Positions 1 through 64,000 of a stretch of DNA of 64,000 nucleotides are shown one piece after another. The stretch lies in the IMG/VR virus record IMGVR_UViG_2565956830_000005, positions 1 through 64,000 of that record; one strand, written 5' to 3'. The DNA is from a virus. Lineage: Duplodnaviria > Caudoviricetes. Every line of letters starts with the position of its first letter. Position 1 is the first letter of the stretch. The notes under the pieces are model-generated. The model was not told the DNA's origin. It was given only the letters and a program-made list of their open reading frames with translations, and did not search any database. The position numbers and the translations under genes were made by a program.

Positions 1-549
1 TCAGCTACTGATCCACTGGCACATGAGCGTCGGCCCGAACCCGGTGGTGGCGGAGGTGTTGAGGGCGCCGCCGCTGTTCTGCCAAGCGACGAGTTCGACG
101 TAGTCACCGACGCTCAACGCCTGCGAGGTGGATACGCCCCCGCACCAGGAGTTGGAGGCGAACCCCGGGGCCTGGACAACGCCGCCGCGGGCGTTGGCGC
201 CGTTGACGTTGATTCCCAGCTTCCTGTTGCCGGTGGCGCTGGTGGCGATCGCCGCGGTGCCCAGGAGCAGGTAGGTGCCGGCGACCTGGATGGTGTAGCG
301 GGAGGTGTTGGTGCTGGTGCTGTGCCCGTTGTCGCTGTCGTAGTCCTCCGTGTCCAGGGTCAGCGGGATGTCGGCCGTCCCGGTCGCGAGGGACTGAGCG
401 CTGGACGCGTACCCCTTGAACCTCGGCACACCGTTGGTGCCGGAGCCCATGAGGAAATCCATGGTGGCCTTGATCTGCGCGGCCCACAGGGCGCCGGTCA
501 GATAGTTGCCGGGCGCCTCGCTGGCTGAGACTGGCACCGTGCGGGTCAC
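1..549 (-). CDS. minor tail / tail fibre protein (C1q/TNF-like beta-sandwich tip)
   Basis: 182 aa, T/S/G-rich; 'SRYTIQVAGTYLL...LSVGDYVELVAWQ' pattern typical of actinophage minor tail proteins; directly follows the large tail gene. Confidence 0.65.
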   Translation of the reverse strand: MTRTVPVSASEAPGNYLTGALWAAQIKATMDFLMGSGTNGVPRFKGYASSAQSLATGTADIPLTLDTEDYDSDNGHSTSTNTSRYTIQVAGTYLLLGTAAIATSATGNRKLGINVNGANARGGVVQAPGFASNSWCGGVSTSQALSVGDYVELVAWQNSGGALNTSATTGFGPTLMCQWISS

Positions 550-564
550 GGGAACCTCCGATGG

Positions 565-3500
565 TCAGTAGGCGAAGGCGATGTTGTCGAACTGGCAGAC
601 GGAGTCCCATGTCGTCGGGTCCGTCGTCCCTGCGGGCAGCGGTTCACAGACGGTGTCGCCCGTCGTGTGGGATTTGGTGGTGGCTGCGGTGAGGGTGATG
701 ACCGCGGTCGTCCAGCCCGCGCTGGTGGCGGCGACCGACTGCACCGTGACGGTCTCCTGGTTGGCCGTGTTCTGGCCGAGGACGAGCTGCTGACCGGAGG
801 CGAGCTGCGCGGCGAGCGCGTTGGTGTTGTCGTGACTCGCGTTGACCGTGATCGTGGTGACGCCCGAGCTGGGCGACGTCGCCAGCGTGGTGTGCCAGGC
901 GCCGAAAATGCCGTACGGGGTCAGGTCCGCGGGACTGCACTGGAGCGTCTGCGCTGCTTCGTTGTCGTCCCCGAAGTCCCACTGGATGTTCTCGACGAAG
1001 CAGTCGACCTGCGTGACAGCGCCTCCGGGCGTCCGGCGCATCAGCCGGACGCGTGTGCCGAGTTCCAGCGACAGGCACACGGGCCACAGCGCGGGAAGCG
1101 CCGAGGGATGCAGCTTGACCGAGGTGACGCGCTGCGCGGGCTGCTTGTACCTCGAGATGAGGTAACCGGCCGCGTCCTGGCACTCGTTGGGATCCCCCGA
1201 GTTGATCGTGCGCGTCATCGTCCGGGCGAAGTAGCTCGAGAGTGAGGTGTCGTCTGTCGCGTAGAAATTTTGGCTGGTGCCCTCCTGCGTGACCGTGACC
1301 TGGTTGGACAGGTGGGTGCTGTCGTAGTCCAGCTCGCAGCTCTCGTACGGCCACTCGCCGGCGTTCTCGCCGAACACGTAGACCGGCGTCGTGGCGTTGT
1401 AGCGGGCCGAGCGCGCCTTGAACTGAAGGGCCCCGGCGCGGTCCACAAAGTGGGCGCCATTCTCGGTGTCGACGACGCCCTGGAGCGCGGTCATCGCGTC
1501 CTGGCCGTCGATCGCGGCCGGCCCCATGTTCGTGGTGAGACCGGTCTGGAGCCCGTACGCCCCGGAGTATCCCGCGTAGCGGAGGATCCGGGCGTACCGC
1601 GCGTCGGACGACTCGCCTGCGCACGCCGATTTCCACGCCGCGTACAAGTTGGTGATCTGGCTGGCGCTCTGGGCGATGTTCGCGAACTCCGCGACGAAGG
1701 AAATGTCTCCCTTGAAGTTGTACGTCGTACCGTTACCCACGGTCGCGTCGACGAAGCCGCCTACGTTGTCGCTGATCAGCCCGGTGGGGGTGTTGGTGGA
1801 CGGCACGCTCCCGATGTACGCGGCGGTGGCGCCGTCTTGCGAGACGAAGACCTGCCCCGTGGCCTGGTTGTAGCCGAACCACAGGAGATGCCAGTCGCCG
1901 TCAACGCAGTTCGTGGCGCCCCCGAAGAGGGTCGCTGTGCCTGCGCCCGTCGGGCCCTGGATCCAGAAGTTCGGCTTGCCGGCGGTGTCGAGGTAGACGT
2001 AGATGTGGCTGCCCGACGGGCCGCCGCCGGACCGCTGCCGGTCGGTGCACGACCACAGGAACGCGAACACTGTCGGCATCGGCCCCGTGTACCGGAACGC
2101 GATGACCCTGGACCAGGACGTCGGGTCGGCCGGGCCGACGATGCCGGCGGTGGACAGCCGGATGAACGTCGCGCCACCGGTGATCAGGTTGGTTCCGGGG
2201 TTGGAGTTGTTGATCGTGGCGACCGTGCCGCTCGACCCGGTGTAGACGCCAGTGGCGTCCGTTGCGGTGATCGCATTCCCGAACGTCAGTGAGCCAGCGC
2301 CGTATTTGCTGATGCCGAGCTGGGCAGGCGGATTGGTTCCGGTCCAGTCGGTCACCGTCGTGGAGTCGGCGGGGTCGTCCAGGCGGTACACGAACCGCGG
2401 GCTCAGGCTGTTGATCTCCTGGGTGAGGGAGTCCTGCAGCTGCTGCTGGGAGAGCAGGCTGAACGTGTCCACGGCCGTGGGCTGCACGGTCCCGTAGGTT
2501 CCGCTGTCGTCCCATTGCGAGGGCCAGCGCTCCGTCCAGCCCGCGTAGACGGGGTACCAGACTCCTGGTGCCTGCCACGTGGTGGCGGTAGAGCCCTTCT
2601 CCAACTGCCAGGCGTCGACCTGCACGCTGCAGGTGGCCGCAGCGGTAGCGGCGACAGCGGCACCCACATCCATACCCGCCGCGTTGGCCGGTGCGGTCGC
2701 CGTCAGGGTGAGGAGGGTCCAGCCGGCTGTTGTCGAGCCCGTGAGCGCCGTCGAGGTGCCGTAGTTGAACGAGGTGGGCGTCGCGCCGCCTCCGGCGGTG
2801 TACCAGCCGAAGAAGGCGTAGACCGACAGGCTCGTCGCGGCCGTGACGTCCCGGATGCGCAGCTGCACCGTGTATGTACGCCCCGGGATCACACTCCAGC
2901 GGGGCGTGTGGCAGATCCGCGTCGTCGCGACAGTGGCGGAGGGGACCGCGAACTGCATGACGGTCGCGCCCTGCCACGCCGTCGCGGAAGAGACGAAGGA
3001 ACCTCCGGAGCCATCGGTGCTGGAGAAAATGTCGCTGGTCGCCGAGCTGATGGTGCCGCTGAATCCGCCCAGGTCGCCTCCGGTGGCCATGACCTGGTCC
3101 AGCACGTTGCGGGTGGGCGGCCACTGCGCGCGCCGCCGGTAGGGCTGGTACGGGGCGATGTGCCCGGCCCAGGGGCCGCCGGCGTTCGTGGGGTCGAGAG
3201 CGGAGTCGGTGTCGTCCAGGGTCAGCGACGCCTCTCCCGTCCGGACCTGGTCGGTTTCGTACTGGCGGCCGCGGCCGACGGACATCGTGCCGCGGGTCCG
3301 GTCCGTGACCTCGACATACCTGTCGGTCGGCTGCGTGCCTCCGTTCGCGTTCCAGAACGCACCCCAACCGTCCTCGATCACGGGCCAGTTGAGATTCAGC
3401 TGGCCGTACGCCGACGTGAGGGTGTTGACGTGGTCGATGTACGCGGAGGACGCGGCTTCGGTGCCGGTGTAGCCGGAGGTGAACTGGAACGTCACGCCGG

Positions 3501-4008
3501 TCGCCGACCAGCTGTAGGCGATCGTGGCGCGGGTGGTCCACGTGTAGCCGTCCGGCGACGTCGCGAACACGAAGCTGCCGGACACCTCCGTGATCCGCCA
3601 CCACGCATACGAGTAGGCGTCGTACGCCGCCCAGTTCGCGGCGATCGTCGTGGTGGTGCTGACGCCCGCGTTGACGACCCGGGCCCGGAACACACCGCCC
3701 GAGAGGTAGAGGCTGGCCTTGTTGGTGGAGTTCAGGACGACCTCGAAAAAGGTCTCCGTCCCACCGTTCCCCAGCGGGGCGGGCACGACCCGGGCGTACA
3801 CGCCGTTAGGGCTTGCCGTGTTGCTGCTCGTGGCGTCCCAGGTGGTCGAGCCGAGGGCGTAGTACGAGGTCGTGCACGACACCGCGACCCGGTCCAGCGC
3901 CGTGTCGAGGGTGACGTTCGGCGACCCGGAAGACGCGTTCCACAGCGCCGTGTTGAGAGCTGTCCCGCCGAAGAAGTCCCCGAGGTTGGACAGCTTCGGG
4001 CTCGGCAC
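565..4008 (-). CDS. large minor tail protein (hub/baseplate) with carbohydrate-binding and LamG-like domains
   Basis: 1147 aa after tape measure; 'GRGRQYETDQVRTGEASLTLDD' hub-type motif; 'VQVDAWQLEKG' CBM-like; 'DGDWHLLWFGY' LamG-like. Confidence 0.75.
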   Translation of the reverse strand: MPSPKLSNLGDFFGGTALNTALWNASSGSPNVTLDTALDRVAVSCTTSYYALGSTTWDATSSNTASPNGVYARVVPAPLGNGGTETFFEVVLNSTNKASLYLSGGVFRARVVNAGVSTTTTIAANWAAYDAYSYAWWRITEVSGSFVFATSPDGYTWTTRATIAYSWSATGVTFQFTSGYTGTEAASSAYIDHVNTLTSAYGQLNLNWPVIEDGWGAFWNANGGTQPTDRYVEVTDRTRGTMSVGRGRQYETDQVRTGEASLTLDDTDSALDPTNAGGPWAGHIAPYQPYRRRAQWPPTRNVLDQVMATGGDLGGFSGTISSATSDIFSSTDGSGGSFVSSATAWQGATVMQFAVPSATVATTRICHTPRWSVIPGRTYTVQLRIRDVTAATSLSVYAFFGWYTAGGGATPTSFNYGTSTALTGSTTAGWTLLTLTATAPANAAGMDVGAAVAATAAATCSVQVDAWQLEKGSTATTWQAPGVWYPVYAGWTERWPSQWDDSGTYGTVQPTAVDTFSLLSQQQLQDSLTQEINSLSPRFVYRLDDPADSTTVTDWTGTNPPAQLGISKYGAGSLTFGNAITATDATGVYTGSSGTVATINNSNPGTNLITGGATFIRLSTAGIVGPADPTSWSRVIAFRYTGPMPTVFAFLWSCTDRQRSGGGPSGSHIYVYLDTAGKPNFWIQGPTGAGTATLFGGATNCVDGDWHLLWFGYNQATGQVFVSQDGATAAYIGSVPSTNTPTGLISDNVGGFVDATVGNGTTYNFKGDISFVAEFANIAQSASQITNLYAAWKSACAGESSDARYARILRYAGYSGAYGLQTGLTTNMGPAAIDGQDAMTALQGVVDTENGAHFVDRAGALQFKARSARYNATTPVYVFGENAGEWPYESCELDYDSTHLSNQVTVTQEGTSQNFYATDDTSLSSYFARTMTRTINSGDPNECQDAAGYLISRYKQPAQRVTSVKLHPSALPALWPVCLSLELGTRVRLMRRTPGGAVTQVDCFVENIQWDFGDDNEAAQTLQCSPADLTPYGIFGAWHTTLATSPSSGVTTITVNASHDNTNALAAQLASGQQLVLGQNTANQETVTVQSVAATSAGWTTAVITLTAATTKSHTTGDTVCEPLPAGTTDPTTWDSVCQFDNIAFAY

Positions 4009-4058
4009 CAGGCACCACCTATCCGGCGCCCGGCGGCGCCCTCACTCTCATCGACTGG

Positions 4059-7000
4059 TCAGCGGTTGTACGGCGGGTACGTCAGGGGGTTGCGCATGCC
4101 GCGCTGCAGGAACGACTTCTCGACGTCCTTCGCCAGGCCGTCCACCGTGGCCACGCTGCCCTGGACCTGAAAGTGGAAGTGGTTGTGGGTGACGGCCCCA
4201 CCCCCTCCGGCGCCGGCCAGACCCAGGCCGGCGCCGGTGAACTGGCCCGCGCCGGTGACCGATCCGGCGAGGCGTCGCACGGCGCCGGCGGCGTGGTGCG
4301 CGTTGCGGTCGACACCCGCCGCGAGGCCTTTGGGGATCCACTGGCCGATGGACGCGAACACCTGCGAGGGCGACTTGATCTTGAGAGCCCGTTTGATCGC
4401 TGCGGCCATGACCTTGGCGATCCGAGTCATCTGCTTCTCGATCGCCTTTTCCTGGCTCTGGAGCCCCCTGACCAGTCCTTGCGCCGATTTGATGCCGGCC
4501 GAGTACATCGAGTCGGCGACCGCCTTGCCCGCCGACGTCGCTGCGGACTGGGTGGTCTTCTGCAGGGAGTTGATCTGCTGGATCTGCCCCTTCGACGCCC
4601 CCGCCAGGGCGGCCGCCGTCGCGCCGCCCGAGTCGACGCCGGCACTCGCGATCTGCTCGATCAGGGACGCGGACAGGCCCTTCTTCTTCAACGCCTGCAG
4701 CTGCGCGGCGAACTGCGTCGCTTTCTGCATCTGGTCGCGCATCTTGTTGACCACGTCGGCGGCCGTGAGCGCGAACCCCTCCTGCGGGGCGTCCGTCACG
4801 ATGGAGAAGCCCTGCATCACACCGGAGGCGACGTTCTTTACCTCGTCCGACCAGGACTTCTGCAACGCGGCGAGCTTCGACTGGGCGCTCTTGAGCTTCG
4901 CGGCGACCGAATCACGCTTGGCCGCGAGCCCTCGCATCAGGGAGTCTTCCTTGCGAGCGTACGACTCGAGGCGCTTGAGGGTCTTCTCGTGGGACTTCAC
5001 CCACTTGCTGCTGACGCCCTTGGTGCCCTTGAGGTCGGCGACCCGGTTGTAGGTCTGGGTCAGCAGCGACTCGACCCTCCGCGTCGCCGCCTTCACCCGG
5101 GCCGTCGACCCGGTGAGCCCGTCGACCAGGCCCTCGTTGACGTAGATGCCGAGCTGCCTGAACACCTTCGACGGCGAAGCGATTCCGAGGGTCCGCGCGA
5201 AACCGTCCGACGTCGCCTTGGCCGCCCCCTGCATGGTGGCCACGGCGCCCGGCGACCCGGCACGGATACCCTGGGCCAGGCCGTCCATCAGCGCATGACC
5301 GGAGTGCAGCGTCCACCCGCTGCCGGAGAACGGGCCCCATTCGGCCGGGCTGTGGGGGAACAGTCCGGAGACGTGGGACAGGACGCTGTGGGCCGCGTCG
5401 GCCACCGGGCCGAGCATCGATTTGATGCCGTTGAGGAAGCCCTTCAGCAGAGACCGGCCCGCCGAGTACAGGTAGGAGCCGAGCTGGCCGAGCGCCGCCT
5501 TGGCCCTACCCGGCAGGCTGCGGACCCACGTCACGGCTTCCATGGCCTTGGAGACCGTCGACGTCTTGAAGGAACGCCAGGCAGAAGCCGCCCGGGATGC
5601 GAGCCCGCTTCCGAGGCCGGCGAGCCAGTGGTAGATCCGCCCCGGCAGCCCCGCAACCCAGTTGACCAGGCTCGTCAGGACGTTGACGGTTCCGTGATAC
5701 ATCGACGACGCACCGGACTTGATCTTGTCCCAGTGCTTGACGATGTACAGGACCGCAAGCCCGATCGGCCCGGTCAGGATCGCCAGCAGCAGCGGCCAGT
5801 GGCCCTTGACCCAGTCGACGACCCAGCCGACCGCGTCAGCGATGCCCTTGAACGCCGTCTTGCAGAGATCCCGGAACCAGGCGACGTGGTTGTAGGCGTA
5901 GATCAGGCCCACCACCAGCGCCGCAATAGCCAGAACAACCAGGCCGAGCGGGCTGGCGGCCTGGGCCGCGTTGAGGAGCCACTGACCGATCGCAGCCGCC
6001 TTCTCGGCGATCGCCGCCCCGATCAGCTTCGCCTTCTCGATGGTCCAGGCGATCGCCGAGCGTGCTGCCGCGAGCGTGGCCCGGGCGACGTTCCGGGCGA
6101 GAGTGAGCGCGGCCCGGCCCGCCACCTTCATCGCGTTCCCAGCGGCCGTGACACCGCGGGCCATGCCCGCCCAAGCGGCACGCCCGGCCTTCGCTGCGGC
6201 CCCCGCGACGCTCCTGCCCATCCTGACGGCGGCCCGGCCCGTCGCGCTCAGCGCTCTGCCCGCGGCCCGGACGCTGCGGGTGAGGCCGGACATCGTGGCC
6301 CGGCCTGCCTTGGCCACCGCGCTCCCGATGCTCCGGCCGACGCCGGCGATGCCCCGGCCGGCCGCCTTGATGCCACGCACGGAGCCGTCGAAGCCCTTAC
6401 GCAGAGCGCCCCCGAAGCTCCCGGCCTTCCCGGAGAACGCCGAGCCGGCTACCTGCGCGGACCTGAAGCCCTGAACGACCCGGGCGGCACCCTTGGCGGC
6501 TCCCACGCCCATCTTCCCGAAGGCCACAACGGTCTTCCCGGCACTCATGGCGAGCTTCGCCGCGTAGGCGACCACCGAAAGGGCCAGGATGCCGCCGATG
6601 ACCCCGGCGAGAGCGGTAGCAGCGGTCTTGTGCTTCCCGAACCAGTCGACGATCTTGATGACGACGGGGAGGAGCTTCGTGCCGATCTCGATCGCCAGCA
6701 CGGAGATGGTCTGCTTCGCCTTGGCCAGCCGGACGTTGAACAGCTTCTGAGTGGCGTCCCAGCCCTCCACGTCTTTGCTGGCGTGGTTGAACGATCCACT
6801 GACCTTCTTGACGCGATCCTTGAAACCCTCGGTGTTCTCACCTGTCAACTGCAGGGTCGTATTCAGGCCGATGGCGCCACCGGTGAGCTTTTTAACCGCT
6901 TCAGTGTATGTCTGGGCGCTCGGTCCACCCTTTTTCAATTCAGCCGAAAAACCCTTGGTTTTATTTTGAAGGGTGGCGTACTGCGACAAAAGGTTCGCCT

Positions 7001-8048
7001 GGTCCGGCGGGAGCGCCTTGAGCGCCTTGCGCCAGTCGCCGACACTAAGACTTCCCTTGGAATAGGACTGGGCCAGGCCCTGAATACTTTTGGGCATGCT
7101 CTTGACCATCAGGTCCGCGTCTTTCGCGGCCTGCTTGGTTTTGTTGAAAGCCGAGAGGAGGACGGTGCCGGACTTTCCCATCTTCGACAGCACGGTCTGC
7201 GAAAGAAGGTCAAGCGTGCCGGTCAGGCCACGCTTGCCAAGGTGCGTGGACACGTCCGTCGAGGACAGGCCCAACCGCTGCATTTCTTGGATCGCGACAT
7301 TATTCGGGGCCGCCAGCTGCCTGATGGTGGAAGCGAGTTCCTGAGTTCCTTCACGCGCCGAGGTACCGTGCTGCGTGAGCGTGGCCAGCGCGCCGCCGAC
7401 CTCGCCGAACGAAATCTTGTTCGCTGAGGCAATAGGCAGCACCGTAGACAAGGAAGAGGCGAATTCTTCCATCGTCATTTTGCCCTCGCCCGCAGCAGTT
7501 TTCATTCCATTCATTACGCGAACGGATTCTGTTGCCTTGAGGTGATAGCTCGCCATAACGCTGGTCATGGCGTTAGTGACCGAGTCAAGCGACGCGTTTT
7601 CCTCGCGCGCTCCCTGCGCCGCCGCTTTCAGAACCTTCAGGCCGTCCGCACCGCGATACCCGGCCTTTTCGACCTGGTACATGCCCTCGGTCAAGTTGTG
7701 CCAGTCGGTGCCGGTGCCCTTGGCGATGTCGAGAATGCCCGCACGGACCGTGGCCAGGCCCTTGACGGTCTCCCCGGCCGCCGTGTGCAGGACCATCGTC
7801 TGGGCCTCGAAGTCCCCGGCCATCTTCACCGAGGCAACGGCAACGCCAGCGCCGATGAGAGAGACGGATTTGCCCATACGGGCCATGCCCGCGAAGGCCG
7901 TGGCCCCCGCCGCTTTCATGCCTGCGGCGGTCCCGTTGACCTGGGCTCGGGCCTCGCGCATCGTGGCGCGGAGCTGGGTGATGTCACCCAGGAACCGCGC
8001 GACAACAGGAGGAAGAAGCCCTCCTCCGCCACCACCGCCACCGCTCAC
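4059..8048 (-). CDS. tape measure protein
   Basis: >1300 aa Ala/Gly-rich; TP901-type core, W/F-spaced amphipathic repeats, 'LGIASPSKVF' and 'LKIKSPSQVF' motifs; start taken at GTG 8048 (ORF extends to 8069). Confidence 0.92.
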   Translation of the reverse strand: MSGGGGGGGGLLPPVVARFLGDITQLRATMREARAQVNGTAAGMKAAGATAFAGMARMGKSVSLIGAGVAVASVKMAGDFEAQTMVLHTAAGETVKGLATVRAGILDIAKGTGTDWHNLTEGMYQVEKAGYRGADGLKVLKAAAQGAREENASLDSVTNAMTSVMASYHLKATESVRVMNGMKTAAGEGKMTMEEFASSLSTVLPIASANKISFGEVGGALATLTQHGTSAREGTQELASTIRQLAAPNNVAIQEMQRLGLSSTDVSTHLGKRGLTGTLDLLSQTVLSKMGKSGTVLLSAFNKTKQAAKDADLMVKSMPKSIQGLAQSYSKGSLSVGDWRKALKALPPDQANLLSQYATLQNKTKGFSAELKKGGPSAQTYTEAVKKLTGGAIGLNTTLQLTGENTEGFKDRVKKVSGSFNHASKDVEGWDATQKLFNVRLAKAKQTISVLAIEIGTKLLPVVIKIVDWFGKHKTAATALAGVIGGILALSVVAYAAKLAMSAGKTVVAFGKMGVGAAKGAARVVQGFRSAQVAGSAFSGKAGSFGGALRKGFDGSVRGIKAAGRGIAGVGRSIGSAVAKAGRATMSGLTRSVRAAGRALSATGRAAVRMGRSVAGAAAKAGRAAWAGMARGVTAAGNAMKVAGRAALTLARNVARATLAAARSAIAWTIEKAKLIGAAIAEKAAAIGQWLLNAAQAASPLGLVVLAIAALVVGLIYAYNHVAWFRDLCKTAFKGIADAVGWVVDWVKGHWPLLLAILTGPIGLAVLYIVKHWDKIKSGASSMYHGTVNVLTSLVNWVAGLPGRIYHWLAGLGSGLASRAASAWRSFKTSTVSKAMEAVTWVRSLPGRAKAALGQLGSYLYSAGRSLLKGFLNGIKSMLGPVADAAHSVLSHVSGLFPHSPAEWGPFSGSGWTLHSGHALMDGLAQGIRAGSPGAVATMQGAAKATSDGFARTLGIASPSKVFRQLGIYVNEGLVDGLTGSTARVKAATRRVESLLTQTYNRVADLKGTKGVSSKWVKSHEKTLKRLESYARKEDSLMRGLAAKRDSVAAKLKSAQSKLAALQKSWSDEVKNVASGVMQGFSIVTDAPQEGFALTAADVVNKMRDQMQKATQFAAQLQALKKKGLSASLIEQIASAGVDSGGATAAALAGASKGQIQQINSLQKTTQSAATSAGKAVADSMYSAGIKSAQGLVRGLQSQEKAIEKQMTRIAKVMAAAIKRALKIKSPSQVFASIGQWIPKGLAAGVDRNAHHAAGAVRRLAGSVTGAGQFTGAGLGLAGAGGGGAVTHNHFHFQVQGSVATVDGLAKDVEKSFLQRGMRNPLTYPPYNR

Positions 8049-8125
8049 GGCACACCGCCTTTCGGGCACAGCGAGCAGCCCCTGCGCACGCGCCGGAGCG
8101 CCGAGCGAGGGGCTGTCGGGGATGG

Positions 8126-8575
8126 TCAGTGAGCGAGTGCTGCTGCCCAGGCGAGGTGATAGGTGCGGGAGATCGTGCCGGTGACAACCAGCTGCTCGAA
8201 CGCGGGCTGTACGTACGGGCGCGGGGGTAGCTGGACGCCGCGGCCTGCGGTGCCGCCGAGCTCCTGGACGCGCCCGTACACGGCGGTTGGGCCGACCTCG
8301 GCGAGCCAGCGGCCGAAACCTGCGGGGACCGGTCCGACGACCTTGATGGAGCGGCGCAGGGTGCCGGTGATCAGGGAGGGCGGGTCACCGGGCGAGGAGG
8401 GTGTGGGTGTGCCCTTGGGGTGGCTCGAGGTCGACAGCATCTGTTTGATGGCGCCCTCGGCCAGGTGCGCGGCCTGCGCGGTCGCCACGCGTGTGGCGCG
8501 TTGCAGGTCCCGCTCGAGCGCTATGAGGGCGCCGTTGAGCTCGGAGAGCCCGGTGATCTGCACGCCTCCAGTCAC
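8126..8575 (-). CDS. HK97 gp10-like neck/tail-completion protein
   Basis: 'PSLITGTLRRSI...VYGRVQELGG...LPPRPYVQPAF' is the HK97-gp10 family pattern. Confidence 0.7.
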   Translation of the reverse strand: MTGGVQITGLSELNGALIALERDLQRATRVATAQAAHLAEGAIKQMLSTSSHPKGTPTPSSPGDPPSLITGTLRRSIKVVGPVPAGFGRWLAEVGPTAVYGRVQELGGTAGRGVQLPPRPYVQPAFEQLVVTGTISRTYHLAWAAALAH

Positions 8576-8605
8576 CGGACCCGCCCCCTCTTCGGTGTGA
8601 GCGGG

Positions 8606-8865
8606 TCAGCGGCGGGCTTTGCGCTCGGCGTCGCGCTCGGCCTTCTCCCGTGCGTCCTCGCGGAGTTCGTCGAAGAGGTCCGCGAGGGCGGGGATGGTGT
8701 TGTCGAGCCATGCCGGCAGTTCATCGACGACGGACGGCGCCCACCCGTAGCGCTCGGCGTACCAGACGTAGTCGAGGGCCCGGTCCCAGTCCGTCGCCGG
8801 GAACCTGCCGGGAGGCTCACGTCCCTCCAGCCGGGCTTTTACTCGGCGGAGGGCTCGGTAGGGGA
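8606..8865 (-). CDS. tail assembly chaperone gpT part (frameshift extension)
   Basis: Open -1 frame overlapping the end of gpG; 'YAERYGWAPSVVDELP' matches the gpT W-x-P-x-x-V-x-x-L motif; no own RBS or start. Confidence 0.7.
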
Positions 8866-9204
8866 CAGCGGGTCCGCCACCTGCTGCTCTGTCCGGGCCG
8901 GCTGCTCCGGGAAGAGCACCTTGTGCGCTTCCTTGATCGTCTCGTTCTCCTCGAGGAAGTTGCCGTCCTCCATCGACAGCAGCTCGAGGGACTCTGCGGT
9001 CACCGGCAGCGGCAGGGCGTACGACCACGCCGTGATCATCACGGCGAGGACGCCGTCTGCCATCTCGACCTGCGTGGCCATGGACAGGTCGACGTCCTCG
9101 CCGATCGGCACCATCTTCAGTGCCCGCTTCTTGTCGCCGCGGCGCAGCGTTGCAGGGTCGCGGAGTTCGACCCATTCTCCGGATGGCAGGGCGATACGGG
9201 ACAT
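8839..9204 (-). CDS. tail assembly chaperone gpG
   Basis: Acidic ~121 aa (MSRIALPSG...) between major tail and tape measure, with a GGAGA RBS. Confidence 0.78.
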   Translation of the reverse strand: MSRIALPSGEWVELRDPATLRRGDKKRALKMVPIGEDVDLSMATQVEMADGVLAVMITAWSYALPLPVTAESLELLSMEDGNFLEENETIKEAHKVLFPEQPARTEQQVADPLSPTEPSAE

Positions 9205-9271
9205 GTCTTCTCCTGGTGAGGGTGTGAGGGTGGGAAGGGCTACTGCGGCCATAGGTGAGTGGCCGGAGGGA

Positions 9272-10519
9272 TCAGTAGGTGCCGGGGGTGACGTTGCAGG
9301 TGACGGAGACCTTGCAGGGGCTGTACGAGCCGGACCCGCCCGCGTTCGTCGTGTTCAGCACCGCCTTGAAGGTGTTGCTGTACTCGACGGCCGTCTTCGA
9401 CCCGTCGGACTCGGCCTCCGTGAAGGCGGCCTGGGCGAAGTCGAACTGCACAGCGCCGTAGTTGACGCCGGCCAGGCCGTTGGAGATCAGCAACTGCAGC
9501 TGTGGCTGCGTGTTGTTGAGCATGTACAGCAGCGGGCTCTCCGACGCGGCAACGAAGTTCAGCTTGCCGTCGACGGTGAGTCCCGCGCGCTGGATGATGT
9601 ACGGGGTCTGGACCCCGTTGCCGGTGAAATACGGGTTGATGTCCCTCTTCAGGTTGATCTCGCCGTCCGTCACCGTCGGGATGAGCGTGCCGCCGCTCGC
9701 GGGGCCCCCGATGCCCACCGCCATACGCCAGGACGCCATCGGCGCGACCGTGCCGGGGTTGGCGACCGGAGCCGACCCGAGAGGCACTGACGGCCATGAG
9801 GTGGCCTTCGCGTCGAACGTGAACAGGTCCGACTCGCTGTTCCACTTGAAGCCCACCTCCGAGAACACCGCACCCGGGTACTGACGGGCACCACTGGTCG
9901 CGGTCGGGCCGAGCATGTGAGTCAGCGTGTGGGACAGCGGCTGCCCGCTGCCGGAGTTGAGGAGCGCCCAGGCATACGTGTACGGGCCGGTCACGGGCTG
10001 GACGGCCTGAGCCGAGGCGTGCGTGTACGCCAGGCCGCCGGACGGCGTCGACAGCGGGATCGTGTACGGCCCCGACCCGGTCGGCGTGCCGGTGGTGAAG
10101 ACTTCGGCTGTGGCACCGGTGCCGATCTGCACGACCGTGGAGGCCGGGATGCTCGCCACGGTGGAGATGCTCGAGGCCCCGGCGGTGGCCTGTGCGGAGA
10201 GCGTCGTCCCGCCGCTGCCGGTGGACGTGCCCGTGGTGGACAGGTCCCCCATCAGGTTCCGCAGGAAAAACCCGAGCCCGTCGATGAACACCGGTCCGCC
10301 CATGTCCGCCTCGGCGGTGGCCACTCCGGGGATCTGAGCGAAGGAGTCGGTGGCCATGGCGCCGCGCCATGCCTTGTCCTCCAGGAACTTCGGGCCGTCC
10401 TTCGGCTTGAAGTTGTCCAGGAGCAGGGTGGCGGTCATGGCGACCGCAGTGCCCTGGCTGACCTCGGTTGCGACGCCGACGAATTGCTTCGCCGGCGCGT
10501 AAGTCGTGGGTGTGGGCAC
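9272..10519 (-). CDS. major tail (tube) protein with an inserted accessory domain
   Basis: 'FVGVATEVSQGTAV' N-terminus typical of tail tube proteins; position before the chaperones; T/S-rich insertion. Confidence 0.82.
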   Translation of the reverse strand: MPTPTTYAPAKQFVGVATEVSQGTAVAMTATLLLDNFKPKDGPKFLEDKAWRGAMATDSFAQIPGVATAEADMGGPVFIDGLGFFLRNLMGDLSTTGTSTGSGGTTLSAQATAGASSISTVASIPASTVVQIGTGATAEVFTTGTPTGSGPYTIPLSTPSGGLAYTHASAQAVQPVTGPYTYAWALLNSGSGQPLSHTLTHMLGPTATSGARQYPGAVFSEVGFKWNSESDLFTFDAKATSWPSVPLGSAPVANPGTVAPMASWRMAVGIGGPASGGTLIPTVTDGEINLKRDINPYFTGNGVQTPYIIQRAGLTVDGKLNFVAASESPLLYMLNNTQPQLQLLISNGLAGVNYGAVQFDFAQAAFTEAESDGSKTAVEYSNTFKAVLNTTNAGGSGSYSPCKVSVTCNVTPGTY

Positions 10520-10523
10520 CGGC

Positions 10524-10964
10524 TTACTCCTTGCCGTTCAGGAGGCCGCCGGAGTTGTCCGCGACCTGGTTGGGGGTCTTCTCCGTCGGCGCCCAACGGC
10601 CGTCCGCCGGCGGCCCGTCCAGCCACTCGAAGACCGTGGCTGCCTGCTCGGGAATCTCCGGCCTCGTCTCTGTCGCCTCGACCACCGGGTGGAAGGCACG
10701 GCAGGTGAGCGGGACGTGCGGATACACGCAGCCGATACCGGCGACGTACTCGTACACACCCGGCGGCAGCTGCTCCGGACCCGTGTCCGGCTCCTCGGCA
10801 ACCGGCTCTGGCACCTCGGTCTGGTCCGGGGTATCCGGTGCGGGCGCAGCGGCCGGCGATTCTTCGGCCGGCGGCGCTGGCGAAGCGGCTGCGGGCTGCT
10901 CATCGGCCGCCGGGGTGTTGTCGGAGCCGTCGTCTCGTGCAGGCTTGCTGGGGGTCTTGGCCAT
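10524..10964 (-). CDS. hypothetical Pro/acidic protein in the structural operon
   Basis: MAKTPSK... with GGAGG RBS; ends next to the major tail start. Confidence 0.55.
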   Translation of the reverse strand: MAKTPSKPARDDGSDNTPAADEQPAAASPAPPAEESPAAAPAPDTPDQTEVPEPVAEEPDTGPEQLPPGVYEYVAGIGCVYPHVPLTCRAFHPVVEATETRPEIPEQAATVFEWLDGPPADGRWAPTEKTPNQVADNSGGLLNGKE

Positions 10965-11041
10965 GTGGCCCTCCGGTCCGGGAGAAACGGAAGACCCCTG
11001 CACCCGCGATGGGTGAAGGGGTCTGAAGGGGAAAGAAGGGG

Positions 11042-11575
11042 TCAGGCCTCGACGAACTCGACGGCCGCGAACCGCACTTCGAAGTAGCCCTTGGTGAGGT
11101 TGGCGGCCGTGGCCGGCTCGGAGTACTCGACGTCGATGCCGTCGCCGCCAGACTCGGTGATGTGCTCACCGGCCTGGAACACGGCCTCGCCGAGCGTCCT
11201 ATCGCGACGCATCCACTCCACCAGGGCGTCGCGCAGGGCGTAGGCGTCGTCCTGCGCGTCTTCGGCGTAGGAGGTGGTGCTGCGGAGGAAGACCCGAAGG
11301 ATCACCTCGTACACGATCTGCTTGAGGCCGGAGTGCTCGCCGCCCAGAGCCCGGCGGTACTCGTGCTGCCTGGGGACGTGGACGAGGATCACGCTGCCCG
11401 TACGCGCGCCCGGGTCCATCCCGAGGAAGTAATCGGCGGCCTTGTCGTCCTTGGGTTTCCCCCGGCGGACCACACCGACCCCGGAGACGGGTGAGCTGCG
11501 GTAGGTACGCGTGTCGGGGTCGTACTCGCCGCCGAAGTAGCGGCAGATGCCGTCGAGGACTTCGGTGATCGCCAC
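11042..11575 (-). CDS. tail terminator / neck protein
   Basis: 177 aa; 'RRDRTLGEAV' motif; position upstream of major tail. Confidence 0.62.
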   Translation of the reverse strand: MAITEVLDGICRYFGGEYDPDTRTYRSSPVSGVGVVRRGKPKDDKAADYFLGMDPGARTGSVILVHVPRQHEYRRALGGEHSGLKQIVYEVILRVFLRSTTSYAEDAQDDAYALRDALVEWMRRDRTLGEAVFQAGEHITESGGDGIDVEYSEPATAANLTKGYFEVRFAAVEFVEA

Positions 11576-11577
11576 GG

Positions 11578-12432
11578 TCAGCTCACCACCGTCTCCGACA
11601 TCAGGATGCGGCGGGCTTCCTTCACCAGGCCGAGGCCGGTGGGACGGGAGTCCTTGGACCGGGTCGACGAGGCGTTGTTGTCAGGGAACTCGTCCTCGCT
11701 CGCGGTGTCCGGGCGCATGAGGAGGCTCGCGCCGTAGGAGGTGATCGCCAGTCTCACGTCGGGCGTCATCCCGGCGAAGGAGAAGCCCGGGCTGTGGGCG
11801 TAGCGGGTGGGCGACGTGAGCGGCACGGTGACGGGATCGGGGGCCGTCGACGGCGTGGGAGGTACGAAGTCGTCGGCGACGATGACCGTCTCTTCCACGC
11901 CGGGTTCCCACAGCCGGTACGACTCGCCGGGCAGGACCCCCGTCGGGTCGGTCACGGTCAGGGACGAAGCGGCCTGGTCCGCCGCGTCGTTGACCTGGGT
12001 CGCGACGCGGCCGGCGACGAACGTCCAGCGGACGTAGTAGCCGGGGCCCGACGTCGAGCGGGGAAGCCCGACGGGCACCTTGACGAGCCGGTTCTGCTCC
12101 GTCCACACCCCGGACAGGTCCGCCACGTCCACCAGCGCGGTCGGACGCAGCCCGTACGCGACCGACGCAACCGCGAGGACCGGGAAGTGGTTGGCGACCA
12201 GCTGGAGGTTGCCCTCCTGGTCCACGCGTGCCCGCTGATTCCGTGTCACCAGGTGGGCGCCGAGCGGCTGATTGCATTCGCTGTCCGCCCAGGCGGAGGC
12301 CATGAGCAGGATGTTCGTCAGCTCTGCGGTCTGCGCGGCCGGGTCGGTGTTGTCCTGGCGGAGGTTGCCCAGGGCGAGGTACGTGGGGTGCGCCTCGAAC
12401 TCGGCCGCGGTCACATAAGGGATGGCGGGCAT
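11578..12432 (-). CDS. head-to-tail adaptor with an inserted domain
   Basis: 'PYVTAAEF...LLMASAWADSECNQPL...PDVRLAI' adaptor-like pattern downstream of capsid. Confidence 0.68.
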   Translation of the reverse strand: MPAIPYVTAAEFEAHPTYLALGNLRQDNTDPAAQTAELTNILLMASAWADSECNQPLGAHLVTRNQRARVDQEGNLQLVANHFPVLAVASVAYGLRPTALVDVADLSGVWTEQNRLVKVPVGLPRSTSGPGYYVRWTFVAGRVATQVNDAADQAASSLTVTDPTGVLPGESYRLWEPGVEETVIVADDFVPPTPSTAPDPVTVPLTSPTRYAHSPGFSFAGMTPDVRLAITSYGASLLMRPDTASEDEFPDNNASSTRSKDSRPTGLGLVKEARRILMSETVVS

Positions 12433-12459
12433 CCGTCGCCTCCTTCCGGCGCAGGCGCC

Positions 12460-12894
12460 CTACTTGGCCGGCTTGGAGGCCGTCTTCTTCGCGGACGTCT
12501 TCTTCGCAGGCGCCGTGGCGTCGCCCTGGTCGCCGCCGTCGCCCGGGTCTCCGTCCCCCGCGTCGCCGGGGTCCTCGGCCTTCCCCTGGTCGCCGCCGAC
12601 GCCAGACGGCGCGGGCGCCACCTGGGCCGCAGCCTTGCCGCTGGCGGCAGCGACGAGCATCTCCACGGCCTCCAGCAACGTCGCCGGGTCCTTGCGCCGC
12701 TCCAGTTCCTCGGCCATCAGCCGGCTCTGGCGCTCGATGTCGGTCTCCCAGGCCGGCCTGCCGTCGACGTGGAACCGGTGCAGCTTGTCGCTGACTTCGT
12801 TGGGGAAGTCGAAGCCGCCCTGGTCGTCGGCTTCGAAGTGGCCGTAGTCGGGGTCATCGAGCGCGCTCGCGCCCGTGAGGGTGTACAGACGCAT
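12460..12894 (-). CDS. hypothetical virion-associated protein
   Basis: MRLYTLTG... with AGGAG RBS; K-rich low-complexity tail, common just after capsid genes. Confidence 0.6.
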   Translation of the reverse strand: MRLYTLTGASALDDPDYGHFEADDQGGFDFPNEVSDKLHRFHVDGRPAWETDIERQSRLMAEELERRKDPATLLEAVEMLVAAASGKAAAQVAPAPSGVGGDQGKAEDPGDAGDGDPGDGGDQGDATAPAKKTSAKKTASKPAK

Positions 12895-12925
12895 GCCTGC
12901 TGCTCCTTGAGGTACTTGGGAAACA

Positions 12926-12960
12926 CGAGAGGCCGAGAGCAAGGAGCTCCCGGCCTCTCG
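12926..12960 (-). terminator. stem-loop downstream of the endonuclease
   Basis: CGAGAGGCCG ... CGGCCTCTCG inverted repeat. Confidence 0.45.
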
Positions 12961-12974
12961 ATCGTTTTCCGGCT

Positions 12975-13598
12975 CTAACTGCGATGATGTTTCTCGATGT
13001 ACTCGGCAGCCGCCCGCAGCCGCTCCGGGTCGTCCTTGAAAAGACCAAGCCCCGAATTACAGAGGCCGCACAGCAGCTCTCGAACCCGCTGAGCCGTATG
13101 GCAGTGGTCAACCACGAGTTCAGCGGGGAGCGAGCAGACCGCGCATCGGCCCTCCTGAGCGAGCACCATCTCGTCCCACTGCTCAAGCGTCACGCCGTAG
13201 AAGTACTGAAGCCACCACTTGCGGTGACCCCGCGGGTTGTTCTTCCGCCACCGCGCATACCGCGCTCGCTGCTTCTCCCGGAACTCAGGGTCTGCCTGCC
13301 GCGCCCGTAGCTTCTCGAGGTTCGCCTCGTGGTTCCGGTACCAGCCCTCGCGCTTCTGCCCGAGGATGCGCTCGCGTTGGGGGCCTTCTCTGCGCGCTTT
13401 GCGGTTGGCCTTGTACTTGTCGGTCTGACGGTATTTCCGGTCTGCCTCGCGCTTGGCCTCGGGGTTGTCCAGTGCTCTCTGGCGGGCGGCCGAGATGGCG
13501 CAGGGCTTGCACCGGTACTGCCGCCCGTCAGGGGACTTCGACGCCTTGTGGAACTCGTCCAGCGGCTTTGCGATCTTGCATGCCTGACAGGTCTTCAC
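12975..13598 (-). CDS. Endonuclease VII-family (HNH) free-standing homing endonuclease
   Basis: N-terminal 'KTCQACK...CKPC' Zn finger; 'YGVTLEQW...QEGRCAVC...LVVDHCH...VRELLCGLCNSGLGLFKDD' Endo VII signature. Confidence 0.88.
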   Translation of the reverse strand: MKTCQACKIAKPLDEFHKASKSPDGRQYRCKPCAISAARQRALDNPEAKREADRKYRQTDKYKANRKARREGPQRERILGQKREGWYRNHEANLEKLRARQADPEFREKQRARYARWRKNNPRGHRKWWLQYFYGVTLEQWDEMVLAQEGRCAVCSLPAELVVDHCHTAQRVRELLCGLCNSGLGLFKDDPERLRAAAEYIEKHHRS

Positions 13599-13604
13599 CT
13601 GTCG

Positions 13605-13610
13605 AGGCTA
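13605..13610 (-). promoter_or_regulatory. putative -10 element for a leaderless endonuclease transcript
   Basis: TAGCCT lies 6 nt upstream of the GTG start; no RBS is present. Confidence 0.4.
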
Positions 13611-13638
13611 GCCGTAATCGCGCACCCGTATTGGCTAT

Positions 13639-15132
13639 TTAGCCCACATTCTGCAAAGATCCCATCGCCACTGGAGCGCGGTTCAGGAACGCTCCGACGC
13701 TGCGGATTTCGAACTCCTTGCGCGGGCCGCCGCCTGCGGTGTTGGCGACGCGGCCGGTGCCGTAGTCGAACTGCGCGGTGTCCCTCAGGCTGCGGTACTC
13801 CAGCACGGAGCTGATGTTGGCCTGCGGGAACGGGACGCGGTCGGTGCGGGCGAGGATGGTGCCCGGGGGCACGGAGACGTGGACCTCGATCGGCACGGTG
13901 ACGCCGCCCGCGGGGGCGTTGACGATCTCGCCGACCCGGCCGCCCGCGGTGACGTTGATGCGGCCGGACGAGTCGGTGTTGAGGAACGTCGTGGCTCCGG
14001 CCGACCCGAGGACGAGGTTGGCGATCTTCTGGGCCTGGACCGCGTTGACCATGATCGCGGTCGGGGAGCACTTGACGGCCTGCCACAGCGCCAGGAACAG
14101 GTAGTTCTCGATCTCGGCGACGCTGCCGCCGTCGAGGGTGAGGGTGGCGCCGTCGAGGCTGGCGTTGACCGACGGGTTGGCGGTGCCCGTGCCCGGCTGC
14201 ACCCACTGGCCGGAGCCGTTGTAGTCGCCGGTCAGGCTGGCCAGGAAGCCGTCGTAGTCGTTCGCGTTGGCGGAGCCGTTGTCGGCCGCGGTGTTGATGG
14301 TCGGGACCGTGTTCGCGGTGCCGAGCCACGACGTCGACATGTCCGGCGTCACCGAGGCGGCCGGCAGCGCGTTGTTGGCGCTGATCGTCGCCGTGATGGT
14401 GACGGTGTTGGTCGTGGTGGTCGTGTAGTAGTACCAGGTGCTCCCGTTGGCGCTGTAGAACCAGTCGTAGGCGACCGCGCCACGGACCGATGCCACGGTG
14501 GCCGTGATCTTGTTCGTCGTGCCGGAACCGAACGTGGTGCTCGCGCTGTTACCGCGGCTGTTGCCGGAGCCGTAGTAGTAGCCGCTGCCGGTCCGGGCTG
14601 CGACGCCCACGTAGGCGGTGACGGCGCCGATCGTGCCGCCCGAGGATGCCTGGGTGAGGGTCGGCGCGGCCGGGCGTGCGAGCGCGAACGACTGGCCACC
14701 GAGCAACTTGCGGTCGTCGCCGATCAAGACCTGGTTGAGGACCTGGAAGGTGGCGATGGCGTAGGGGTCGCCGTAGCCCTTGGCCAGGTCGTACGCGTCC
14801 TGCGTGACGAGGCCGGCGAGGCCGGTCGGCTTGTACCGGGCCTGGAAGTCCTGCTCGTTGAAGACGGTCTCGTTGGCCGCGTAGTCGAAGCCCATCGCCG
14901 GGTCCGGCTGCGAGTTGGTGGCGTTCATGAAGGCGCGCCACACCGCGTACGGGTTGCCGTCAGGGCTCATCTTGCGGGAGACGTGGTCACGGAACGGCGT
15001 GACCACGGGGATCAGGGACACGAGGTCGCTGAGGTCGTAGGAGTAGACGCCGGTGCCGGTGAGGATGCCGGTGGACTGCGCCTTGGTGATGGCGTCCAGC
15101 GTCTCCTCGGTCATTTCCTGCATTGCGTTCAT
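13639..15132 (-). CDS. major capsid protein with an internal Ig/FN3-like insertion
   Basis: 497 aa after scaffold; 'LIPVVTPFRDHVSR' and '(Y)DG(F)L' capsid motifs; T-rich beta insertion; very high GC3. Confidence 0.82.
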   Translation of the reverse strand: MNAMQEMTEETLDAITKAQSTGILTGTGVYSYDLSDLVSLIPVVTPFRDHVSRKMSPDGNPYAVWRAFMNATNSQPDPAMGFDYAANETVFNEQDFQARYKPTGLAGLVTQDAYDLAKGYGDPYAIATFQVLNQVLIGDDRKLLGGQSFALARPAAPTLTQASSGGTIGAVTAYVGVAARTGSGYYYGSGNSRGNSASTTFGSGTTNKITATVASVRGAVAYDWFYSANGSTWYYYTTTTTNTVTITATISANNALPAASVTPDMSTSWLGTANTVPTINTAADNGSANANDYDGFLASLTGDYNGSGQWVQPGTGTANPSVNASLDGATLTLDGGSVAEIENYLFLALWQAVKCSPTAIMVNAVQAQKIANLVLGSAGATTFLNTDSSGRINVTAGGRVGEIVNAPAGGVTVPIEVHVSVPPGTILARTDRVPFPQANISSVLEYRSLRDTAQFDYGTGRVANTAGGGPRKEFEIRSVGAFLNRAPVAMGSLQNVG

Positions 15133-15159
15133 GTGCGGTGTCCGTTTCTGCGCATGCGA

Positions 15160-15193
15160 AAGCCCCCGGGACGCGATGCGTCAGCGGGGGCTT
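15160..15193 (-). promoter_or_regulatory. stem-loop in the scaffold-capsid intergenic region
   Basis: AAGCCCCCG..GACGC-ATC-GCGTC..CGGGGGCTT nested inverted repeat. Confidence 0.5.
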
Positions 15194-15216
15194 GAAAGGG
15201 CTGGGGTGAGCGCTGT

Positions 15217-16803
15217 TTAGCGGGCGCCGCCGCTGTGGATCTCCTGGAGCCGGGCGATCGCCCGGCCCTGCATGTCGTCGGCGATCAGCTTCTGCGCCGT
15301 GGCGTCGGGGGCCGCGTACAGGCCCTTCTTCATCTCCACGGCAGCTGCGGTGTCGACAGCAGTACCAGCGCCTCGGTCCTGGCCGCGAAGCTGGCTCTTC
15401 GGCGGGACGGCTCCGTTGGTGAACACCTTCGGTACGGCGGGCTGCTCTTCCAACGCCTTGACCAGCTCCTTCAGCGACTCCACCTCCTTCGCCAGCTCAG
15501 CGAGGCCGGTCGCCTGCTTGGCGACGGCCTCCTCCTGAGTGGCGCTGTAGTCGGCGAGTACCGCTGTGGCTGCTTCCTTGGCGATGCTCTTGAGCTCGTC
15601 GTCCGGCGTGGGAACGCCGGTGGTGATCTCGGTGGACTTGTTGACGTCGTCGGGTACGGCGTCGGCGGGGGTCCCTGCCTCGGCCGGCGGGGCCGGGACG
15701 AGGTCGGGAGTCTCGGCGGGAGCGGCCGGGTCTTCGGGGGCCGGCTCGGGCTCGGTGTCAGGCTCGGCCTGGGCGATCATGACGATGTCGCCGGGGTCGA
15801 CGATGCCGACGAGGTTGCCGCCCTGGTCGTACACGGCGACCTGCGGGATTTTGTCGGCCTTCGTCACCGGGGCGTCGACGCCCTTCGCCAGATCCTCGCC
15901 TACCGGCGTTCCGGCGTCCGCGACGGCGGTAGCCGGAGAGGTGGTGGTGGGCATGGGCTCCTCCTGCTTGGCGACCGGCTGGCCGCCCTCCTCGGTGGGT
16001 TCGGGGGCGGCCGGTGCGGCGGGCAGCGACGCCAGGACCTTCTGGAGCTGCTCGACGGCTCCGCGGATCGCGGCCTCGTTCGAGGTGGACAGGACGCGGC
16101 CCGCCTTGGTGACCTGGGCGAAGGCTTCGATGGTGGCCAGGGGTCCGTCGCAGTCGGTGAGGGACTTCCCGACGGCGGCCATCAGGTCGGTGCCGCAGTC
16201 CGCTTCCGCCTGCTCGGCGACGGCGAACGGCGCGAGGACGCTGATGGCGTAGTCGATGGCGCAGCAGGCGTCCTGGAGGTTGAAGGCGTTGTCGATGTCG
16301 TCCGGGTCGGCGGAGGCGGCCTCGAGCATCTCCCGCTCGGCGAGAACGTCGATGGCGTTCTTCGCGCGCGCCAGGATGCTGGTCCACTTCTGGGCGGTGG
16401 CCGCGTCGATCGCCTCCCATGCCGGTGTGCCCGGGGTGGCCGGGTCGCCGGGGGCTTCCTCGGCGGGGGCGGCGAGTACGACCGTGGGGTCCAGGCCGTC
16501 GGCGCTGTCGTCCGGGTCCATCGTGTTGTTCTCCTTGTCCTTGGCCTTCGCGACGGCGGCCTGGTGGATGAGCTTGGCGATCGCCGCGGGGCTGCCCGTC
16601 ACGGTGACGTCGTCCCGGGCGTCGGGGGTCGTCTCGGGTTCCGACTTGGCGATCAGCTCGCGTACGAACTCGGGGTCGAGGAGGCCCCCTTGCTGCTTGG
16701 CGAGGAGGAAGGGGAGGCCGTTGGCGGCCTTGTCGACCAGGTCGACGCGCGGGATGGTGGCGTCGGTGAGCTCGGTGAACTCGGTGTCTGCGGGGGTCGT
16801 CAT
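15217..16803 (-). CDS. capsid scaffolding protein
   Basis: Acidic, coiled-coil, upstream of capsid; N-terminal 'LTDATIPRVDLVDKAANG' motif associated with XkdF-type proteases; TGATG coupling. Confidence 0.7.
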   Translation of the reverse strand: MTTPADTEFTELTDATIPRVDLVDKAANGLPFLLAKQQGGLLDPEFVRELIAKSEPETTPDARDDVTVTGSPAAIAKLIHQAAVAKAKDKENNTMDPDDSADGLDPTVVLAAPAEEAPGDPATPGTPAWEAIDAATAQKWTSILARAKNAIDVLAEREMLEAASADPDDIDNAFNLQDACCAIDYAISVLAPFAVAEQAEADCGTDLMAAVGKSLTDCDGPLATIEAFAQVTKAGRVLSTSNEAAIRGAVEQLQKVLASLPAAPAAPEPTEEGGQPVAKQEEPMPTTTSPATAVADAGTPVGEDLAKGVDAPVTKADKIPQVAVYDQGGNLVGIVDPGDIVMIAQAEPDTEPEPAPEDPAAPAETPDLVPAPPAEAGTPADAVPDDVNKSTEITTGVPTPDDELKSIAKEAATAVLADYSATQEEAVAKQATGLAELAKEVESLKELVKALEEQPAVPKVFTNGAVPPKSQLRGQDRGAGTAVDTAAAVEMKKGLYAAPDATAQKLIADDMQGRAIARLQEIHSGGAR

Positions 16804-17183
16804 CAGCTGCTCCGGTGCGTGATGCGGCGGGCCTGTCCTTGCGGGCTCCATCCGGTGATGCGGCCGGCCTTGTAGAGCTGCCAGGCGCGCTCGTCGAGGA
16901 CGGCGCCGATGAGCCAGTCCCCGGACTTGACGACGATGTCGTCGCCGAGGTGCCAGTCCGGGCCGCGGTAGACGTAGCTCTCCACGACGGTCGCCGCGCC
17001 TTCGGTGCCGTCCGCGTGGAAGAGGCCGACAGACGGCCCGTCACGGAGGAAGCCCCACGCCGCTTTTTCCAGCTCTTCGGGGCTGAAATAGTCGCGGCCG
17101 CCGTCGGCTCCGCGCTGGATGCGCGGGTCGGGGCCGGCCTGGTAGGCGACTCCGAGGACGTAGCGCTGCTCGGGGATCGGCAC
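16803..17183 (-). CDS. XkdF-like prohead serine protease
   Basis: 'RYVLGVAY...D...EELEKAAWGF...GLFH...VVESY...GDWL...W...KAGRITGWSPQG' XkdF pattern; AGGAGG RBS before GTG 17183. Confidence 0.8.
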   Translation of the reverse strand: MPIPEQRYVLGVAYQAGPDPRIQRGADGGRDYFSPEELEKAAWGFLRDGPSVGLFHADGTEGAATVVESYVYRGPDWHLGDDIVVKSGDWLIGAVLDERAWQLYKAGRITGWSPQGQARRITHRSS

Positions 17184-17194
17184 GGGCTCACCTC

Positions 17195-20100
17195 CTAAGA
17201 CGTCGTCACGGGCAGCAGGGCGCAGCGGCATGAGGGGTGGGCCGGTGGGAGCTGGTCGCCGCTGGGGAAGGAGTCGTTCAGGTCGAGTTCGCCGGCGGAC
17301 TCGTTGTCGACGCAGCGATCGCAGACCCGTGTGTCGGGCGAGACGAGCCACATCTTCTGCCGTACGCCGTTGGCCCGGTACGTGTTGAGGGTGGCGGTGG
17401 AGACGGCGCGGGCGATCTCGGTGACCGCGACGCGTTCGGCCCAGGCGGGGTCGGTCATCAGGTGGCTGATCGATACGGAGAGGGTGTCGGCGCTGTCGCC
17501 GCGGGCCAGTGCGTCGGACAGGACGTTGGCGAGCCGGTCCATGCGGGTGGCGGCCACGGAACGGATCGTCAGGCCGGCGTCGTCCAGGAGGTCCTGGAGG
17601 CCGTTGGTGGCGCCCCGGGCGGTGACCAGCCGGGCGGCGTCAGGGTCGCCGGGTGTCCATCCCGACCAGTCGACGGTGGAGTGGCCGGCCAGGACCGCGG
17701 TGGCCGTCCGTTCACCGATGACGTATCCGTCGACCCGCATGTCGTGGATGATCATCAGGGCGTCGATGAGCTGCGGGTCCTGTGCGGCGAGCCACGCCAG
17801 CGCGTTCGCCACCTGGTCAGGGTCGCGTCGTGCCGCCTTGGCCAACGTGCGTTGGGCGAGCCACTGTTCGGCGAGCGCGTGCGGGTCCAGGGCGTCCCGC
17901 ATGGCGTTGATCAGCAGTGGTTTCCAGTAGGCGACGGCCTTGAGGTCCTGGTGCCAGCCGGGCCAGCGTGCCCCGTCAGGGGCGTCCCCTTTTGGGCCGG
18001 TGGCCGCCTTGGCGATCCGGCGCATCTTGTCGCTGACCGTCTCCAGGTCGGCGTCGTGCCCCATCGAGCCGTCGGCGTGCTCCCAGCCGTTCGCCTCGTC
18101 GTAGCGGACCGGCGTCCCGCAGGGGCACGTCGACTCGTAGACGCCCTCCGCGGTGACGGTCACATCGGCAACACCCTGGAGCGCCCCTTCGCAGGGCACC
18201 GGCCCGGACCCCCCGAGCTGGCTGCCGGAGGCGTCGCAGTGGAGGCATTCGCAGCCGTTGCCGTGCTCCCCACTCCCCTCGCAGCAGGGGCAGGCGGCGA
18301 TCGCCTGCAGCACCGGCCCTAGGGCGTCGAGGAGTTCGGGCCGCACTGCCGGGTTGCCGACCAGCTGCGCGGGGTCCCACCAGGCGAGGGCCTCGATCAT
18401 GTCGCCGTCGGGGTCATCAGGGTTGGTGACGGCGTCGCGGCTGGTGAGGTCAAGGAGGGTCTCGGACGGGATGTCGTAGACGAAGCCCTGATAGATGCCG
18501 TGGGTCCAGCTCCGGCCGTTGCCGAAGGCGAGGGCGGCAACGACGTCGGGGACGAAGGGGAGGACGCAGCCGGTCTCCTCCTGCCACTCCCGGCAGGCGG
18601 CAGTCATCGGCCGCTCATCGCCTTCCATGTGACCGCCTGGGAACTCCCACATCCCGGACGCGGGATCGGTCGGGTCCAGGGCCCGCTGGAGCATGAGGAC
18701 GCGGCCGGTATCGGATGCGCGTACGGCGAGCCCGGCGACGGCGATCTCGCCGGCGTCCTTGCGGACCGCGAGACGGCCGGCGTCGTTGAGCCGGTGCGCC
18801 TGCACGGGGCCGACGGTGCGGAACTCGAAGTCACGCCATACCCGGTTGCGGCGGCGCGCCTGACGGAACCGGCGGAACGCGGCCAGCTCCCGTTTGAGGA
18901 GGTCCTCGGGCCGGTCGGCGACGTCCTCGCAGCCCTCCTGCCCCTCTTCCTCGTCGTGGTTCTTGTTACGGCCGACCAGGTCGTAGCCGGTCAGCCCCGT
19001 GCCGGCGGTGATGCCCGGCGCGGGCGCTCCGGCGTCCTTGGCCAACTGCGCGGGCCCCTGGGCGATTTGCCGCGCCTGAGTCTGGTAGGCGTCCTCCGCC
19101 GCGCGCGCGGCTGCCGCGTCGGCGGTTCCCGGTGCGGGCACGGTGGCGGGCGCCGCCACGAACGGCTGCGGGAGCGCGGGCTGGTCCTCGGCCGGGCCGA
19201 AGGTCTCCGGGTCGATACGTCCGGCGACACCCTGGATGGACAGCAGCGGGACCGGCCCGAGCCGGGAAGTCGAGTAGAACCGGGGCGTGGGCCGGTGCGG
19301 GTCCCCCGGCAAGCCGAGGAGTTTCTCGCGGCCCTCGTCGGGGCTGGCCATACCGGTATCGATGTAGACCTGCCACGCCTGGGCGAGTTCGAGGCGGTCC
19401 TCCTGCTCCTGCCCGGTGTCGAACGCGAACTGCAGGGGCAGCTCGAGGTCGTGGCGCAGAAAGTAGCTGAGGGCGCCCTGGATGTAGGAGATGAGGGGCA
19501 GGTCTCCGACGCGGTGCTGGACATCGGCCTGCGTCTCCCCGGAGGACCGGTTGACGGACTCTGTGAATCCAAGGTCGCTCGGCACGATGTGGTACGCCGC
19601 GCAGGTCTTCCGCATCAGGAACAGGGAGAAAGCGTCGGAAAACTCTTTCTCGTTCGACCACTCGATCTTCCCGCCGCCCGGCATCCACCGGATCTGGCTC
19701 TGGATCGACTGGTCGCCCAGCATGAGGGCGTCCCACTGCACCTGGAACTGATCGATCTGCTCCGGGGTCCAGCCCTCCGGGGCACTCGCGAAGGCACGCG
19801 GGATGTTGCCGTCGGTGAACCGCTGAAGGAAGTACTGCTGGAACCTCAAGTCCGTGTTCGCGTTGAGGAGGATGCTCTCCAAGGGCGCGGTGCCGTACGG
19901 GGAGCTGGTGCGCGGCCTAAACGGCTCATAGATGAGGTCGGAGCGGGTCAGCCAGTTCCACGGCAGACCGTTGACGTACTGGACATAGGCCTCGGCCGGG
20001 TCCTCCGGGCTGTTGCCCCAGTAGTCCAGGAGCGGCGCGATGGTGGTCCCGTCCACGGTCCGCAGCCCGATCGCGCGGCCGCCGCGGTTCCGCAGCCGGT

Positions 20101-20560
20101 ACAGGCAGCCGGCGTCGAACGCCAACACGTCGTACAACCACTTGGCCAGCCACGTCGCGAACGGCGTCTGCCGGTCCGGCTTCTCGAGAACCTTCATCCC
20201 GAGGTCGATCGCCGCCTGCGCGTCCCCCCTGAATCCGGGCGCGGGGACGAGGGACCACTCCAGCGCACGGATCGAGTCGATCCGGTGCCAGATGCACATC
20301 TGCGCCACGTCGTAGGCGTCGACGAGGCCCTTGAGCGTCTCGAAGCTGACGCGCTCGTGGGACTTCGGGCGGGCGCTGATGTTGTAGCCGGTGACGAAAT
20401 CATGGGTTCGCGGGGTGCGGGAGTAGCCGTCGTAGGGGCCGATCGGGGTGCCGGGTGAGAAGGGGCTCGCCGGGGTCATCTGAGCCGCTGCTTCGGCGGC
20501 CTGTGTCTCGGCCGGTACGCGGTTGGCGAAGACCTTGGCGAGGGTGGATCGGAGACCCAT
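17195..20560 (-). CDS. portal protein fused to Nudix hydrolase, Cys-rich domain and MuF minor head domain
   Basis: Portal core ('YGTAPLE', 'AYHIVPSDLG'); Nudix box GGHMEGDERPMTAACREWQEETG; CPCC..CLHC; C-terminal MuF 'VCDRC...PPAHPSCRC'. Confidence 0.88.
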   Translation of the reverse strand: MGLRSTLAKVFANRVPAETQAAEAAAQMTPASPFSPGTPIGPYDGYSRTPRTHDFVTGYNISARPKSHERVSFETLKGLVDAYDVAQMCIWHRIDSIRALEWSLVPAPGFRGDAQAAIDLGMKVLEKPDRQTPFATWLAKWLYDVLAFDAGCLYRLRNRGGRAIGLRTVDGTTIAPLLDYWGNSPEDPAEAYVQYVNGLPWNWLTRSDLIYEPFRPRTSSPYGTAPLESILLNANTDLRFQQYFLQRFTDGNIPRAFASAPEGWTPEQIDQFQVQWDALMLGDQSIQSQIRWMPGGGKIEWSNEKEFSDAFSLFLMRKTCAAYHIVPSDLGFTESVNRSSGETQADVQHRVGDLPLISYIQGALSYFLRHDLELPLQFAFDTGQEQEDRLELAQAWQVYIDTGMASPDEGREKLLGLPGDPHRPTPRFYSTSRLGPVPLLSIQGVAGRIDPETFGPAEDQPALPQPFVAAPATVPAPGTADAAAARAAEDAYQTQARQIAQGPAQLAKDAGAPAPGITAGTGLTGYDLVGRNKNHDEEEGQEGCEDVADRPEDLLKRELAAFRRFRQARRRNRVWRDFEFRTVGPVQAHRLNDAGRLAVRKDAGEIAVAGLAVRASDTGRVLMLQRALDPTDPASGMWEFPGGHMEGDERPMTAACREWQEETGCVLPFVPDVVAALAFGNGRSWTHGIYQGFVYDIPSETLLDLTSRDAVTNPDDPDGDMIEALAWWDPAQLVGNPAVRPELLDALGPVLQAIAACPCCEGSGEHGNGCECLHCDASGSQLGGSGPVPCEGALQGVADVTVTAEGVYESTCPCGTPVRYDEANGWEHADGSMGHDADLETVSDKMRRIAKAATGPKGDAPDGARWPGWHQDLKAVAYWKPLLINAMRDALDPHALAEQWLAQRTLAKAARRDPDQVANALAWLAAQDPQLIDALMIIHDMRVDGYVIGERTATAVLAGHSTVDWSGWTPGDPDAARLVTARGATNGLQDLLDDAGLTIRSVAATRMDRLANVLSDALARGDSADTLSVSISHLMTDPAWAERVAVTEIARAVSTATLNTYRANGVRQKMWLVSPDTRVCDRCVDNESAGELDLNDSFPSGDQLPPAHPSCRCALLPVTTS

Positions 20561-20573
20561 GTGGCGGAGCCTC

Positions 20574-22250
20574 CTATCTGAGGTTGGTGTGTGCGCGGAA
20601 GGCGGCGTTCCGGGCTCGTTGGCGAGCGGTGGCCGGGTCCTCAGCGGGGGCAGGAGCGGGCTGGGGCGTGGTCGGTTCGTCAGCGGACTCGGTGGCCGCG
20701 TCCTGTTCCGGCGCGGCGCTCTGCTCGGCATCGGTCTGGGTCTGGGCTTGGACGAGGGCTTCGGCCTTGCGGCGGACGTAGTCGATCCAGGCCTGTGCGC
20801 CGGTGCCGTCGAGGAGCATCTGGGAGAGGGCCTGGCTGGTGGCGTCGACCTGGTCGTCGTGGGCCCCGTTCGGGAATTCCGCGGCCTCGTTGATGAGCTT
20901 GTCCGGCTCGAACAGGGCGATCTCCCCCGTCGGCAGGAAGACGTTGCCGGCCTCAATGAGCGGGGCGACGGCGTTGGCCCGGGCGTACTTGCTCTCGGTC
21001 GGGGTGACCTCGACGATGCCGGGGATCTTCGATTTGAGGGTGTTGATGACGGCGGTGCCGTTGGCCTTGTCCTCGACGTACTTCGCCGTGGCCTGGGGCC
21101 AGCGCGCCACCATCGCCTTGAACGCGGTCAAGGTCTCGGTGAAGGTGAGGCGCTTGCGGATCTGGTCCAGGAGGTAGACGTTCGCGCCGCGCCGCGCCCA
21201 GACCTGGCCCACCACGAAGTCCGAGCTCTTCGTGTCCTTGAAGGCCATGTCCCACGACATGACGAGCCCATCGGACTCCTCGACGCGGTAGGCGCCCGGG
21301 ACGGTCGGGTGCTGGGACCACAGCGGCACGCTGTAGCGGCGCCACCACTGACGTCGCCACACGTCACCGGCGTCGGGCGACGGCCGCCCCTGGTACAAGG
21401 CGTTGAAGACTCGCGTACCCGCTGTGATCCGGATCGCTTCCCACTGCGCAGTGGTGCGGCCCCGGGCCGACTTGAGCCACTCCCCAGGCGACCGGCCGAG
21501 TGCGTCGGTCTGTCCCTTTTCGGGGTCGTGGTCGGCGAGGGCAGGAATGTTGATGACCCGCCAGCGGTGCCCGTCCTCGGCGGCGATAAGACGGCCTGCG
21601 AGGTCGTCCTCGTGCCACCGGGTCAGGATCACGATCACGGGCGCGCCGCTTGAGAGGCGCGTCGACCCGACGCTCTGCCACCAGCCCCAGACACGGTCGC
21701 GGTAGTACGCGCTGTCCGCCTGCTCCTTGTCGGCGAACGGGTCGTCGATCACGAGTGCGTCGACTCGACGGCCCGTCAGGGAGCCCTTGAGGCCTACACA
21801 GATGACGCCGCCGCGGTGGCCGGCGAGCTGCCAGCGGGACGCGGCGCCGTTGTCCCGCGCGATCCGCAGGCCCAGGTCGAGGCTGCCTTCGTCGCCGTTG
21901 TAGGTGGTGACCCAGTTGCGGATGTCCCTGCCGAATTCCTCGGCCAGCGGTTTGTTGTAGGAGACGATCCCGATCTTCAAGTCGCGGTTGCGGTGCAGAG
22001 CCCACAGCGACCCGGTCTTGGTGACGCGCTGGCTCTTTCCCTCCTGCGGAGGCATCGAGACGATCAACCGGGAGTCGGGCGTGCTGTACGCCCACGCGAC
22101 TGCCTCGTCGACCAGGTCGAGCGCCAGCGTCTGCAGCGTGTCCGGCTCGACGGCCTTGGCCAGCGCGCCAGGGGTTGGCCACCGGTCGGCGTCGGGCCGG
22201 GGTTCGAATGAGCGGGCTGCGTATTCGGCCCAGTTGAGTGTGGCGGCCAT
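20574..22250 (-). CDS. terminase large subunit
   Basis: Walker A 'MPPQEGKS', Walker B 'LVIDDP', 'TRWHEDDL', 'SWDMAFK', 'FPNGAHDDQVDA'. Confidence 0.95.
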   Translation of the reverse strand: MAATLNWAEYAARSFEPRPDADRWPTPGALAKAVEPDTLQTLALDLVDEAVAWAYSTPDSRLIVSMPPQEGKSQRVTKTGSLWALHRNRDLKIGIVSYNKPLAEEFGRDIRNWVTTYNGDEGSLDLGLRIARDNGAASRWQLAGHRGGVICVGLKGSLTGRRVDALVIDDPFADKEQADSAYYRDRVWGWWQSVGSTRLSSGAPVIVILTRWHEDDLAGRLIAAEDGHRWRVINIPALADHDPEKGQTDALGRSPGEWLKSARGRTTAQWEAIRITAGTRVFNALYQGRPSPDAGDVWRRQWWRRYSVPLWSQHPTVPGAYRVEESDGLVMSWDMAFKDTKSSDFVVGQVWARRGANVYLLDQIRKRLTFTETLTAFKAMVARWPQATAKYVEDKANGTAVINTLKSKIPGIVEVTPTESKYARANAVAPLIEAGNVFLPTGEIALFEPDKLINEAAEFPNGAHDDQVDATSQALSQMLLDGTGAQAWIDYVRRKAEALVQAQTQTDAEQSAAPEQDAATESADEPTTPQPAPAPAEDPATARQRARNAAFRAHTNLR

Positions 22251-22270
22251 GGGCAGCCGCCTCCCTCAGC

Positions 22271-22981
22271 TCACGAGGCCAGAGCGCGAAGGTGCCGGGG
22301 CACGATCTGCGGGACCCGCTCCTGCTGCTCGGCAGTGAGCTCCAGGTCGTTGAGGATCGCCCGGATCACCTGAGCCACGAGGGCGCCGTGCTGCTCGGCC
22401 ATGCGGACCTTGCGCTCCTCGATGCCCGCGCTGATGGCCGCTGTGCAGACCTTGAGCAGGTGCGCGCGTTCGGCCTGGTAGAGGCGCAGCCAGATGTTCG
22501 GGGCTGCTTCCCAGGTGGTTCCGCGGTCCTCGCCGCCGACCTTCTGGCGTGTGACGCCCCAGACCAGCGAGGACCGGCGGTCGCGGCGCCGGCCGTAAGC
22601 CGCGCCCTCCTCGTCGTCCTCATCGTCCTCGTCGTCGTGATCGTCTGTTTCGGCCTGGTTCTCGATCTGCTGGACGCGGTCGCGCAGATACGCCACGTGG
22701 CCCGCGGTCCACTGCACGTCCTCGAGCAGCGCCTCGGAGGCGGTCGTCTCGATCTTGCACCCGTACATCTGGACCAGCTCGAGGGCCCGTTCCTCGGCCA
22801 CTCGCCGCTTCCCGGCCTTCAGGTTCTGGGGTGCCTTCCCTCCGTGGACGCGGCACACCTTCTGGCCCTTGAGGGCCCAGGCACCGCAGCGATCCCCCTT
22901 CGCACCGTCGGTGCCCTTCTTGTGGGCGGTGCAGCGGCGCTTCTCGGTAGGTGTGACGAGGTTCTTCGTGTGGTTGGCCAT
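22271..22981 (-). CDS. terminase small subunit
   Basis: 'RCTAH...C...CRVHGG' motif; directly upstream of the large subunit. Confidence 0.75.
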   Translation of the reverse strand: MANHTKNLVTPTEKRRCTAHKKGTDGAKGDRCGAWALKGQKVCRVHGGKAPQNLKAGKRRVAEERALELVQMYGCKIETTASEALLEDVQWTAGHVAYLRDRVQQIENQAETDDHDDEDDEDDEEGAAYGRRRDRRSSLVWGVTRQKVGGEDRGTTWEAAPNIWLRLYQAERAHLLKVCTAAISAGIEERKVRMAEQHGALVAQVIRAILNDLELTAEQQERVPQIVPRHLRALAS

Positions 22982-23469
22982 CACTGGCCACCCGTCACCC
23001 AGTGCGCCGGGAGCTCCCAGCCCTGCTCCTCCTCGGCCGGTGCGACGGGCCGGGGTTCCGGTGTGCAGTCGCAGCCCGGGAGGTCGGCCTCGTTGGGCGC
23101 GGTGCAGCAGGAGGCGTGGATGAGGGCGGCTGCCTCGAGGCTGATGGCGTGGGCGCCGCAGGCGTGGACGATGCGGGTGGTGTCGACGGCGTTGGGCAGC
23201 GGGGGGAAAACGGGGGCCGGCTTCTGGACGTCGGCGAGTTTCAGCGCCTGCACCCGGCGGTTCGTCTCGGCTCGGAGGATCTCGTCGAGTTCGTCGCACG
23301 TCGGCCTGCGCTGCCAGTGCACCTTGGCCGGGGCCCCGCACGCCGAGCAGCCACGGCCGGCTGGAATCCCGGGAACAGGCATCGGCGCGGTGGTTGCGGC
23401 AACCGGGGCGAGGGCGTTCTCGGCGGGGACGGGGAAGTGCGCGGGTTCGGGCGGGGTGAGGGGGTCCAC
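22981..23469 (-). CDS. Cys/His-rich hypothetical protein
   Basis: CSAC, HACGAH, HASC, CDC motifs; translationally coupled to terminase small. Confidence 0.55.
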   Translation of the reverse strand: MDPLTPPEPAHFPVPAENALAPVAATTAPMPVPGIPAGRGCSACGAPAKVHWQRRPTCDELDEILRAETNRRVQALKLADVQKPAPVFPPLPNAVDTTRIVHACGAHAISLEAAALIHASCCTAPNEADLPGCDCTPEPRPVAPAEEEQGWELPAHWVTGGQ

Positions 23470-23485
23470 GCCGGTCTCCGTTCTG

Positions 23486-23806
23486 TCAGGTGACGGTGAG
23501 CTGCCCGACCGGGATGACGGGCTGCTCCGGGCTGTCGGTGACGCGGATGTAGACCGCGTACCTGCCGGGGTCGAGGGTGGGACCACTGCTGGACGGGCCA
23601 ACGAGGACCTGGGCGCGGTAGGCGGTGGTGCCGGGGATCGGCTGGCTGCCGTCCCACCCGCCCTCGTACCAGGTCGCCGGGCGTCCGCCGATGGGAGGGA
23701 AGGCGAACGCGACGACGTCGCCGGTGGGGTTGTAGGGCTGGCCCTGGACGGTGACGGTCACCTCGGCGCCGACGTACTCGCGTGACTCCCGCTGGATCGT
23801 CTGCAC
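23486..23806 (-). CDS. BppU-like Ig-fold adaptor protein
   Basis: 'LDPGRYAVYIRVTDSPEQPVIPVGQLTV' BppU N-domain-like pattern. Confidence 0.5.
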   Translation of the reverse strand: MQTIQRESREYVGAEVTVTVQGQPYNPTGDVVAFAFPPIGGRPATWYEGGWDGSQPIPGTTAYRAQVLVGPSSSGPTLDPGRYAVYIRVTDSPEQPVIPVGQLTVT

Positions 23807-23816
23807 AGGGCGCTCC

Positions 23817-26105
23817 CTACTCGTCGATGTCCCAGCGGGAGCCCGTCAGCCAGGACCGCCAGCGTGGAGGGCCCTGTCCGGCCTGCCAGCGGCTGTAGGG
23901 GCCGGTGGCAGTGATGAACAGGCGGCGGAGGTTGCCGCGTACCGCCGTGACCGTGCCGGTAAGGCCGGTGAGAGCGTGGAGGACGACCTCGAAGTAGCGG
24001 CCCGAGACGATGCCGGCCACGGCCAGGACTGCCGCCTGGTGGAGGACGGTGATGCTGCGGCGGACGCCGGGCACCCCGGTGAGGGCCGCAGCCCGGTGGA
24101 GGCTGGTGCTCCGGCGGGTGGCAGGCCCTGCGGTGAGTACGGCCTGGAGCAGGAGCCCCAGCGCGGCCCGCGCGGTCGCCGCCGCGGTGGTCGTTGCCGT
24201 GGCCCTCTGCCCGATGACCCGGCGCGCGTCCGCGGCCGTCGCTCCTACGACGGTGCGGGCGAGGGCTGCACGGCGGCTGGTGGCCGCGCCGAGGGCCAGG
24301 GCTGCCTCGAGGACGATGACGATCGCACCCTGGATGGTGGAGGCAGCGCTCGTGGCTGCTGTGGCTGCCGCGGCCTGGCCGATGAGCCTGCGGGTGGCGG
24401 CGGACACGGTGACCGCCACCGTCAAGAGGGTGTCGAGGCGGCGGCCGGCAGCAGCGGTGCACGCGCTGGTGGCAGCCGCATACAAGTGCGGGATGCGGGT
24501 GAGCTGGGCGCTGACGGCAGCCGTCGCGGCTTGGGCGATCCCGGTGGTGCGTCGTGCCGCGGCGGTTACGGATACGGGAGCCGAGCGCAGCAGACCGGTG
24601 GACCGGCTTGTTGCGGGGGCGGCGGTCGCGGTCCCGCCGATGGCGAGGAGACCGGTGCGGGCCGCCGCTCCCTGGAGTGCCAGCGTGGCCTGGCCGGACA
24701 AGGCGGTCGCGCGGGCCGCGGTCCCCGCCAGTACGGCGGTGGCAGCGACCCGGAGACTTGTGGCCCGGGTGAGGGCGCCGGTGGTGGCCACGCTCGCGGC
24801 CAGGATGACGCCCCGGGCGATCTGGCTGATCGTTGCCGCCGCGGTGGTGGTGACCACGGCGGCGAGCTGCTGCACGAACGCCTGCCCGCTCTCCATGGTG
24901 CTCGTGAGCGCGAGTGTCGCCACCCTCGCCAGAGCGGTACGCCGCACGGTGCCGCCCGCGGTGGCCGCGTCGGCGGCGATCGGGAGGCCCGCTGTGCGCC
25001 GGGTTGTGGTGGTGGTCGTCAGGAGCGCGGCCAGCATCGTGCCCAGGGTGCGGGCGACGCCTGCTGTCGGGGTCACGGTGGCGGCCTGGGTGGTCGCCAG
25101 GTTCCTGCGGCACGCGACTGCGAGCGTCACGACCGCGGCCCGGGCCAGGGCCGTCGCGCGGGCGACGCTCGTGGAGACGGTGACGGTCACACCGCGGAGC
25201 AGGCGGCCCGTGCGCACCAGGCTGGGGGCCGCGACGGTGGTGGCGGCCCGGGCGAGGACGGCCGTCGAGGCCCGGCCTGCAGCCGCAACCATGGTCACGG
25301 CGCGGGGCAGCCCGACAGCACGGGCCACACCGGCGGGGGTTGTGAGAACGGCCTGGAGGGCCAGGGCGACCAGGTGGCCCAGGGTGACGCCACCGGTGAG
25401 CGTCACCACGCCGGGGGCAGCAAGAGCGCCCCGGCGTTGTACGGCCGGTGCGGTGGTGAGGAGGGCCGGGAGGGCGCCGAGTCCGGTGGCGCGGCTCAGG
25501 CCGCTGAGGGTGGCGGTGGTGGCCGCGCGGGCCAGGGCCGCGGCGCGGCCGCAGCGCCCGGTGGTGGATGTGATGGCGGCCAGGACGACGGCCAGCAGAC
25601 GCCCGGCCGCGGCTGCGGGGGTGACGGTGGTGGTGCGGGCCAGCAGTGTGGTGCGGCCAGTGGATGCGGCGCAGGAGATGGCCACAGACCGCGTGAGATA
25701 CGCGGAGCGGGCCGCCCCGGGTGTGGAGGAGATGGCCGCTGCACGTGCGAGGGAACTGGCGCGGGCTGTCCCCGCGGTCAGGATGGCGGTCGCGGACCTC
25801 GTGAGGAAGCCGGTGCGGCCGGCGGCGGCCGTGGAGGTGGTGGTCGCGGCCCATAGCAGGCCCGTCGTGCGGCGGCTGCTGCCGGTGAGCGAAACGATCG
25901 CAGCGAGTACGGCGAGGACGATCAGCCGCGCGGACGCCGCGGTGCAGGTGAGCGTTGCCGTCCGGCCGAGCCCCGCGAGGCGCCCGGTCCCGGCGTTCAG
26001 GGCTGCCGTTGCGCCGGCGCTGATGTTGTAGACGGCAGGGCCCGTGGCCCGGACGGGCGGGATGGTGATCGGGGCGTGCGGCCTGCCGCGCCCGAAGCGT
26101 GACAT
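23817..26105 (-). CDS. long Ala/Thr/Arg repeat fibre-like protein
   Basis: 762 aa of imperfect ~18-20 aa repeats (e.g. RATALARAATT); in frame with neighbouring genes of the operon. Confidence 0.6.
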   Translation of the reverse strand: MSRFGRGRPHAPITIPPVRATGPAVYNISAGATAALNAGTGRLAGLGRTATLTCTAASARLIVLAVLAAIVSLTGSSRRTTGLLWAATTTSTAAAGRTGFLTRSATAILTAGTARASSLARAAAISSTPGAARSAYLTRSVAISCAASTGRTTLLARTTTVTPAAAAGRLLAVVLAAITSTTGRCGRAAALARAATTATLSGLSRATGLGALPALLTTAPAVQRRGALAAPGVVTLTGGVTLGHLVALALQAVLTTPAGVARAVGLPRAVTMVAAAGRASTAVLARAATTVAAPSLVRTGRLLRGVTVTVSTSVARATALARAAVVTLAVACRRNLATTQAATVTPTAGVARTLGTMLAALLTTTTTTRRTAGLPIAADAATAGGTVRRTALARVATLALTSTMESGQAFVQQLAAVVTTTAAATISQIARGVILAASVATTGALTRATSLRVAATAVLAGTAARATALSGQATLALQGAAARTGLLAIGGTATAAPATSRSTGLLRSAPVSVTAAARRTTGIAQAATAAVSAQLTRIPHLYAAATSACTAAAGRRLDTLLTVAVTVSAATRRLIGQAAAATAATSAASTIQGAIVIVLEAALALGAATSRRAALARTVVGATAADARRVIGQRATATTTAAATARAALGLLLQAVLTAGPATRRSTSLHRAAALTGVPGVRRSITVLHQAAVLAVAGIVSGRYFEVVLHALTGLTGTVTAVRGNLRRLFITATGPYSRWQAGQGPPRWRSWLTGSRWDIDE

Positions 26106-26108
26106 CGG

Positions 26109-26573
26109 CTACTCCGTGAATCCCATGTAGGCGACGCAGCCGGGGGTGACGCTGGCGGCGGTGGTGTAGCGCAGGCCGAGACGGGCGCCGGAGGTGATGG
26201 CGCCGACTTCCCGGTCCAGGACCTCCTGCAGGGCCAGCAGGCCGCCGAACGGGGAGACCATCCAGGAGCGGAGGATCGTCACCGACGTCGGCTCGGTGCT
26301 GAGTGCGGTCAGCGCTGTCGCCGTCGCCGCGGGAGTGCTGTCGTCGGTGAGCTTGGCGGGCGTGGCGCTGGATCCGGCCGGCGATCCGAGGGTGGCGACG
26401 CGGTACAGGTCGATCTGGACACCCGTCAGTGCGGAGGACCCGTCGAAGCTGACCCCGAGTTCCGTCAGCCTGAGTCCGGGTGTGCCCGGGGCGAGGAGGA
26501 TGAGGGACTTCGTCGCCGACGCCGTCAGCGTGATCTTCGCCGTGGTGACGGTGTAGGCGTAGTTACCCGGCAC
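26109..26573 (-). CDS. beta-rich virion-type structural protein
   Basis: 154 aa, T/S/A-rich; AGGAG RBS. Confidence 0.55.
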   Translation of the reverse strand: MPGNYAYTVTTAKITLTASATKSLILLAPGTPGLRLTELGVSFDGSSALTGVQIDLYRVATLGSPAGSSATPAKLTDDSTPAATATALTALSTEPTSVTILRSWMVSPFGGLLALQEVLDREVGAITSGARLGLRYTTAASVTPGCVAYMGFTE

Positions 26574-26582
26574 GGGTGTCTC

Positions 26583-27812
26583 CTATCTCAGGGCAGCGCG
26601 CGCCACGGCCTGGCGCAGGAACGTCAGGTGCGGCGGTGCCGCGGGCACGTATTCGACGAGGAGCCACAGGGTGCTGACGCGGCGGGTCGTGGACTGGGAG
26701 ATATCGCCGCGGTAACCGATCTGCGCGGTGTCCAGGAGCCCCGGTGTCCAGGAGCCTCCGGCCTGCGGGTCGGTGTAGGAGGTCAGCTGGTAGGGCCGGA
26801 TGGCGTTGTTGACGTGCGTGCACCAGCCGTTGAGCGCGACGGTCACCGACGCCGACTCCACCACGGTGCCCGACGCCTGGGACTTGAGGCGGTAGACGAT
26901 GCTCGCGGCTGTCGTCGCGGTGCTGCCGACGCGACCGCCGACTGCGACCAGGGCGATCGCGTCCGCGGCGCCGATACCGGCCGAGGCAGAGGACGCCAAG
27001 TTGAGATCGTCGGTGGTCGTCGTGCCGGTGGCCGTGGTGGCGTTGTACGAGGTCGCGTCATCGGGGGTGACCTCGTTGACACGGGTGAAGTTGTTCGCGA
27101 CGCCTGCGGTACCGCCGACGACGGTTGCCCAGGCGTTGGCGTCGCCGGCGGAGTCCGGTTTCATGTGGACGACGTTGCCCGCCCCGGGGAGGCTGTTCTG
27201 GGCGGTGCCGGTGCTGTCGTTGACGGCGATGTCGTCGATGTACAGGTCACAGGTGGTGGACCCGGCAACGACGTCGGTGAACGCGCCCACGCGGATGGCA
27301 GAGGTCTGGAACCCGGTGAAGCCCGCTCCGGCCACGGCACCGGAGAAGTCGGTGCCGTCGAGGTAGACGTGCTGGATGTCGGTGGACGGGTCGTAGTCCA
27401 GCTCCACCCGGTACCACTGCCCGGTGCTCAGCGTCGCCGAGGAGCCGCCGACGTAGGTATGGGTGGTACCGGACCCGGTGGAACTGCGCAGGGTGCCGTT
27501 GGTCTGCAGGAACAGGCGCGGCGTGCGGCCCGGGGAGCCCAGGCCGTCGCAGTTCGCCATGATGATCGTGTCGACGTTCGGCATCGTCGCCACGTACAGG
27601 TACATGCGGACGAAGATGTGGGTGGAGGCCGAGGTCGACGCGTACTCGTGGCCGACGTACTGGACGGTGGCCGACGGGTTGAAGCGCATCGACGCCCCGC
27701 CGGCACGCTTGATGCTGGTGGAGATCGTCGGCGCGCTCGTCGATACCTCGGAGACCTCGACTCCGCCGGTGGCTGATTGCAGTTCGAAGCCGCATGTCCA
27801 CAATCGCGCCAC
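26583..27812 (-). CDS. LamG/concanavalin-like lectin-domain fibre protein
   Basis: 'LSTGQWYRVELDY...YIDDIAVND' jelly-roll motif. Confidence 0.6.
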   Translation of the reverse strand: MARLWTCGFELQSATGGVEVSEVSTSAPTISTSIKRAGGASMRFNPSATVQYVGHEYASTSASTHIFVRMYLYVATMPNVDTIIMANCDGLGSPGRTPRLFLQTNGTLRSSTGSGTTHTYVGGSSATLSTGQWYRVELDYDPSTDIQHVYLDGTDFSGAVAGAGFTGFQTSAIRVGAFTDVVAGSTTCDLYIDDIAVNDSTGTAQNSLPGAGNVVHMKPDSAGDANAWATVVGGTAGVANNFTRVNEVTPDDATSYNATTATGTTTTDDLNLASSASAGIGAADAIALVAVGGRVGSTATTAASIVYRLKSQASGTVVESASVTVALNGWCTHVNNAIRPYQLTSYTDPQAGGSWTPGLLDTAQIGYRGDISQSTTRRVSTLWLLVEYVPAAPPHLTFLRQAVARAALR

Positions 27813-27838
27813 GAGGACCCTCCGGTCAGGTCAGGAGG

Positions 27839-28483
27839 TCAGGAGAACTTCGTGGTGAGCGTGTAAGAGACCTGGTCGCCGGTGGACAGGTTCTGCGCGC
27901 CGTGGTCGGCCTTGAAGAACACGGTGCCGTTGGTGACGTTGGAGACGCCGGGGATGTTGCCGCCGGTCACGACGTCGTTCAGCGCGATCGTGGAGATCGC
28001 CGTGGACCCGTTCTGCGCCCGGGTCACGGTCAGGGTGTTCGTCGAGATCGCGGTGATCTTCAGGACCTCGGTGCGGATCTGGATGTACTGGTTGACCGAG
28101 AAACTCGCGCCGCTGGCGACGATCAGGTTCGTCGACGAGTTCGACCCGATCACGCCCGACGACGTCTGGACCGCGTCCACAGCGGTCGGCTTCGACGAGG
28201 TGTCCGAGAGCGCGACCTCGGCGATCGACTGTGTCGACCCGGACGTGAACGTGCCCGTGACCTGGTAGGTGTCGGACGGCGTGGTCGTGGTGACGATCGA
28301 CGACGTCCCCGCCACCCGGGACTCGCTCGCCTCCTTGAACGGGGCGACGTCGGTGGCCGCCGCGGTGAGGCCGGCCGGGTTGTTGCCCCAGGCCAGGTTC
28401 AGCGGCTCCGCCTGCGTGGGCGACGAGCCACGCATACGGCCCGCGATGACCTCGCGGCCCTTGGATGTGATGACGGCTCCCAT
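27839..28483 (-). CDS. tail-collar/fibre N-terminal-like protein with an inserted beta domain
   Basis: 'VITSKGREVIA...LAWG...IAEVALSD...NLSTGDQVSYT' fibre-anchor pattern. Confidence 0.55.
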   Translation of the reverse strand: MGAVITSKGREVIAGRMRGSSPTQAEPLNLAWGNNPAGLTAAATDVAPFKEASESRVAGTSSIVTTTTPSDTYQVTGTFTSGSTQSIAEVALSDTSSKPTAVDAVQTSSGVIGSNSSTNLIVASGASFSVNQYIQIRTEVLKITAISTNTLTVTRAQNGSTAISTIALNDVVTGGNIPGVSNVTNGTVFFKADHGAQNLSTGDQVSYTLTTKFS

Positions 28484-28686
28484 CAGGCAGCCCTCCTTCG
28501 TCTGCGGTTGGAACGGGCGATACGACGATTCGCGAGCAGCCGGCCCACCGCCTGCCACCAGGCCGCGCGCAACGGGCTCGTGTAGTGGGCGGCGACGACA
28601 CCGTGGTCCTCGACCGTGCCGTCCGCGCGTGTGATGACCATGCGGAGCTCGCTGGAGTGGGGCACATCAGCCCGAGCGCGGCTCAC
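28483..28686 (-). CDS. small hypothetical protein
   Basis: Coupled by overlapping start/stop codons on both sides. Confidence 0.45.
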   Translation of the reverse strand: MSRARADVPHSSELRMVITRADGTVEDHGVVAAHYTSPLRAAWWQAVGRLLANRRIARSNRRRRRAA

Positions 28687-28991
28687 GGCTCCGCCTGCCC
28701 CGTCTGGTCACCGCGCTCGGCGGCCCACTCGGCTCGGACCTCGGCCAGGCACACCGCGTAGGGCTTGCCGGTGGCGGCCTTCCGCTCCCGGGCGAGTGAC
28801 TTCTCCCCCATGCTGCCTTTCTTGGGCATCTGGGGCTCCTGGGGATTCGCTGCTCGGGCGCGGGCCCGGGCGGCGGCTTTCGCCTGCCCGCACACCGGCG
28901 TCCGTGGGGGGCCGTCGAGGACCTGCTTGATCACCTGGCGTTGGCGGGTACGGCGCTGCTGCCGGTTCAACTTCGGCTTCGGCTCGGCCAT
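28683..28991 (-). CDS. basic hypothetical protein
   Basis: ORF coupled to neighbours; R/K-rich. Confidence 0.45.
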   Translation of the reverse strand: MAEPKPKLNRQQRRTRQRQVIKQVLDGPPRTPVCGQAKAAARARARAANPQEPQMPKKGSMGEKSLARERKAATGKPYAVCLAEVRAEWAAERGDQTGQAEP

Positions 28992-29326
28992 CAGTACCTC
29001 CGGCGCCCGTCCAGCCGGGCCTGCTCGGCGGCGCCGCGAGCAATGCCGCGCGCGAACGCCCCGTCGTCTGGTCGGGCGCGGGTGACGTTCACGATGACGC
29101 TCGCCTGGGTGGCGACCGCGGCCTCCCCGGGCGCCGGCTGGCAGTCGCCGGCCGGAGGGGGCGGATGCTCGGCTGCGCAGTGGGCTTTCAGCGGTTCGGT
29201 GTCAATGGTCAGGCCGACCACCAGGCGGCCGCCCACCTTCCTATGGGGCCCGGCGGACAGCGGCAGGTCGAACGGCGCGGCGCAGATCGGGCACGGGACG
29301 GCGACGGTGCTGGGGAGGGCTGCCAT
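28991..29326 (-). CDS. hypothetical protein (CPIC Zn motif)
   Basis: MAALPSTVAVPCPIC...; AGGAG RBS. Confidence 0.5.
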   Translation of the reverse strand: MAALPSTVAVPCPICAAPFDLPLSAGPHRKVGGRLVVGLTIDTEPLKAHCAAEHPPPPAGDCQPAPGEAAVATQASVIVNVTRARPDDGAFARGIARGAAEQARLDGRRRY

Positions 29327-29327
29327 G

Positions 29328-30074
29328 TCAGACTCCTGCCGGGCGTGCGGGCCACGCCCAAGTGCCGTCGCTGGTACCGCTGGCGACCTGCTGGACCCAG
29401 AACGTGTCGGGACCGTCCAGGGCGACCTGCAGGTTGCACGGGGCGTCGGAACCGTCGCCCGAGACGCGGACGATGACGGCCGGGCACACGTCACCGGCGC
29501 GGACCGCAGCTCCTCGCACATGCGCGGCCACGCGCTGGCGGTGGATGGCGCGGACATTCGCGTGGTCCAGGCGGTAGTGGACACGGGCGCCAAGCTGTGG
29601 GACGGGCGGCGGCCAGGGGAACGGCCATGCCTCGGGCTCCGGCTCGGGGGCGGCGTCGGTCGTGTCCTTCGGGGATGAGGACATGGGCGGGTCTCCTGCG
29701 GGTGTGCGGCCGTCGGCGGCAGGGGCGCGGGTGAACGCGATCAGCTCGGTGACCTGGAGCAGCCCGGTGCGGGAGGGGTGGGGGTCGTGGGACATGCGGC
29801 CGCCGGCCCAGCAGACGGCGTGCCGCACACCGCGCTCGGACGGCCCCCAGGCCATCCCATAGGCGCAATGCTGGTCGACGGGCTGCGTCTGCAACTGGTA
29901 GCCGCGGGCGCTGCAGAAGGCGACCATCCGCTCAAGCCAGTCGGGCCCTTCCGCTACGAAGTGCGGCACCGACTGGAGAGGCAACTCGAGGAGGCTCGCA
30001 ACCGCGGCTTGGAGGCAGTTGCCCGGGCGTCCCTCGGGGTCGTCGTGAAGGATCGACTGCGTCACCGGCCGCAC
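29328..30074 (-). CDS. papain-like (C39-like) peptidase domain in frame with a second phage domain
   Basis: 'GNCLQAAVASLL...HAVCW...HDP' Cys-His-Asp pattern; internal RBS plus ATG at 29684. Confidence 0.5.
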   Translation of the reverse strand: MRPVTQSILHDDPEGRPGNCLQAAVASLLELPLQSVPHFVAEGPDWLERMVAFCSARGYQLQTQPVDQHCAYGMAWGPSERGVRHAVCWAGGRMSHDPHPSRTGLLQVTELIAFTRAPAADGRTPAGDPPMSSSPKDTTDAAPEPEPEAWPFPWPPPVPQLGARVHYRLDHANVRAIHRQRVAAHVRGAAVRAGDVCPAVIVRVSGDGSDAPCNLQVALDGPDTFWVQQVASGTSDGTWAWPARPAGV

Positions 30075-30108
30075 AACCGCACCCCCTGTCGCTTCAAGTC
30101 GTCGGCGG

Positions 30109-30243
30109 TCAGGGCTGCTTGGGTGCGCAGTGGTGACTGACGCACCAGGCTTCGCCCTCGGCGACGAAGTGGACGTGCTTGCCTTCGGCGACGAGGTGCT
30201 GCGCGGCTTCCCAGGCCGGGCCACGGTCGGGGGTATCGGGCAT
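30109..30243 (-). CDS. small hypothetical protein
   Basis: 44 aa MPDTPDRG... Confidence 0.35.
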   Translation of the reverse strand: MPDTPDRGPAWEAAQHLVAEGKHVHFVAEGEAWCVSHHCAPKQP

Positions 30244-30606
30244 GAGGGTTTCCGATCTTGGGGCGGAGGTCATGCCCCGCGCGCGCTCAGGGGGCGCTGC
30301 ACCGAACGCGCGCGGGGGGTGTTCGGCCGGCCCCGGCGGAGCACGTGGCGCCGGGGCCGGTGCGGTCCTCGCGGATACCGCGTGTCGCGCCCGGCCGTCA
30401 GGCATTCCGGGGCTGCCCCGGCGCTCTGCAACGGCTGGCGTACGACGCATCCGTCCCCACGGCGCCAGGCAGGGAGCCGCTGGCGTGGTGAGGAGTTGAA
30501 CCGCTGCCCGGGGTGAGCCTCTGTCCCGAAAGGATCACGGCGCCCCGCCCGGGCGCATGGTCCGGGCAGCGGAGTTGGTGGTGGACCAGCACCAGGTGGT
30601 GGTCCC

Positions 30607-30969
30607 TCAGACGGTTGCGAGATCCGCGACGCTCCCCTGGACCGCCTTCACCGTCACCTCGTACACCGTCTCGAGCTCCTTGCCGTCCGGGTCGACGTCG
30701 GACATGACCCATGTGCTCGCCACTGCGGAGTCCGCACGGTCGGCTGCCACCAGAAGGGCCCGGAGATCGGCGATGGGCGTGGCGTCGTCGGCCCTTTCCA
30801 CGGACACAAGGTGGTCGTCGCGGACGGTGAAGACAGCCTGATTGTCCGAGTTCTTGAAGGTGGTGAAGCCGGCCACGGTCCTGTAGTACGCGGCTTCGAT
30901 GCGGTGGGCGTTGAGTGTGGGCAGTGCGCCGGTGTTCACGATGAAGACGTGCATGGCCGCCTTGGACAT
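30607..30969 (-). CDS. hypothetical protein
   Basis: 120 aa, GGAG RBS, good codon bias. Confidence 0.55.
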   Translation of the reverse strand: MSKAAMHVFIVNTGALPTLNAHRIEAAYYRTVAGFTTFKNSDNQAVFTVRDDHLVSVERADDATPIADLRALLVAADRADSAVASTWVMSDVDPDGKELETVYEVTVKAVQGSVADLATV

Positions 30970-31167
30970 GGTGATGCTCCAGATGCTGGTGATGGTGGTG
31001 GTTGTGCTGCAGACGCGGCAACGGCCCCGCCCCGGCAGTGGAGTTGGTGGACCGCCGTCGAATCGGCGACCCTCAGCGCCGCCCGGCGGCGGTCTCTTCC
31101 CTCCGGCCGCGGCTGGCGTGCCACAGCGGAGAGCCTTGGTGGTGCGGGACGGTTATGGGGCGGCTGG

Positions 31168-31425
31168 TCAGGCATAAGTGGCGACGGGCGCGGTGTAGGT
31201 GCGGCGGGCGCGGCGGCGGGTGGCGGCTTCGGCGCGGATCACGTCGACGGCTCGGAAGAGTGGCTGGCCGGCAAGGTTGCTGATGGGCTTGCCGGCATCG
31301 TTGCGGGCCTGCTTGAGGTGTCCCCGGTACTTCCAGTTCCGTACGACGTTGGGGTCGACGCCCGCTGCCTCGGCGGCTTCGGCAGCAGTCCAGAGTGTCT
31401 GCTGGAGGTCACCGGTGAGGTCCAT
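31168..31425 (-). CDS. MerR-like helix-turn-helix DNA-binding protein
   Basis: 'LWTAAEAAEAAGVDPNVVRNWKYRGHL...PLFRAVDV'; GGAGG RBS. Confidence 0.75.
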   Translation of the reverse strand: MDLTGDLQQTLWTAAEAAEAAGVDPNVVRNWKYRGHLKQARNDAGKPISNLAGQPLFRAVDVIRAEAATRRRARRTYTAPVATYA

Positions 31426-31457
31426 GGCCACCTCCGAGGTGTACGGGTCCGGGAACG

Positions 31458-31490
31458 AAAAAAGGCCCCGCGTTGTCGCGAGGCATTCCT
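31458..31490 (-). terminator. intrinsic terminator
   Basis: GCCTCGCG-ACAA-CGCGGGGC followed by CTTTTTT on the minus strand. Confidence 0.65.
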
Positions 31491-31516
31491 GCGTGTGGAC
31501 ACAGTGATCCGCGCTC

Positions 31517-31545
31517 AGCATCATGCGTGATGTGCAGCGCGTCAA
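31517..31545 (-). promoter_or_regulatory. putative sigma70/HrdB-type late promoter
   Basis: TTGACG-17 nt-GATGCT, overlapping the stop codon of the upstream Zn-ribbon gene. Confidence 0.45.
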
Positions 31546-32357
31546 GCAGCGGTTTCTTCCGGCGCGCCGTCCGGGTGAACCGGCGCACGCCGCGCCGCGG
31601 TCTCCTGGTCGGCGAGGTCTTTGACGTAGCGCCGGTACTCGGCGTGGGTGAACAGGGCGCGGCAGTCGGCGTCCTGGCATTCGATGTAGGGCTCGTCGTC
31701 GACGAGGCGGAGGTCGCGGGATTCGGTGAGCCAGGGGCCGCCGCAGCGCTTGCAGGGGGCGAATCGTTTCGTCTCGGGGGCTTTGTCACGGCCGGTGAAG
31801 CGCGTTGCGGCGCGGTGCCATGCGGCGATCTGCGCGGCCGGGTTGGTCGACGGGACGAGCAACGGGCCGAGACGCGCGGCCTCATGGGACTCGGCGGCCA
31901 GAGGGTGTTGCTGCAGGAGCCAGTCGACGTGCGCGGTGAGTAGCCGGGTCGTGCGGCCGATCCACTCCCCTTCCCGCACGCCGGGCTCGTGGACCGGGTG
32001 CTCGCCGAGGCCTCGGAGACGTCGTACGTCGGCGGCGACTTCGGCGAGTCCGCCGGCGATGTGGTCGGTCATCAGCCGAGCGGCCTGACCGGGCCACGGT
32101 GTGGTGTCGGTGGGCGCACTGGTCGTCGAAGCGGTGGGGGCGCCGCGTGTGCCGTGGAGGGGTTCGAGGCTGATGGCGACGAGGAGTTCGGGGAGCTCGG
32201 CCAGGTGCCGGCGCGCGCGGTCGACGCAGGCGTCGCAGTGCAGCGGGTCGCCCCAGGTGACGGGGATGTCGTGCGGGACGTTGTCGGTGCGGCGCTGGTG
32301 TTCTGCGCGGCGCCAGGCGGTGTTGCAGACGCCGAGGCAGGGAGCGGGAGTTGGCAT
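31542..32357 (-). CDS. Zn-ribbon protein, putative late transcription regulator
   Basis: CLGVC, CDAC, 'APCKRCG...ECQDADC'; last gene before the late operon. Confidence 0.55.
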   Translation of the reverse strand: MPTPAPCLGVCNTAWRRAEHQRRTDNVPHDIPVTWGDPLHCDACVDRARRHLAELPELLVAISLEPLHGTRGAPTASTTSAPTDTTPWPGQAARLMTDHIAGGLAEVAADVRRLRGLGEHPVHEPGVREGEWIGRTTRLLTAHVDWLLQQHPLAAESHEAARLGPLLVPSTNPAAQIAAWHRAATRFTGRDKAPETKRFAPCKRCGGPWLTESRDLRLVDDEPYIECQDADCRALFTHAEYRRYVKDLADQETAARRAPVHPDGAPEETAA

Positions 32358-32401
32358 GCGGGGCCTCCCCGGAAGCGGGCGGGACAGCAAGGGGGCGGGT
32401 G

Positions 32402-32434
32402 CGCGAACGGCCCCGCCGAGGCGGGGCCGTTCGT
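32402..32434. terminator. GC stem-loop
   Basis: GAACGGCCCCGC-CGAG-GCGGGGCCGTTC perfect inverted repeat. Confidence 0.55.
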
Positions 32435-32541
32435 CGTGCAGCGACCTGAACCTGGATGGCACCTGTTCAGGCCTCGATCTTGCCCCACACGCCACACAAG
32501 ACGCAAGAAAAGGGGTCAAACATGCCCGTTCGGCGAGCGAA

Positions 32542-33033
32542 TCACTCCTGCGGCTCGGGCGTCTCCTCGGTCCAGTCCCACGCCTCGGCAAGGAACTTCA
32601 GGCTGCGGCACGGGGCTTCGATCGGATCGCCTGAGCTGTCGCGACAGGTAAGGCAGACCTTCGGGCTGTCGCGGCATTCGCCCTCGCAGAAGGCGGGGCA
32701 CTTCTCGCCGTAGGAGTGGCTGAACCTGCCGTGATCGGGAACCGGGATGTGCTCGTCGTGCTGCTTCCGGTCAGCGGCGATCCGGAGCAGGACGGCGGCT
32801 GGGGAGTTGCGGGCGATGTGCCGGGCGTCTGCGAGCCGTACACCACCTCCGTTGTCGTGGCTGCCGGCAACGACGTCGCAGTCCAGGGGGCGGGTGCCGA
32901 TGACCGCGGCGAAGTCGTAGCCGTAGGGGTAGTCAGTGACGTGCCACGGCCCGGGAGTCGCCCCTTCCGCATCGGCCTGCGCCGCGGCCAGCGTCTCCCG
33001 CAGCCACGACACCATTCGGTCCGTGCCCGTCAC
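32542..33033 (-). CDS. DUF6221-like protein
   Basis: 'WLRE...ATPGPW...HIARNSPAAVL.RIAADRK...PC..L..LA..W'. Confidence 0.65.
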   Translation of the reverse strand: MTGTDRMVSWLRETLAAAQADAEGATPGPWHVTDYPYGYDFAAVIGTRPLDCDVVAGSHDNGGGVRLADARHIARNSPAAVLLRIAADRKQHDEHIPVPDHGRFSHSYGEKCPAFCEGECRDSPKVCLTCRDSSGDPIEAPCRSLKFLAEAWDWTEETPEPQE

Positions 33034-33260
33034 GACGCCCGCCCTGCGCGCCACACGACGTATCGAATCTCAGCGCGGCGCATCCATCCCCGCCGGTTGA
33101 ACAGCAGCCAGTCCACGATCCGCTCCCACCGTCCAGCTGAGTCGCAGGCCGCACACCGGTACACGCCGTCCCGGCCCCGCCGGAGACGCGGCGGATGCGT
33201 CTTGTGGGCCTCCAGAGCGGCGAAGTACGCCGCTTCCAGCACGGCCAGCTCGCCCGTCAC
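33030..33260 (-). CDS. small hypothetical protein
   Basis: GTGA coupling; CAAC motif. Confidence 0.4.
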   Translation of the reverse strand: MTGELAVLEAAYFAALEAHKTHPPRLRRGRDGVYRCAACDSAGRWERIVDWLLFNRRGWMRRAEIRYVVWRAGRAS

Positions 33261-33262
33261 CG

Positions 33263-33718
33263 CTACTCCTCCCCGCTTCGGCCCCAGCCCTTGGCGAGCA
33301 GGAGTACGCGCCGTGCCACGCGTGTGTCCCGGCCGCAATCGCAGGGCTTGCCGAGCCTGGAGTCGTCACACGTCTCACCGCCATCCCGCTCCTCTGTGGC
33401 AGCGGCGCAGGTGTACCAGCAGTCTCCCTCGACGACTTGGTGCTTCTCGCCGAGCAAGTCGTCGAGGAGTTTCCGGTCGGCGGCGATCCGACGCAGCACG
33501 GCGGCCGGATCGTTGTCGGCCATGAACGTGCCGGGCGCCGGGTCGAGGTAATCGACCTCGGCCACCATGAACCCAGGCGTGCCCGTGGCGTTGAGGCTGC
33601 CGTGCGCGTGATGTTCCCACTCGGCGCTGCCCGTCTCCGTCGCAGCCGCTTGTGCTCGCTGCGTGGCCGCGTTCATGGCCTCCCGCAGCCACACCACCAG
33701 GTGGTCGGTGTCGGTCAC
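33263..33718 (-). CDS. DUF6221-like protein
   Basis: 'LVVWLRE...NDPAAVLRRIAADRKLL...VLLLAKGW'. Confidence 0.65.
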   Translation of the reverse strand: MTDTDHLVVWLREAMNAATQRAQAAATETGSAEWEHHAHGSLNATGTPGFMVAEVDYLDPAPGTFMADNDPAAVLRRIAADRKLLDDLLGEKHQVVEGDCWYTCAAATEERDGGETCDDSRLGKPCDCGRDTRVARRVLLLAKGWGRSGEE

Positions 33719-34200
33719 GGCGTCCACCTCGGGCTCGGCTTGAGCGCGTCCCGGATCATGCCGGGGGTCACGATCATCCGGCGCCCGAGTTCCTGCATGC
33801 GAGTCTCCATGGCGCTCAGCAGCATGTACTTCTCGTGCAACTCGCTGAGCGCGTCCCGCTGATCGCAGTGCCACAGCCAGTGCATCGCCCGGTCGGCCGC
33901 CACGGCGACCGTTTCGGGGGGTGCGTCGGCTTCGATGTCGAGGCGGGTGCGCCAGTCGAGGCGGGTGCGCTCGGGGGCTCCGTAGTCGTCGCCGATACCG
34001 AATGCCAGTCGTCCGTCGACCAGGTGCCAGGACAGCCAGAACTCGGAGAACTGCATGGCGTGGCCGGTGCTGGGGTCGGGGAAGGTCATCTTGATCTCAA
34101 CGTCGGTGACGTACTCCGGATCCCAACCCAGGGCTCCGAGCCGATCGCTAAGCGCCTGGGTCGTCTCGCCTGGAAGGGGCACGTAGGGGTTGTCCGGCAT
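33715..34200 (-). CDS. hypothetical protein
   Basis: 161 aa, coupled ORF. Confidence 0.55.
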   Translation of the reverse strand: MPDNPYVPLPGETTQALSDRLGALGWDPEYVTDVEIKMTFPDPSTGHAMQFSEFWLSWHLVDGRLAFGIGDDYGAPERTRLDWRTRLDIEADAPPETVAVAADRAMHWLWHCDQRDALSELHEKYMLLSAMETRMQELGRRMIVTPGMIRDALKPSPRWTP

Positions 34201-34400
34201 CAGTAGCAGCCTCGGTTCATGTCGCCGATGCAGGTGGTGTTGGCGCGGACGAGGCGGATGATGTTCTGCGCCCGCTCGGCCGTGTCCGTGGTCTGGCCGG
34301 TGGGGTCGACGATCGCCGCGATCAACGGGACCAGTTGCTCGTCAGGGAGCACGCCGTAGCCCGGCAGGGTGCTGTACCGATACGGCTCTGAAGCGGTCAT
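34200..34400 (-). CDS. small hypothetical protein
   Basis: 66 aa, TGATG coupling. Confidence 0.45.
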   Translation of the reverse strand: MTASEPYRYSTLPGYGVLPDEQLVPLIAAIVDPTGQTTDTAERAQNIIRLVRANTTCIGDMNRGCY

Positions 34401-34406
34401 GCTGTC

Positions 34407-34679
34407 TCACCTTCCGGCGTGCGCGGAGTCGGCGAGGCAGCTGGAGCAGACGCCGTCGGTCATGGGCACGTCGTGGGTTTCGCAGGTCTGGTCGCTGTCG
34501 AGTTCGTCGGCGTGCGCGAGGAGGTCGGCGGCCACCGCTCGTGTCTCGTCCGCGGTGAGGTGCGCGACGCCTGCGGCCGGGTCCAGGTCGATGGCCACGT
34601 AGTTGTCGCCGAAGCGCTCGATGCTGACGGCCAGCGTCCCGTCGGGCGCGCATCCGCGGCCGAAGGTGTGGAAGGCCAC
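34407..34679 (-). CDS. hypothetical protein
   Basis: 'LTADETRAVAADLLAHADEL' motif; C-terminal CxxH/CxxC. Confidence 0.5.
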   Translation of the reverse strand: MAFHTFGRGCAPDGTLAVSIERFGDNYVAIDLDPAAGVAHLTADETRAVAADLLAHADELDSDQTCETHDVPMTDGVCSSCLADSAHAGR

Positions 34680-34681
34680 GG

Positions 34682-34954
34682 CTACCGCTCCTGCGTGATG
34701 GTGTACGCCGGCTGCGGCTGATGGCAGGAGTGTGAGCAGCGGCCGACGTAGACGTCGGCGTAGTCCAGGGCCTCGCCGCCGTCGCGGTAGAGGAGTCCGT
34801 CGCGGCACTCTGGGTCGCCGGCCCTGGTGCACTCCGCGCAGGGGCGTGGCGTGGCGTCGTGGGTGTACGGCGGCCCTTCCGGAGTGGGAGGGGCGAGGAT
34901 CGCGTGGATCAACTGCCCTGCGCCTTCAGGGAACATTGGCGACACATCGGTCAT
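34682..34954 (-). CDS. hypothetical Cys-rich protein
   Basis: CAEC...C...CSHSCH. Confidence 0.4.
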   Translation of the reverse strand: MTDVSPMFPEGAGQLIHAILAPPTPEGPPYTHDATPRPCAECTRAGDPECRDGLLYRDGGEALDYADVYVGRCSHSCHQPQPAYTITQER

Positions 34955-35141
34955 GCGGCCAGTATGGCGGCCACGTTGAAATCCGAGCTCGGAATTCCTT
35001 GAGCGTGGGGCTTTGCAGGGAGCAGATGCCAGCTGGGGGCAGCGGCGCAGCTCGCGATCGGACATGCTGACACCGGGTCTGAGCCTTGGCCGGTCCGGAC
35101 CGCGCAGGAGGGGCCGCGGGGTGGTTCCCGCAGCCTGCGGT

Positions 35142-35711
35142 TCAGCTCCCGTTCGCGATCTTCGCGGCGTCTTTGTCGGCTTTCGCCAAGGCGTTCAGTG
35201 CGTCGGAGGCGTCCTTCCGTGTCTTCGCGTTCGGTGCGTCCGGGCTGGTGCCGTCGTTGGCGAACTGGGTGATTGTCGCGTTCGCGACCCCGTTGTCCGA
35301 GCGCCACTGCTCGAGGAGATCTGTCGGCTCGTTGTCGGCGGTGAAGAGAGCGTCGGCTTTCGAGAATGCGGTCTGCTTCATGTCGAGGCCGACCACGGCC
35401 TTCTGGTACCAGGCCGTGAAGTCCGTTGTGCCGACGGTCGTCTGGCCCTTGGAGAGGAAGGTGCGGAAGTCGGTGTCCTCTTGTGTGAGGATCGCTGCCG
35501 CTTTCTTCCGTGCCTGCGCTGTGGGCGGCTTCTTCGCGGCGGTGCCAGTGCTGCCGGCCTTCGCTGGTGCAGCGGTTTTCGTGGGCTTCGCGGAGTGGCT
35601 GGCGGTGGCGCTGGAGGTCTTGGCGGAGTGGGTCTTGGTGCTGCCGCTGTTGCATGCGGCCAGGGGGCCGAGCAGGAGGACGGTGGCCGTGATGGTGAGG
35701 GTTCGTCGCAT
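35142..35711 (-). CDS. lipoprotein (moron-like)
   Basis: Signal peptide MRRTLTITATVLLLGP-LAAC lipobox; K/T/S linker. Confidence 0.75.
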   Translation of the reverse strand: MRRTLTITATVLLLGPLAACNSGSTKTHSAKTSSATASHSAKPTKTAAPAKAGSTGTAAKKPPTAQARKKAAAILTQEDTDFRTFLSKGQTTVGTTDFTAWYQKAVVGLDMKQTAFSKADALFTADNEPTDLLEQWRSDNGVANATITQFANDGTSPDAPNAKTRKDASDALNALAKADKDAAKIANGS

Positions 35712-35843
35712 GCGGGCGATAGTGAACGTCCGTACAGTTCTTCGGGCAGGGAGTGGCGGAGTTGTGACGGTGTGTTCGGGGGTTCGCACACGCTGAAGCG
35801 CCGTCAGGCGGTCGGCGGGGCTTCGACTTCCGTGGACGGACAG

Positions 35844-35874
35844 AGGCCCTCCGCTACACGCGCGGAGGGCCTCG
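35844..35874. terminator. stem-loop after the secreted protein gene
   Basis: GAGGCCCTCCGC...GCGGAGGGCCTC. Confidence 0.6.
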
Positions 35875-35898
35875 TCGGTTCCGGGTGTACCCGGAGTG

Positions 35899-36285
35899 TT
35901 AGTTACGCGTCCAGCCTGTCTGTCCTACCCAGACGGTCTGGTTGTTGCGCGTGGGCACCACGTCGTACCGGGCTACGTACTGGTAGTAGCCGGCCCGGCC
36001 GCTCTTGCAGAAGATGTTCGCGATGATTGTGTTCTTCTGCCCGAGTCCGACCCTGCCGTAGACCAGATCGTCGCCCCAGTCCCAGTTGGTGCTCCAGTAG
36101 TCCGTGTACGCCTGGATGCCGGTCACCGTGCCGTTGGTGCAGTTTCCCAGCCATTTGGGAAAGGCGATGTAGACCCAGCCGGTGCTGGCCGCCTGCGCCG
36201 TTCCTTCCGTGGCAGCGACCCCGCTCATGGCCAGGCCGAGCGCGGACAGGGTCACGGCGAGCTTCTTGAACTTCGCCTTAAGCAT
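35899..36285 (-). CDS. small secreted protein
   Basis: Sec signal ending AQA; mature ~95 aa with two Cys, W/Y-rich; GAGGGGG RBS. Confidence 0.75.
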   Translation of the reverse strand: MLKAKFKKLAVTLSALGLAMSGVAATEGTAQAASTGWVYIAFPKWLGNCTNGTVTGIQAYTDYWSTNWDWGDDLVYGRVGLGQKNTIIANIFCKSGRAGYYQYVARYDVVPTRNNQTVWVGQTGWTRN

Positions 36286-36547
36286 GTGCCCCCTCAACTT
36301 GCAGATGTGCGGTCTCCCTGCGTCGGCCGAAGAGCTAGGCACGACGCTGGAGTGCCGATCATGTCCGGTGGATGCTCGGTGTGAACGCGCGAGGGAAGCG
36401 CGATGCCTATACGTAACATCAGGTTCTATTACCCGTCCCATCAGCGGTGCGCTGTCGCGAATCTGTTCGCATGAGGCCCGCTGTCGGCCGCTTTACCAGG
36501 CAGCCACGCAGCGAGACGCAGACCTCCCGGGAACACCCGACTGGAAG

Positions 36548-37005
36548 TCACACGGCGGCGTGGGGGGCGATCAGGGGCAGCCGGTCCCGGGCCGACTGGG
36601 CGTAGACGGCGGACTGTTCGATGCCGATGAAGCCACGGTCCTCGAGGAGCGCGGCGGCATCGGTCGTGCCTGACCCGGCGAATATGTCGAGGACCGTGCC
36701 GCCCTGGGGGACGATGCGCACGAGTTGCTGCATGACCTCGACGGGTTTCTGCGTGATGTGGACGCGAGTGTTGCCGCGGGGCTGGCTGCCGGGGAAGTGG
36801 CCGGGCAGGTAGACGGGTTGGTTGCCGGGGACCATGGCGCCGTTGCTGCCCCAGAGGATGAACTCGCACTCCTGGCGGAGGCGGCCGGGCTGGGGGCGGG
36901 CGATGGGCTTGTGCCAGACGGCGACGCCGCGCCAGGTGTAGCCGGCGGCCTGGAGGGCGTCGGCGGTGGAGCCGATCTGCCGCCAGTCGGAGAAGACGAG
37001 GGCCG
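36548..37005 (-). pseudogene. 5'-truncated N6A/N4C DNA methyltransferase
   Basis: 'HITQKPVEVM...VLDIFAGSGTT' motif I is present; the catalytic DPPY region and start are missing. Confidence 0.75.
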
Positions 37006-37145
37006 CTACTACGCCTACATCGCTGCGTGGCACGGCTGGCGGATCGTCCGATCTGACGACCGGCTGAACGATGAGGAGCTGGCCGCCAAGTACGACGTCG
37101 TCGAGGAGTACGTCCGGCGCCGCGCCGAGTTGCCCACCGCATGAC

Positions 37146-37177
37146 GACGGCCCCGTCCTGGCCTGGGACGGGGCCGC
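37146..37177. terminator. stem-loop ending the long leftward operon
   Basis: CGGCCCCGTCC...GGACGGGGCCG. Confidence 0.55.
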
Positions 37178-37249
37178 GCTACGATCTGTCTACCGCGCCA
37201 TAGACGCTGGCGTGGGTGCTCCGCAGGGCGCGCTGACCGTAGTTGACCG

Positions 37250-38140
37250 TCAGGGTTCGTCGACGGCGACCGGGTTGTCGCCGAGCCAGCCGATGCGGGC
37301 GTCCACGTTCACCTCGGCCTCGCGCTGGCGCGGCGTGTGGGCCTGCTCTGCGGCCCGTCCGGTCTTCGTACGGCAGGGCTCGCCGCTGCCGGCCTCGCAT
37401 CGTTCGCACTCGATCCGCAGGACCTCCTGCGCGATCGCCGCGTCCCGTTCCCGGGCCCGACGTTGTTGGGCGGTCTTCGATTCCCACGACTTCAACAGCG
37501 AGCCAGGGACACCGTCCATGCCTTCCGGGTACGTCAGCGTGGTGCTGGCCCAGGCACCGGTGCCGGCGAGGTGCAGCAGCTGGTTGGCGGTGGGAATGAC
37601 GGCCGGACCGCCGAAGTCCTCCCGGTCCGTGTCCAACGCGGACGCGCCCCACTTGTCGCCGCTCGTGAACCCGGCGGCGAGGGGGATGTCGCCATCGATG
37701 ATGCGCGCCACCTTGTGCAAGCGCTCGGCGCGCTCCCGGAGCGCGCGTGCTTCGCGGCGCAGGGCCTCGATGTCGTCGGCGAGTTCGACCGGGGTGTCGG
37801 GGGTCTCGGCGGCGCGGGCGAGCTGGTCGATCCATACGGCGGCTGCGGAGCAGTGGACGGCGAGTTCATCGATCGTGATCCGGGGGCCGGCCATCAGGTG
37901 GCTGGTGGAGTCCTCAGCAGCGCCCTGCTGGCCGGGCAACGGGTGTTCGGGGGCGTCGACGACGGCGGAGAGCTGCTCGCCGCCGTCGCGGGTAAGACGC
38001 CGGCGCGGACTGCCGTGGTAGCCGAGCGCGGTGGCAGTCTTCTCCCAGACGAGCTGGGCGGCGTCGCGGTCGGCGGACAGAACGATGATCTCGGCTTGAC
38101 CATCGTCCGGCAGAGGGCGGCTGGTGTCGGTGTGGTTCAA
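37250..38140 (-). CDS. hypothetical protein with C-terminal Zn finger
   Basis: 'ECERCEAGSGEPCRT...H..R'; CAGGAG RBS before TTG. Confidence 0.6.
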   Translation of the reverse strand: MNHTDTSRPLPDDGQAEIIVLSADRDAAQLVWEKTATALGYHGSPRRRLTRDGGEQLSAVVDAPEHPLPGQQGAAEDSTSHLMAGPRITIDELAVHCSAAAVWIDQLARAAETPDTPVELADDIEALRREARALRERAERLHKVARIIDGDIPLAAGFTSGDKWGASALDTDREDFGGPAVIPTANQLLHLAGTGAWASTTLTYPEGMDGVPGSLLKSWESKTAQQRRARERDAAIAQEVLRIECERCEAGSGEPCRTKTGRAAEQAHTPRQREAEVNVDARIGWLGDNPVAVDEP

Positions 38141-38167
38141 CGTTGGTACTCCTGGTTGCGGCGGTGG

Positions 38168-38377
38168 TCAGTCGTCCGGGGCGGTGCAGCCGGCGTCCAG
38201 CTGCAGATAGGTGCGGCCGCCGTCGTAAGCGCGGGCCGATGTGGTGGTGAAGGCGGCGCGGAGGACGTCGAGGACGACCTGGGTGGTGGCTTCGTCAGCC
38301 ATGATCCGGATGTCGGCGATGCCAGGGAGGTGCTGGCGCTCCTCGCGCTCCCGGCGCGGCCGGGATGTCCTGGGCAT
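38168..38377 (-). CDS. small hypothetical protein
   Basis: TGATG-coupled, 69 aa. Confidence 0.5.
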   Translation of the reverse strand: MPRTSRPRREREERQHLPGIADIRIMADEATTQVVLDVLRAAFTTTSARAYDGGRTYLQLDAGCTAPDD

Positions 38378-38982
38378 CAGTGGCTCCCTTCGCGGGTGTT
38401 GCGGATGAGGTGGTCGGTGTGGTGGGCGCCTGCGATGCAGCCCGGTTCGTCGCAGGTGCGCCAGACGCGGCCCTGGGGGTCGCGGCCGTGGTGTTTCCGG
38501 AAGGCGACGTGGCGGGCGTTGTGCCTGCGTCCGGCGGCCAGGAGGTCCGCGCTCCGGCCGCTGCGCGGTCCCGTCCACAGCACGTGTCCGCGTGCCGTGT
38601 CCTGGGCGTACAGGGCGAAGGCCTCGTCGACGGTGCGCCGCTGGCCGGCCTGCTTGTCGTAGGAGGGGACGGGAATCCGGTGGCGTTTCCGCAGGTGGGA
38701 GATGCGGTTGGGGCTGAGCCGGAACTTGCTGCGGACCGCCTGGTACGAGGCGCCGCCTTGGAGTATGGCCACGGCCTGGTCCTCGAGGACGTCGAGTTCC
38801 GCCCGGGTGCGTTTGGCCCGCTCGGGCGGTACGGGGATGTGCCGCTCGGTGCGCACGCGCCGGATCCGGACGTAGCCGACGTTCAGCTCCTGCGCGACGG
38901 CGTCACAGGTCGCGCCGGCCTGGAGCATGGCGGCGATCCGGTCTTCGAGTTCCTGTTTCCAGTCCACTGGGCCGCCTGTCAC
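38377..38982 (-). CDS. tandem HTH plus degenerate HNH-like protein
   Basis: Two HTH-like repeats; 'GHVLWTG...ARHVAF...RTCDEPGCIAGAH'. Confidence 0.6.
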   Translation of the reverse strand: MTGGPVDWKQELEDRIAAMLQAGATCDAVAQELNVGYVRIRRVRTERHIPVPPERAKRTRAELDVLEDQAVAILQGGASYQAVRSKFRLSPNRISHLRKRHRIPVPSYDKQAGQRRTVDEAFALYAQDTARGHVLWTGPRSGRSADLLAAGRRHNARHVAFRKHHGRDPQGRVWRTCDEPGCIAGAHHTDHLIRNTREGSH

Positions 38983-39536
38983 TGGGAGCGGAAGGGGTTG
39001 GGGAGGTCTCCTGCCGCGATTGAGTGGACGATCGCGGCGACCTCACGGGCGCCGTCCGGGGTGTCGGGCGCGTGGATGGTGAAGACGCGGGTGCGCGGGT
39101 TGTTGACCATCAGTTCCCAGCCGCTGTCCGCGTAGAGGGCGACGGCCAGGCCTGCCGCGTTGTCCCAGCCCCACCGGGGGCCGCCTTCGAGGGGCTCCAC
39201 GGCCACGCCCATGCGGACGTGGGAGCCGGTGATGGTGAGCCCGGCCTCGGTGAATGCCTGCGTCAACGCGCGGTGGAGCTCGTTGATTTCGTCGAGCTGG
39301 CGGTTCGTCGTGGGCCGCCGGTACTTGTCGGCGGTGGCCTCGGCGGCTGCGGTGATGAGGCCACCGAGTCGGCCCAGGCGGTCTTCTCGGGGATGCCCGT
39401 GCGCGGCGGCGGTCTCGTGGAGGGCGTCGAGGAGGTGTGCGGCCTCGGCGATGACGCTCGGCACGTACAGGGCGCGCAGGCCCGCGTACCAGGTGGTGAT
39501 CTTGTTGGTGGAGTGCTCGGTGGGTGGTGCTTGCAC
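38979..39536 (-). CDS. hypothetical protein
   Basis: 185 aa, GAGGA RBS. Confidence 0.55.
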   Translation of the reverse strand: MQAPPTEHSTNKITTWYAGLRALYVPSVIAEAAHLLDALHETAAAHGHPREDRLGRLGGLITAAAEATADKYRRPTTNRQLDEINELHRALTQAFTEAGLTITGSHVRMGVAVEPLEGGPRWGWDNAAGLAVALYADSGWELMVNNPRTRVFTIHAPDTPDGAREVAAIVHSIAAGDLPNPFRSQ

Positions 39537-39552
39537 GGTGGTGGTCCTCTGG

Positions 39553-39783
39553 TCAGGTCGCCTTGATGATCAAGGCGATGACGATGACTGCGATCACCAC
39601 GACGAGGATCCGGGCCTGTGCCAGGTCGAGCTGGTACGGCACCGGCTTGATGATCTCGCCGTAGGGGTGGTCGCCACCGTGCTGCTCATCGCGATGCTGC
39701 TGCCCGTGCCGCTCGGCTGCGACTTCGAGTGCGTACGGGCGCGAATCGGCCCGGCAGACGGGGCAGCTGTACAGGTGCGGCAT
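39553..39783 (-). CDS. small Zn-finger membrane protein
   Basis: CPVC...H...H plus C-terminal hydrophobic helix. Confidence 0.6.
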   Translation of the reverse strand: MPHLYSCPVCRADSRPYALEVAAERHGQQHRDEQHGGDHPYGEIIKPVPYQLDLAQARILVVVIAVIVIALIIKAT

Positions 39784-39813
39784 TGCGTCCTGCTCTCAGG
39801 GTCGGGTGCAGGT

Positions 39814-39881
39814 GGTAGATAGAGCACGGTAGACGACCGGTAGATATGGGCGGTAGATGTCGTTTGACCTGGGCTTCTACC
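39814..39881. repeat. GGTAGA direct repeats (x4) plus one inverted copy
   Basis: GGTAGA at 39814, 39828, 39839, 39852; TCTACC at 39876. Confidence 0.7.
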
Positions 39882-41043
39882 CCCTTCCAGGAGAGGCCGG
39901 AGCAGGGTTGGGAGGAGGGGTGTGACCGGGGGTGCGGGTGGGGCCTCTGCGGCCCGCGAGCCAGGCGCCCAGGAGCCGCTCGAACGGGACCCCCTTCCGG
40001 GGGCCGGCGGGGGCCTCCTCCGCCCGGCCGGGGGCCACTCCCGCCACCGGCCCGGGGGCCCCCTCGGGCGATGCCTCGGGGAGGCTCTCCGTGGGAGGCA
40101 CCGGGAGTACCCCGGGAGCGGGCTCTGGCGCGTGGTTCTGTGAGGCCTCGGCGAGCAGCTGGGCGACGCTGTTGGTCGCGGCGGTCAGCGGCGCCCCGAG
40201 AGCGGCCACGAGTTCGTCGGCGTGGACCCCATGGGTCGGTCCCCGGCCGCTCCCTCGGATCTGCATCGTCTTGACGGGGATACCGAGACGGGCGCAGTGC
40301 TCCCGCAGCGCCTCCACCGTCCACGCCTCGGGGACCGCCCCCTCATCGATGAGCGTCGCCAAGTGAACGCCCCTACGCCCCTCCGTCACGGCGGCAGAGA
40401 CCCGGGCGCAGACGAGGTGCAGCAGCCACAGGCCGGCCGCGCGGACCTGCGCCGTGTCCGGCGCGGCGGACCGCGCTTCCCCGGCCTGCGGCCCTGTTTC
40501 CCCACCGGCCGCCGGCTCCGTGCTGGCCGTGCGTCGGCCGTTCTTGTCGTACTGGGCGGTCAGCCACGCGGCCACGGCCCACCACACGGCCACCCACGGC
40601 AGCAGGGCGGCGAGATCCGGAGCCACGGCGTGCCAGCCGCGCTCGATGGGCCGGTGAGTGAAGCAGTAGACGACCCAGGCGGCGAACGCCACGCCGATCA
40701 ACTTGTTGGGTGCCAGCAGCGCCGCCGCAGTCCAGCTGTTCTTCTTGCCGCCCTTGGCCTTCGCGGTGGCCGGCTTCCCCTGCTCCCCGTCTGCCGGCTT
40801 CCCTCCTGGAACACCAGCCCCGGCCAGCATGTCTCCTTCCCCGACCGCGCTGCTCTTCGCCGGCTTGTTCTTCTCCTTGCCCTTCCCGCTGCTCTTGGCC
40901 GACGCGCGCCCGGGTAGATGCCGCGCGCCCTGGCACGCCCGCTGCACACCGCCCACGAGGCGGCGCGCCAGCAGGCCGCTACCACGCACTTCGTCCCCGA
41001 CGAGGACCACCAGGGCGCGCCAGACACTGATCGTGATCTTCAT
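39877..41043 (-). CDS. membrane protein with TraB-like C-terminal winged helix
   Basis: Two TM helices, then 'GVHLATL...WTVEALREHCARLGIPV...GVHADEL'; no Walker motifs. Confidence 0.55.
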   Translation of the reverse strand: MKITISVWRALVVLVGDEVRGSGLLARRLVGGVQRACQGARHLPGRASAKSSGKGKEKNKPAKSSAVGEGDMLAGAGVPGGKPADGEQGKPATAKAKGGKKNSWTAAALLAPNKLIGVAFAAWVVYCFTHRPIERGWHAVAPDLAALLPWVAVWWAVAAWLTAQYDKNGRRTASTEPAAGGETGPQAGEARSAAPDTAQVRAAGLWLLHLVCARVSAAVTEGRRGVHLATLIDEGAVPEAWTVEALREHCARLGIPVKTMQIRGSGRGPTHGVHADELVAALGAPLTAATNSVAQLLAEASQNHAPEPAPGVLPVPPTESLPEASPEGAPGPVAGVAPGRAEEAPAGPRKGVPFERLLGAWLAGRRGPTRTPGHTPPPNPAPASPGRG

Positions 41044-41495
41044 CAGTTGCCGGTCCAGTGAGAGATGGTGATCCGGAACGCGTTGAGGACGACTGCGCAG
41101 ACACCGCCGGCTTCCACCAGAGAGGCCGAGGCCATGAGCGCGAGGACCGCGGTGAGTCCCTTGCGGTTCCCCAGAGGGTGGAAGTAGGCGGTGAGTCCCA
41201 GGCAGGCGCCGAGGCCGGCCGGTCCGAGTGCTGGGATGCCGGCGCCGTCGAGGGCCGATGACGGAATCGTGCCGATCCCGGTGATGACATCGGCCCAGCT
41301 GTTCCCGGCGGCGAGGAACATCGTGCCGGTGAGGATGCCGAAGACCGCGATGCGTTCCTTGGTGTTGATCTTGACGTGGTTTCCCACGCCCAGCCACAAG
41401 AGCACGCCCATCACGGCAGCGATCCCGGACAGAGTCCAGGAACCGGCCCAGTTGCCCTTGGCCAGGTCAGCGGTGGGAGAAGCGAGGGTGTACAT
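41043..41495 (-). CDS. multi-pass membrane protein
   Basis: 150 aa, about 4 hydrophobic segments. Confidence 0.65.
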   Translation of the reverse strand: MYTLASPTADLAKGNWAGSWTLSGIAAVMGVLLWLGVGNHVKINTKERIAVFGILTGTMFLAAGNSWADVITGIGTIPSSALDGAGIPALGPAGLGACLGLTAYFHPLGNRKGLTAVLALMASASLVEAGGVCAVVLNAFRITISHWTGN

Positions 41496-41506
41496 CGTGG
41501 GGCCTT

Positions 41507-42634
41507 TCAGCGCGGGCCAGGGCCGTACCAGGCGACGGCGACAAGAGCGGATGCCAGGGGAACGCGGACGAACCAGCGCACGAGCGCCGGTGAGGCCTTG
41601 AAACGCCTGTCGATCAGCCAGTACAGGCCCCCGCAGATCGCGGCCGACGTCGACAGGAGCGCGATGCCGGAGGCGTCCAGGCCGGCATAGGCGCCGTACT
41701 GGTTGAGGATCTGCACCCCGTCCGGCGCCAGCCCGGGCGCCACGTACGCGGCGAACACTGAGGCCACGACGCGGCCGATGATCCCGCCGGGCAGATACCG
41801 GACGACGCCCTGCACACCGAGGACGCGCCAGGTGCCGTAGCCGCCGGCGCAGGCGAGGGTCAGGCCGATGGCGTCGGTGGCTTGGTGGTCGGCGGCCGGG
41901 AGGAACGCGCCGATCGCGTCGACCAGGCCGATGACGTACCCGAAAGCGCCGGCGGACGCGGTGAACAGGAGCGGCTTGACGTAGCTCCGGCTCGGGGTCG
42001 CCTGCAGTGTGGGTGTTTTGCCGGACGGTGTCTTCTTCCGGCCGCCCGGACGCCCGGGTTTGCTCGGTGCGGCCGGGCGGCTGCTGGGCACTTCGGCGTC
42101 CAGGTCGGGGATGTCGAGTTGCTCGTCGCAGTCCAGGCAGATCGACGCGACGTGCTCCCCGGTGGGCTGGGCGTGGACGGGCACGGTGCGCGCGTGTGGG
42201 CAGTCCGGCGGCTCTGTCTGTTCCGGCTGTGCAGGCCTGTTGAGCCTTTTCCGCCACCACTCGGGGAGCAGGTCGGCCCCTCGCAGACGCAGAGGATCCA
42301 CGTCGTCCTCCTCCTGGTCGTCATCGTCGTCCGGTATCTGAGCGGCGGTGGCTGCCGGTGCCGTAGGAGGTGCGGGCTGTGCGGGAGGCATGGGCGGTGC
42401 GGCAGGTGCGGTCGGTGCCCGGAAGCCGGGAGGGCTGCTGAGCATGGTGGGCGCGGGCGGTGTGGCAGGCGCGGGCGGCATCGGCGGGGCGCTGGGTGCC
42501 GGGGGTGTGCTGGGCGCAGGCGGTGGCTTGTTGGGCACCGTGGGTGTACTGGGTGCCGGCAGCGGCCGGTACCCCAGGAAGTCCATCCACCAGTCGTCCG
42601 GATCCGGTGCACCAGGCTGCGCGCTGCCACTCAC
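41507..42634 (-). CDS. Pro-rich membrane protein with Zn-ribbon
   Basis: PAP repeats, 'CPH...CLDC', several C-terminal TM helices. Confidence 0.6.
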   Translation of the reverse strand: MSGSAQPGAPDPDDWWMDFLGYRPLPAPSTPTVPNKPPPAPSTPPAPSAPPMPPAPATPPAPTMLSSPPGFRAPTAPAAPPMPPAQPAPPTAPAATAAQIPDDDDDQEEDDVDPLRLRGADLLPEWWRKRLNRPAQPEQTEPPDCPHARTVPVHAQPTGEHVASICLDCDEQLDIPDLDAEVPSSRPAAPSKPGRPGGRKKTPSGKTPTLQATPSRSYVKPLLFTASAGAFGYVIGLVDAIGAFLPAADHQATDAIGLTLACAGGYGTWRVLGVQGVVRYLPGGIIGRVVASVFAAYVAPGLAPDGVQILNQYGAYAGLDASGIALLSTSAAICGGLYWLIDRRFKASPALVRWFVRVPLASALVAVAWYGPGPR

Positions 42635-42813
42635 CACGGAACCCCCAAGCCCAGCCCGTAGGTGACCAGCAGGAGTTCGGCGACTGCGTACCCGGCGCAG
42701 TAGAGCAGGTCGCGGAGGTTGTGATTGCCTGCGGCCCGCGCGGCGTGGCCGATGGCGCAGGCGCCCAGGCCCGCTGCGAGCAGGAAGCCAAAGATTTGGG
42801 TGAAGGGCGGCAT
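42631..42813 (-). CDS. small membrane protein
   Basis: 60 aa, 2 TM; AAGGA RBS. Confidence 0.55.
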   Translation of the reverse strand: MPPFTQIFGFLLAAGLGACAIGHAARAAGNHNLRDLLYCAGYAVAELLLVTYGLGLGVPW

Positions 42814-42822
42814 GGCGTGTCC

Positions 42823-43050
42823 TTAGTGCAGGAGTGTGGCGGCGGTGGTGCAGGCTGCCGCGGTAGCGGAGAGGGTGGCTGCCGTACGGGCGCGTCCGCG
42901 CGCGCAGGCCAGCAGTGCGAGGGCGATGGCCGCACCGTCGGTGCATACGGCGGCCTGAGGAGTCGTCAGGCCGGCCAGTACGCACCAGTGCCAGCCCTCG
43001 CAGACCAGCGCCACGACGTTCTTGTCGGGCTCGGCCTCCGGCGGCGTCAT
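42823..43050 (-). CDS. small hydrophobic protein
   Basis: MTPPEAEPDK..., coupled. Confidence 0.45.
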   Translation of the reverse strand: MTPPEAEPDKNVVALVCEGWHWCVLAGLTTPQAAVCTDGAAIALALLACARGRARTAATLSATAAACTTAATLLH

Positions 43051-43175
43051 TGCGGGGTCCAGCAGACGACGGCAAGGACCATCGCGGCGATGACCGCGAC
43101 GAGGGCGTACTGCCGCAGCGCGCCGCTGCGCGTGTCCAGGGCGACGAGGCCCGCGGCCGGAATGACGTAGGACAT
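43047..43175 (-). CDS. 42-aa membrane peptide (not in the ORF track)
   Basis: MSYVIPAAGLVALDTRSGALRQYALVAVIAAMVLAVVCWTPQ; ATGA overlap with the next gene. Confidence 0.45.
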   Translation of the reverse strand: MSYVIPAAGLVALDTRSGALRQYALVAVIAAMVLAVVCWTPQ

Positions 43176-43224
43176 TCAGGGGCTTCCGGGTTGCGGGGCC
43201 GCGGTGCACGCCCCGGTGTGCAGG

Positions 43225-45222
43225 TCAGGTAGGGCATGGCACGGCCAGTTCGGGGCGCGGCAGCGTGTAGCCCCCGGCAATGAGGTCCGCGGCTTCCTTA
43301 CGGCGCTCGGAGGCGGTGGAGACGGACACTCCGAGAGCACCGGCGATGACGTCCAGCTGGATCGCGTCTGGGTCCCCGGCACCGTCGGTGAGGATCATGC
43401 GGGCGACCCTGCGGGCGTCCCGCTCGCGCGGGGTGAGGCGGGCGTGGTCTTCCATTTCGACCGCGAGAGCCTCGGCTTCGGCAACCCGGCGGCGCATTCC
43501 GACCGCGTCGAGCCGGACCGTCTCCGCGGCGGCCGCTTCCTCGGCCGCACGCCGTTCCGCGAGGGCCGCTTCCTCGCTGATCTTGGCCCTACGGCGGCGC
43601 GCTTCGGCGTTGGCCAGCTCCGCTTCGACCGCACGACGGTCCGTTTCGGCAGCAGCCGCTCGCGTTCCGGCCGCGCGCCTTTCCATTTCGGCCGCAGCCT
43701 CCAGACGCCGGCTGTTCTCGACCGATTGGTCGGCGGCCTGACGCTGTTCGGCGGCGAGCTGCTGCTCCGTTCCGAGGGCACGCTGGCGCGTTCCGAGGGC
43801 AGCGGCCCGCGCATCGGCAGCTTCCTTCTCCCGTCGGGCGGCCTCGACCTCGAGGCGCTCCGTTTCGGCCAGCGCTACGGCGGTCTCCTCGTCGGCCAGG
43901 GCCGCCATGTGGCGGTCGGCAGCAGCCGCGGCCTCGAGCTGCTCGGCTTGCTGCGCCTTGGTCGCGGCGGCGAGCCGGTCCTCGGCGGCCTGGAGCTGGG
44001 CTGCGGCGGCGGTCGCCGACTCGAGAGCCTCCGCCTCCTGGACAGCGACGCGTTCCTCGGCTTCGGCCACAGCGGTGGCCTTGGCGTACGCGGAGCGGGC
44101 AGCGACCGAAGCGACCGACTTCCGGGCATCGAGCCCTTCCTCGGCCTCGGCAACCTCGGCCTGCTTCGCGAGGAGCAGGATCCTGGCGTCCGCGGTCCGG
44201 ATCTGGGCGGCGAGCGCCTCCTGCTCCTGGCGCTCCTCCTGCTCCCGCTCGCGCTGCTGCTCGGCGGCGCGGGCCTGCTCGGGGATGGCGAGGGCCTCGT
44301 CGACGGTCAGCCCGTACGGCGCCATGATCATGGGGAGGCGGGCCTCCATCGGGGCGCTCTTCCAGCCCTTGGGGTACTGCTTCCCCTTGGGGTAGATGCG
44401 GTCGAGTGCAGCCCGGTAGATGAGCTGGTCACGGCGCCTGTCTACCGCCTCGTCGTACGACCGGATCCCCAGGAGGACCATCCGCCGGTGGAGGCTGAAG
44501 GAGCCGGCCGGATCGAGGATCCAGCGCTCGAGAGGGATGCCGTCGCGGCGGGTGCCGGCGGCGACGTCCTCGGCGCGGGTGACCTGGATGATGACCCGCC
44601 GGGCAGCCTCGACCGCGGTCACGAACATGACCGGGATGACCGCGTGCATCCCGACACCGACAGGGTCCGCGCTCAGCGGGCGGCCACCGGACGCGGCGTT
44701 GAAGACGATCGTCGCGACCGTGAAGCCGTGCGCTGCGAGGCGGAGGATGGGCCAGCGGATCCGGCGGTGGGTGAGGACGAGGTCCAGGGCGTAGAGGACG
44801 ACGATGCCGACGTCGACACCGACCGGGAAGACCTGCGCGAACTCGCCAAAATGGTGCGCCTCGCCCAGCTTCACGAGGGACCGGTAGGAGCCGGTGAAGC
44901 CGATCCCGGCGAGGACCAGGCCGCCGATGACCGCGAACACGTTGAGGCCCCTGCGGGCTGCTCCCGAAACAGCGTCCGACGTACCCGGAACGCCGGGGGC
45001 CGTCGTCGGAACGGCACCCGGCGCCTCCGGAACGGCCACCTCTTTCCCACGCTCGACGCGCGGTTGGAAGCGCGCGACGGGGACCTTGGGGCGGCCGTGG
45101 CCGGGCGCGGCCGGAACGGATTCCGGCGCGCTCGGAACGCTGCGGTGCGGGGTCGGAACGGCCGCCTGCGTCCTCGGAACAGAGCCGCCGCGCCAGAGTG
45201 TGAGGCGTGTGAGGAGAGTCAT
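43225..45222 (-). CDS. DUF2637/SpdB2-like membrane coiled-coil protein with C-terminal HTH
   Basis: 'GFTGSYRSL...FPVGVDVGI...TIVFNAA...HAVIPVMF...EAAR' DUF2637 pattern; long coiled coil; 'IAGALGVSVSTASERR' HTH. Confidence 0.8.
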   Translation of the reverse strand: MTLLTRLTLWRGGSVPRTQAAVPTPHRSVPSAPESVPAAPGHGRPKVPVARFQPRVERGKEVAVPEAPGAVPTTAPGVPGTSDAVSGAARRGLNVFAVIGGLVLAGIGFTGSYRSLVKLGEAHHFGEFAQVFPVGVDVGIVVLYALDLVLTHRRIRWPILRLAAHGFTVATIVFNAASGGRPLSADPVGVGMHAVIPVMFVTAVEAARRVIIQVTRAEDVAAGTRRDGIPLERWILDPAGSFSLHRRMVLLGIRSYDEAVDRRRDQLIYRAALDRIYPKGKQYPKGWKSAPMEARLPMIMAPYGLTVDEALAIPEQARAAEQQREREQEERQEQEALAAQIRTADARILLLAKQAEVAEAEEGLDARKSVASVAARSAYAKATAVAEAEERVAVQEAEALESATAAAAQLQAAEDRLAAATKAQQAEQLEAAAAADRHMAALADEETAVALAETERLEVEAARREKEAADARAAALGTRQRALGTEQQLAAEQRQAADQSVENSRRLEAAAEMERRAAGTRAAAAETDRRAVEAELANAEARRRRAKISEEAALAERRAAEEAAAAETVRLDAVGMRRRVAEAEALAVEMEDHARLTPRERDARRVARMILTDGAGDPDAIQLDVIAGALGVSVSTASERRKEAADLIAGGYTLPRPELAVPCPT
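44986..45180 (+). repeat. CGGAAC array phased at 21 bp
   Basis: Copies at 44986, 45007, 45028, 45112, 45133, 45154, 45175. Confidence 0.8.
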
Positions 45223-45265
45223 GGAAGGCCCTTCCGATGAACGAGGACGCAGGGAATGGGAACGG

Positions 45266-45886
45266 TCAGCAGCCGGCTTGTTCGTCAGCGCGCTGCGACG
45301 GCATCAGCCGCCGGGCCTGTGCCGTCGCGGTCTCCGCGTCGGGCCAGCAGTACAGCTCCGAGTCGGAGAGGAGGGCTGAGAAGCGCCAACCGTCCGGAGT
45401 CCAGGCCCGGCGTCCACGCACCGCGTAGGAGTTCGCCTCGACCACGGCGAACTGGCGACCGCCGGATGGCCGGCGCACGTACAGGCCGTAGCCCGGCTCC
45501 CACAGCCGCAGTTCCGTCAAGGAGTCGACGAGCGCCTGCAGTTCGGCGATCCGGGCTCCAAGCTCGTCGGGAGTGGACTCGCCTGCGTTCGGCTGGCTGC
45601 CGCCGCTGGTGTCCTTCTCGTCGCCCGGGCCGAGGTCGATCTCGTCGAGTGCCGGCAGACCGATATCGATGAACTCGACGTCGGGGTGGATGTAGTCGGC
45701 GCTCCACGTCGACCAGCCCTTGGCCCCTCCGACGGTGCGGATCTTCGCCGCCCATGCACGCAGGACGTCGTCCGTGGCGGCCTTGATCAGTTCCTCGGCC
45801 GGAGCATCGTTGATCTCCTGCGCAACGATGGCAGCCAGCCGCTCACGGGGAGTCCATCGGTCTGGATCCCATTGGCCGGCGGTCAC
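45266..45886 (-). CDS. hypothetical protein
   Basis: 206 aa, coupled. Confidence 0.55.
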   Translation of the reverse strand: MTAGQWDPDRWTPRERLAAIVAQEINDAPAEELIKAATDDVLRAWAAKIRTVGGAKGWSTWSADYIHPDVEFIDIGLPALDEIDLGPGDEKDTSGGSQPNAGESTPDELGARIAELQALVDSLTELRLWEPGYGLYVRRPSGGRQFAVVEANSYAVRGRRAWTPDGWRFSALLSDSELYCWPDAETATAQARRLMPSQRADEQAGC

Positions 45887-46536
45887 TGGCTCTCACCGCC
45901 CTCGGCGAGGCGGGCGCCGATCCAGCGGGCGGCGGCGGTGACGGTGCGCAGCGGGTTGCCGCCGCGGCCGCGGCCGTCGTTGGCGTGCAACCAGTGGAGG
46001 CGCTGTCCGGCGCCGTACTGGCCGTCGGGGTGGGGCACGGCGAGCGCCGTCCACACGACGCCGCCCTGCGCTCCACGGCTCTGCGTGATCTCCCCGACCA
46101 CCACGTCCGCGGTGACCCTCTTGACCTTGAGTGCGGTGACGACGAAGTCGTACGGCTCCGGATCATGAGCACGGCCGACGCCGAACCACGGCTGCGCGGG
46201 CCACAGAAGCAGCCCGGCCTTCTGACGCGGGGGCAGACCGTACGCCACCCACCTGGTGTCCGTGAGCGTGGTGCCGGTGTCGTCGGTCTTCTCACCGTAG
46301 ATCACCTGGGCCGCGCCGCAGGAGTGGCACACGATGCGCACAACCGTCTGGGCGAAGCTGCTGCGGTGCGAGCAGAACTCATCCGAGCAGCCGTGCTTGA
46401 CGACAGCGCCCATGTGGCCACCCGAGCGGGCCACGTCCTCGTCGGTGCGGACCCCGATGTCCCACGCAGGCCGCTTACAGCCACGCTGGTGCTGGGGCGT
46501 CTCCCAGCCCAGGTAGGTATCGAGTGCGCTCTTCAC
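45883..46536 (-). CDS. hypothetical protein with Cys motifs
   Basis: 217 aa, coupled. Confidence 0.55.
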   Translation of the reverse strand: MKSALDTYLGWETPQHQRGCKRPAWDIGVRTDEDVARSGGHMGAVVKHGCSDEFCSHRSSFAQTVVRIVCHSCGAAQVIYGEKTDDTGTTLTDTRWVAYGLPPRQKAGLLLWPAQPWFGVGRAHDPEPYDFVVTALKVKRVTADVVVGEITQSRGAQGGVVWTALAVPHPDGQYGAGQRLHWLHANDGRGRGGNPLRTVTAAARWIGARLAEGGESQ

Positions 46537-47321
46537 AGGCCACCGTCCTGGACCTCGTCGACGTCGCCACGCTCGTCCGCAACATCGGCGTCCCGCGCCT
46601 CGCCCATCTGCAGGACGTACTCGTCGGACGCACCGTGCCCATACCGGGCGTCGAGGTCGTCGGCCTCCAGGCAGATCGGGTGTCGGGCCTCAGTGGGTTC
46701 ATCCCACGGGGCAGTCAGCTCGATGCCGAAGATGGTCCGCAACTCGTCCTGCGACACCAGGTCCTGCGAGATGAGAGCCGGGGTACGGCCACGCTCCCAT
46801 CGCTGCCCGGACCGGAGCCGGACAACGAGCGCCGCGCGCTGCCCCTCCGACTCGGCGACCCGAGCTCGCGCCTCGCGCGCCTTCTCACACATCGCCATGC
46901 CCCGCTGGACCGCCTGCTTGTGCAGGCCGTCCAGCTCGGTAACCCGGTTGATGAGCCACTCCACAGCAGGAGTCAGCGTTTCCCCCAACTCCATGGGGAC
47001 CTTGCTCGCCTCCCCGTTCGGCGAGAGCGCGCCGCGCATGTTCAGCGCATCGTTCTGAAGGGCTACGAGACGGGCATGGCGCCGATCGCGCTGCGCCTCC
47101 AGGCGGCGGATCTCCGCCACCAGCGCGGGCACGTCGTCCCCCGCCAGCCGGTTCCACTCGTCAGCAGTGGCGTCGCCGCCGAACTCGTACAGATGGGCCC
47201 CACGCTCCTCAGCCTCCGCGAGACGCCCTGCCGACAGCGCCTGCGGCTCCTGGCCCACGGGCATCGGCAGCGCACCCAACGCGAGCACTGCGGCCTCAGT
47301 GGTCTTGAGTGGTTCGGTCAC
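46533..47321 (-). CDS. coiled-coil hypothetical protein
   Basis: 'DVPALVAEIRRL' motif common in actinophage proteins. Confidence 0.55.
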   Translation of the reverse strand: MTEPLKTTEAAVLALGALPMPVGQEPQALSAGRLAEAEERGAHLYEFGGDATADEWNRLAGDDVPALVAEIRRLEAQRDRRHARLVALQNDALNMRGALSPNGEASKVPMELGETLTPAVEWLINRVTELDGLHKQAVQRGMAMCEKAREARARVAESEGQRAALVVRLRSGQRWERGRTPALISQDLVSQDELRTIFGIELTAPWDEPTEARHPICLEADDLDARYGHGASDEYVLQMGEARDADVADERGDVDEVQDGGL

Positions 47322-47902
47322 AGTCCACCGTCCAGTTCGGCACGGTGGTCGGCTGCGGCGAGTTCGTCACCGGCGCGGGCGAGCGCGTTGGAGACGCACA
47401 TCGGGGTGCAGTACCAGCTCGGTTGGTCCCCGGTGCCGGCGACTTCCAGGCGCGCCCACGCGAAGAGGGCCGGGTCGCTGGCGTCGCAGTCATCGGTGGT
47501 GCCGCACCCCGGGGTGGAGCACTTCGCGTACGGGTCGCGGAGCTCCATGTCCAGGAGGGAGGCGAGCTTGATCCGCTGTTCGCCCTTGACGACCAGGTCG
47601 ACGGTGACGCCCTGGAAGGCGTGGCTGCAGTCGATGACGGCTTTCTGGGTGAGGTCGCTGCCGTCCGGGTACGACACGCTCCCGGCCCAGTCCAGGGTGA
47701 TCGTGAGCGGGTCGGAGTCCAGCGCCCATTCGCGCAGGAGATCAACGGCGTTGCCGCGGCCCGGGTCGCACTCGTAGTCCTGGGGCAGCGCGGTGATCTT
47801 GTCGGCGGCGTGGGTGAGGATGCCGAACCTGACCGCGGCTGCGATCGTCCGCCGCATCTCCTGCTGAGGTTCGGTGAGTTCGGTGTCGGGTGTGTGGTTC
47901 AC
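47318..47902 (-). CDS. hypothetical protein with Cys motifs
   Basis: CSTPGC, YCTPMC. Confidence 0.55.
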   Translation of the reverse strand: MNHTPDTELTEPQQEMRRTIAAAVRFGILTHAADKITALPQDYECDPGRGNAVDLLREWALDSDPLTITLDWAGSVSYPDGSDLTQKAVIDCSHAFQGVTVDLVVKGEQRIKLASLLDMELRDPYAKCSTPGCGTTDDCDASDPALFAWARLEVAGTGDQPSWYCTPMCVSNALARAGDELAAADHRAELDGGL

Positions 47903-47926
47903 AGGCGTGGTGCTCCCTGGTGAGGG

Positions 47927-48283
47927 TCAGATGTGGTCGCCGACGCGGGTACGGCTCCACCGGGTGTGGGTCACGCACAGGGGCCGGCCACTGGACAGCC
48001 GCAGCTCCCAGCAGGCGGCGGCGTGGTGCGAGACGTGGCGGGTGCCGGCGCGGACGTCGCGGCACGTCGTGGTGGTGCGGGTCTTCTTGCCGCTGCGCCG
48101 GGTCTTCGTCTTGCACACGTGCCGGTAGCGGGTCTGCGTCGTCCAGGTCGTGCGCGCCGCCTGGTAGGTCTTGGCAACGACTTGGCCGTGCACGGGGCGG
48201 CTCACCGTGGTGGTGCCGCAGGCGGTGAGCGCGAGGGCGACGGCGGTGAGGACTGCGCCGAGCGCGGCGAGGGTGCGGCTCAT
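47927..48283 (-). CDS. basic lipoprotein
   Basis: MSRTLAALGAVLTAVALA-LTAC lipobox; four further Cys; R/K/T-rich. Confidence 0.7.
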   Translation of the reverse strand: MSRTLAALGAVLTAVALALTACGTTTVSRPVHGQVVAKTYQAARTTWTTQTRYRHVCKTKTRRSGKKTRTTTTCRDVRAGTRHVSHHAAACWELRLSSGRPLCVTHTRWSRTRVGDHI

Positions 48284-48858
48284 GCCGAGTACTGCTTCGC
48301 GAGCTGGAGGAGCTGGTCGCGGCTGCCGGCGTTGTCGAGTTCGTTGACGGCGGTGATCGCCCAGTCGCTGCCGGTGCGCTGCGCGCGGGCCATGACGCAC
48401 GCGTTGTTGTGGGAGTCGATGTCCGGCATGTATTCGCCGAGCTTCCGGCCGCCCGGGGCGCCGTCGTAGACGTTGAGGGTGATGCCCTCGATGTTGGCGA
48501 AGCTGACGCCGGGCTTGAAGGCGGAGACGATGAAGACGAGGGTGTTGATGCTGGCGGGGAGGTCGGTCAGGCGGGCGATGATGGTCTCGTCGTCTCCGGT
48601 GGCCTTCCCGGTGCGGTTGTCGCCGAGGGTGACCAGGGAGCCGTTGTCGAAGGCGTCCTCGTTGTCGAACCAGCACAGCCGCTTCGGGCGCCCGTCCTCC
48701 AGGGCGACGGCGACCAGGTCGAGGTCGGTACCGACCGCACGGCGCAGGCGCCCCATGAGGCCCTTCTGTCCTCCGCCGGACGTCTTCCACGCGACTCCGA
48801 CCCTCAGGACGGTGACGCCGGTGAGGCCTTCGGTCTGGTTCTTCAGCAGGCTGAGCAC
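48280..48858 (-). CDS. TerD-family stress protein
   Basis: 'RVGVAW...TDLDL...LGDNRTGKATGDDETI..LTDLP..I..LVFIVS' TerD signature. Confidence 0.88.
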   Translation of the reverse strand: MLSLLKNQTEGLTGVTVLRVGVAWKTSGGGQKGLMGRLRRAVGTDLDLVAVALEDGRPKRLCWFDNEDAFDNGSLVTLGDNRTGKATGDDETIIARLTDLPASINTLVFIVSAFKPGVSFANIEGITLNVYDGAPGGRKLGEYMPDIDSHNNACVMARAQRTGSDWAITAVNELDNAGSRDQLLQLAKQYSA

Positions 48859-48923
48859 GTTGTTCTCCGAACGGTTGGTGAGTACGGCGCTGGGTGCGCC
48901 TGGTGGAGGGGGCGGGGTGGGGG

Positions 48924-50297
48924 TCAGCGGCGTAGGACGGCGAGTTGGAGCGTGTCCTCGGTCCGGGGGTCGAGCAGCTGCGCGGTGGGCAGCGCAGCCG
49001 TGGCGTCGGACTCGGGCACTGGTACGGGCTCCAGGCGCGCCGTGTCGGCGGTGTGCTCGCCACGGGCGGTGCCGGTCCCGGTGGCGCGGCGGGTGCCGGT
49101 GCCGCGGAGGCGGATGCGGATCATGGACAGCGGGATCACGACGAAGGCCGTGGCGCCTCCAGCCCACAGGAGCGGGTTGCCGAGGAGGCCGCCCGCGAGG
49201 CTGACGAGGGTTCCCGCGGCCGCGCCGACGAGCGCCAGGCCCCGGCGGCGTTCCCGCGTCATGGGGCTGATGACGGTCTTGCGCCCGCTGCGGCCGGTCC
49301 ACGCCGTGTAGTGGCGTCCCAGCAGCCACTCGCGGAGCATCGACCGCGTGTACAGGTACTTGTTGTAGAAGTTCAGCAGCGTGTACGGCACGAAGCCGAG
49401 CGCGGCTTTCTTCCAGCCGACGACGCGGGAGACCAGGTACATGGTCAGCGCGGTGTGGCCGGCGAACCAGTAGCCCATGTACCGGAACATCGACAGGTGC
49501 TGCCAGGTCGCCAGGTTGTAGACCACGACGACGGCCCACCACCACAACGTGACCAGGTCGAACATCGCGGTACCGACAGTGAGGAGGGAGCGCCAGTTGA
49601 ACATCAGGCGCCGGTAGCGGGCGACGTTCTGGAAGTAGCCGGCCGCCCACCGGGGCATCTGCGCCGTGTACTCGGCCCAGGTCTCCGGGTCGATCGTGAG
49701 CGTCAGGGCATCCGCGGTGTACCAGGCCTTGTAGCCGCCTTCGTGGAGCTTCCAGGTGATGTCCATGTCGGCGCTGATGAGCCCGTTGGGAAACCCGCCG
49801 ACCGCACGGACGACGTCCGTGCGGAAGGCGTACGAGGCGCCGGTGAGGACCTGGAGGCGGCCGACCTGGCGCTGGCACAGCCGCCACCACTGGCTGCCGA
49901 GGCTGTACGCGAACCGCCGCGCTTCGATGAAGAAGCCGGTGTCCTGCATGGGAAGGATCGACGAGCAGGTGGCGTCGTAGCCGCGCTCGATGTCGGCGAC
50001 CATCAGCGGGATGCAGTCGGGCTCCGGCTTCGAATCGCCGTCGAACCCCACGATCACATCCGCCGTGATGTACGGCAGCGCATGGTTCTGGTTCGCCGCC
50101 TTGTCCGCGAACCTCGTCTCCAAAACCAGCGACGCACCCGCCTCACGGGCAACCTGCGCGGTGCGGTCCGTGCAGGAGTCCGCGACCACGATCAGCTGGG
50201 CGACTGGGTAGGGCTGGTCCAGGCATGCCCGGACCAGCTCCCCGATCGTCGCCTCTTCCTGGTGGGCGGGAATGAGGACGGCGATCGTCAGACTCAG
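48924..50297 (-). CDS. processive GT2 membrane glycosyltransferase (polysaccharide synthase-like)
   Basis: 'VLIPAHQE', DSCTD, DGD, 'SADMDIT', QMPRW (QxxRW) and C-terminal TM helices; probable CTG start overlapping the upstream TGA (ORF open to 50441). Confidence 0.85.
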   Translation of the reverse strand: MSLTIAVLIPAHQEEATIGELVRACLDQPYPVAQLIVVADSCTDRTAQVAREAGASLVLETRFADKAANQNHALPYITADVIVGFDGDSKPEPDCIPLMVADIERGYDATCSSILPMQDTGFFIEARRFAYSLGSQWWRLCQRQVGRLQVLTGASYAFRTDVVRAVGGFPNGLISADMDITWKLHEGGYKAWYTADALTLTIDPETWAEYTAQMPRWAAGYFQNVARYRRLMFNWRSLLTVGTAMFDLVTLWWWAVVVVYNLATWQHLSMFRYMGYWFAGHTALTMYLVSRVVGWKKAALGFVPYTLLNFYNKYLYTRSMLREWLLGRHYTAWTGRSGRKTVISPMTRERRRGLALVGAAAGTLVSLAGGLLGNPLLWAGGATAFVVIPLSMIRIRLRGTGTRRATGTGTARGEHTADTARLEPVPVPESDATAALPTAQLLDPRTEDTLQLAVLRR

Positions 50298-50410
50298 CCC
50301 CGGCCTCTCCTTCCGAGGAAGCGCAGGGCGCTCCCGGTGGCCCCCATCGCCAGGGACACCCCGGTCAGGAGCATCGCTCCGAACCCGGTGTGAGCCAGTC
50401 CGTTGTACAT
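50294..50410 (-). CDS. 38-aa LAXTG sortase-signal peptide (not in the ORF track)
   Basis: AGGAGG RBS; MYNG-LAHTG-FGAMLLTGVSLAMGATGSALRFL-GRRGRG. Confidence 0.75.
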   Translation of the reverse strand: MYNGLAHTGFGAMLLTGVSLAMGATGSALRFLGRRGRG

Positions 50411-50437
50411 GTGAGTTCCTCCTATGAGTCACGGCCG

Positions 50438-51700
50438 TCACAGCCGCTCGATGTGCGAGGCGACAGGCATGACGCCCCGCGTGTCCAGCACGAAGTTCGC
50501 CTGGTCGGCGACGCGCTGGAGGTCAAAGGCCGAGTGCGCGGTGAGCAGCACGACCGCGTCGAAGTGCCCGCAGTTCAAACCGCTGGCGACGGCGAGCGGG
50601 ATCTCGCAGAGAACGTCGAGGTCTTCCTTGGGGAAGAACGGGTCAACGGCGACGACGTAGGCGCCCGCCTCCCGCAGGAGCTCGACGACCTCGGCAGCCG
50701 GCGACTGCCGCATGTCAGCGGTGTCCGCCTTGTACGCCTGCCCCAGGGCGAGGATCCGCGCCCCCTTCAACGCCTGCCCGCGCACGTTCAACGCGTCCTG
50801 GAGGCGCCGGGCCACGTACTCGGGCTGCGACTCGTTGATGTCCTGCGCAAGCTCGACAAGGCGAAACGGCTGCCCGTGCGCAGTGCGCAGGTGGTGCGCC
50901 AGGTAGACCGGGTCGACCGGCAGGCAGTGCCCACCTACCCCCGGGCCGGGCACGAACTGCATGAACCCGAACGGCTTCGTGCCAGCGAGCCCGAGAGTGC
51001 GCCAGACGTCCACACCCAACGTGTGCGCCATGCGCGACAGTTCGTTGACGAGGGCGATGTTGACGTGCCGGAAGGTGTTCTCGAAAACCTTCGCCAGCTC
51101 CGCCTCCTCCAGCGACCCGGCGACGACGATGTTCTGCGTGATCCCGGTGTAGAACTTGTCGACCTGGTCCAGGCAGCCAGCGGTGAGCCCGGAGACGATC
51201 TTCGGGGTGTTCGTGAACCGCCACTCCTCGTTGCCCGGGTCGATGCGCTCCGGGCTGAACCCGACGTGGAAGTCCTCCCCGGCCTTCCAGCCGGTGGCCT
51301 CCTCCAGGATCGGGACCAGAACGTCGCGGGTCGTACCCGGGTGGGTGGTCGATTCCAGGATCACGGTGGCGTCGGCCTTGAGACGCGCGCCGAGAACCTC
51401 GGCGGCCTCCCGGACGTAACTCAGGTCGGGCTGCCGATCCTTGAGCGGCGTCGGCACCGCGATGACCGCGACGTCGAAGTCCTCGATCCGGGTCTCACTG
51501 CGCGTCGGCTGGTACCGCCCCGACTCCAGAGCAGCCGCGAGAGTGTCGTCGGAGACGTCCTCGACGTACGAGGACCCGAAGTGCAGCCGCTCATACCGGT
51601 GTTGGTCCGGCTCGAAGCCGACAACCTGATGGCCGGCCTCAACGGCAGCCATGGCCAGGGGAAGGCCGACATAGCCCTGCCCCATGACAACGAGTTTCAC
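50438..51700 (-). CDS. UDP-N-acetylhexosamine 6-dehydrogenase (nucleotide sugar dehydrogenase)
   Basis: GQGYVG Rossmann motif, 'VPTP', 'LESTTHPGTT', 'SPERIDPG', 'GPGVGGHCLPVDP', 'YKADTADMRQSP'. Confidence 0.93.
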   Translation of the reverse strand: MKLVVMGQGYVGLPLAMAAVEAGHQVVGFEPDQHRYERLHFGSSYVEDVSDDTLAAALESGRYQPTRSETRIEDFDVAVIAVPTPLKDRQPDLSYVREAAEVLGARLKADATVILESTTHPGTTRDVLVPILEEATGWKAGEDFHVGFSPERIDPGNEEWRFTNTPKIVSGLTAGCLDQVDKFYTGITQNIVVAGSLEEAELAKVFENTFRHVNIALVNELSRMAHTLGVDVWRTLGLAGTKPFGFMQFVPGPGVGGHCLPVDPVYLAHHLRTAHGQPFRLVELAQDINESQPEYVARRLQDALNVRGQALKGARILALGQAYKADTADMRQSPAAEVVELLREAGAYVVAVDPFFPKEDLDVLCEIPLAVASGLNCGHFDAVVLLTAHSAFDLQRVADQANFVLDTRGVMPVASHIERL

Positions 51701-51796
51701 GTGAAGGATTCCCTTCCAGGGACGTGCATTCAGAAGTGGCTTGGAGCCGGGCCCGCGGCTGGGGGAGGCACACGGGCCCGGCGTATTTGGGGGCGG

Positions 51797-51979
51797 CTAC
51801 CAGGGCCAGCGCGGCTTCTTGCCGCCACCACCCCTGAGCTCCGCGCGGTGCCGGGCACGGCGGTCGGCTGCCTCACGGGCCTCGCGCTGTTGCTTGCGGG
51901 CGGCCTTGTCCCGGTCCGCAATGCCCGGATTCGACGCGTACGGGTTGGCGGCCTTCAACCGCCGCTCAAGCCAGCCCAT
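51797..51979 (-). CDS. small basic protein
   Basis: 60 aa, TGATG coupling. Confidence 0.45.
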   Translation of the reverse strand: MGWLERRLKAANPYASNPGIADRDKAARKQQREAREAADRRARHRAELRGGGGKKPRWPW

Positions 51980-52362
51980 CAAGCGGCCGCACGCATCAAC
52001 GGCAACTGCTCACGGGAGCCGAACTTCGCCAGGCCCTCATACCAGTCGGTGAACACCTCGACCGGGCCCACACCGTCCACCAGAACCGTGACGGTGATCT
52101 CCTCCTCCACCACCACACTGCTGTCGCAGTAGGTCCGCTGGACGGGGCGGATGGTCACCGTGCCGCCGAGCCGCTCGTACAGGCTGTTCAGCTCAAGCTG
52201 CGACCAGACGGACACACGGGTGAGGGACTCACCCAACTCAGGAACGGGCTTCCAATGGCCGGCGAACCCGAGGGCCGTCCGGACCTTGGCGAGCAGCTGC
52301 TCGTCCGGGACTGCGGGCGGTGGGAGTTCGACGAGGTTGAGAGGGTCGGTAGTCTCGGGCAT
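51979..52362 (-). CDS. hypothetical protein, first gene of the leftward operon
   Basis: GAAAGGG RBS, MPETTDPL... Confidence 0.55.
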   Translation of the reverse strand: MPETTDPLNLVELPPPAVPDEQLLAKVRTALGFAGHWKPVPELGESLTRVSVWSQLELNSLYERLGGTVTIRPVQRTYCDSSVVVEEEITVTVLVDGVGPVEVFTDWYEGLAKFGSREQLPLMRAAA

Positions 52363-52393
52363 TGCCTGCCCTTTCGTCGCAGTCAGGGTGGGT

Positions 52394-52439
52394 GCCCTCG
52401 TCCCATACGGCGTTCCAGCGCCGGGACGAGGGCCTTTTT
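52394..52439 (+). terminator. stem-loop with T tract
   Basis: GCCCTCGTCCC...GGGACGAGGGC-CTTTTT. Confidence 0.5.
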
Positions 52440-52451
52440 GCAGAGCAGCCA

Positions 52452-52508
52452 GCGGGCTACTTGCGGCTGACTGTATGGGACCCATACAGTCAGCCGCAAG
52501 TAGCCCGC
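52452..52508. promoter_or_regulatory. perfect 57-bp palindrome: divergent promoter/operator
   Basis: 28-bp arms GCGGGCTACTTGCGGCTGACTGTATGGG / CCCATACAGTCAGCCGCAAGTAGCCCGC around one A; lies between divergent genes. Confidence 0.8.
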
Positions 52509-52528
52509 CTGAATTGGAAGGCGCGGGC

Positions 52529-52879
52529 GTGACTCACGAAGACGAGGTGCTGCGGGTGTCAGAAGCCCTCAACGCTGTGGAGCGCATCCCTGACCCCGAG
52601 GAGCGCGTCAAGGCGATGAGCCAGGTCATGGCCGACCAGGTGAAACGCAACGGGGATTGGGCCAAGCAGCGACGCGAGATGGTCCAGAAACTCAAGGGCG
52701 AAGGGCTTTCGATCCGGAAGATCGCGGCCCGGGTCGGTACGTCACCCAGCACGGTGCAGAGCATCCTGAGCGGCTTCACCGACTCGGGCAAGCACCGGCC
52801 GCCGACGAAGCCGGACGATCCTGCACCCCCAGCCGACGCAGCCCAAGGAACAGACAATGGCGCCGGCCCAGGCACCTGA
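52529..52879 (+). CDS. HTH transcriptional regulator
   Basis: 'RREMVQKLKGEGLSIRKIAARVGTSPSTVQSIL'. Confidence 0.78.
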   Translation: MTHEDEVLRVSEALNAVERIPDPEERVKAMSQVMADQVKRNGDWAKQRREMVQKLKGEGLSIRKIAARVGTSPSTVQSILSGFTDSGKHRPPTKPDDPAPPADAAQGTDNGAGPGT

Positions 52880-53381
52880 CCCATCGCCGAATACACCAGC
52901 GCGGGGCGCCGCGGTATACCGGCTGCGCGGCGACGCCGGCGAGCTGCTCTACATCGGCTCGGCATACGACCCGGAGCAGCGCTGCAGGGCGCACGAGGCC
53001 GAACCCTGGTGGCCACAGGTCGCGGCACGTGACGACGAGTGGCACCCAACGCGTGGGCACGCCTACCACGCCGAGATGGTGGCGATCGGCACTGATGGGC
53101 CGGAGTTCAACGTCATGGGGACGCCGGCATACCGAGAGGAGTGCAGCAGACGGGCACACGAAGATCCGGCCCATCGCGCACGAATCAGGGCCGGGTCCGC
53201 GGCGGCAAACGGTGCGCCGCGAGAGATCGTGCAAGCCATCTTGCGCGGAGACCTGAAGTCGTACGGAAGGCGCAGCGGCCCCGTGCACTTCGACTCACCG
53301 CAGGAACGGGAGCACTTCGCGATGGCGCGCCGACCAGCGCGGCCCGAGTCTGAAGGAGCGGTTAGTGAGAGGCGTGGATGA
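52857..53381 (+). CDS. GIY-YIG domain protein
   Basis: 'AVYRLRGDAGELLYIGSAYDPEQR..AH...WW...E...I...PEFN'. Confidence 0.75.
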   Translation: MAPAQAPDPSPNTPARGAAVYRLRGDAGELLYIGSAYDPEQRCRAHEAEPWWPQVAARDDEWHPTRGHAYHAEMVAIGTDGPEFNVMGTPAYREECSRRAHEDPAHRARIRAGSAAANGAPREIVQAILRGDLKSYGRRSGPVHFDSPQEREHFAMARRPARPESEGAVSERRG

Positions 53382-53736
53382 TCTCGCGCATGGGGTGTTG
53401 CCGCGGTGCTCGTTCTACGAGCGCACGCCCGTCGAGGGCGGATACCGCTACGAGAAGATCAGCATCAAGAGTCCGCGCGGCGACACGCATATGGTGACGG
53501 GCCACCCGCCACTTGTTGGAGACCTGATCTACCTGCGGGACATGGTCAAGGAGCGTGGCGGCCAGTTTCGTGTGATCGATCGGTCGTGGCTGCATTCCAG
53601 TTGGGGCTCGACCAGCTGGCCGTACGACCAGCCCGCCTCCTCAGTCGGGCCGCTGCTCGACATCGTGGTGGAGGCCACGGAAGGACCGTTCGTGAACGAA
53701 GTTCCGGGTGTGGAAGAGGAGTCGTCGGATGGATGA
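53365..53736 (+). CDS. hypothetical protein
   Basis: AAGGAG RBS, 123 aa. Confidence 0.5.
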   Translation: MRGVDDLAHGVLPRCSFYERTPVEGGYRYEKISIKSPRGDTHMVTGHPPLVGDLIYLRDMVKERGGQFRVIDRSWLHSSWGSTSWPYDQPASSVGPLLDIVVEATEGPFVNEVPGVEEESSDG

Positions 53737-54109
53737 GCTGGCGCGTTGGCTCGGTGAGCAGCTGGCCACAGACGATCGGATTGCCCGGGCTGCAACCGAG
53801 GGGCCGTGGTCAGTCGACAGCAAGTCGTATGCCGAGTCGATCAGTGCTCCGGACGGCACTCAGGTCGTGGCGGGTGGCCGATGGGGTGGGGAGGCGTCCG
53901 TCTTCGAGTCGACGGAGGATGCGCTGCACATCGCTGAGTGGGATCCGGCTCGGGTGCTGCGCGAGGTCGAGAGCAAGCGGGGCATGGTCGTTCGGATCGG
54001 CGCCAACGCCACGATCATGGGCTGGGATGAGGTGCACGGCGACCTGCTGCGCCTGCTCGCGGCTCCGTATGCGGATCGGCCTGGATACCAGGAGGCGTGG
54101 CGACCGTAG
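53729..54109 (+). CDS. DUF6221-like protein
   Basis: 'MDELARWL...HIAEWDPARVLREVESKR...LRLLAAPYADRPGYQEAWRP'. Confidence 0.8.
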   Translation: MDELARWLGEQLATDDRIARAATEGPWSVDSKSYAESISAPDGTQVVAGGRWGGEASVFESTEDALHIAEWDPARVLREVESKRGMVVRIGANATIMGWDEVHGDLLRLLAAPYADRPGYQEAWRP

Positions 54110-54121
54110 CCCGTACGACGA

Positions 54122-54150
54122 GTAGCCCCACCTCGGGCGAGGTGGGGCTC
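54122..54150 (+). terminator. stem-loop
   Basis: AGCCCCACCTCG..CGAGGTGGGGCT. Confidence 0.55.
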
Positions 54151-54296
54151 TGTCGTGTTCAGCGCCGTTTCCCGTGAGCCGAGCGCGGCGGTGACGAGCG
54201 GCGCCGGTGGGCGGGTTGTACGGGTGATGGGTTCTGGTGTGTCGGGTTCGGGTTGTGGGGTGTGGGTGTCGCGGTGGGTTGCCTCTCGCGCTACAT

Positions 54297-54312
54297 TCGA
54301 ACATGTGAGCGA
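54297..54312 (+). promoter_or_regulatory. putative LexA (SOS) box over a leaderless start
   Basis: TCGAAC-ATGT-GAGCGA resembles the actinobacterial TCGAAC-N4-GTTCGA; TACATT -10 at 54292. Confidence 0.55.
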
Positions 54313-54697
54313 ACCTTCTGTGCCGCGTGTGACTGTCACTCTCCCTGGCGGGCGTACCACTCCTGGGCGGCTGAATACCCGTCGGCGGGATGCTGATGGC
54401 CGGTGGTGGTACGAGGTGGTGATCGCGGTGCCTGCTGCGGCGGTGCAGCCCGTTGATGGCGAGGACTATGCCCAGGTCCCCACCGAGTGTGCTCCCGTGA
54501 AGGAGTGGGTCCTTCAGTCGTTCCCTTCCGGCCAGTCCGAGCGGCGTGCCGTGGTTCTCCATAGGGCCGGTTGCTGGGCTGCGAAGAGGAATCTTGAGGC
54601 CGTCGACAGCGATATGGCCGCGGTCTTCATCAAGGAGGGGTGGGCCACGGCTTGTGGGGGCTGTGAGCCGGAGCCCAAGAGGACTCGGCGCTCGTGA
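54305..54697 (+). CDS. DUF6233-like protein
   Basis: 'PVDGEDYAQVPT...VLHRAGCW...ACGGCEP'. Confidence 0.7.
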   Translation: MSEPSVPRVTVTLPGGRTTPGRLNTRRRDADGRWWYEVVIAVPAAAVQPVDGEDYAQVPTECAPVKEWVLQSFPSGQSERRAVVLHRAGCWAAKRNLEAVDSDMAAVFIKEGWATACGGCEPEPKRTRRS

Positions 54698-55543
54698 GTT
54701 GTGGTGTCTCGCGGGGTTGGCGGGCGGCTGTCTCTGGGATTGCCGGCGTTGCGTCCGGGGCGGGGTGGTCGTGTGTGGCGGAGGGCCCGGCCGGTGTTGC
54801 GTGGCCGGGCCCTCGGTGTGTGCTCGGCTGCTCTCGGGGAGCAGGCTGCCCGTGCGCGCGCAGCCAGCGGGAGCGTGGGGCAGCGTCGGGGAGTGTATGT
54901 GGGGGGTCTGACAATGCGGGCGGCCGCCCTGTGGAGGGGCGGCCGCGGGGGGTCGTCCAGCCGGGGCGACCGAGAGTGCGTGTACAGGGTGCCATGGGTG
55001 CGGGCGCTGTCGCTGGTGTTGTCTGGTTCTCGCGCGGGTGAGTTGACTGTCTGTGAGGTGTGGTCGACCGTTGTGGGTTAGGCCGGTGGCGCGTGGATGT
55101 CCCTTCCCGGGGCGGGACGGTGCCGTGGTCTGTGCCTGGGTGGGCCGGCGTTCACTGTTGCGGAGTTTGGTGGTGGGTGTCGGGTTGCTCGGGGTGTGCC
55201 CTCGCTCGGTGCGGAGCGTGCGAGGGCACTCAGCCGCCTTCTGGTGCCGTGGCGGCTGCCGTCTGATGCGGATTCAGGCGGCCCCTGGCGGGAGGGCGGT
55301 TGGGCGGGTGGACGGCCCGGGGAGGCCCGAACAGCCCGTCGCACTTCCCCCGTTGTGTTCAGTTTCCTGCCGGATTGGCCGGAACTCGTAGGGCCGGTTG
55401 GGCCGCTTTACGGGCCGTACGGCCCTGTATCAGGCTCGATCGCTGCGCTGATGGTCGCTCAGGTGCCTGCACCGTGCCGTCTGGATATCGAATCGCCTCG
55501 TCTGCGAGCGGGAAGGGTGCGGGCGGGGCTACTCTCCCGGCGC

Positions 55544-56149
55544 ATGGACATCTCGTGGGGCAACGTGGCCTCCCTCGCTGCGGCGGGGCTCAGTGCGGTG
55601 GCTGCTGCTGGTGCGTGGTTGGCGGCGCACCGGTCGGCGAACACTGCGGATACGGTCGCGCGGATTGAGCAGGATCGCTGGCATGCGGATCTGCTGCCCC
55701 AGTTCATCGTCAGCCTCGGGCCCTTGGAAGGCGATCGCGGCACGCTCCACGTGCACCTGGCCGGGCCACTCCCGCTGTGTCACCTGGATGAGATCCGTAT
55801 CGAGATCGTGCAGAGCGATGACATGTCCTACACGTCGACTCTCGCGGGTGGTGTGTCGCAGGAGGAGATCGATGCGCAGGTGTGGGGGCCGCTCCGGTTT
55901 TCGTACGGTGCGAATGGCGCGGACATCAACGGGAGCACGGTCGATCCGTTCGATCTGGCGGTGGGCCGGGGACACCCGTTCAGTGTCGAACTGACGCGTC
56001 CGCCGCGGTGGATCGAGGGCAACGACCGGGCCGTACGGTGGCGTGAGCGGTGGGCGGGCAAGCCGATGCGACTGGTCCTGACGTGCCGGCGGGACGGTTT
56101 CAAGGACTGGGTGGTGCCCCGCGAGGTAGAGGTCCCGCAGGGCACCTGA
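55544..56149 (+). CDS. N-terminal TM-anchored hypothetical protein (moron)
   Basis: MDISWGNVASLAAAGLSAVAAAGAWLAA...; oriented against the flanking leftward operon. Confidence 0.6.
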   Translation: MDISWGNVASLAAAGLSAVAAAGAWLAAHRSANTADTVARIEQDRWHADLLPQFIVSLGPLEGDRGTLHVHLAGPLPLCHLDEIRIEIVQSDDMSYTSTLAGGVSQEEIDAQVWGPLRFSYGANGADINGSTVDPFDLAVGRGHPFSVELTRPPRWIEGNDRAVRWRERWAGKPMRLVLTCRRDGFKDWVVPREVEVPQGT

Positions 56150-56201
56150 CCGCGCCAGGCCACCACCGGGACGGTGCGCGGCGCGGGACGCGCGCGGTGT
56201 G

Positions 56202-56540
56202 TCAGTCGAGGCCGCGCCGGTGCGCCTCGCGGCGGATCCGTACGGCCAACGTGCAGGCCTGGGTGGCGCGTTGGCGCTGGTCGCCGGTCAGGTGTTCCGG
56301 GATGGGGCTCGCAGTGCCGTCCGGTTGGAGGAACAGGTCGGCCTTGCGGGGCAGCGACAGGGCATCGGCTGCTGCGTGGCAGTCGGTCCAGCCGATGCGG
56401 TGGCCTGAGGGTGGGCACACCCAGTCTGCGTAGACGGTGGCGAGCAGGTGGTGTGCGGGTTGGCCGCCGAGTTCCGTTTCGTACGGCTCGGGCAGCTGCC
56501 GGTTGATGAACTTGGCGGCGTTGACGCGGCCGTGGGCCAT
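56202..56540 (-). CDS. hypothetical protein
   Basis: GGGAGG RBS, MAHGRVN... Confidence 0.5.
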   Translation of the reverse strand: MAHGRVNAAKFINRQLPEPYETELGGQPAHHLLATVYADWVCPPSGHRIGWTDCHAAADALSLPRKADLFLQPDGTASPIPEHLTGDQRQRATQACTLAVRIRREAHRRGLD

Positions 56541-56557
56541 GAGTCCTCCCGGACTCT

Positions 56558-56887
56558 TCAGCAGTCGTTCCCCGACCGCGATAGGCCCCGCGCCTGAGGC
56601 GAGTGTATGCGGCTCGCCTGCGGAGTGTTCCGGCAGCAGTCGGCACGCCAGCCCGCTGGCGTCTCGAGCCGGATCTGGACGCCAGGCGCGAACGGCTCCC
56701 CGCAGGCCGCGCACCGCCCTTCGCGGACGGCGGTGAACCAGGGCCGCTCCACAGGCGTGGGCCTGGCGGCCGGGGACGCCGACGCCCTTCGGGAAGGGAC
56801 GCCGGCGTGCCCGGTTTCGGCAGGGGTGGGGCGGCAGTGCGCGCACATGCCGGGTTGCAGGTCGGTGAAGTCGCAGCGCTCGGTCAT
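56558..56887 (-). CDS. Zn-finger hypothetical protein
   Basis: CAHC, 'GRCAACGEPF..G..I'. Confidence 0.5.
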   Translation of the reverse strand: MTERCDFTDLQPGMCAHCRPTPAETGHAGVPSRRASASPAARPTPVERPWFTAVREGRCAACGEPFAPGVQIRLETPAGWRADCCRNTPQASRIHSPQARGLSRSGNDC

Positions 56888-57144
56888 CAGTCCTTGAGGG
56901 CCGGGACGGCGGTGGTGGTGTCGAGGCGTGCTTTGAGGGCGGGGTCGGGGGTGCAGTCGCCGGTGCAGCCAGGTGGGCACCAGGCGGTGGCCGCGGGGTG
57001 GGCGTCCAGCGCCTGGAGGACGACGGAGGGTTCGCCGGCGACCTGGTGGGGGTGGTGGGCGATGAGCCAGAGGACGCGGTCGAGGGCGCGGGTCTTGTCG
57101 GTGTAGGCGTCGAGGAGGGCGTCGACGTTGTGCTGAGCGGGCAT
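56887..57144 (-). CDS. hypothetical protein
   Basis: coupled ORF, CPPGCTGDC. Confidence 0.45.
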   Translation of the reverse strand: MPAQHNVDALLDAYTDKTRALDRVLWLIAHHPHQVAGEPSVVLQALDAHPAATAWCPPGCTGDCTPDPALKARLDTTTAVPALKD

Positions 57145-57146
57145 GG

Positions 57147-57947
57147 TCACTGTTCCTGGGGGTCTGGGGTGGTGGGGCTCAACGTCGGTAGCGGCGGGAC
57201 TACTTGGGCGAGCCAGCTGGTGGGTTCTGTCGTGAAGTGGGGTGCTGGGCTGCTCTCCCACCACGACCTGGTGGCGAGGACCGTGTTTTCGGTGCTGGTG
57301 CGTTTGTCGGTGTACGTCGTCTCCCGCTCGCCGAGGTGGCGCACGGTGACGCGTCCGCGTTTGCAGCCGTCGGGGTAGTCGCTCCAGTTCACGCCTTTCT
57401 CGGACCACAGCAGTTCCTGCATGCCGGCGCTGTTCACGCCGTGGAGGCGTTGGTGGGAGAAGTGGGCCTGGGCGGCCATGCTGATGCTGTTGCTGACGGC
57501 GTCGCGTTGCCGTCCGATGAAGTAGTTCGCGACCTCGACCGGGTCGTTGATGGTGAAGACGCGGGCGTCGAAGAGTCCTCGTCGGCCGGGGCGGCGTTCG
57601 TTGAGGACGGCGGTCGCGAGGGATGCGGCGATGCTGAGCTGTTTCGCGATGACGCCGCCGAACCAGGGCTGCGTGGTGGGGGTGTCGAAGTCGGTGATCA
57701 GGATGCTGATTTCGTCGGACTGGCTGTAAGCGAAGCGGGCGCCGGCGATCTCGGTGCAGAGGGCTTCGGCGACGGCGTCCATGTCGGCCATGAACGCCTC
57801 GTCGAACGGCCGCTGCGCGCCGGCCAGGTAGGAGTGGAAGGCGCGGCCGTCGACGCGGAGTACGGCGTGTGTGCGGCGGGGCAGCACAGTCCGATAGGGG
57901 GCCTCGTACTGCTTCATGCGCTCGGCGAGCGGGGCGTTGTCGCTCAT
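57147..57947 (-). CDS. thg1: tRNA(His) guanylyltransferase Thg1-like protein
   Basis: 'RMKQYE...LRVDGRAFHSY...AYSQSDEISIL...FGG...K..SIAAS...FDARVF...YF..RQRDA..NSI'. Confidence 0.92.
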   Translation of the reverse strand: MSDNAPLAERMKQYEAPYRTVLPRRTHAVLRVDGRAFHSYLAGAQRPFDEAFMADMDAVAEALCTEIAGARFAYSQSDEISILITDFDTPTTQPWFGGVIAKQLSIAASLATAVLNERRPGRRGLFDARVFTINDPVEVANYFIGRQRDAVSNSISMAAQAHFSHQRLHGVNSAGMQELLWSEKGVNWSDYPDGCKRGRVTVRHLGERETTYTDKRTSTENTVLATRSWWESSPAPHFTTEPTSWLAQVVPPLPTLSPTTPDPQEQ

Positions 57948-57952
57948 CGTGG

Positions 57953-58171
57953 TCAGTCCCAGGTGATGTCGTTGTTGGCGAAGGCCTTCACGATGGCGGG
58001 ATCGTCGAGGAAGAGCTGGAGGGAGTCGAGTTCGGTGTCCCAGTCCTCCTCTTTGAGGTTGGCGATGAGCGGGGTGAGCGTCTCTTCTTTCAGCTCGTCG
58101 GAGGCGCCGGCCTTGATGAGGGCGCGGGCGACCGGGTTGAAGAATGTGAGGCCTGCGCTGCCGAATCCCAT
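57953..58171 (-). CDS. small acidic hypothetical protein
   Basis: CAGGAG RBS; 'LIANLKEEDWDT' motif. Confidence 0.55.
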   Translation of the reverse strand: MGFGSAGLTFFNPVARALIKAGASDELKEETLTPLIANLKEEDWDTELDSLQLFLDDPAIVKAFANNDITWD

Positions 58172-58422
58172 AGCTGTTGTCTCCTGTGTTCGATGATCTG
58201 TGCGGCTTCGTCGAGGCGTGTGGCGTGGCGGTTGCGGCGCCAGTGGCGGGTGCGGATGAACTTCACGTCGGCCAGGCCGCGGAGGTCTTCCGGGGTACTC
58301 GCGTACAGGACTTCCGGGTCGTGGGGTGAGAGGCCGCTGTCGTAGCACCAGGCGTTGAAGCGTTCCCGGGAGGAGGCGAGGACGACCAGGAGGGGATGAC
58401 CCGTGGCAAGGGGAGGCGTCAC
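58090..58422 (-). CDS. hypothetical protein
   Basis: GTGA coupling; overlaps the downstream gene. Confidence 0.4.
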   Translation of the reverse strand: MTPPLATGHPLLVVLASSRERFNAWCYDSGLSPHDPEVLYASTPEDLRGLADVKFIRTRHWRRNRHATRLDEAAQIIEHRRQQLWDSAAQASHSSTRSPAPSSRPAPPTS

Positions 58423-58871
58423 TTTTTGCCCGCGCTCGCGATGACCGGCAGGCCGTCGGCGCCGGTCGGGATGTAGATCACCGAGCTGTTCTTGCCCGAG
58501 ACTGCGATCTCCTTCAGTGCCTCGGTCATCTCGAACTGGACGTAGAGCGGCGTCAGAGTCGTCGCGATCTCGTCCTGCGCCTCGCGGATGCCCTTGGACT
58601 TCTCGAAGCGGATTTGCGCCTTCTGCTGCTCGATCTTCACGCGCTGCTTCTGCTGGCTGATCTCGATCTCGTTGAGCCTGACCCGGTTGTTGGCCTTGAT
58701 CCGGCTCGTCGTGACGTAGTTCTTCGTGTCCTGGACGGCCTGGTAACGGTCGTAGGTCCTGTAGCCCCACATGCAGCCGAGGATGATCGCGACGAGCGCG
58801 GTGAGGCCGATGGCGACGGTGATGGTGGCGTAGCGGAAGTTCTGCTGGTCCTGGGCGGTGCTGCCGGTCAT
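58419..58871 (-). CDS. membrane protein with SPFH/band-7-like coiled-coil tail
   Basis: N-terminal TM; 'GIREAQ..IA.TLTPLYVQ...VIYIPT...LPV'. Confidence 0.6.
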   Translation of the reverse strand: MTGSTAQDQQNFRYATITVAIGLTALVAIILGCMWGYRTYDRYQAVQDTKNYVTTSRIKANNRVRLNEIEISQQKQRVKIEQQKAQIRFEKSKGIREAQDEIATTLTPLYVQFEMTEALKEIAVSGKNSSVIYIPTGADGLPVIASAGKK

Positions 58872-58939
58872 GGGTGTTGGTCTCCCTTGAGTTGAGTGGG
58901 CCCGCCAATTCGGGTGGCCGGGCACATGTTTCGGGACGG

Positions 58940-60745
58940 TCAGGCGGGGTGTTCGGCCTCGTACGTCTCGGCCACCGCTGCCGGGCTGGGCGCAGGCCCG
59001 GTGTGCCGGCAGTGGACGCCCGTGTACTTGTTGTTGATCCGGCACCGTTCGCGTTGGCGCCGCGCCCACTCCCGGAGCTCTTCCGCGTCCTCGGGGTGTA
59101 CGAGCGTTGCTGCCGTGAGGAGTTCGGCGGTTTCGCAGGCGGTGGATGTGTACGGCGGGATGTCGAGCAACGCGAGGATGTGGGCGGGGAGCTGCTCGCG
59201 GGTGTCGCCAGGCGGCGGTGGCGTCCAGGCGATCGCTGTCGGAGCGGGCGCGGCCTCGGCCCGTCCCGCTCTCCGGGCGTATTCGGTGTTCGTCTCGTTG
59301 AGTTCGCCGACGACTTCGGCGTACCGGTCGAGGTCGTCGTAGAGCTGCTCCAGGTCCTCGACGGTCAGGTCTGCCAGGGGGATGCGGTCCTCGTGGTCCG
59401 GGTTGGGGGCACGGTCCAGGGCGCGTACTGCGCGGAGGGCTTGGAGGACGGCGAACACGTGGTGGAGGGGGATGCCCCGGCGCGCGGAGTGGATGCGTTG
59501 CGCGGTGACCTTATCGGCGGTGGCGCCGTCGGCGAGTTCTTGCGCGGTGGGTACGGGGACGGGTGCTTGAGCGGCGAGGACGGCGAACTGGTCGCGGAGG
59601 TAGCCGGACTGGCGTGTGAGGCCGGTGAGGTCGTCTTCCTCGGGGGTGACGAGCGACTGGTCGGATCCTTGCGCCCTGTGTCCGTTCCCGTTGGTCAGGG
59701 CGGACAGTCCGCTTGCGAGTTGCCGGGCGAGGGTGGGGTGGACGATGAGGCGGCGGGCGCGTTCGCGGTCGGGCTGTTCGAGGGCGTAGCCCGTGAAGTC
59801 GACCATGCAGGGGATGAATTCAGGGGTGTCGGGGTGGGGCTCGGCGAGGGCGGCTGCGAACCCGTTCGGGACGAAGACGTCCATCACCTGGGCGGAGTCG
59901 TGGCCGGGCAGCGTGGTGTCGGATTCGTAGACGCACTCGGTGCCGCAGCCGTGGCACCGCGGCTTGTGGTCGCGCTTCTTGCAGCCGCAGATGCACGCGG
60001 CCTCAGTCTCCGGCGGTGTGCGGTTGCCGGTCGTCAGTACGGTGATGAAGTCGGCTTTCAGTTTCCGGGTCTGTTCGAGGGTGAGGCCCTTCGGGCCGGC
60101 CGTCGGGATGGCTTCGGCGCTGTCGCCCGGCGTCGGCGTGGGCATCGTGTACGCGTACGGCCCGTTCGGGTCGGGCGGACATTCCGGGTGCTGGATGCCC
60201 CCGTGCTCGCGGGCCTGGCGGTCTGTTGAGAACTTTCCCGAACCGGCCCCGCAGGTGGTGCAGGTCCAGAACCAGCCGGTGTCACGGGGGTTGTCGACGA
60301 CGATCGGCCCGGCCGCTGCCGGGAGTGGCCGGGCCTCGTCCAGGAGGGCGAGGATCTCGGACGGCCAGAGAGTGTCCGCGTCACATGGCTGTCCGTCCGC
60401 GCCTTCGGCCGTGTTGGCCTCGGCGAGAGCCCGTACGCGGGCGATGGCGGCCTCGGCGTTCTCGACGCGGCAGGCGTAGCACCAGTCCGCGCACGGCAGC
60501 AGCGCTGTGGTGCCGTCGGGGCGGAGCAAGCTGAACTGCATGTGGTTGGGGAAACGCTCGATGAACGCGAGCCAGTGTTCGGCCTGTGCCTCGGCGGAAG
60601 CGGCACGGGTGGTTGCGGAGGCGAGGGCCTCGCGCGCGGTGGCGAGTTGCCGTTGCGACTCGGTTTCCTCGGCTGCTTTCAGTTGCTCGTAGAGGGCGTT
60701 GAGGGCGTCGGTGGTGATCGTGTCGATGGTGTGGCGGTCGGCCAT
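58940..60745 (-). CDS. mosaic hypothetical protein
   Basis: 601 aa built of several short actinophage modules with CxxC motifs. Confidence 0.55.
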   Translation of the reverse strand: MADRHTIDTITTDALNALYEQLKAAEETESQRQLATAREALASATTRAASAEAQAEHWLAFIERFPNHMQFSLLRPDGTTALLPCADWCYACRVENAEAAIARVRALAEANTAEGADGQPCDADTLWPSEILALLDEARPLPAAAGPIVVDNPRDTGWFWTCTTCGAGSGKFSTDRQAREHGGIQHPECPPDPNGPYAYTMPTPTPGDSAEAIPTAGPKGLTLEQTRKLKADFITVLTTGNRTPPETEAACICGCKKRDHKPRCHGCGTECVYESDTTLPGHDSAQVMDVFVPNGFAAALAEPHPDTPEFIPCMVDFTGYALEQPDRERARRLIVHPTLARQLASGLSALTNGNGHRAQGSDQSLVTPEEDDLTGLTRQSGYLRDQFAVLAAQAPVPVPTAQELADGATADKVTAQRIHSARRGIPLHHVFAVLQALRAVRALDRAPNPDHEDRIPLADLTVEDLEQLYDDLDRYAEVVGELNETNTEYARRAGRAEAAPAPTAIAWTPPPPGDTREQLPAHILALLDIPPYTSTACETAELLTAATLVHPEDAEELREWARRQRERCRINNKYTGVHCRHTGPAPSPAAVAETYEAEHPA

Positions 60746-60749
60746 GGGG

Positions 60750-61082
60750 TCAGTCCTCCCTGGGTTCGCGGTAGTTGATGGCGAAGCCGGGCAGCCCGAG
60801 GCCGAAGTCGGGGTCGGCGGAGGCCGGGCGGAGTGGTGCGCGCAGTTCGGTTTCGTCGACGCTGCACGCGGGGTGTCGCTGGGACATGCCGGCGGGGACG
60901 CCGGTCCAGCGGAAGGGCTCCCTGCAGTCCCGGCAGTTGACCTTGATGTCGGCGTGGTAGCCGACGACGGTGGGGTCGGTCGCGGTGACGCGGTTGACGT
61001 CGATGTAGGCGTCGAAGTTGTCGTGCGGGCATGGGCGATCGGGGTCTGGGGACCGGGTCACCGGCTGGTCGGGGGCGGCCAT
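60750..61082 (-). CDS. hypothetical Zn-binding protein
   Basis: 'CPHDNF...CRDC.EPFRW.G'. Confidence 0.55.
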   Translation of the reverse strand: MAAPDQPVTRSPDPDRPCPHDNFDAYIDVNRVTATDPTVVGYHADIKVNCRDCREPFRWTGVPAGMSQRHPACSVDETELRAPLRPASADPDFGLGLPGFAINYREPRED

Positions 61083-61086
61083 GGGC

Positions 61087-61668
61087 TTACGGCTCCTCGT
61101 CGTGGGGGTTTTCGTCCACGTCGGCTACGGCTGTGGCCTGGGCGGATACGGCGGAGTGGACTACCGGCGCGGCGGACGCTGAGGGATCGTCCAGGAGCGG
61201 CTCTCCCGCTCGGGTGGGTGGAGGAGTGTCGGTCGCTCGACGACCGGGTTCGCGGAACTCCTCGGCTGGTAGCGGGCGTCCGGTCTTGAGGGCCCACCAG
61301 CCGGCGCAGACCTGTTCGCCGATCGGGATGGTGTGGGTGGCGCCGTCGGGGCGGTAGGTGGCGATGGGCTCGTACGAGCCGCCGTAGCCCTTGGTCATGC
61401 CGTGGTGGCACCAGAACGGGGCGTCGACGGGCAGCTGGGCGCCGTTGGCTTCGAGTTCGGGAGAGCCGGAGCGGAAGGCGCAGTCGACGCAGGCGCGGCG
61501 CATCACTCCGGGTGGGAGAGGTGCGGGGGTGAGTTCGGATTCGTCCCAGCCGCCGACGTCGTTGGTGAGGCCGATGCCGTGGCAGTGGAGACAGCGGCCC
61601 TGGGACTGGCCCATGTCGCCTTCGGTGCAGAACGGGCAGCGCCAGCGGTAGACGACGAGTTCGGTCAC
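61087..61668 (-). CDS. Cys-rich hypothetical protein
   Basis: CPFC, CLHC, CVDCAF, FWCH, CAGW. Confidence 0.55.
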   Translation of the reverse strand: MTELVVYRWRCPFCTEGDMGQSQGRCLHCHGIGLTNDVGGWDESELTPAPLPPGVMRRACVDCAFRSGSPELEANGAQLPVDAPFWCHHGMTKGYGGSYEPIATYRPDGATHTIPIGEQVCAGWWALKTGRPLPAEEFREPGRRATDTPPPTRAGEPLLDDPSASAAPVVHSAVSAQATAVADVDENPHDEEP

Positions 61669-61937
61669 GGGGCGTCCACCCTCTGAAGGCCCGCGGCCTG
61701 CAGCTCCGCCGTGCGGGCGTGCTGGCGGCGTGCCCGGGCTTCGTAGTAGGCCGCTTCGGCGCGGAGGTCGACGAGCTCGTCCTGCTCGAGGATGGCCGCG
61801 ATCGGGACGAAGGAGAACAGCAGGAAGATCCCCGCGACCGGGTAGTTGCCGAAGAGGTACTGCTGCACGGCGCACCAGGCGGACCAGACGCTGTGGAAGG
61901 CGTAGAGCAGGACGACGATGCGGGCGCGGACACTCAC
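61665..61937 (-). CDS. small membrane protein
   Basis: 2 TM segments. Confidence 0.5.
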   Translation of the reverse strand: MSVRARIVVLLYAFHSVWSAWCAVQQYLFGNYPVAGIFLLFSFVPIAAILEQDELVDLRAEAAYYEARARRQHARTAELQAAGLQRVDAP

Positions 61938-62380
61938 GAGGCGCTCCCGGCGGATTCGTCGGCCCAGTGCACGGTGATGGCCGGGTCATCGCCGGTGAGG
62001 GCTTCCACGGAGACGGCGCCGACGAGGCCGGCGTAGGGGTCGTCGGCGAGGACTCTGCCGGAGGGGAACTGGACGCCGTGCATGTCCGGGTGGCCAGGGT
62101 GCTGGAGGACGAAGCGTCGGGCGAACTGGACCCCGGCCAGGCCGTGCGGAGGCTCGCCCCCGGTGGAGTGGTGCGCGGTGCGGCGGACGGCGGCGAGGAG
62201 TTCGTCGGTCTCGTCGGCGAGGACGTGGACTGCGGCGCCTCCTTCGCCGTCGGCGCGGGCGGTGCGGAGGCTGACTGCCGGTTTGCCGTGGCGGTGTGAG
62301 GGTTCGATGACGAGTTCGTCGCCGTCGATGTCGGTGAAGCGGATCGGGTTGGCCGGGTCGTCGCTGTAGAGGAACGTCAC
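61934..62380 (-). CDS. hypothetical protein
   Basis: coupled ORF, 148 aa. Confidence 0.5.
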   Translation of the reverse strand: MTFLYSDDPANPIRFTDIDGDELVIEPSHRHGKPAVSLRTARADGEGGAAVHVLADETDELLAAVRRTAHHSTGGEPPHGLAGVQFARRFVLQHPGHPDMHGVQFPSGRVLADDPYAGLVGAVSVEALTGDDPAITVHWADESAGSAS

Positions 62381-62790
62381 TGCTGACCTCCGTCGTCGAT
62401 CGTGCGGGCTGTAGCGAGCGCGGCTTCGTCGCGGTGGCGAGCCTTCGCCTGGAGGTGGTCGTAGTTGACCGCGCGGGCCAGGACGAGAGCGGGTTCGTCG
62501 GCGCTCACTTCGGTGCCGTCGAGGGCATCGGCGGTCTGGTCGAGGAGCTTGGCGAGGGCGCGGCCGACGCCGGGGTGCATGGCGCAGATGTACTGGGCAT
62601 CGGTCGGCTCGTGGTGGGGGTCGGTGGTGGTGCTGGCGACGCGGTACGGGACGCCGATGTTGCTGATGGTCTGCGGGTAGTGGCGTGCCTGTTCGTTGAC
62701 GATGTACCAGGGGCCGCGGTTGTCGCCGAGCGCCTGGACGAGGTCGTCCAGCTTGGCTGCCGCGGCACGGATCTCTTCGGTAGGTGTCAT
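62377..62790 (-). CDS. hypothetical protein (paralogue of the ligase C-terminal domain)
   Basis: 'TPTEEIRAAAAKL...GPW...YICAMHPGVGRALAKLL'. Confidence 0.55.
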   Translation of the reverse strand: MTPTEEIRAAAAKLDDLVQALGDNRGPWYIVNEQARHYPQTISNIGVPYRVASTTTDPHHEPTDAQYICAMHPGVGRALAKLLDQTADALDGTEVSADEPALVLARAVNYDHLQAKARHRDEAALATARTIDDGGQQ

Positions 62791-63707
62791 CGCTGCTCGC
62801 CGCCCAGGACGATGCGCGCGAGGGCGATGGTGGGGTCGATGACGGGATGGCCGGGCGCGCCGCTGCCGTGTTCCGTGTGGTCGGCGGTCTCCTCCAAGAG
62901 CTTGGCCAGCGCGCGCCCGACGCCGGGGTGCATGGCCGCGATGTAGTCGGCGTTCGCTCCGTTACTCATGGGCTCGTCGACGACGTACACGGGCGCCCGG
63001 TCCTCTGCGCCGGGGCCGTCGTGGAGGAGGCGGTCGCCTCGGTCCATGGAGAGCCAGGGGCCGGGTGTGAGTTCGGGGTCGGCGAGGCGCGCTCGCAACT
63101 TGCGGGCTGCCGTGCGGAGTTCGTCGGCAGGGCTGACCGGGTGCGGGGTGGCGAAGTCGCGCGCCTTGATCTTTGCGCGGCGGCCGTCGGGGTGATGCCA
63201 CACGATGCCCTCGTACGGGCGGGTGAGGAGCCACTCGCGGAGGCCGTCGAAGTCGCGCGGGGCGGCCTCCACGTCGATGCGCTCGGACAGGGGCGCCCAT
63301 CCGTGGGGCATGAGGAGGTGTGCGTCGAAGCCGTCCGCGTTGCGGTTGATTTTCGGGCCGAGGAGTTCGTAGGTGCCGGGTGCGACGGCCGTGCTGTTGG
63401 TCAGCGCTTCGGCGTGGAGCTTGGCGAATGAGGACTGGGCCATTGGCTCCCAGCCGACGAGTTTCCCGGTCGCCTCGTCGTGCTGCGCGGTGACGAAGGA
63501 GTGCGGGATGTCCTTGCCGGGTTTGACTTCGCGGCGGGCCCACCAGTTGCCGTGCTCGTCGAGCATGGTGCAGGTGCCGTCCCACTTGCGGGTTGCGATG
63601 CCTTCGCCTGCGGTCACCCATTCGCAGCCCGGGGTGACGTCGGGCAGGACGGTACGGGGGCGGCCCAGGCGGAGGTCGCGGGCGAAGAGGGTCGGGATTT
63701 TGCGCAT
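62787..63707 (-). CDS. ATP-dependent RNA ligase-like nucleotidyltransferase (DUF5565/RLIG1-like) with C-terminal fusion
   Basis: Motif I 'TRKWDGTC', 'TYELLGPKIN', motif IV 'EGIVW', motif V 'KIK'. Confidence 0.75.
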   Translation of the reverse strand: MRKIPTLFARDLRLGRPRTVLPDVTPGCEWVTAGEGIATRKWDGTCTMLDEHGNWWARREVKPGKDIPHSFVTAQHDEATGKLVGWEPMAQSSFAKLHAEALTNSTAVAPGTYELLGPKINRNADGFDAHLLMPHGWAPLSERIDVEAAPRDFDGLREWLLTRPYEGIVWHHPDGRRAKIKARDFATPHPVSPADELRTAARKLRARLADPELTPGPWLSMDRGDRLLHDGPGAEDRAPVYVVDEPMSNGANADYIAAMHPGVGRALAKLLEETADHTEHGSGAPGHPVIDPTIALARIVLGGEQR

Positions 63708-64000
63708 CAGCTGGTGCCTTCTGTGGGTGGGATGAGGGTGAGGTCGGCGCCCCACATGTCGCGTGGGCTGGGGTGGTACTCGATGTGCGCGATCTCGTAC
63801 CGGCTGCGTGGCCCGCCGTAGTCGATGAGGATGTGGTCGCCGCGTTCGATGCCGGGGCCCCAGCCGGAGACGCGGAGTTGCTGGAGGTCGTCGGGTTCGT
63901 GGTGGACGACGTAGTCGCGGCCCCAGCCGAGGTGATCGCGCGTGTAGTCGTGGACGCGCGGCTTCCGCCCTGGTGCGGGAGAGGGCTCTGGCGGGGCGGT
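63707..64000 (-). CDS. partial hypothetical protein (runs off the window; possible frameshift near 63750)
   Basis: Open frame '...HDYTRDHLGWGRDY...GWGPGIERGDHILI...YHPSPRDMW'. Confidence 0.4.
   Translation of the reverse strand, partial: TAPPEPSPAPGRKPRVHDYTRDHLGWGRDYVVHHEPDDLQQLRVSGWGPGIERGDHILIDYGGPRSRYEIAHIEYHPSPRDMWGADLTLIPPTEGTS

What the first reader, a model, noticed from the sequence alone, without database searches (positions are those of the whole stretch)
39553..45222. Plasmid spread/transfer-like membrane module in a phage, with no TraB ATPase
Seen: eight tightly linked genes, nearly all membrane proteins: a DUF2637/SpdB2-like coiled-coil HTH protein, small hydrophobic peptides, a Pro-rich TM protein, a 4-TM protein, and a TM protein ending in a winged-helix-like domain resembling a TraB C-terminus but without Walker motifs. 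Known: spd and traB genes of Streptomyces conjugative plasmids and AICEs mediate DNA transfer and intramycelial spread. Inference: this phage may tether its DNA to the membrane and move it across hyphal cross-walls without lysis, or hijack or block TraB of co-resident elements.
Basis: partly seen in the sequence, partly recalled or inferred. Interest (0 to 1): 0.72.

Follow-up and report, generated by a model that had tools for sequence, protein, structure and literature searches.

The report
Motor-less plasmid-spread cassette in Streptomyces prophage
A Streptomyces prophage carries a conserved block of eight membrane-protein genes, related to the genes that plasmids use to spread DNA through hyphae but without the DNA pump, and its lead gene holds repeated DNA words that probably anchor the phage DNA to the cell membrane.

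Summary
Window 39553-45222 (minus strand) carries eight tightly packed genes inside an integrated tailed prophage. All eight products have hydrophobic segments; none of the seven flanking products does.

- **g1** is a DUF2637 protein: four membrane helices, a helical stalk of about 280 residues and a C-terminal HTH.
- **g7** has two membrane helices and a winged-helix domain. That domain shows no detectable relation to the two TraB/Tra proteins compared or to any TraB-length protein.
- **No FtsK/TraB gene** was found on this contig, in phage VWB, or in 4 of 4 near-complete related virus records.
- **The block is not an AICE remnant.** g1-g5-g6-g7-g8 keeps its order in 7 distinct related prophage loci. 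It also sits on large linear plasmids behind a GntR regulator, likewise without TraB.
- **New here:** g1 holds 10 of the window's 18 CGGAACG words, in two oppositely oriented groups. Six are spaced at 21 bp or multiples of it and are written with the rare Val codon GTT. Related genes carry other words that change with the g1 HTH tail.

Most likely g1 docks phage DNA at the membrane. SpdB2 homologues in actinophages, and the DNA-spreading idea, were published in 2015. This scan noted similar cassettes and arrays on other DNA.

Verdict: new variant of a known kind; function untested.

The parts
43225..45222 (-). g1: 665-aa DUF2637 (SpdB2-like) membrane protein. Disordered N-terminus 1-86, membrane helices 87-222, helical stalk 307-593, C-terminal HTH 598-649.
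   Evidence: Pfam PF10935 E 4.8e-32. phrog_32569 E 2.3e-114. AlphaFold model. The tail family was found in 36 proteins, and 36 of 36 carry PF10935.
44965..45181 (.). 5' word array inside g1. Exact CGGAACG at 44986, 45007, 45028, 45112, 45133, 45154, with one-mismatch copies at 44965 and 45175. Spacing is 21 bp or a multiple of it. On the coding strand each exact copy reads GTT CCG (Val-Pro).
   Evidence: GTT is 32 of 474 Val codons in 14 other genes of the window, yet all 8 phased Val codons here use it (7 GTT CCG and 1 GTT TCG).
43553..43795 (.). 3' word array inside g1, in the opposite orientation. CGTTCCG on the + strand at 43553, 43663, 43768, 43789, plus one-mismatch copies. It lies in the part that encodes the stalk.
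   Evidence: Resampling synonymous codons of g1 gives a mean of 0.51 copies and a maximum of 4 in 2000 trials, against 10 observed.
43047..43175 (-). g2: 42-aa peptide with one hydrophobic segment.
   Evidence: tblastn match in L022 and L023.
42823..43050 (-). g3: 75-aa Cys/Ala-rich small protein with one hydrophobic segment. Its start overlaps the g2 stop by 4 nt.
   Evidence: 57-62% identical copies in L021-L023.
42631..42813 (-). g4: 60-aa peptide with two hydrophobic segments. This is the weakest gene call of the eight.
   Evidence: Third-position GC 0.86. No tblastn match in the related loci.
41507..42637 (-). g5: 376-aa protein. Pro-rich N-terminus, an acidic patch, a Cys/His cluster (CPH...CxxC), a basic linker and four C-terminal hydrophobic segments.
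   Evidence: 34-57% identical copies in prophage loci, and 32% over the membrane part on plasmid locus L027. No Pfam, PHROG or NCBIfam family.
41043..41495 (-). g6: 150-aa polytopic membrane protein. Its stop overlaps the g7 start by 1 nt.
   Evidence: A 16-sequence family alignment has invariant A63, D69, P78, G91, G130. phrog_29318 E 4.4e-4, weak.
39877..41043 (-). g7: 388-aa protein. N-terminal helix, Lys-rich linker, two membrane helices (about 112-174), winged-helix domain 197-303, and a disordered Pro-rich tail ending in PGRG in 7 of the 9 aligned sequences.
   Evidence: No Walker A. No similarity to the TraB/Tra proteins compared.
40129..40467 (-). Region encoding the g7 winged-helix domain (residues 193-305).
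   Evidence: pLDDT about 84. VIA-align Z 6.8 with PadR (3.6 A over 94 residues), and all 50 listed rows score Z 5.0 or more. The same domain is in VWB gp26: hhalign 96.6%, E 4.8e-10.
39553..39783 (-). g8: 76-aa tail-anchored protein with an N-terminal CPxC...H-rich motif and a C-terminal membrane helix.
   Evidence: 46-78% identical copies in related loci, and 42% on plasmid locus L027. phrog_32136 E 2.9e-4, weak.

Best explanation
The block is a native, conserved, pump-less version of the Streptomyces plasmid 'spread' (Spd) machinery, carried by a family of temperate tailed phages.

**Proposed mechanism.**
- g1 sits in the membrane through its DUF2637 domain.
- A helical stalk of about 280 residues holds a C-terminal HTH out into the cytoplasm.
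- The HTH binds two oppositely oriented arrays of the word CGGAACG written into g1's own coding sequence. Phage DNA is thereby docked at the membrane.
- g2-g8 are made from the same tightly packed gene string and form the membrane partners. g7 adds a second, sequence-conserved winged-helix domain.

**Proposed purpose.** By analogy with plasmid Spd proteins, the complex holds and hands over phage DNA at membranes or cross-walls, so that the DNA is distributed through the compartmented mycelium. The energy would come from elsewhere, such as host or co-resident translocases, or growth and replication.

**Shown here.** Gene content, homologies, conservation, absence of a detectable TraB, the winged-helix fold class, the DNA-level word arrays, and their change with the g1 tail.

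**Inferred.** That the g1 HTH reads the words, that g1-g8 form one complex, and any role in spreading DNA.
For: **Homology and plasmid link.**
- g1 is a DUF2637 protein with relatives on 328 plasmid records.
- In pFP3 and the plasmid-phage pFP4 the closest named relatives lie two genes upstream of the FtsK/SpoIIIE (TraB) gene. Identity is 48-50% in the domain and 57-59% in the tail.
- SpdB2 of pSVH1 is reported as a four-helix oligomeric membrane protein that binds dsDNA, forms pores and is needed for intramycelial spreading (PMC4447253; passages read).

**Conservation.**
- The order g1-g5-g6-g7-g8 is kept in L021-L026 and L030.
- It is kept on 9 plasmid-type loci with a GntR gene upstream.
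- The isolated phage VWB has gp24 (g1, 46% identity) and gp26 (the g7 winged helix, hhalign 96.6%).

**Word arrays.**
- 10 of the window's 18 CGGAACG copies lie in g1 (binomial P 3e-11).
- Synonymous resampling gives a mean of 0.51 and a maximum of 4 in 2000 trials.
- Spacing is 21 bp or a multiple, with the rare GTT codon at every phased Val.
- The 5' array lies in the part of g1 that the model leaves disordered, residues 1-86.

**Word follows the g1 tail.**
- Closely related tails go with CGGAACG (window, L022-L024), CGAAACG (L025, L026) and CGAAGCG/CCGAAGC (pFP3, pFP4).
- A second tail family goes with CGGGTGC (VWB), CGAGTGC (L057) and CGGGTCC (L053).
- The g7 winged helix is nearly invariant across the same loci. 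pFP3 and pFP4 have arrays but no g7.

**Membrane character.** All eight products have hydrophobic segments.
Against: - No experiment bears on function, and no RNA data exist for this stretch.
- The word arrays look just like clt sites, which are direct 8-bp repeats read by TraB (PMC4447253).
- Published SpdB2 binds dsDNA non-specifically (as quoted).
- The words were chosen after the fact as the top word of each gene, and the related loci are kin, so the word-to-tail match rests on few independent events.
- pSCL3-type plasmid cassettes have only weak arrays, 4-7 copies.
- Without an ATPase the cassette cannot itself pump DNA.
- I could not compare g1 directly with pSVH1 SpdB2, because its sequence is in no collection I could reach. 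pIJ101 SpdB does not match DUF2637.
- The HTH call rests on a predicted three-helix bundle and Foldseek rows at E 2-4 only.
- The winged-helix Z scores (6.8 and below) are in the range the tool calls middling.
Confidence: 0.45

Rival explanations
1. The arrays in g1 are a clt-like site read in trans by the TraB of a co-resident plasmid or AICE. The phage genome, or the excised prophage, is then pumped between hyphae by a borrowed motor, with the cassette supplying the Spd-type helpers.
For: - clt regions are direct 8-bp repeats recognised by the matching TraB (PMC4447253; passage read). The arrays here are direct 7-8-bp repeats.
- The host genome holds several TraB-sized FtsK-family genes, in open frames of 489-744 aa on C133, C128, C201 and C187.
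- In pFP3 and pFP4 the only array near traB lies in the DUF2637 gene.
Against: - The word tracks the g1 tail in elements with no TraB of their own (VWB, the window, L022-L026).
- The arrays I found within 5 kb of four resident TraB-like genes use other words: CCGCCAC, TGACGCA, CCGAAAC, and none at C133.
- The only other dense CGGAACG cluster in the genome (C153) gave no match to my query panel, which included TraB proteins.
Confidence: 0.15
2. The cassette is a membrane organiser for phage DNA replication, partition or packaging inside one compartment. It would be a membrane anchor plus coiled coil plus DNA-binding domain, as I recall for phage phi29 protein p16.7. It would have no role in moving DNA between compartments.
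For: - g1's build is a membrane domain, a long stalk and an HTH.
- The arrays are phased at two helical turns, like partition or iteron sites.
- The module sits in a long co-directional gene string between early genes and the terminase, with no promoter-like or terminator-like site above chance.
- The large linear plasmids that carry it show no TraB.
Against: - The phi29 comparison is recalled and was not tested here.
- The closest relatives of g1 lie in plasmid tra/spd regions under GntR (Kor-type) control rather than next to replication or ParA genes.
- pFP3 and pFP4 have a separate ParA with its own word array.
Confidence: 0.2
3. The cassette is a prophage-borne exclusion or 'kil'-type function. 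Its membrane proteins would block incoming phage or plasmid DNA, or TraB of other elements, or slow host growth.
For: - All products are membrane proteins.
- Plasmid copies sit behind a divergent GntR repressor, as the toxic tra/spd genes do. [quoted passage not shown]
Against: - In the phage there is no own promoter-like site or adjacent regulator. The block lies inside the lytic-direction gene string, not beside the integrase.
- A pure exclusion role does not explain DNA-level arrays in g1 that match its own tail.
Confidence: 0.12
4. The block is a decaying remnant of an AICE or plasmid that landed in the prophage and has no function.
For: It has plasmid-type relatives and lacks TraB.
Against: - All ORFs are intact with coding-type GC3.
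- Order and orientation are kept, at 31-78% protein identity, in 7 distinct related prophage loci with the same phage flanks.
- The cassette is in a virus record with direct terminal repeats rated 100% complete, and partly in phage VWB.
Confidence: 0.02

Closest known systems
pSVH1 (Streptomyces venezuelae) spdB3-spd79-spdB2-orf108-traB operon under TraR (PMC4447253)
   Same: - A string of small, mostly membrane proteins with translational coupling.
- A key four-helix membrane protein that binds DNA and oligomerises.
- Direct short repeats serve as the DNA handle.
- That paper already notes putative SpdB2 homologues on the actinophages phiC31 and VWB.
   Different: - No TraB motor and no adjacent GntR repressor in the phage.
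- The repeats lie inside the spdB2-like gene.
Plasmid-phage pFP4 and plasmid pFP3 (Streptomyces sp. FR1 / F2): GntR - WhiB - DUF2637 - two small genes - FtsK/SpoIIIE
   Same: - They hold the best named relatives of g1, in both the DUF2637 domain and the HTH tail.
- pFP4 also has tape measure, capsid, portal and terminase genes.
- The DUF2637 gene carries an in-gene array of a one-letter variant word, CGAAGCG/CCGAAGC.
   Different: - pFP3 and pFP4 keep TraB and lack g5-g8.
- The window's phage has g5-g8 at the place where they have two small genes plus TraB.
Streptomyces phage VWB gp24-gp25-gp26
   Same: - An isolated temperate phage with a DUF2637 protein (gp24, 46% identical over 204 residues) upstream of the terminase.
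- gp26 carries the g7-type winged helix (hhalign 96.6%).
- An array of 16-17 copies of CGGGTGC runs through gp24 and gp25.
- No FtsK-family match.
   Different: - A different HTH tail family and a different word.
- gp25 shows no sequence similarity to g5.
- No g6 counterpart was found.
GntR - (WhiB) - DUF2637 - g5 - g6 - g7 - g8 cassette of large linear Streptomyces plasmids (pSCL3 of S. clavuligerus, NZ_CP108096.1 and others)
   Same: - The same five gene families in the same order.
- No FtsK/SpoIIIE match on pSCL3 or on two plasmid contigs of 296 kb and 432 kb.
   Different: - Plasmid setting with a divergent GntR repressor.
- 29-43% identity to the window's proteins for the NZ_CP108096.1 copy; for pSCL3 only g7 matched (34%).
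- pSCL3-type g1 has weak arrays and no terminal HTH of the window's type.
- All genes are annotated as hypothetical.
TraB-clt recognition (FtsK-like pump with a C-terminal DNA recognition domain reading 8-bp direct repeats)
   Same: A membrane-anchored protein with a C-terminal DNA-binding domain, together with arrays of short direct repeats on the element's own DNA.
   Different: - No ATPase.
- Neither the g1 nor the g7 family shows profile similarity to the TraB/Tra proteins compared.

Membership tests
DUF2637 (Pfam PF10935) | Match to the family HMM above the gathering score | tested here: met
   g1 residues 96-257, E 4.8e-32, 111.5 bits against 22.8. The genome search gave 116.1 bits.
SpdB2-type spread protein (pSVH1) | Integral membrane protein with four membrane helices | tested here: met
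   The AlphaFold model has helices 87-110, 132-152, 158-177 and 187-222. The Kyte-Doolittle scan scored three segments. The four-helix description of SpdB2 comes from PMC4447253.
SpdB2-type spread protein (pSVH1) | Direct sequence similarity to pSVH1 SpdB2 | not tested
   The pSVH1 sequence was in no collection I could reach. The link rests on the paper's statement that VWB carries a putative SpdB2 homologue and on g1's similarity to VWB gp24. pIJ101 SpdB gave no Pfam match.
SpdB2-type spread protein (pSVH1) | Encoded in a tra/spd operon with TraB under a GntR (TraR) repressor | tested here: not met
   No PF01580 match on the contig. No GntR gene was found in the Pfam scans of the four genes on either side of the module. 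The plasmid relatives do have GntR.
SpdB2-type spread protein (pSVH1) | Oligomerises, forms pores, binds dsDNA and peptidoglycan, and is needed for pock formation | not testable with these tools
   These are biochemical and genetic properties reported in PMC4447253.
TraB / FtsK-SpoIIIE translocase (asked of g7 and of the whole element) | FtsK/SpoIIIE ATPase domain with a Walker A motif | tested here: not met
   No Walker A in any of the eight products. No Pfam match for g7 at E up to 0.1. No PF01580 match on C144.
TraB / FtsK-SpoIIIE translocase (asked of g7 and of the whole element) | C-terminal winged-helix clt-recognition domain homologous to that of TraB | tested here: inconclusive
   g7 197-303 has a winged-helix fold class. 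hhalign gives probability 0.3% against pFP3 TraB and 0.4% against pIJ101 Tra. No FtsK gamma domain appears among the 50 listed rows, which does not exclude it.
clt (cis-acting locus of transfer) | Array of short direct repeats on the element's own DNA | tested here: met
   Six exact and two near-exact CGGAACG copies at 21 bp or multiples, plus four inverted copies, all inside g1.
clt (cis-acting locus of transfer) | Recognised by the element's own TraB and required in cis for transfer | not testable with these tools
   No TraB is present. Mating and binding assays are needed.
Streptomyces plasmid-phage (pFP4 / pZL12 type) | One replicon with virion genes plus plasmid transfer genes, including TraB | tested here: not met
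   Virion genes are present but no TraB. The element is integrated, with a tyrosine integrase at C144:66119-66622. Plasmid replication or ParA genes were not searched for.

The most novel reading that the evidence does not exclude
g1 with g5-g8 is a self-sufficient, TraB-independent apparatus for moving double-stranded DNA through Streptomyces mycelium. In this reading g5-g8 functionally replace the two small genes plus TraB that follow the DUF2637 gene in pFP3 and pFP4. The same machine then serves temperate phages (spread of phage DNA without virions) and large linear plasmids that have no FtsK-type gene at all. The g1 tail reads its own in-gene 'address' array.
Probability: 0.12. Interest if true: 0.85.

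Novelty: new variant of a known kind. Interest (0 to 1): 0.55.

Why it matters
How temperate phages deal with a multicellular, compartmented host such as Streptomyces is largely unknown. The idea that phage SpdB2 homologues spread phage DNA has stood untested since 2015.

This work turns it into a concrete object:
- a five-family cassette shared by phages and TraB-less linear plasmids;
- a predicted protein-DNA pair, the g1 HTH tail and CGGAACG arrays, with natural one-letter variants that can be swapped;
- a tractable model, VWB gp24-gp26 in S. venezuelae.

If g1 does read an address written into its own gene by codon choice, that is also a clear case of regulatory or structural DNA signals overlaid on coding sequence. 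It may further explain how large linear plasmids without TraB are kept or moved in mycelium.

Tried and rejected
**Similarity searches that found nothing.**
- TraB likeness: hhalign of the g7 family against pFP3 TraB (0.3%) and pIJ101 Tra (0.4%), and of the g1 family against pFP3 TraB (0.4%).
- DUF3631 lead from the protein atlas structure rows: hhalign of the g7 family against four DUF3631 domains of this genome gave 0.3%.
- Pfam, PHROGs and NCBIfam gave nothing for g2-g5 and g7, and only weak PHROG hits for g6 and g8.
- A profile search of PDB sequences with the g7 family gave two irrelevant rows at E 0.43.
- Foldseek gave no match at E 0.001 or better for either model.
- The atlas search for g5 gave only unnamed clusters at 0.82-0.86.
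- g5 against VWB gp25 showed no similarity.
- g7 by tblastn against 50,697 phage records gave no match.

**Searches that failed or were limited.**
- The full-length g7 search of 400 genus genomes found 0, with a stricter first look. The domain-only search found 12 of 400.
- No RNA holder was listed for the stretch, and the DNA holders held only small shares.
- The promoter and terminator scan gave nothing above chance.
- The pSVH1 and pWTY27 records and the phiC31 genome paper were not held.

**Literature.** A search for the recalled pSVH1 TraB recognition word returned only unrelated papers, so the likeness of the L053 word to it stays a recollection. On SpdB2, DUF2637 and phage DNA spreading, searches found only PMC4447253 making the phage link. 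No held paper describes in-gene arrays in DUF2637 genes or the g5-g8 cassette.

Full report
**Setting.** The window is positions 47-64046 of a 262,669-bp contig from an 11.76-Mb, 202-contig genome. Related loci and named relatives are all Streptomyces. Nearly all confident genes in the window lie on the minus strand.

They include a tape-measure protein (4062-8384), a portal-NUDIX-MuF reading frame (17198-21127) and a large terminase (20577-22265). A tyrosine integrase lies just beyond the window at contig 66119-66622. The element is therefore an integrated tailed prophage of at least 67 kb, cut at its tail end by the contig start. The finding lies between early genes of unknown function and a DNA methylase and the late genes.

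**The observation.** Eight co-directional ORFs fill 39553-45222, with coding-type third-position GC. Junctions run from a 7-nt overlap to a 93-nt gap, and three are overlaps. No promoter-like or terminator-like site above chance lies inside or at the edges.

All eight products have at least one hydrophobic segment. None of the seven flanking products has one, and none of the fifteen has a Walker A motif.

- **g1** is a DUF2637 protein (E 4.8e-32) and matches phrog_32569 at E 2.3e-114.
- **Its model** (36-sequence alignment, mean pLDDT 74) shows a disordered N-terminus (1-86), four membrane helices (87-222) and a small helical domain. Two very long helices follow (307-373 and 382-593), then a three-helix bundle (598-649, pLDDT about 90).
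- **HTH class.** Foldseek gives only weak local matches to HTH domains such as DeoR, NarL/RcsB, Lrp and KorA at E 2-4. The HTH class is plausible but not proven.
- **g7** has a confident domain at 197-303 (pLDDT about 84). Its best structural neighbours are all winged-helix proteins. VIA-align gives Z 6.8 for PadR down to 5.0 at row 50, and the Foldseek rows are all winged-helix proteins at E 0.2 or weaker. These scores are middling, so I claim the fold class only.

**Is g7 a TraB C-terminus?** No evidence supports this.
- The profile of nine close relatives, searched against 1.84 billion representatives, found 90 proteins. All are 94-413 aa, against 648-700 aa for the TraB/Tra proteins seen here.
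- Profile comparisons with pFP3 TraB and pIJ101 Tra give probabilities of 0.3% and 0.4%.
- A structural lead to DUF3631 also failed at 0.3%.

g7 belongs to an unnamed actinobacterial family built from two membrane helices plus a winged helix.

**Is there really no TraB?** PF01580 gives 17 matches in the genome and none on this contig. It gives none in phage VWB. It gives none in four IMG/VR virus records that carry relatives of the cassette. All four are rated at least 90% complete, and one is an 86,390-bp record with direct terminal repeats rated 100% complete. One caveat applies: plasmid TraBs score low with this model (38-40 bits for pFP3 and pFP4), so a very divergent motor could be missed.

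**Conservation.** g7 is rare.
- Nine proteins turned up in the 5.8-billion-protein search.
- The full-length query matched 0 of 400 other sampled genomes of the genus. The winged-helix domain alone matched 12 of 400.
- I collected 26 loci and scored them with a panel of module, TraB, terminase, GntR and WhiB proteins.
- Seven distinct prophage-type loci keep g5-g6-g7-g8 in order, flanked by the same phage genes (up4, dn1, dn3, methylase). These are L021-L026 and L030; L031 is the same sequence as L024. Five of them have a clear g1, and L021 and L030 have only faint g1 matches.
- Nine plasmid-type loci have GntR (often with WhiB) followed by g1-g5-(g6)-g7-(g8). Among them are pSCL3 of S. clavuligerus and NZ_CP108096.1.
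- pSCL3 and two plasmid contigs of 296 kb and 432 kb give no PF01580 match. NZ_CP108096.1 has one sub-threshold match (19 bits) about 50 kb away.
- None of the 26 loci has a TraB-panel hit within 10 kb.

The isolated phage VWB has gp24 (g1-like, 46% over 204 residues) and gp26, whose C-terminus belongs to the g7 winged-helix family (96.6%, E 4.8e-10). The block is therefore a conserved cassette shared by temperate phages and large linear plasmids, and not a decaying insert.

**Plasmid link.** g1 has tblastn relatives on 328 plasmid records, 315 of them Streptomyces. The best named ones are in pFP3 and pFP4, where the order is GntR, WhiB, DUF2637, two small genes, then FtsK/SpoIIIE.

pFP4 also encodes tape measure, capsid, portal and terminase. 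It is cited as a plasmid-phage that conjugates and also makes infective particles (Chen et al. 2012, as cited in PMC4170104; passage read). In the window's phage, g2-g8 occupy the place that two small genes plus TraB hold in pFP3 and pFP4.

- The window's total count of CGGAACG (18) is what shuffles give (19.5). Yet 10 of the 18 lie in the 2-kb g1 gene (binomial P 3e-11).
- Six lie at 44986-45154, spaced 21 bp or multiples of it, with near-copies at 44965 and 45175. Four lie in the opposite orientation at 43553-43789.
- In the 5' array each copy is read as GTT CCG (Val-Pro) every seventh codon. GTT is 32 of 474 Val codons in 14 other genes, but 8 of 8 at the phased positions. The one unphased Val-Pro uses GTC CCC.
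- With the protein held fixed, resampling synonymous codons gives a mean of 0.51 copies and a maximum of 4 in 2000 trials. Permuting g1's own codons gives a mean of 0.98 and a maximum of 5.
- The 5' array lies in the segment that the model leaves disordered. That fits a stretch whose sequence is set by DNA needs.

**The word changes with the g1 tail.**
- Tails of one family (ARM.LT...LGVS.STAS..R..AA.LIA.GY) go with CGGAACG (window, L022-L024), CGAAACG (L025, L026) and CGAAGCG/CCGAAGC (pFP3, pFP4).
- Tails of a second family (...IGQ.KA...I.AL) go with CGGGTGC (VWB, 16-17 copies), CGAGTGC (L057) and CGGGTCC (L053, 23-24 copies).
- Unrelated tails go with CGTGAAC (L027, 20 copies), CTCGCGA (L049) and CGGTCAC (a paralogue on C111).
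- For 12 such genes, 0 of 500 synonymous permutations reach the observed count. The words were picked after the fact, and many of the loci are kin.
- The first tail family was found in 36 proteins, and all 36 carry DUF2637.
- The g7 winged helix is almost invariant across loci with different words. pFP3 and pFP4 have arrays without g7. The g1 tail is therefore the better candidate reader.
- pSCL3-type genes have only weak arrays, and most DUF2637 paralogues of this genome have none.

**What it most likely does.** I read g1 as a membrane-anchored docking protein for the phage's own DNA, with g2-g8 as its membrane partners. The whole would be a pump-less relative of the plasmid spread apparatus.

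For pSVH1, spdB3, spd79 and spdB2 are needed for intramycelial spreading. SpdB2 is a four-helix, oligomeric, pore-forming, dsDNA-binding membrane protein that contacts TraB (PMC4447253; passages read). What the phage gains is untested. It could be distribution of phage DNA through compartments, a membrane site for replication or packaging, or use of a borrowed TraB.

The clt-in-trans rival is real, because clt sites are also direct 8-bp repeats. Against it, the arrays near four resident TraB-like genes use other words.

**What is known and what is new.** Thoma et al. [quoted passage not shown] Plasmid-phages with TraB are published. Earlier notes of this scan describe TraB-bearing prophages, a motor-less cassette in another phage, and word arrays in a DUF2637 gene of another phage. 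By sequence, none overlaps g7.

My searches found no paper on the g5-g8 cassette, on its presence on TraB-less linear plasmids, or on in-gene arrays in DUF2637 genes.

**Limits.** There are no expression data and no complex prediction. No direct comparison with pSVH1 SpdB2 was possible. The gene call for g4 is weak. The wider survey rests on 26 loci found through g7.

Noticed in passing
window 17198-21127 (-): One stop-free frame holds a phage portal domain, a NUDIX hydrolase domain and a Mu F-like head-morphogenesis domain in series. A NUDIX domain between portal and MuF is unusual.
   Followed up: no
window 48927-51796 (-): A family-2 glycosyltransferase and a UDP-glucose/GDP-mannose dehydrogenase sit inside the prophage, on the phage strand. 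They may act in lysogenic conversion or surface modification.
   Followed up: no
window 57147-58262 (-) and 62790-63998 (-): A Thg1-like tRNA-His guanylyltransferase and an RNA ligase 1-like protein lie in the early region of the prophage. This suggests a tRNA repair or counter-defence function.
   Followed up: no
own genome, contig C153:232261-233339: Nine direct copies of the same word, CGGAACG, lie within 1.1 kb near a contig end. All have one orientation and irregular spacing, and the region matched nothing in my query panel. Unexplained.
   Followed up: partly
own genome, contigs C70 and C119: The genome holds 15 DUF2637 matches. On C70 and C119 a short DUF2637 gene lies directly beside a DUF3631 gene, so this pairing recurs in other integrated elements.
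   Followed up: no
L053 (G307:C30, VWB-like prophage): Its DUF2637 gene holds 23-24 copies of CGGACCC/CGGGTCC. The word resembles what I recall, without a source in hand, as the pSVH1 TraB recognition sequence. A literature check failed.
   Followed up: partly
L019 (pFP4) 4200-5400 and 1500-2550; L018 (pFP3) 2551-3600: pFP4 has 12 copies of AGTTACC near its primase/DUF927 genes. Both plasmids have 7 copies of CAGCTAG beside ParA. These look like iterons and a partition site, distinct from the array in the DUF2637 gene.
   Followed up: no
window 39877-40130 (-), g7 C-terminus: The disordered Pro-rich tail of g7 ends in a PGRG motif that 7 of the 9 aligned family members keep at their very end. 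It may be a docking peptide.
   Followed up: no
window 23817-26108, both strands: This stretch has 76% GC and long open frames on both strands with high third-position GC. The minus-strand product has no convincing Pfam match.
   Followed up: no

Follow-up and report, generated by a model that had tools for sequence, protein, structure and literature searches.

A short membrane peptide with a sortase-type motif encoded beside a processive GT2 synthase in a prophage

The cassette and its genes

The stretch of viral DNA considered here, 64,000 nucleotides long and referred to as the window, contains phage genes matching terminase, portal, and tape-measure PHROGs, and the element is regarded as a Streptomyces prophage, the phage region sitting within a contig of 262,669 bp. 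The genes of the region 47927..51700 are all encoded on the minus strand and include a 38-aa open reading frame, the mini-ORF, located between a dehydrogenase gene and a GT2 synthase gene. The features of the region are as follows.

50438..51700, minus strand: NDP-sugar 6-dehydrogenase, 420 aa from GTG 51700, opening the conserved cassette
50418..50423, minus strand: ribosome-binding site (AGGAGG) preceding the ATG of the mini-ORF by 7 nt, read from the sequence
50294..50410, minus strand: mini-ORF, 38 aa, product MYNGLAHTGFGAMLLTGVSLAMGATGSALRFLGRRGRG
50304..50314, minus strand: GGAAGGAGAGG, resembling a ribosome-binding site, within the 3' end of the mini-ORF and 6 nt before the GT2 CTG, read from the sequence
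48924..50297, minus strand: processive membrane GT2 synthase, 457 aa from CTG 50297, matching Pfam GT2 families
48280..48858, minus strand: TerD-domain protein, 192 aa (Pfam TerD, 63 bits; phrog_5698 also matches)
47927..48283, minus strand: putative lipoprotein, 118 aa, with a signal peptide ending in LTAC and a start overlapping the TerD stop

The preliminary description had designated the first gene product a UDP-HexNAc 6-dehydrogenase. Its identity as a dehydrogenase is borne out by the presence of all three UDPG_MGDP_dh Pfam domains and by a score of 388 bits on TIGR03026, above the cut-off of 189.8. The enzyme is probably of the UDP-HexNAc type, a specificity that is only suggested by the best equivalog scores being those of UDP-ManNAc and UDP-GlcNAc dehydrogenases, though all fall below their cut-offs (UDP-ManNAc dehydrogenase 249, TviB 225, WecC 214, UDP-Glc dehydrogenase 182). 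Among related prophages, only the dehydrogenase, the peptide, and GT2 are conserved, with the dehydrogenase lying upstream of the mini-ORF in all six prophage-clade loci (L036-L041) at 65-70% identity. The TerD and lipoprotein genes do follow the synthase gene, as noted earlier, but were found by tblastn in 0 of 80 related loci; by this comparison they are neighbours outside the conserved cassette, TerD adjoining it in this prophage only. The signal peptide of the lipoprotein was judged by eye, and its ORF matched no Pfam family.

The mini-ORF, its AGGAGG site, and the overlap of its stop with the GT2 start were confirmed from the sequence. It is a real gene, as indicated by the ribosome-binding site, the GC3 of 33 of 38 codons (87%, versus 30 of 48 in the overlapping extension of the GT2 frame), the NTGA-type overlap with the GT2 start, and the occurrence of the LAHTG-type motif in 16 distinct 15-nt versions, which between them use each of the four codons for Thr and for Gly. 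The TGA stop (50296-50294) shares bases with the start codon of the GT2 frame, CTG (50297-50295), forming CTGA. The only canonical in-frame starts 5' of this CTG are GTG 50441 and GTG 50432, both within the low-GC3 stretch, and in relatives GT2 starts at the same place via ATGA, GTGA, CTGA, or TGATG overlaps. Read directly from the ORF, the peptide is the cargo-less signal described previously, consisting of M-Y-N-G, LAHTG, a single hydrophobic helix, and RRGRG. It matched no model in Pfam, NCBIfam, or PHROGs, TIGR01167 included, and no other L[AP]xTG signal with a membrane helix and basic tail was found in the six frames of the whole 64-kb window.

Coupling of the peptide to the GT2 synthase

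Conservation of the mini-ORF beside GT2 homologues, on which the earlier interpretation had been made to depend, is extensive. A homologous ORF of 31-45 aa lies directly 5' of the GT2 clade in 78 of 80 genome-contig loci, both misses having less than 300 nt of upstream DNA, and in 16 of 17 metagenome loci, the remaining locus having 4 nt of sequence ahead of GT2. Additionally, the peptide accompanies GT2 in 14/14 Kitasatospora loci and in 3/3 close Nocardioidaceae loci. A profile search of a library of 1.84 billion proteins yielded 93 clusters, 32-84 aa in length except for one ordinary substrate of 122 aa and one spurious match of 868 aa. Judged from these comparisons, the coupling of the peptide with this clade of GT2 enzymes is universal, a pairing for which no published description was found.

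These data bear on the suspicion that the mini-ORF is an artefact, namely a frameshifted N-terminal helix of GT2 produced by a sequencing error or pseudogene formation, or an upstream ORF of which only the act of translation matters. The run of G bases at the mini-ORF/GT2 junction would fit such an origin, as would the stop-start overlap and the non-canonical CTG start of GT2, from which it follows that translation of GT2 probably depends on that of the mini-ORF. However, the peptide occupies its own frame or a separate ORF at every locus examined, no fused form occurs among the 93 clusters, and the amino-acid motif is kept through synonymous change. This explanation is highly improbable and, as far as sequence data go, refuted.

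The motifs of a processive synthase, reported from the first inspection, hold across an alignment of 29 sequences, in which D40, D86 and D88 (D86xD88), D177, and Q213-R216-W217 (QxxRW) are invariant. The best NCBIfam match, PgaC_IcaA, reaches 92 bits, far below its cut-off of 422, with GT2 residues 4-268 aligned to profile positions 46-317, and weak matches to XrtG/XrtP-associated GT2 models (TIGR03111, NF053846) were also obtained. BcsA ranked first in a PDB profile search (E 1e-24). The AF2 model (pLDDT 79.9) places five long helices in the C-terminal part, and Foldseek searches with it returned HAS, BcsA, and chitin synthases at the top, the HAS structures 8smn and 7sp8 being the top fold matches with a TM-score of about 0.5-0.57. 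The modelled fold is HAS/BcsA-like. The GT2 alignment begins at profile position 46 of PgaC_IcaA, 41 of EpsU, and 49 of NodC; the clade opens straight at the catalytic domain, without the N-terminal membrane segment of about 45 residues found in PgaC-, NodC-, and EpsU-type models. The missing helix may be supplied in trans by the peptide, acting as a subunit of the synthase.

The sortase-type motif and its variation

The motif x[AP]xTG is present in 64 of 92 clusters (L in 63, P in 43, A in 21), where it is followed directly by a single membrane helix and then by a basic tail. Its L, P/A, T, and G positions are conserved, whereas x is free and represented by 12 different residues. At position 2, all TG-type loci from Streptomyces and Kitasatospora carry Ala, and 3/3 Nocardioidaceae loci carry Pro. 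The peptide thereby shares an L-[P/A]-x-T-G motif, hydrophobic helix, and basic tail with the C-terminal wall-sorting signals on which sortases act (LPXTG, or LAXTG in the case of class E enzymes such as S. coelicolor SrtE1; TIGR01167/PF00746). Class E sortases are reported to use LAXTG (PMC5148588), and the Ala of the Streptomycetaceae peptides also occurs in the host's own substrates. There are also differences from ordinary sorting signals. Only 2-6 residues precede the motif, without signal peptide or passenger, and the motif touches the helix, the spacer being 0-2 residues in 56 of 63 mini peptides, whereas 19 ordinary signals of the host mostly have 3-6. The peptide is moreover always paired with a GT2 synthase.

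The host encodes four class E sortases, and LAHTG is the second most common of its candidate signals (5 of 23), while in a Kitasatospora genome it is the commonest (4 of 12). A class E sortase gene (212 bits) lies about 1 kb upstream of the pair in 11 of 12 Kitasatospora-type loci; in Kitasatospora, the sortase occurs without the pair in 5 of 34 intervals, and the pair without the sortase in one locus (L048). In two Nocardioidaceae loci, L054 and L195, a sortase gene is situated immediately 3' of GT2, and the two sortases are only 38% identical. No sortase adjoins the pair in the clade of the prophage, among the chromosomal loci of the Streptomyces clade, or in L116, the closest relative of L054, whose peptide reads LPGPG, and none was found in the prophage window. 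The L054 peptide passes TIGR01167 (17.6 bits, cut-off 15.9), the mini-peptide profile also recovers ordinary C-terminal sorting signals in other genomes, and some family members are already labelled automatically as LPXTG anchors. The earlier view of LAHTG as a sortase-type signal thus finds backing in family conservation, the lineage-dependent position 2, host LAHTG substrates, and sortase adjacency in two lineages, and these comparisons support the conclusion that, throughout the peptide family, the motif shows the behaviour of a sortase signal.

In a large derived clade, comprising 56 loci and 56 of the 81 rows of the tree, the peptide is retained without Thr, the residue after which sortases cleave, and reads LPFIG, LPVIG, PPTLG, or MPGLG. 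At the level of clusters, Thr is absent from 28 of 92 although the segment itself is still conserved, so that the entire motif could have a structural explanation. The clade keeps the peptide even though sortases are present in 5/5 of its hosts tested, and the core role of the peptide therefore does not need a sortase. In a strictly structural explanation, the peptide is a synthase helix with a role like that of PgaD or IcaD, the motif caps the outer end of the helix, and the resemblance to LAXTG/LPXTG is fortuitous, with no cleavage ever taking place. It is consistent with a segment of the form [L/M/P]-[P/A]-x-[T/I/L/V]-G, in which the alternatives Thr, Ile, and Val share beta-branching and one base separates LPFTG from LPFIG, with the lack of a polar spacer at the motif-helix junction, and with the absence of a sortase gene from the window. 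The failure of the window peptide on TIGR01167 and the occurrence of MAHTG, not LAHTG, in 5 of 7 prophage-clade sequences point in the same direction. Against this, TG-type members fix four of five positions while x takes 12 residues, a pattern of a recognition site and not of a packing surface; Pro versus Ala tracks the host lineage; sortase genes neighbour the pair in Kitasatospora and the two Nocardioidaceae genomes; and the non-TG clade is derived, according to midpoint rooting, and more variable in the segment. The strictly structural explanation is considered somewhat unlikely. The overall interpretation in the preliminary description stands in part: the peptide is real, conserved, and equipped with a sortase-type motif, but the clade lacking Thr and the MAHTG variants count against it.

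That interpretation had assigned the peptide the role of a primer or carrier, on which GT2 would build an acidic polysaccharide. The glycan could sit on Tyr2, for example; sortase would then cut between Thr and Gly and attach the peptide with its glycan to peptidoglycan, giving the lysogen a coated wall. Such a role shares all the evidence for a sortase signal, and the lack of a cargo would be understandable in a signal that receives its cargo post-translationally. Tyr2 occurs in 51 of 64 TG-type clusters versus 0 of 28 non-TG clusters, which indicates that Tyr and Thr were lost together. The split between TG and non-TG peptides is nevertheless a single change on the tree, so that the correlations with Tyr2 and with sortase adjacency amount to few independent events. 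No residue able to bear a glycan is universal, as members such as MPSGAMAHTG, MTHNGSLAHTG, and MGSGAGLPFTG lack Tyr2. The N-terminus of the peptide should also lie outside, whereas every solved relative of GT2 has its active site in the cytoplasm, and no processive GT2 synthase is known to start from a protein primer. An LCP glycopolymer transferase gene 3' of the cassette in L040 would suit a carrier, and a precedent exists in the Actinomyces oris GspA-LcpA-SrtA system, in which a glycan is reported to be placed on a sortase substrate before wall anchoring in an actinobacterium (PMC6381275). GspA is, however, a full-size secreted protein that receives its glycan from an LCP enzyme and not from a processive synthase, and no GT2-paired micro-protein is involved. 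Taken together, a primer or carrier role appears improbable.

Related systems and possible function

The PNAG synthases, in which PgaD accompanies PgaC and IcaD accompanies IcaA, likewise combine a small membrane protein with a co-encoded GT2 of the PgaC/IcaA-like type, and a preprint describes PgaCD of E. coli as a complex with glycosyltransferase function (bioRxiv 10.1101/2021.10.13.464265). No sequence relation to PgaD or IcaD was found, the peptides matching no Pfam or NCBIfam family; the peptide differs in being one helix of 31-45 aa that is encoded upstream, translationally coupled, and provided with a sortase-type motif, and its GT2 partner scores far below the PgaC_IcaA cut-off, as given above. 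HAS genes are paired with UDP-sugar dehydrogenase genes in streptococcal hasA/hasB, and the Chlorella virus HAS occurs with a viral dehydrogenase. The prophage cassette resembles these systems in its top fold match, its adjacent dehydrogenase gene, and its carriage by a virus. It differs in that the dehydrogenase scores higher on UDP-HexNAc than on UDP-Glc models, and solved HAS enzymes, unlike GT2 here, have N-terminal helices of their own and are not known to have a peptide partner or a sortase motif. Sorting transpeptidases are also genetically tied to polysaccharide synthesis in the exosortase/PEP-CTERM systems of EPS loci, with their XrtG- and XrtP-associated GT2 enzymes, and in T9SS PorU, the latter reported to attach protein to a glycan (anionic LPS) by a sortase-like mechanism (PMC4560394, PMC1569441). 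These are unrelated enzymes with other signals and full-size substrates, from Gram-negative bacteria or other lineages.

The explanation adopted here with moderate confidence, on the basis of sequence comparison and modelling, is that the peptide is a micro-subunit of a HAS/BcsA-like synthase and that the prophage version of this peptide additionally bears a signal for class E sortase. Its first component corresponds to the accessory-subunit role offered earlier as a fallback, which has become the best-supported part of that interpretation. The 38-aa product is a single-pass micro-protein, presumably with an outward N-terminus and a cytoplasmic basic tail. It is coupled translationally to a processive GT2 synthase of the HAS/BcsA/PgaC-like type, whose obligatory partner it is. 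In the family's older branches, to which the prophage belongs, the few exoplasmic residues would constitute a cargo-less sorting signal, M-Y-x-L-[A/P]-x-T-G. A host class E sortase may recognize this signal, so that wall anchoring would be coupled to the synthase or to what it makes. One possibility is that the N-terminal peptide of 8 residues, bearing a glycan or not, is transferred to peptidoglycan or to the polymer; alternatively, cleavage of the peptide could regulate the synthase. The partnership between peptide and GT2 suggests a connection of sortases with polysaccharide synthesis that has not been described. In the prophage, the unit of dehydrogenase, peptide, and GT2 would produce a surface polymer containing uronic acid on the lysogen, and the cassette might thereby contribute to receptor masking or superinfection exclusion.

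Gene organization and prophage setting

The cassette proposed in the preliminary description runs from a sugar-nucleotide dehydrogenase to a putative lipoprotein and includes the mini-ORF, which encodes a 38-aa peptide, and GT2, a processive synthase resembling HAS and BcsA.

Genes of the proposed cassette, in gene order

51700-50438, minus strand: dehydrogenase, first in gene order, with a 27-nt gap before the mini-ORF
50410-50294, minus strand: mini-ORF encoding MYNGLAHTGFGAMLLTGVSLAMGATGSALRFLGRRGRG, with AGGAGG 7 nt before its ATG
50297-48924, minus strand: GT2, opening with a CTG that overlaps the mini-ORF stop (CTGA) and followed by a 65-nt gap
48858-48280, minus strand: TerD, next after GT2 and confirmed by a profile match
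48283-47927, minus strand: putative lipoprotein, its start overlapping the TerD stop

By sequence reading, GGAAGGAGAGG is positioned 6 nt 5' of the GT2 CTG start, and the identities of the dehydrogenase, GT2, and TerD are supported by Pfam, NCBIfam, and PHROGs matches. The dehydrogenase is found upstream in all six loci of the prophage clade of GT2 relatives (65-70% identity), whereas TerD and the lipoprotein, originally counted as cassette members, occur in none of 80 loci of GT2 relatives, and the conserved unit is therefore reduced to the dehydrogenase, the peptide, and GT2. Genes lying 3' of the cassette in the window are partly common to three of the prophage-clade loci (L036-L038). At another of them, L040, a gene for an LCP (LytR-CpsA-Psr) glycopolymer transferase (L040:7559-9097; Pfam 134 bits, TIGR00350 133 bits) is located directly 3' of the dehydrogenase-peptide-GT2 cassette.

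The window spans the initial 64 kb of a contig of 262,669 bp in an 11.76-Mb genome and is therefore regarded as prophage; phage families, among them a terminase, a portal, and a tape-measure protein, are encoded in it, nearly all on the same strand. No DNA near-identical to the window was found in the phage collection, a tblastn search of GT2 against phages returned only matches of <30% identity over half of the protein, and a scan for promoters and terminators across 47200-52600 gave nothing exceeding shuffled controls. Elsewhere on the minus strand, a tRNA-His guanylyltransferase-like protein (57150-57947; phrog_4717, E 6e-67) and an RNA ligase (62790-63707; phrog_14301, E 6e-46) suggest a tRNA repair or counter-defence module of the prophage, and a single 1094-aa ORF (17198-20479, minus strand) combines PHROG matches to a portal (residues 28-393), a NUDIX-like protein (579-641), and a MuF-like minor head protein (~970-1092).

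Conservation of the mini-ORF beside the synthase

Relatives of GT2 were gathered blind to the presence of the peptide. In a 400-genome family sample, GT2 was detected at 32-35% identity in 14 of 134 Kitasatospora genomes, and in all 14 of these MYGLAHTG, a helix, and RR are encoded just 5' of GT2 in another frame; among the 133 genomes of the window's own genus in the same sample, no GT2 reached E 1e-40. A GT2-alignment scan with one genome per species provided 175 relatives, 80 of which were retained for locus counts. A homologous mini-ORF was recognized in 78 of these 80 loci by an HMM built from the first peptides and trained on members of the same set, the sequences being nonetheless plainly alignable, and owing to kinship among the loci such counts are not independent and exceed the number of events. 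The two loci lacking a match have 7 nt (L087) and 287 nt (L105) of upstream DNA. Metagenomes yielded the mini-ORF in 16 of 17 loci, the single miss having 4 nt of upstream DNA, and a viral contig whose GT2 shares 75% identity is broken off inside the mini-ORF, with the same junction and an ATG start. The expectation that the mini-ORF would be conserved next to GT2 homologues is thus borne out in both genomes and metagenomes, and it is almost certainly a real, translated, and obligate partner of this GT2 clade.

Two alternatives that would remove the mini-ORF as a gene were considered. If GT2 started at GTG 50441 or 50432, it would extend by 45-48 aa across the mini-ORF, a reading rejected on GC3, which is 30/48 for the extension from 50441 versus 33/38 for the mini-ORF (GT2 body, 425/457; dehydrogenase, 379/420). 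It is also contradicted by the GT2 of relatives, which begins at the mini-ORF stop, the two genes overlapping as ATGA, GTGA, CTGA, or TGATG in most of the printed loci, with CTGA common to the window and L036-L038. The second alternative, a frameshift or sequencing error splitting the N-terminal helix of GT2, is contradicted by the separation of the two ORFs at all loci and by a search of 1.84 billion representative proteins with a 29-peptide profile (E up to 0.001), in which none of the 93 resulting clusters is a fusion to GT2 or has a match of GT2 length. At the DNA level, the motif moreover occurs as 16 different 15-nt sequences in which each of the four codons for Thr and for Gly is represented, and conservation, junctions, and synonymous codon change together exclude a sequencing error or split gene.

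The pairing is restricted to one GT2 clade, since a mini-ORF is lacking from five Nocardioidaceae GT2 that share 36-45% identity with that of the window; one of these five (L200), like the relative L196, rests on an unpublished Nocardioidaceae genome (G1195 and G1238).

Variant architectures were also observed. In one Streptomyces sub-clade (L068, L074, L103, L107, L111, L081, and L085; ~4844-5100) whose peptides have no Thr in the motif, the mini-ORF does not stop where GT2 starts but continues out of frame over the first 30-40 GT2 codons, giving products of 60-75 aa with His/Arg-rich tails. In some GT2 of Nonomuraea and Actinomadura (L084, L086, L099, L105, and L113; 5' of 5001), a Pro/Thr-rich N-terminal extension, 95-220 codons long, is located between the mini-ORF and the catalytic domain.

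The sortase-type signal and its distribution

After an 868-aa multi-repeat match was dropped as spurious, 92 peptide clusters were kept. One match is a 122-aa ordinary secreted sortase substrate, while the remaining members measure 32-84 aa; the profile match spans the whole protein or its C-terminal end, and the longer members resemble over-extended start calls. The pattern x-[A/P]-x-T-G stands directly before the helix in 64 of the 92 clusters (TG-type) and is absent from the other 28 (non-TG). TG-type clusters have L at position 1 in 63 cases, P (43) or A (21) at position 2, and 12 different residues at position 3 (H 20, F 15, Y 7, N 6, T 4, V 4, and others). This conservation pattern, with four positions fixed and one free, is at the level of sequence that of LPXTG signals. 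Most TG-type clusters begin with M-Y (51/64) and have 1-6 residues before the motif (62/64). Non-TG clusters carry LPFIG (10), LPVIG (5), LPIIG (4), PPTLG (3), or similar segments and begin with M-H in 23 of 28 cases and with M-Y in none.

A maximum-likelihood tree from a quick search, covering 81 GT2 sequences, with SH-aLRT support and a midpoint root for drawing only, places all 25 TG-type rows on one side of a single branch (support 99) and unites the 56 non-TG rows, from Nonomuraea, Actinomadura, Actinoallomurus, and some Streptomyces, in one clade (support 99). The TG side comprises the prophage clade (the window and L036-L041), 12 Kitasatospora rows, 5 rows that form a Streptomyces chromosomal clade, and a Nocardioidaceae MAG; under the midpoint root of this tree, which has no outgroup, the TG state would be ancestral. 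Position 2 tracks host lineage, being Ala in all TG-type Streptomyces and Kitasatospora loci and Pro in three Nocardioidaceae loci, and MAHTG, not LAHTG, is found in 5 of 7 prophage-clade sequences.

The window peptide carries LAHTG, an L-[P/A]-x-T-G pentapeptide, followed by the membrane span GFGAMLLTGVSLAMGATGSAL and the basic tail RFLGRRGRG. The residues M-Y-N-G alone precede the motif, with neither secretion signal nor passenger, so that the earlier description of a sortase-type signal without a passenger domain holds. LAXTG is used by class E sortases of soil actinobacteria (PMC5148588). The host genome contains four class E sortase genes over the NCBIfam cut-off, and a regex and GC3 screen, whose tallies are approximate, provided 23 host candidate signals (LAETG 9, LAHTG 5 including the peptide, LAATG 3, and others), among which the upstream frame of the peptide is by far the shortest. 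In a Kitasatospora genome, LAHTG is the commonest signal, accounting for 4 of 12 detected.

Sortase genes occur near several of the pairs of mini-ORF and GT2. Kitasatospora encodes a class E sortase (212 bits, cut-off 160) ~1 kb 5' of the peptide; this sortase is located ≤5 kb from the pair in 11 of 12 Kitasatospora-type loci, and the peptide is the sole sorting signal in six frames of a 20-kb locus. In two Nocardioidaceae genomes (L054 and L195), a sortase gene directly follows GT2 on its 3' side; these sortases share just 38% identity, and LPNTG is the motif of both peptides, as it is of a third Nocardioidaceae peptide, that of L196. No non-TG locus has a sortase within 5 kb. The L054 peptide exceeds the cut-off of TIGR01167 (17.6 versus 15.9 bits); a TIGR01167 search at E up to 0.01 was negative for the L054 genome and gave a single weak match for another genome, G1334. 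In 22 other genomes, the peptide profile also retrieves signals at the C-termini of ordinary proteins, 17 of 25 loci being verified by regex, and some family members are already labelled LPXTG anchors in IMG and NCBI.

Other observations limit this reading. Searched at E up to 1, NCBIfam, including TIGR01167, gave no match for the window peptide. Motif and span, as approximately tallied by regex, are separated by 0-2 residues in 56 of 63 mini-peptides versus mostly 3-6 in 19 ordinary host signals. No sortase gene was found in the 64-kb window, so any processing must use host enzymes. L116, the closest relative of L054, carries LPGPG, and its 620 nt of downstream sequence contain no sortase. 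Among 34 further Kitasatospora glnA-glnE intervals, 20 have neither sortase nor pair, 5 have the sortase alone, 3 have the sortase together with the pair or what is left of it, 1 has the neighbour gene with a distant GT2, and 5 are otherwise uninformative, a tally indicating that sortase and pair are associated at one variable locus, yet separable. Two such intervals, L133 and L134, retain the sortase and a neighbouring 282-aa protein along with a GT2 remnant of 113-150 aa and no recognizable mini-ORF, as if the pair had decayed next to a sortase that stayed intact.

The loss of Thr in the non-TG clade could be attributed to hosts without sortases, an explanation ruled out by the 3-7 sortase genes present in each of five non-TG hosts tested. 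The LPFIG segment is well conserved in this clade across Streptomyces and Actinoallomurus. As the peptide and its conserved segment are kept despite host sortases, a role linked to GT2 does not need cleavage, which favours the alternative offered at the outset, that the peptide is an accessory subunit of the synthase.

Synthase architecture and possible roles of the peptide

The residues D40, D86, D88, D177, Q213, R216, and W217, which make up the D, DxD, D, and QxxRW set, are invariant in 29 GT2 sequences. An AF2 model (pLDDT 79.9) presents a GT-A domain, an interface helix that carries QxxRW, and another five long helices (helices at 207-227, 235-264, 270-293, 295-325, 348-372, and 375-392); the top Foldseek matches, 8smn, 5ej1, and 7sp8 (E 1e-14 to 1e-15, TM-score 0.47-0.57), place GT2 in the synthase fold, its best structural matches being hyaluronan synthases, BcsA, and chitin synthases. 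GT2 scores 92.2 bits against the PgaC/IcaA equivalog TIGR03937 (cut-off 422.3) and is not a member; its residues 4-268 align to positions 46-317 of 407, leaving the N-terminal membrane segment uncovered. GT2 begins at the first beta-strand and aligns from position 41 of EpsU, 50 of the XrtG-associated GT2, and 49 of NodC, and the model positions absent from its N-terminus correspond to a membrane helix. With its N-terminus outside, its basic tail inside, and its end at the GT2 start, the peptide would resemble a detached first helix. It is probably a membrane subunit of the synthase. The peptides matched nothing in Pfam or NCBIfam, PgaD/IcaD included, so the likeness to PgaD/IcaD is one of role, not of sequence.

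A distinct feature was noted in the closest LAHTG relative, the 745-aa GT2 of a Streptomyces sp. (L040:5001-7235, 86% identity), in which the conserved segment GRHYA/WTGR is split by an insert of ~290 residues that starts with C-V-D-E and ends with H-N, S-W-T-G coming next; from its sequence it looks like an intein within the synthase gene.

TG-type members, including that of the window, are judged to have a slightly better than even chance of being acted on by a sortase. Within that share, the primer or carrier model is unlikely, the remainder being divided between transfer of a short peptide to polymer or wall and regulatory cleavage; the co-occurrence of Tyr2 and Thr hints at the primer model, though it amounts to one tree event. 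Sortases anchor proteins and pili, and processive GT2 synthases release their polymers or hold them loosely. It is improbable, though conceivable, that the mini-peptide is a ribosomally made adaptor letting sortase handle polysaccharide, including a minimal phage version that re-coats the lysogen. Such an adaptor would have the polymer built or held by the synthase on the few exoplasmic residues of the peptide, after which sortase would cut T|G and join either the peptide-glycan to peptidoglycan or the peptide to a glycan amine, and a temperate Streptomyces phage carrying dehydrogenase, peptide, and synthase would use the host sortase for re-coating. If true, this would add a third way of attaching glycopolymers to the wall to the two that use LCP enzymes and lipid anchors.

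Each component has known counterparts: the motif in sortase signals, GT2 in HAS/BcsA-like synthases, the peptide in small subunits of synthases, and the pairing with a dehydrogenase in the has operon. A sorting signal that has no cargo and is the dedicated partner of a polysaccharide synthase was not found described in a search of literature that included few subscription journals. That such a signal exists only as a synthase partner suggests that sortase and synthase machineries are connected, which, if true, would bear on the fixing or regulation of synthase-made exopolysaccharides in some Gram-positive bacteria. If sortase is uninvolved, the peptides are an unannotated micro-protein family and apparently a subunit so far overlooked in a synthase clade that is widespread among actinobacteria, relevant to the expression and study of such synthases. 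The prophage version, a compact three-gene unit, offers a ready test system for laboratory strains of Streptomyces and is a candidate lysogenic-conversion module changing the cell surface.

As for the polymer, the dehydrogenase contains three UDPG_MGDP_dh Pfam domains and scores 388.4 bits against the NDP-sugar 6-dehydrogenase model TIGR03026 (cut-off 189.8), while every substrate-specific equivalog score falls under its cut-off, the best being those for UDP-ManNAc and UDP-GlcNAc 6-dehydrogenases. Its first assignment as a UDP-HexNAc 6-dehydrogenase is accordingly retained for the general NDP-sugar activity, with HexNAc specificity suggested by the best scores; the general match and the two best scores make an acidic HexNAc-uronate polymer a plausible product of the cassette. 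Separately, in Kitasatospora, the secreted 282-aa protein encoded divergently between the class E sortase and the peptide (L025:8187-9032, minus strand) has no Pfam match, a GH16-like E-L-D-L-F-E (ExDxxE) motif recognized by eye, and a weak PDB match to a glycosyl hydrolase (E 0.074), and may be a glycanase for the polymer.
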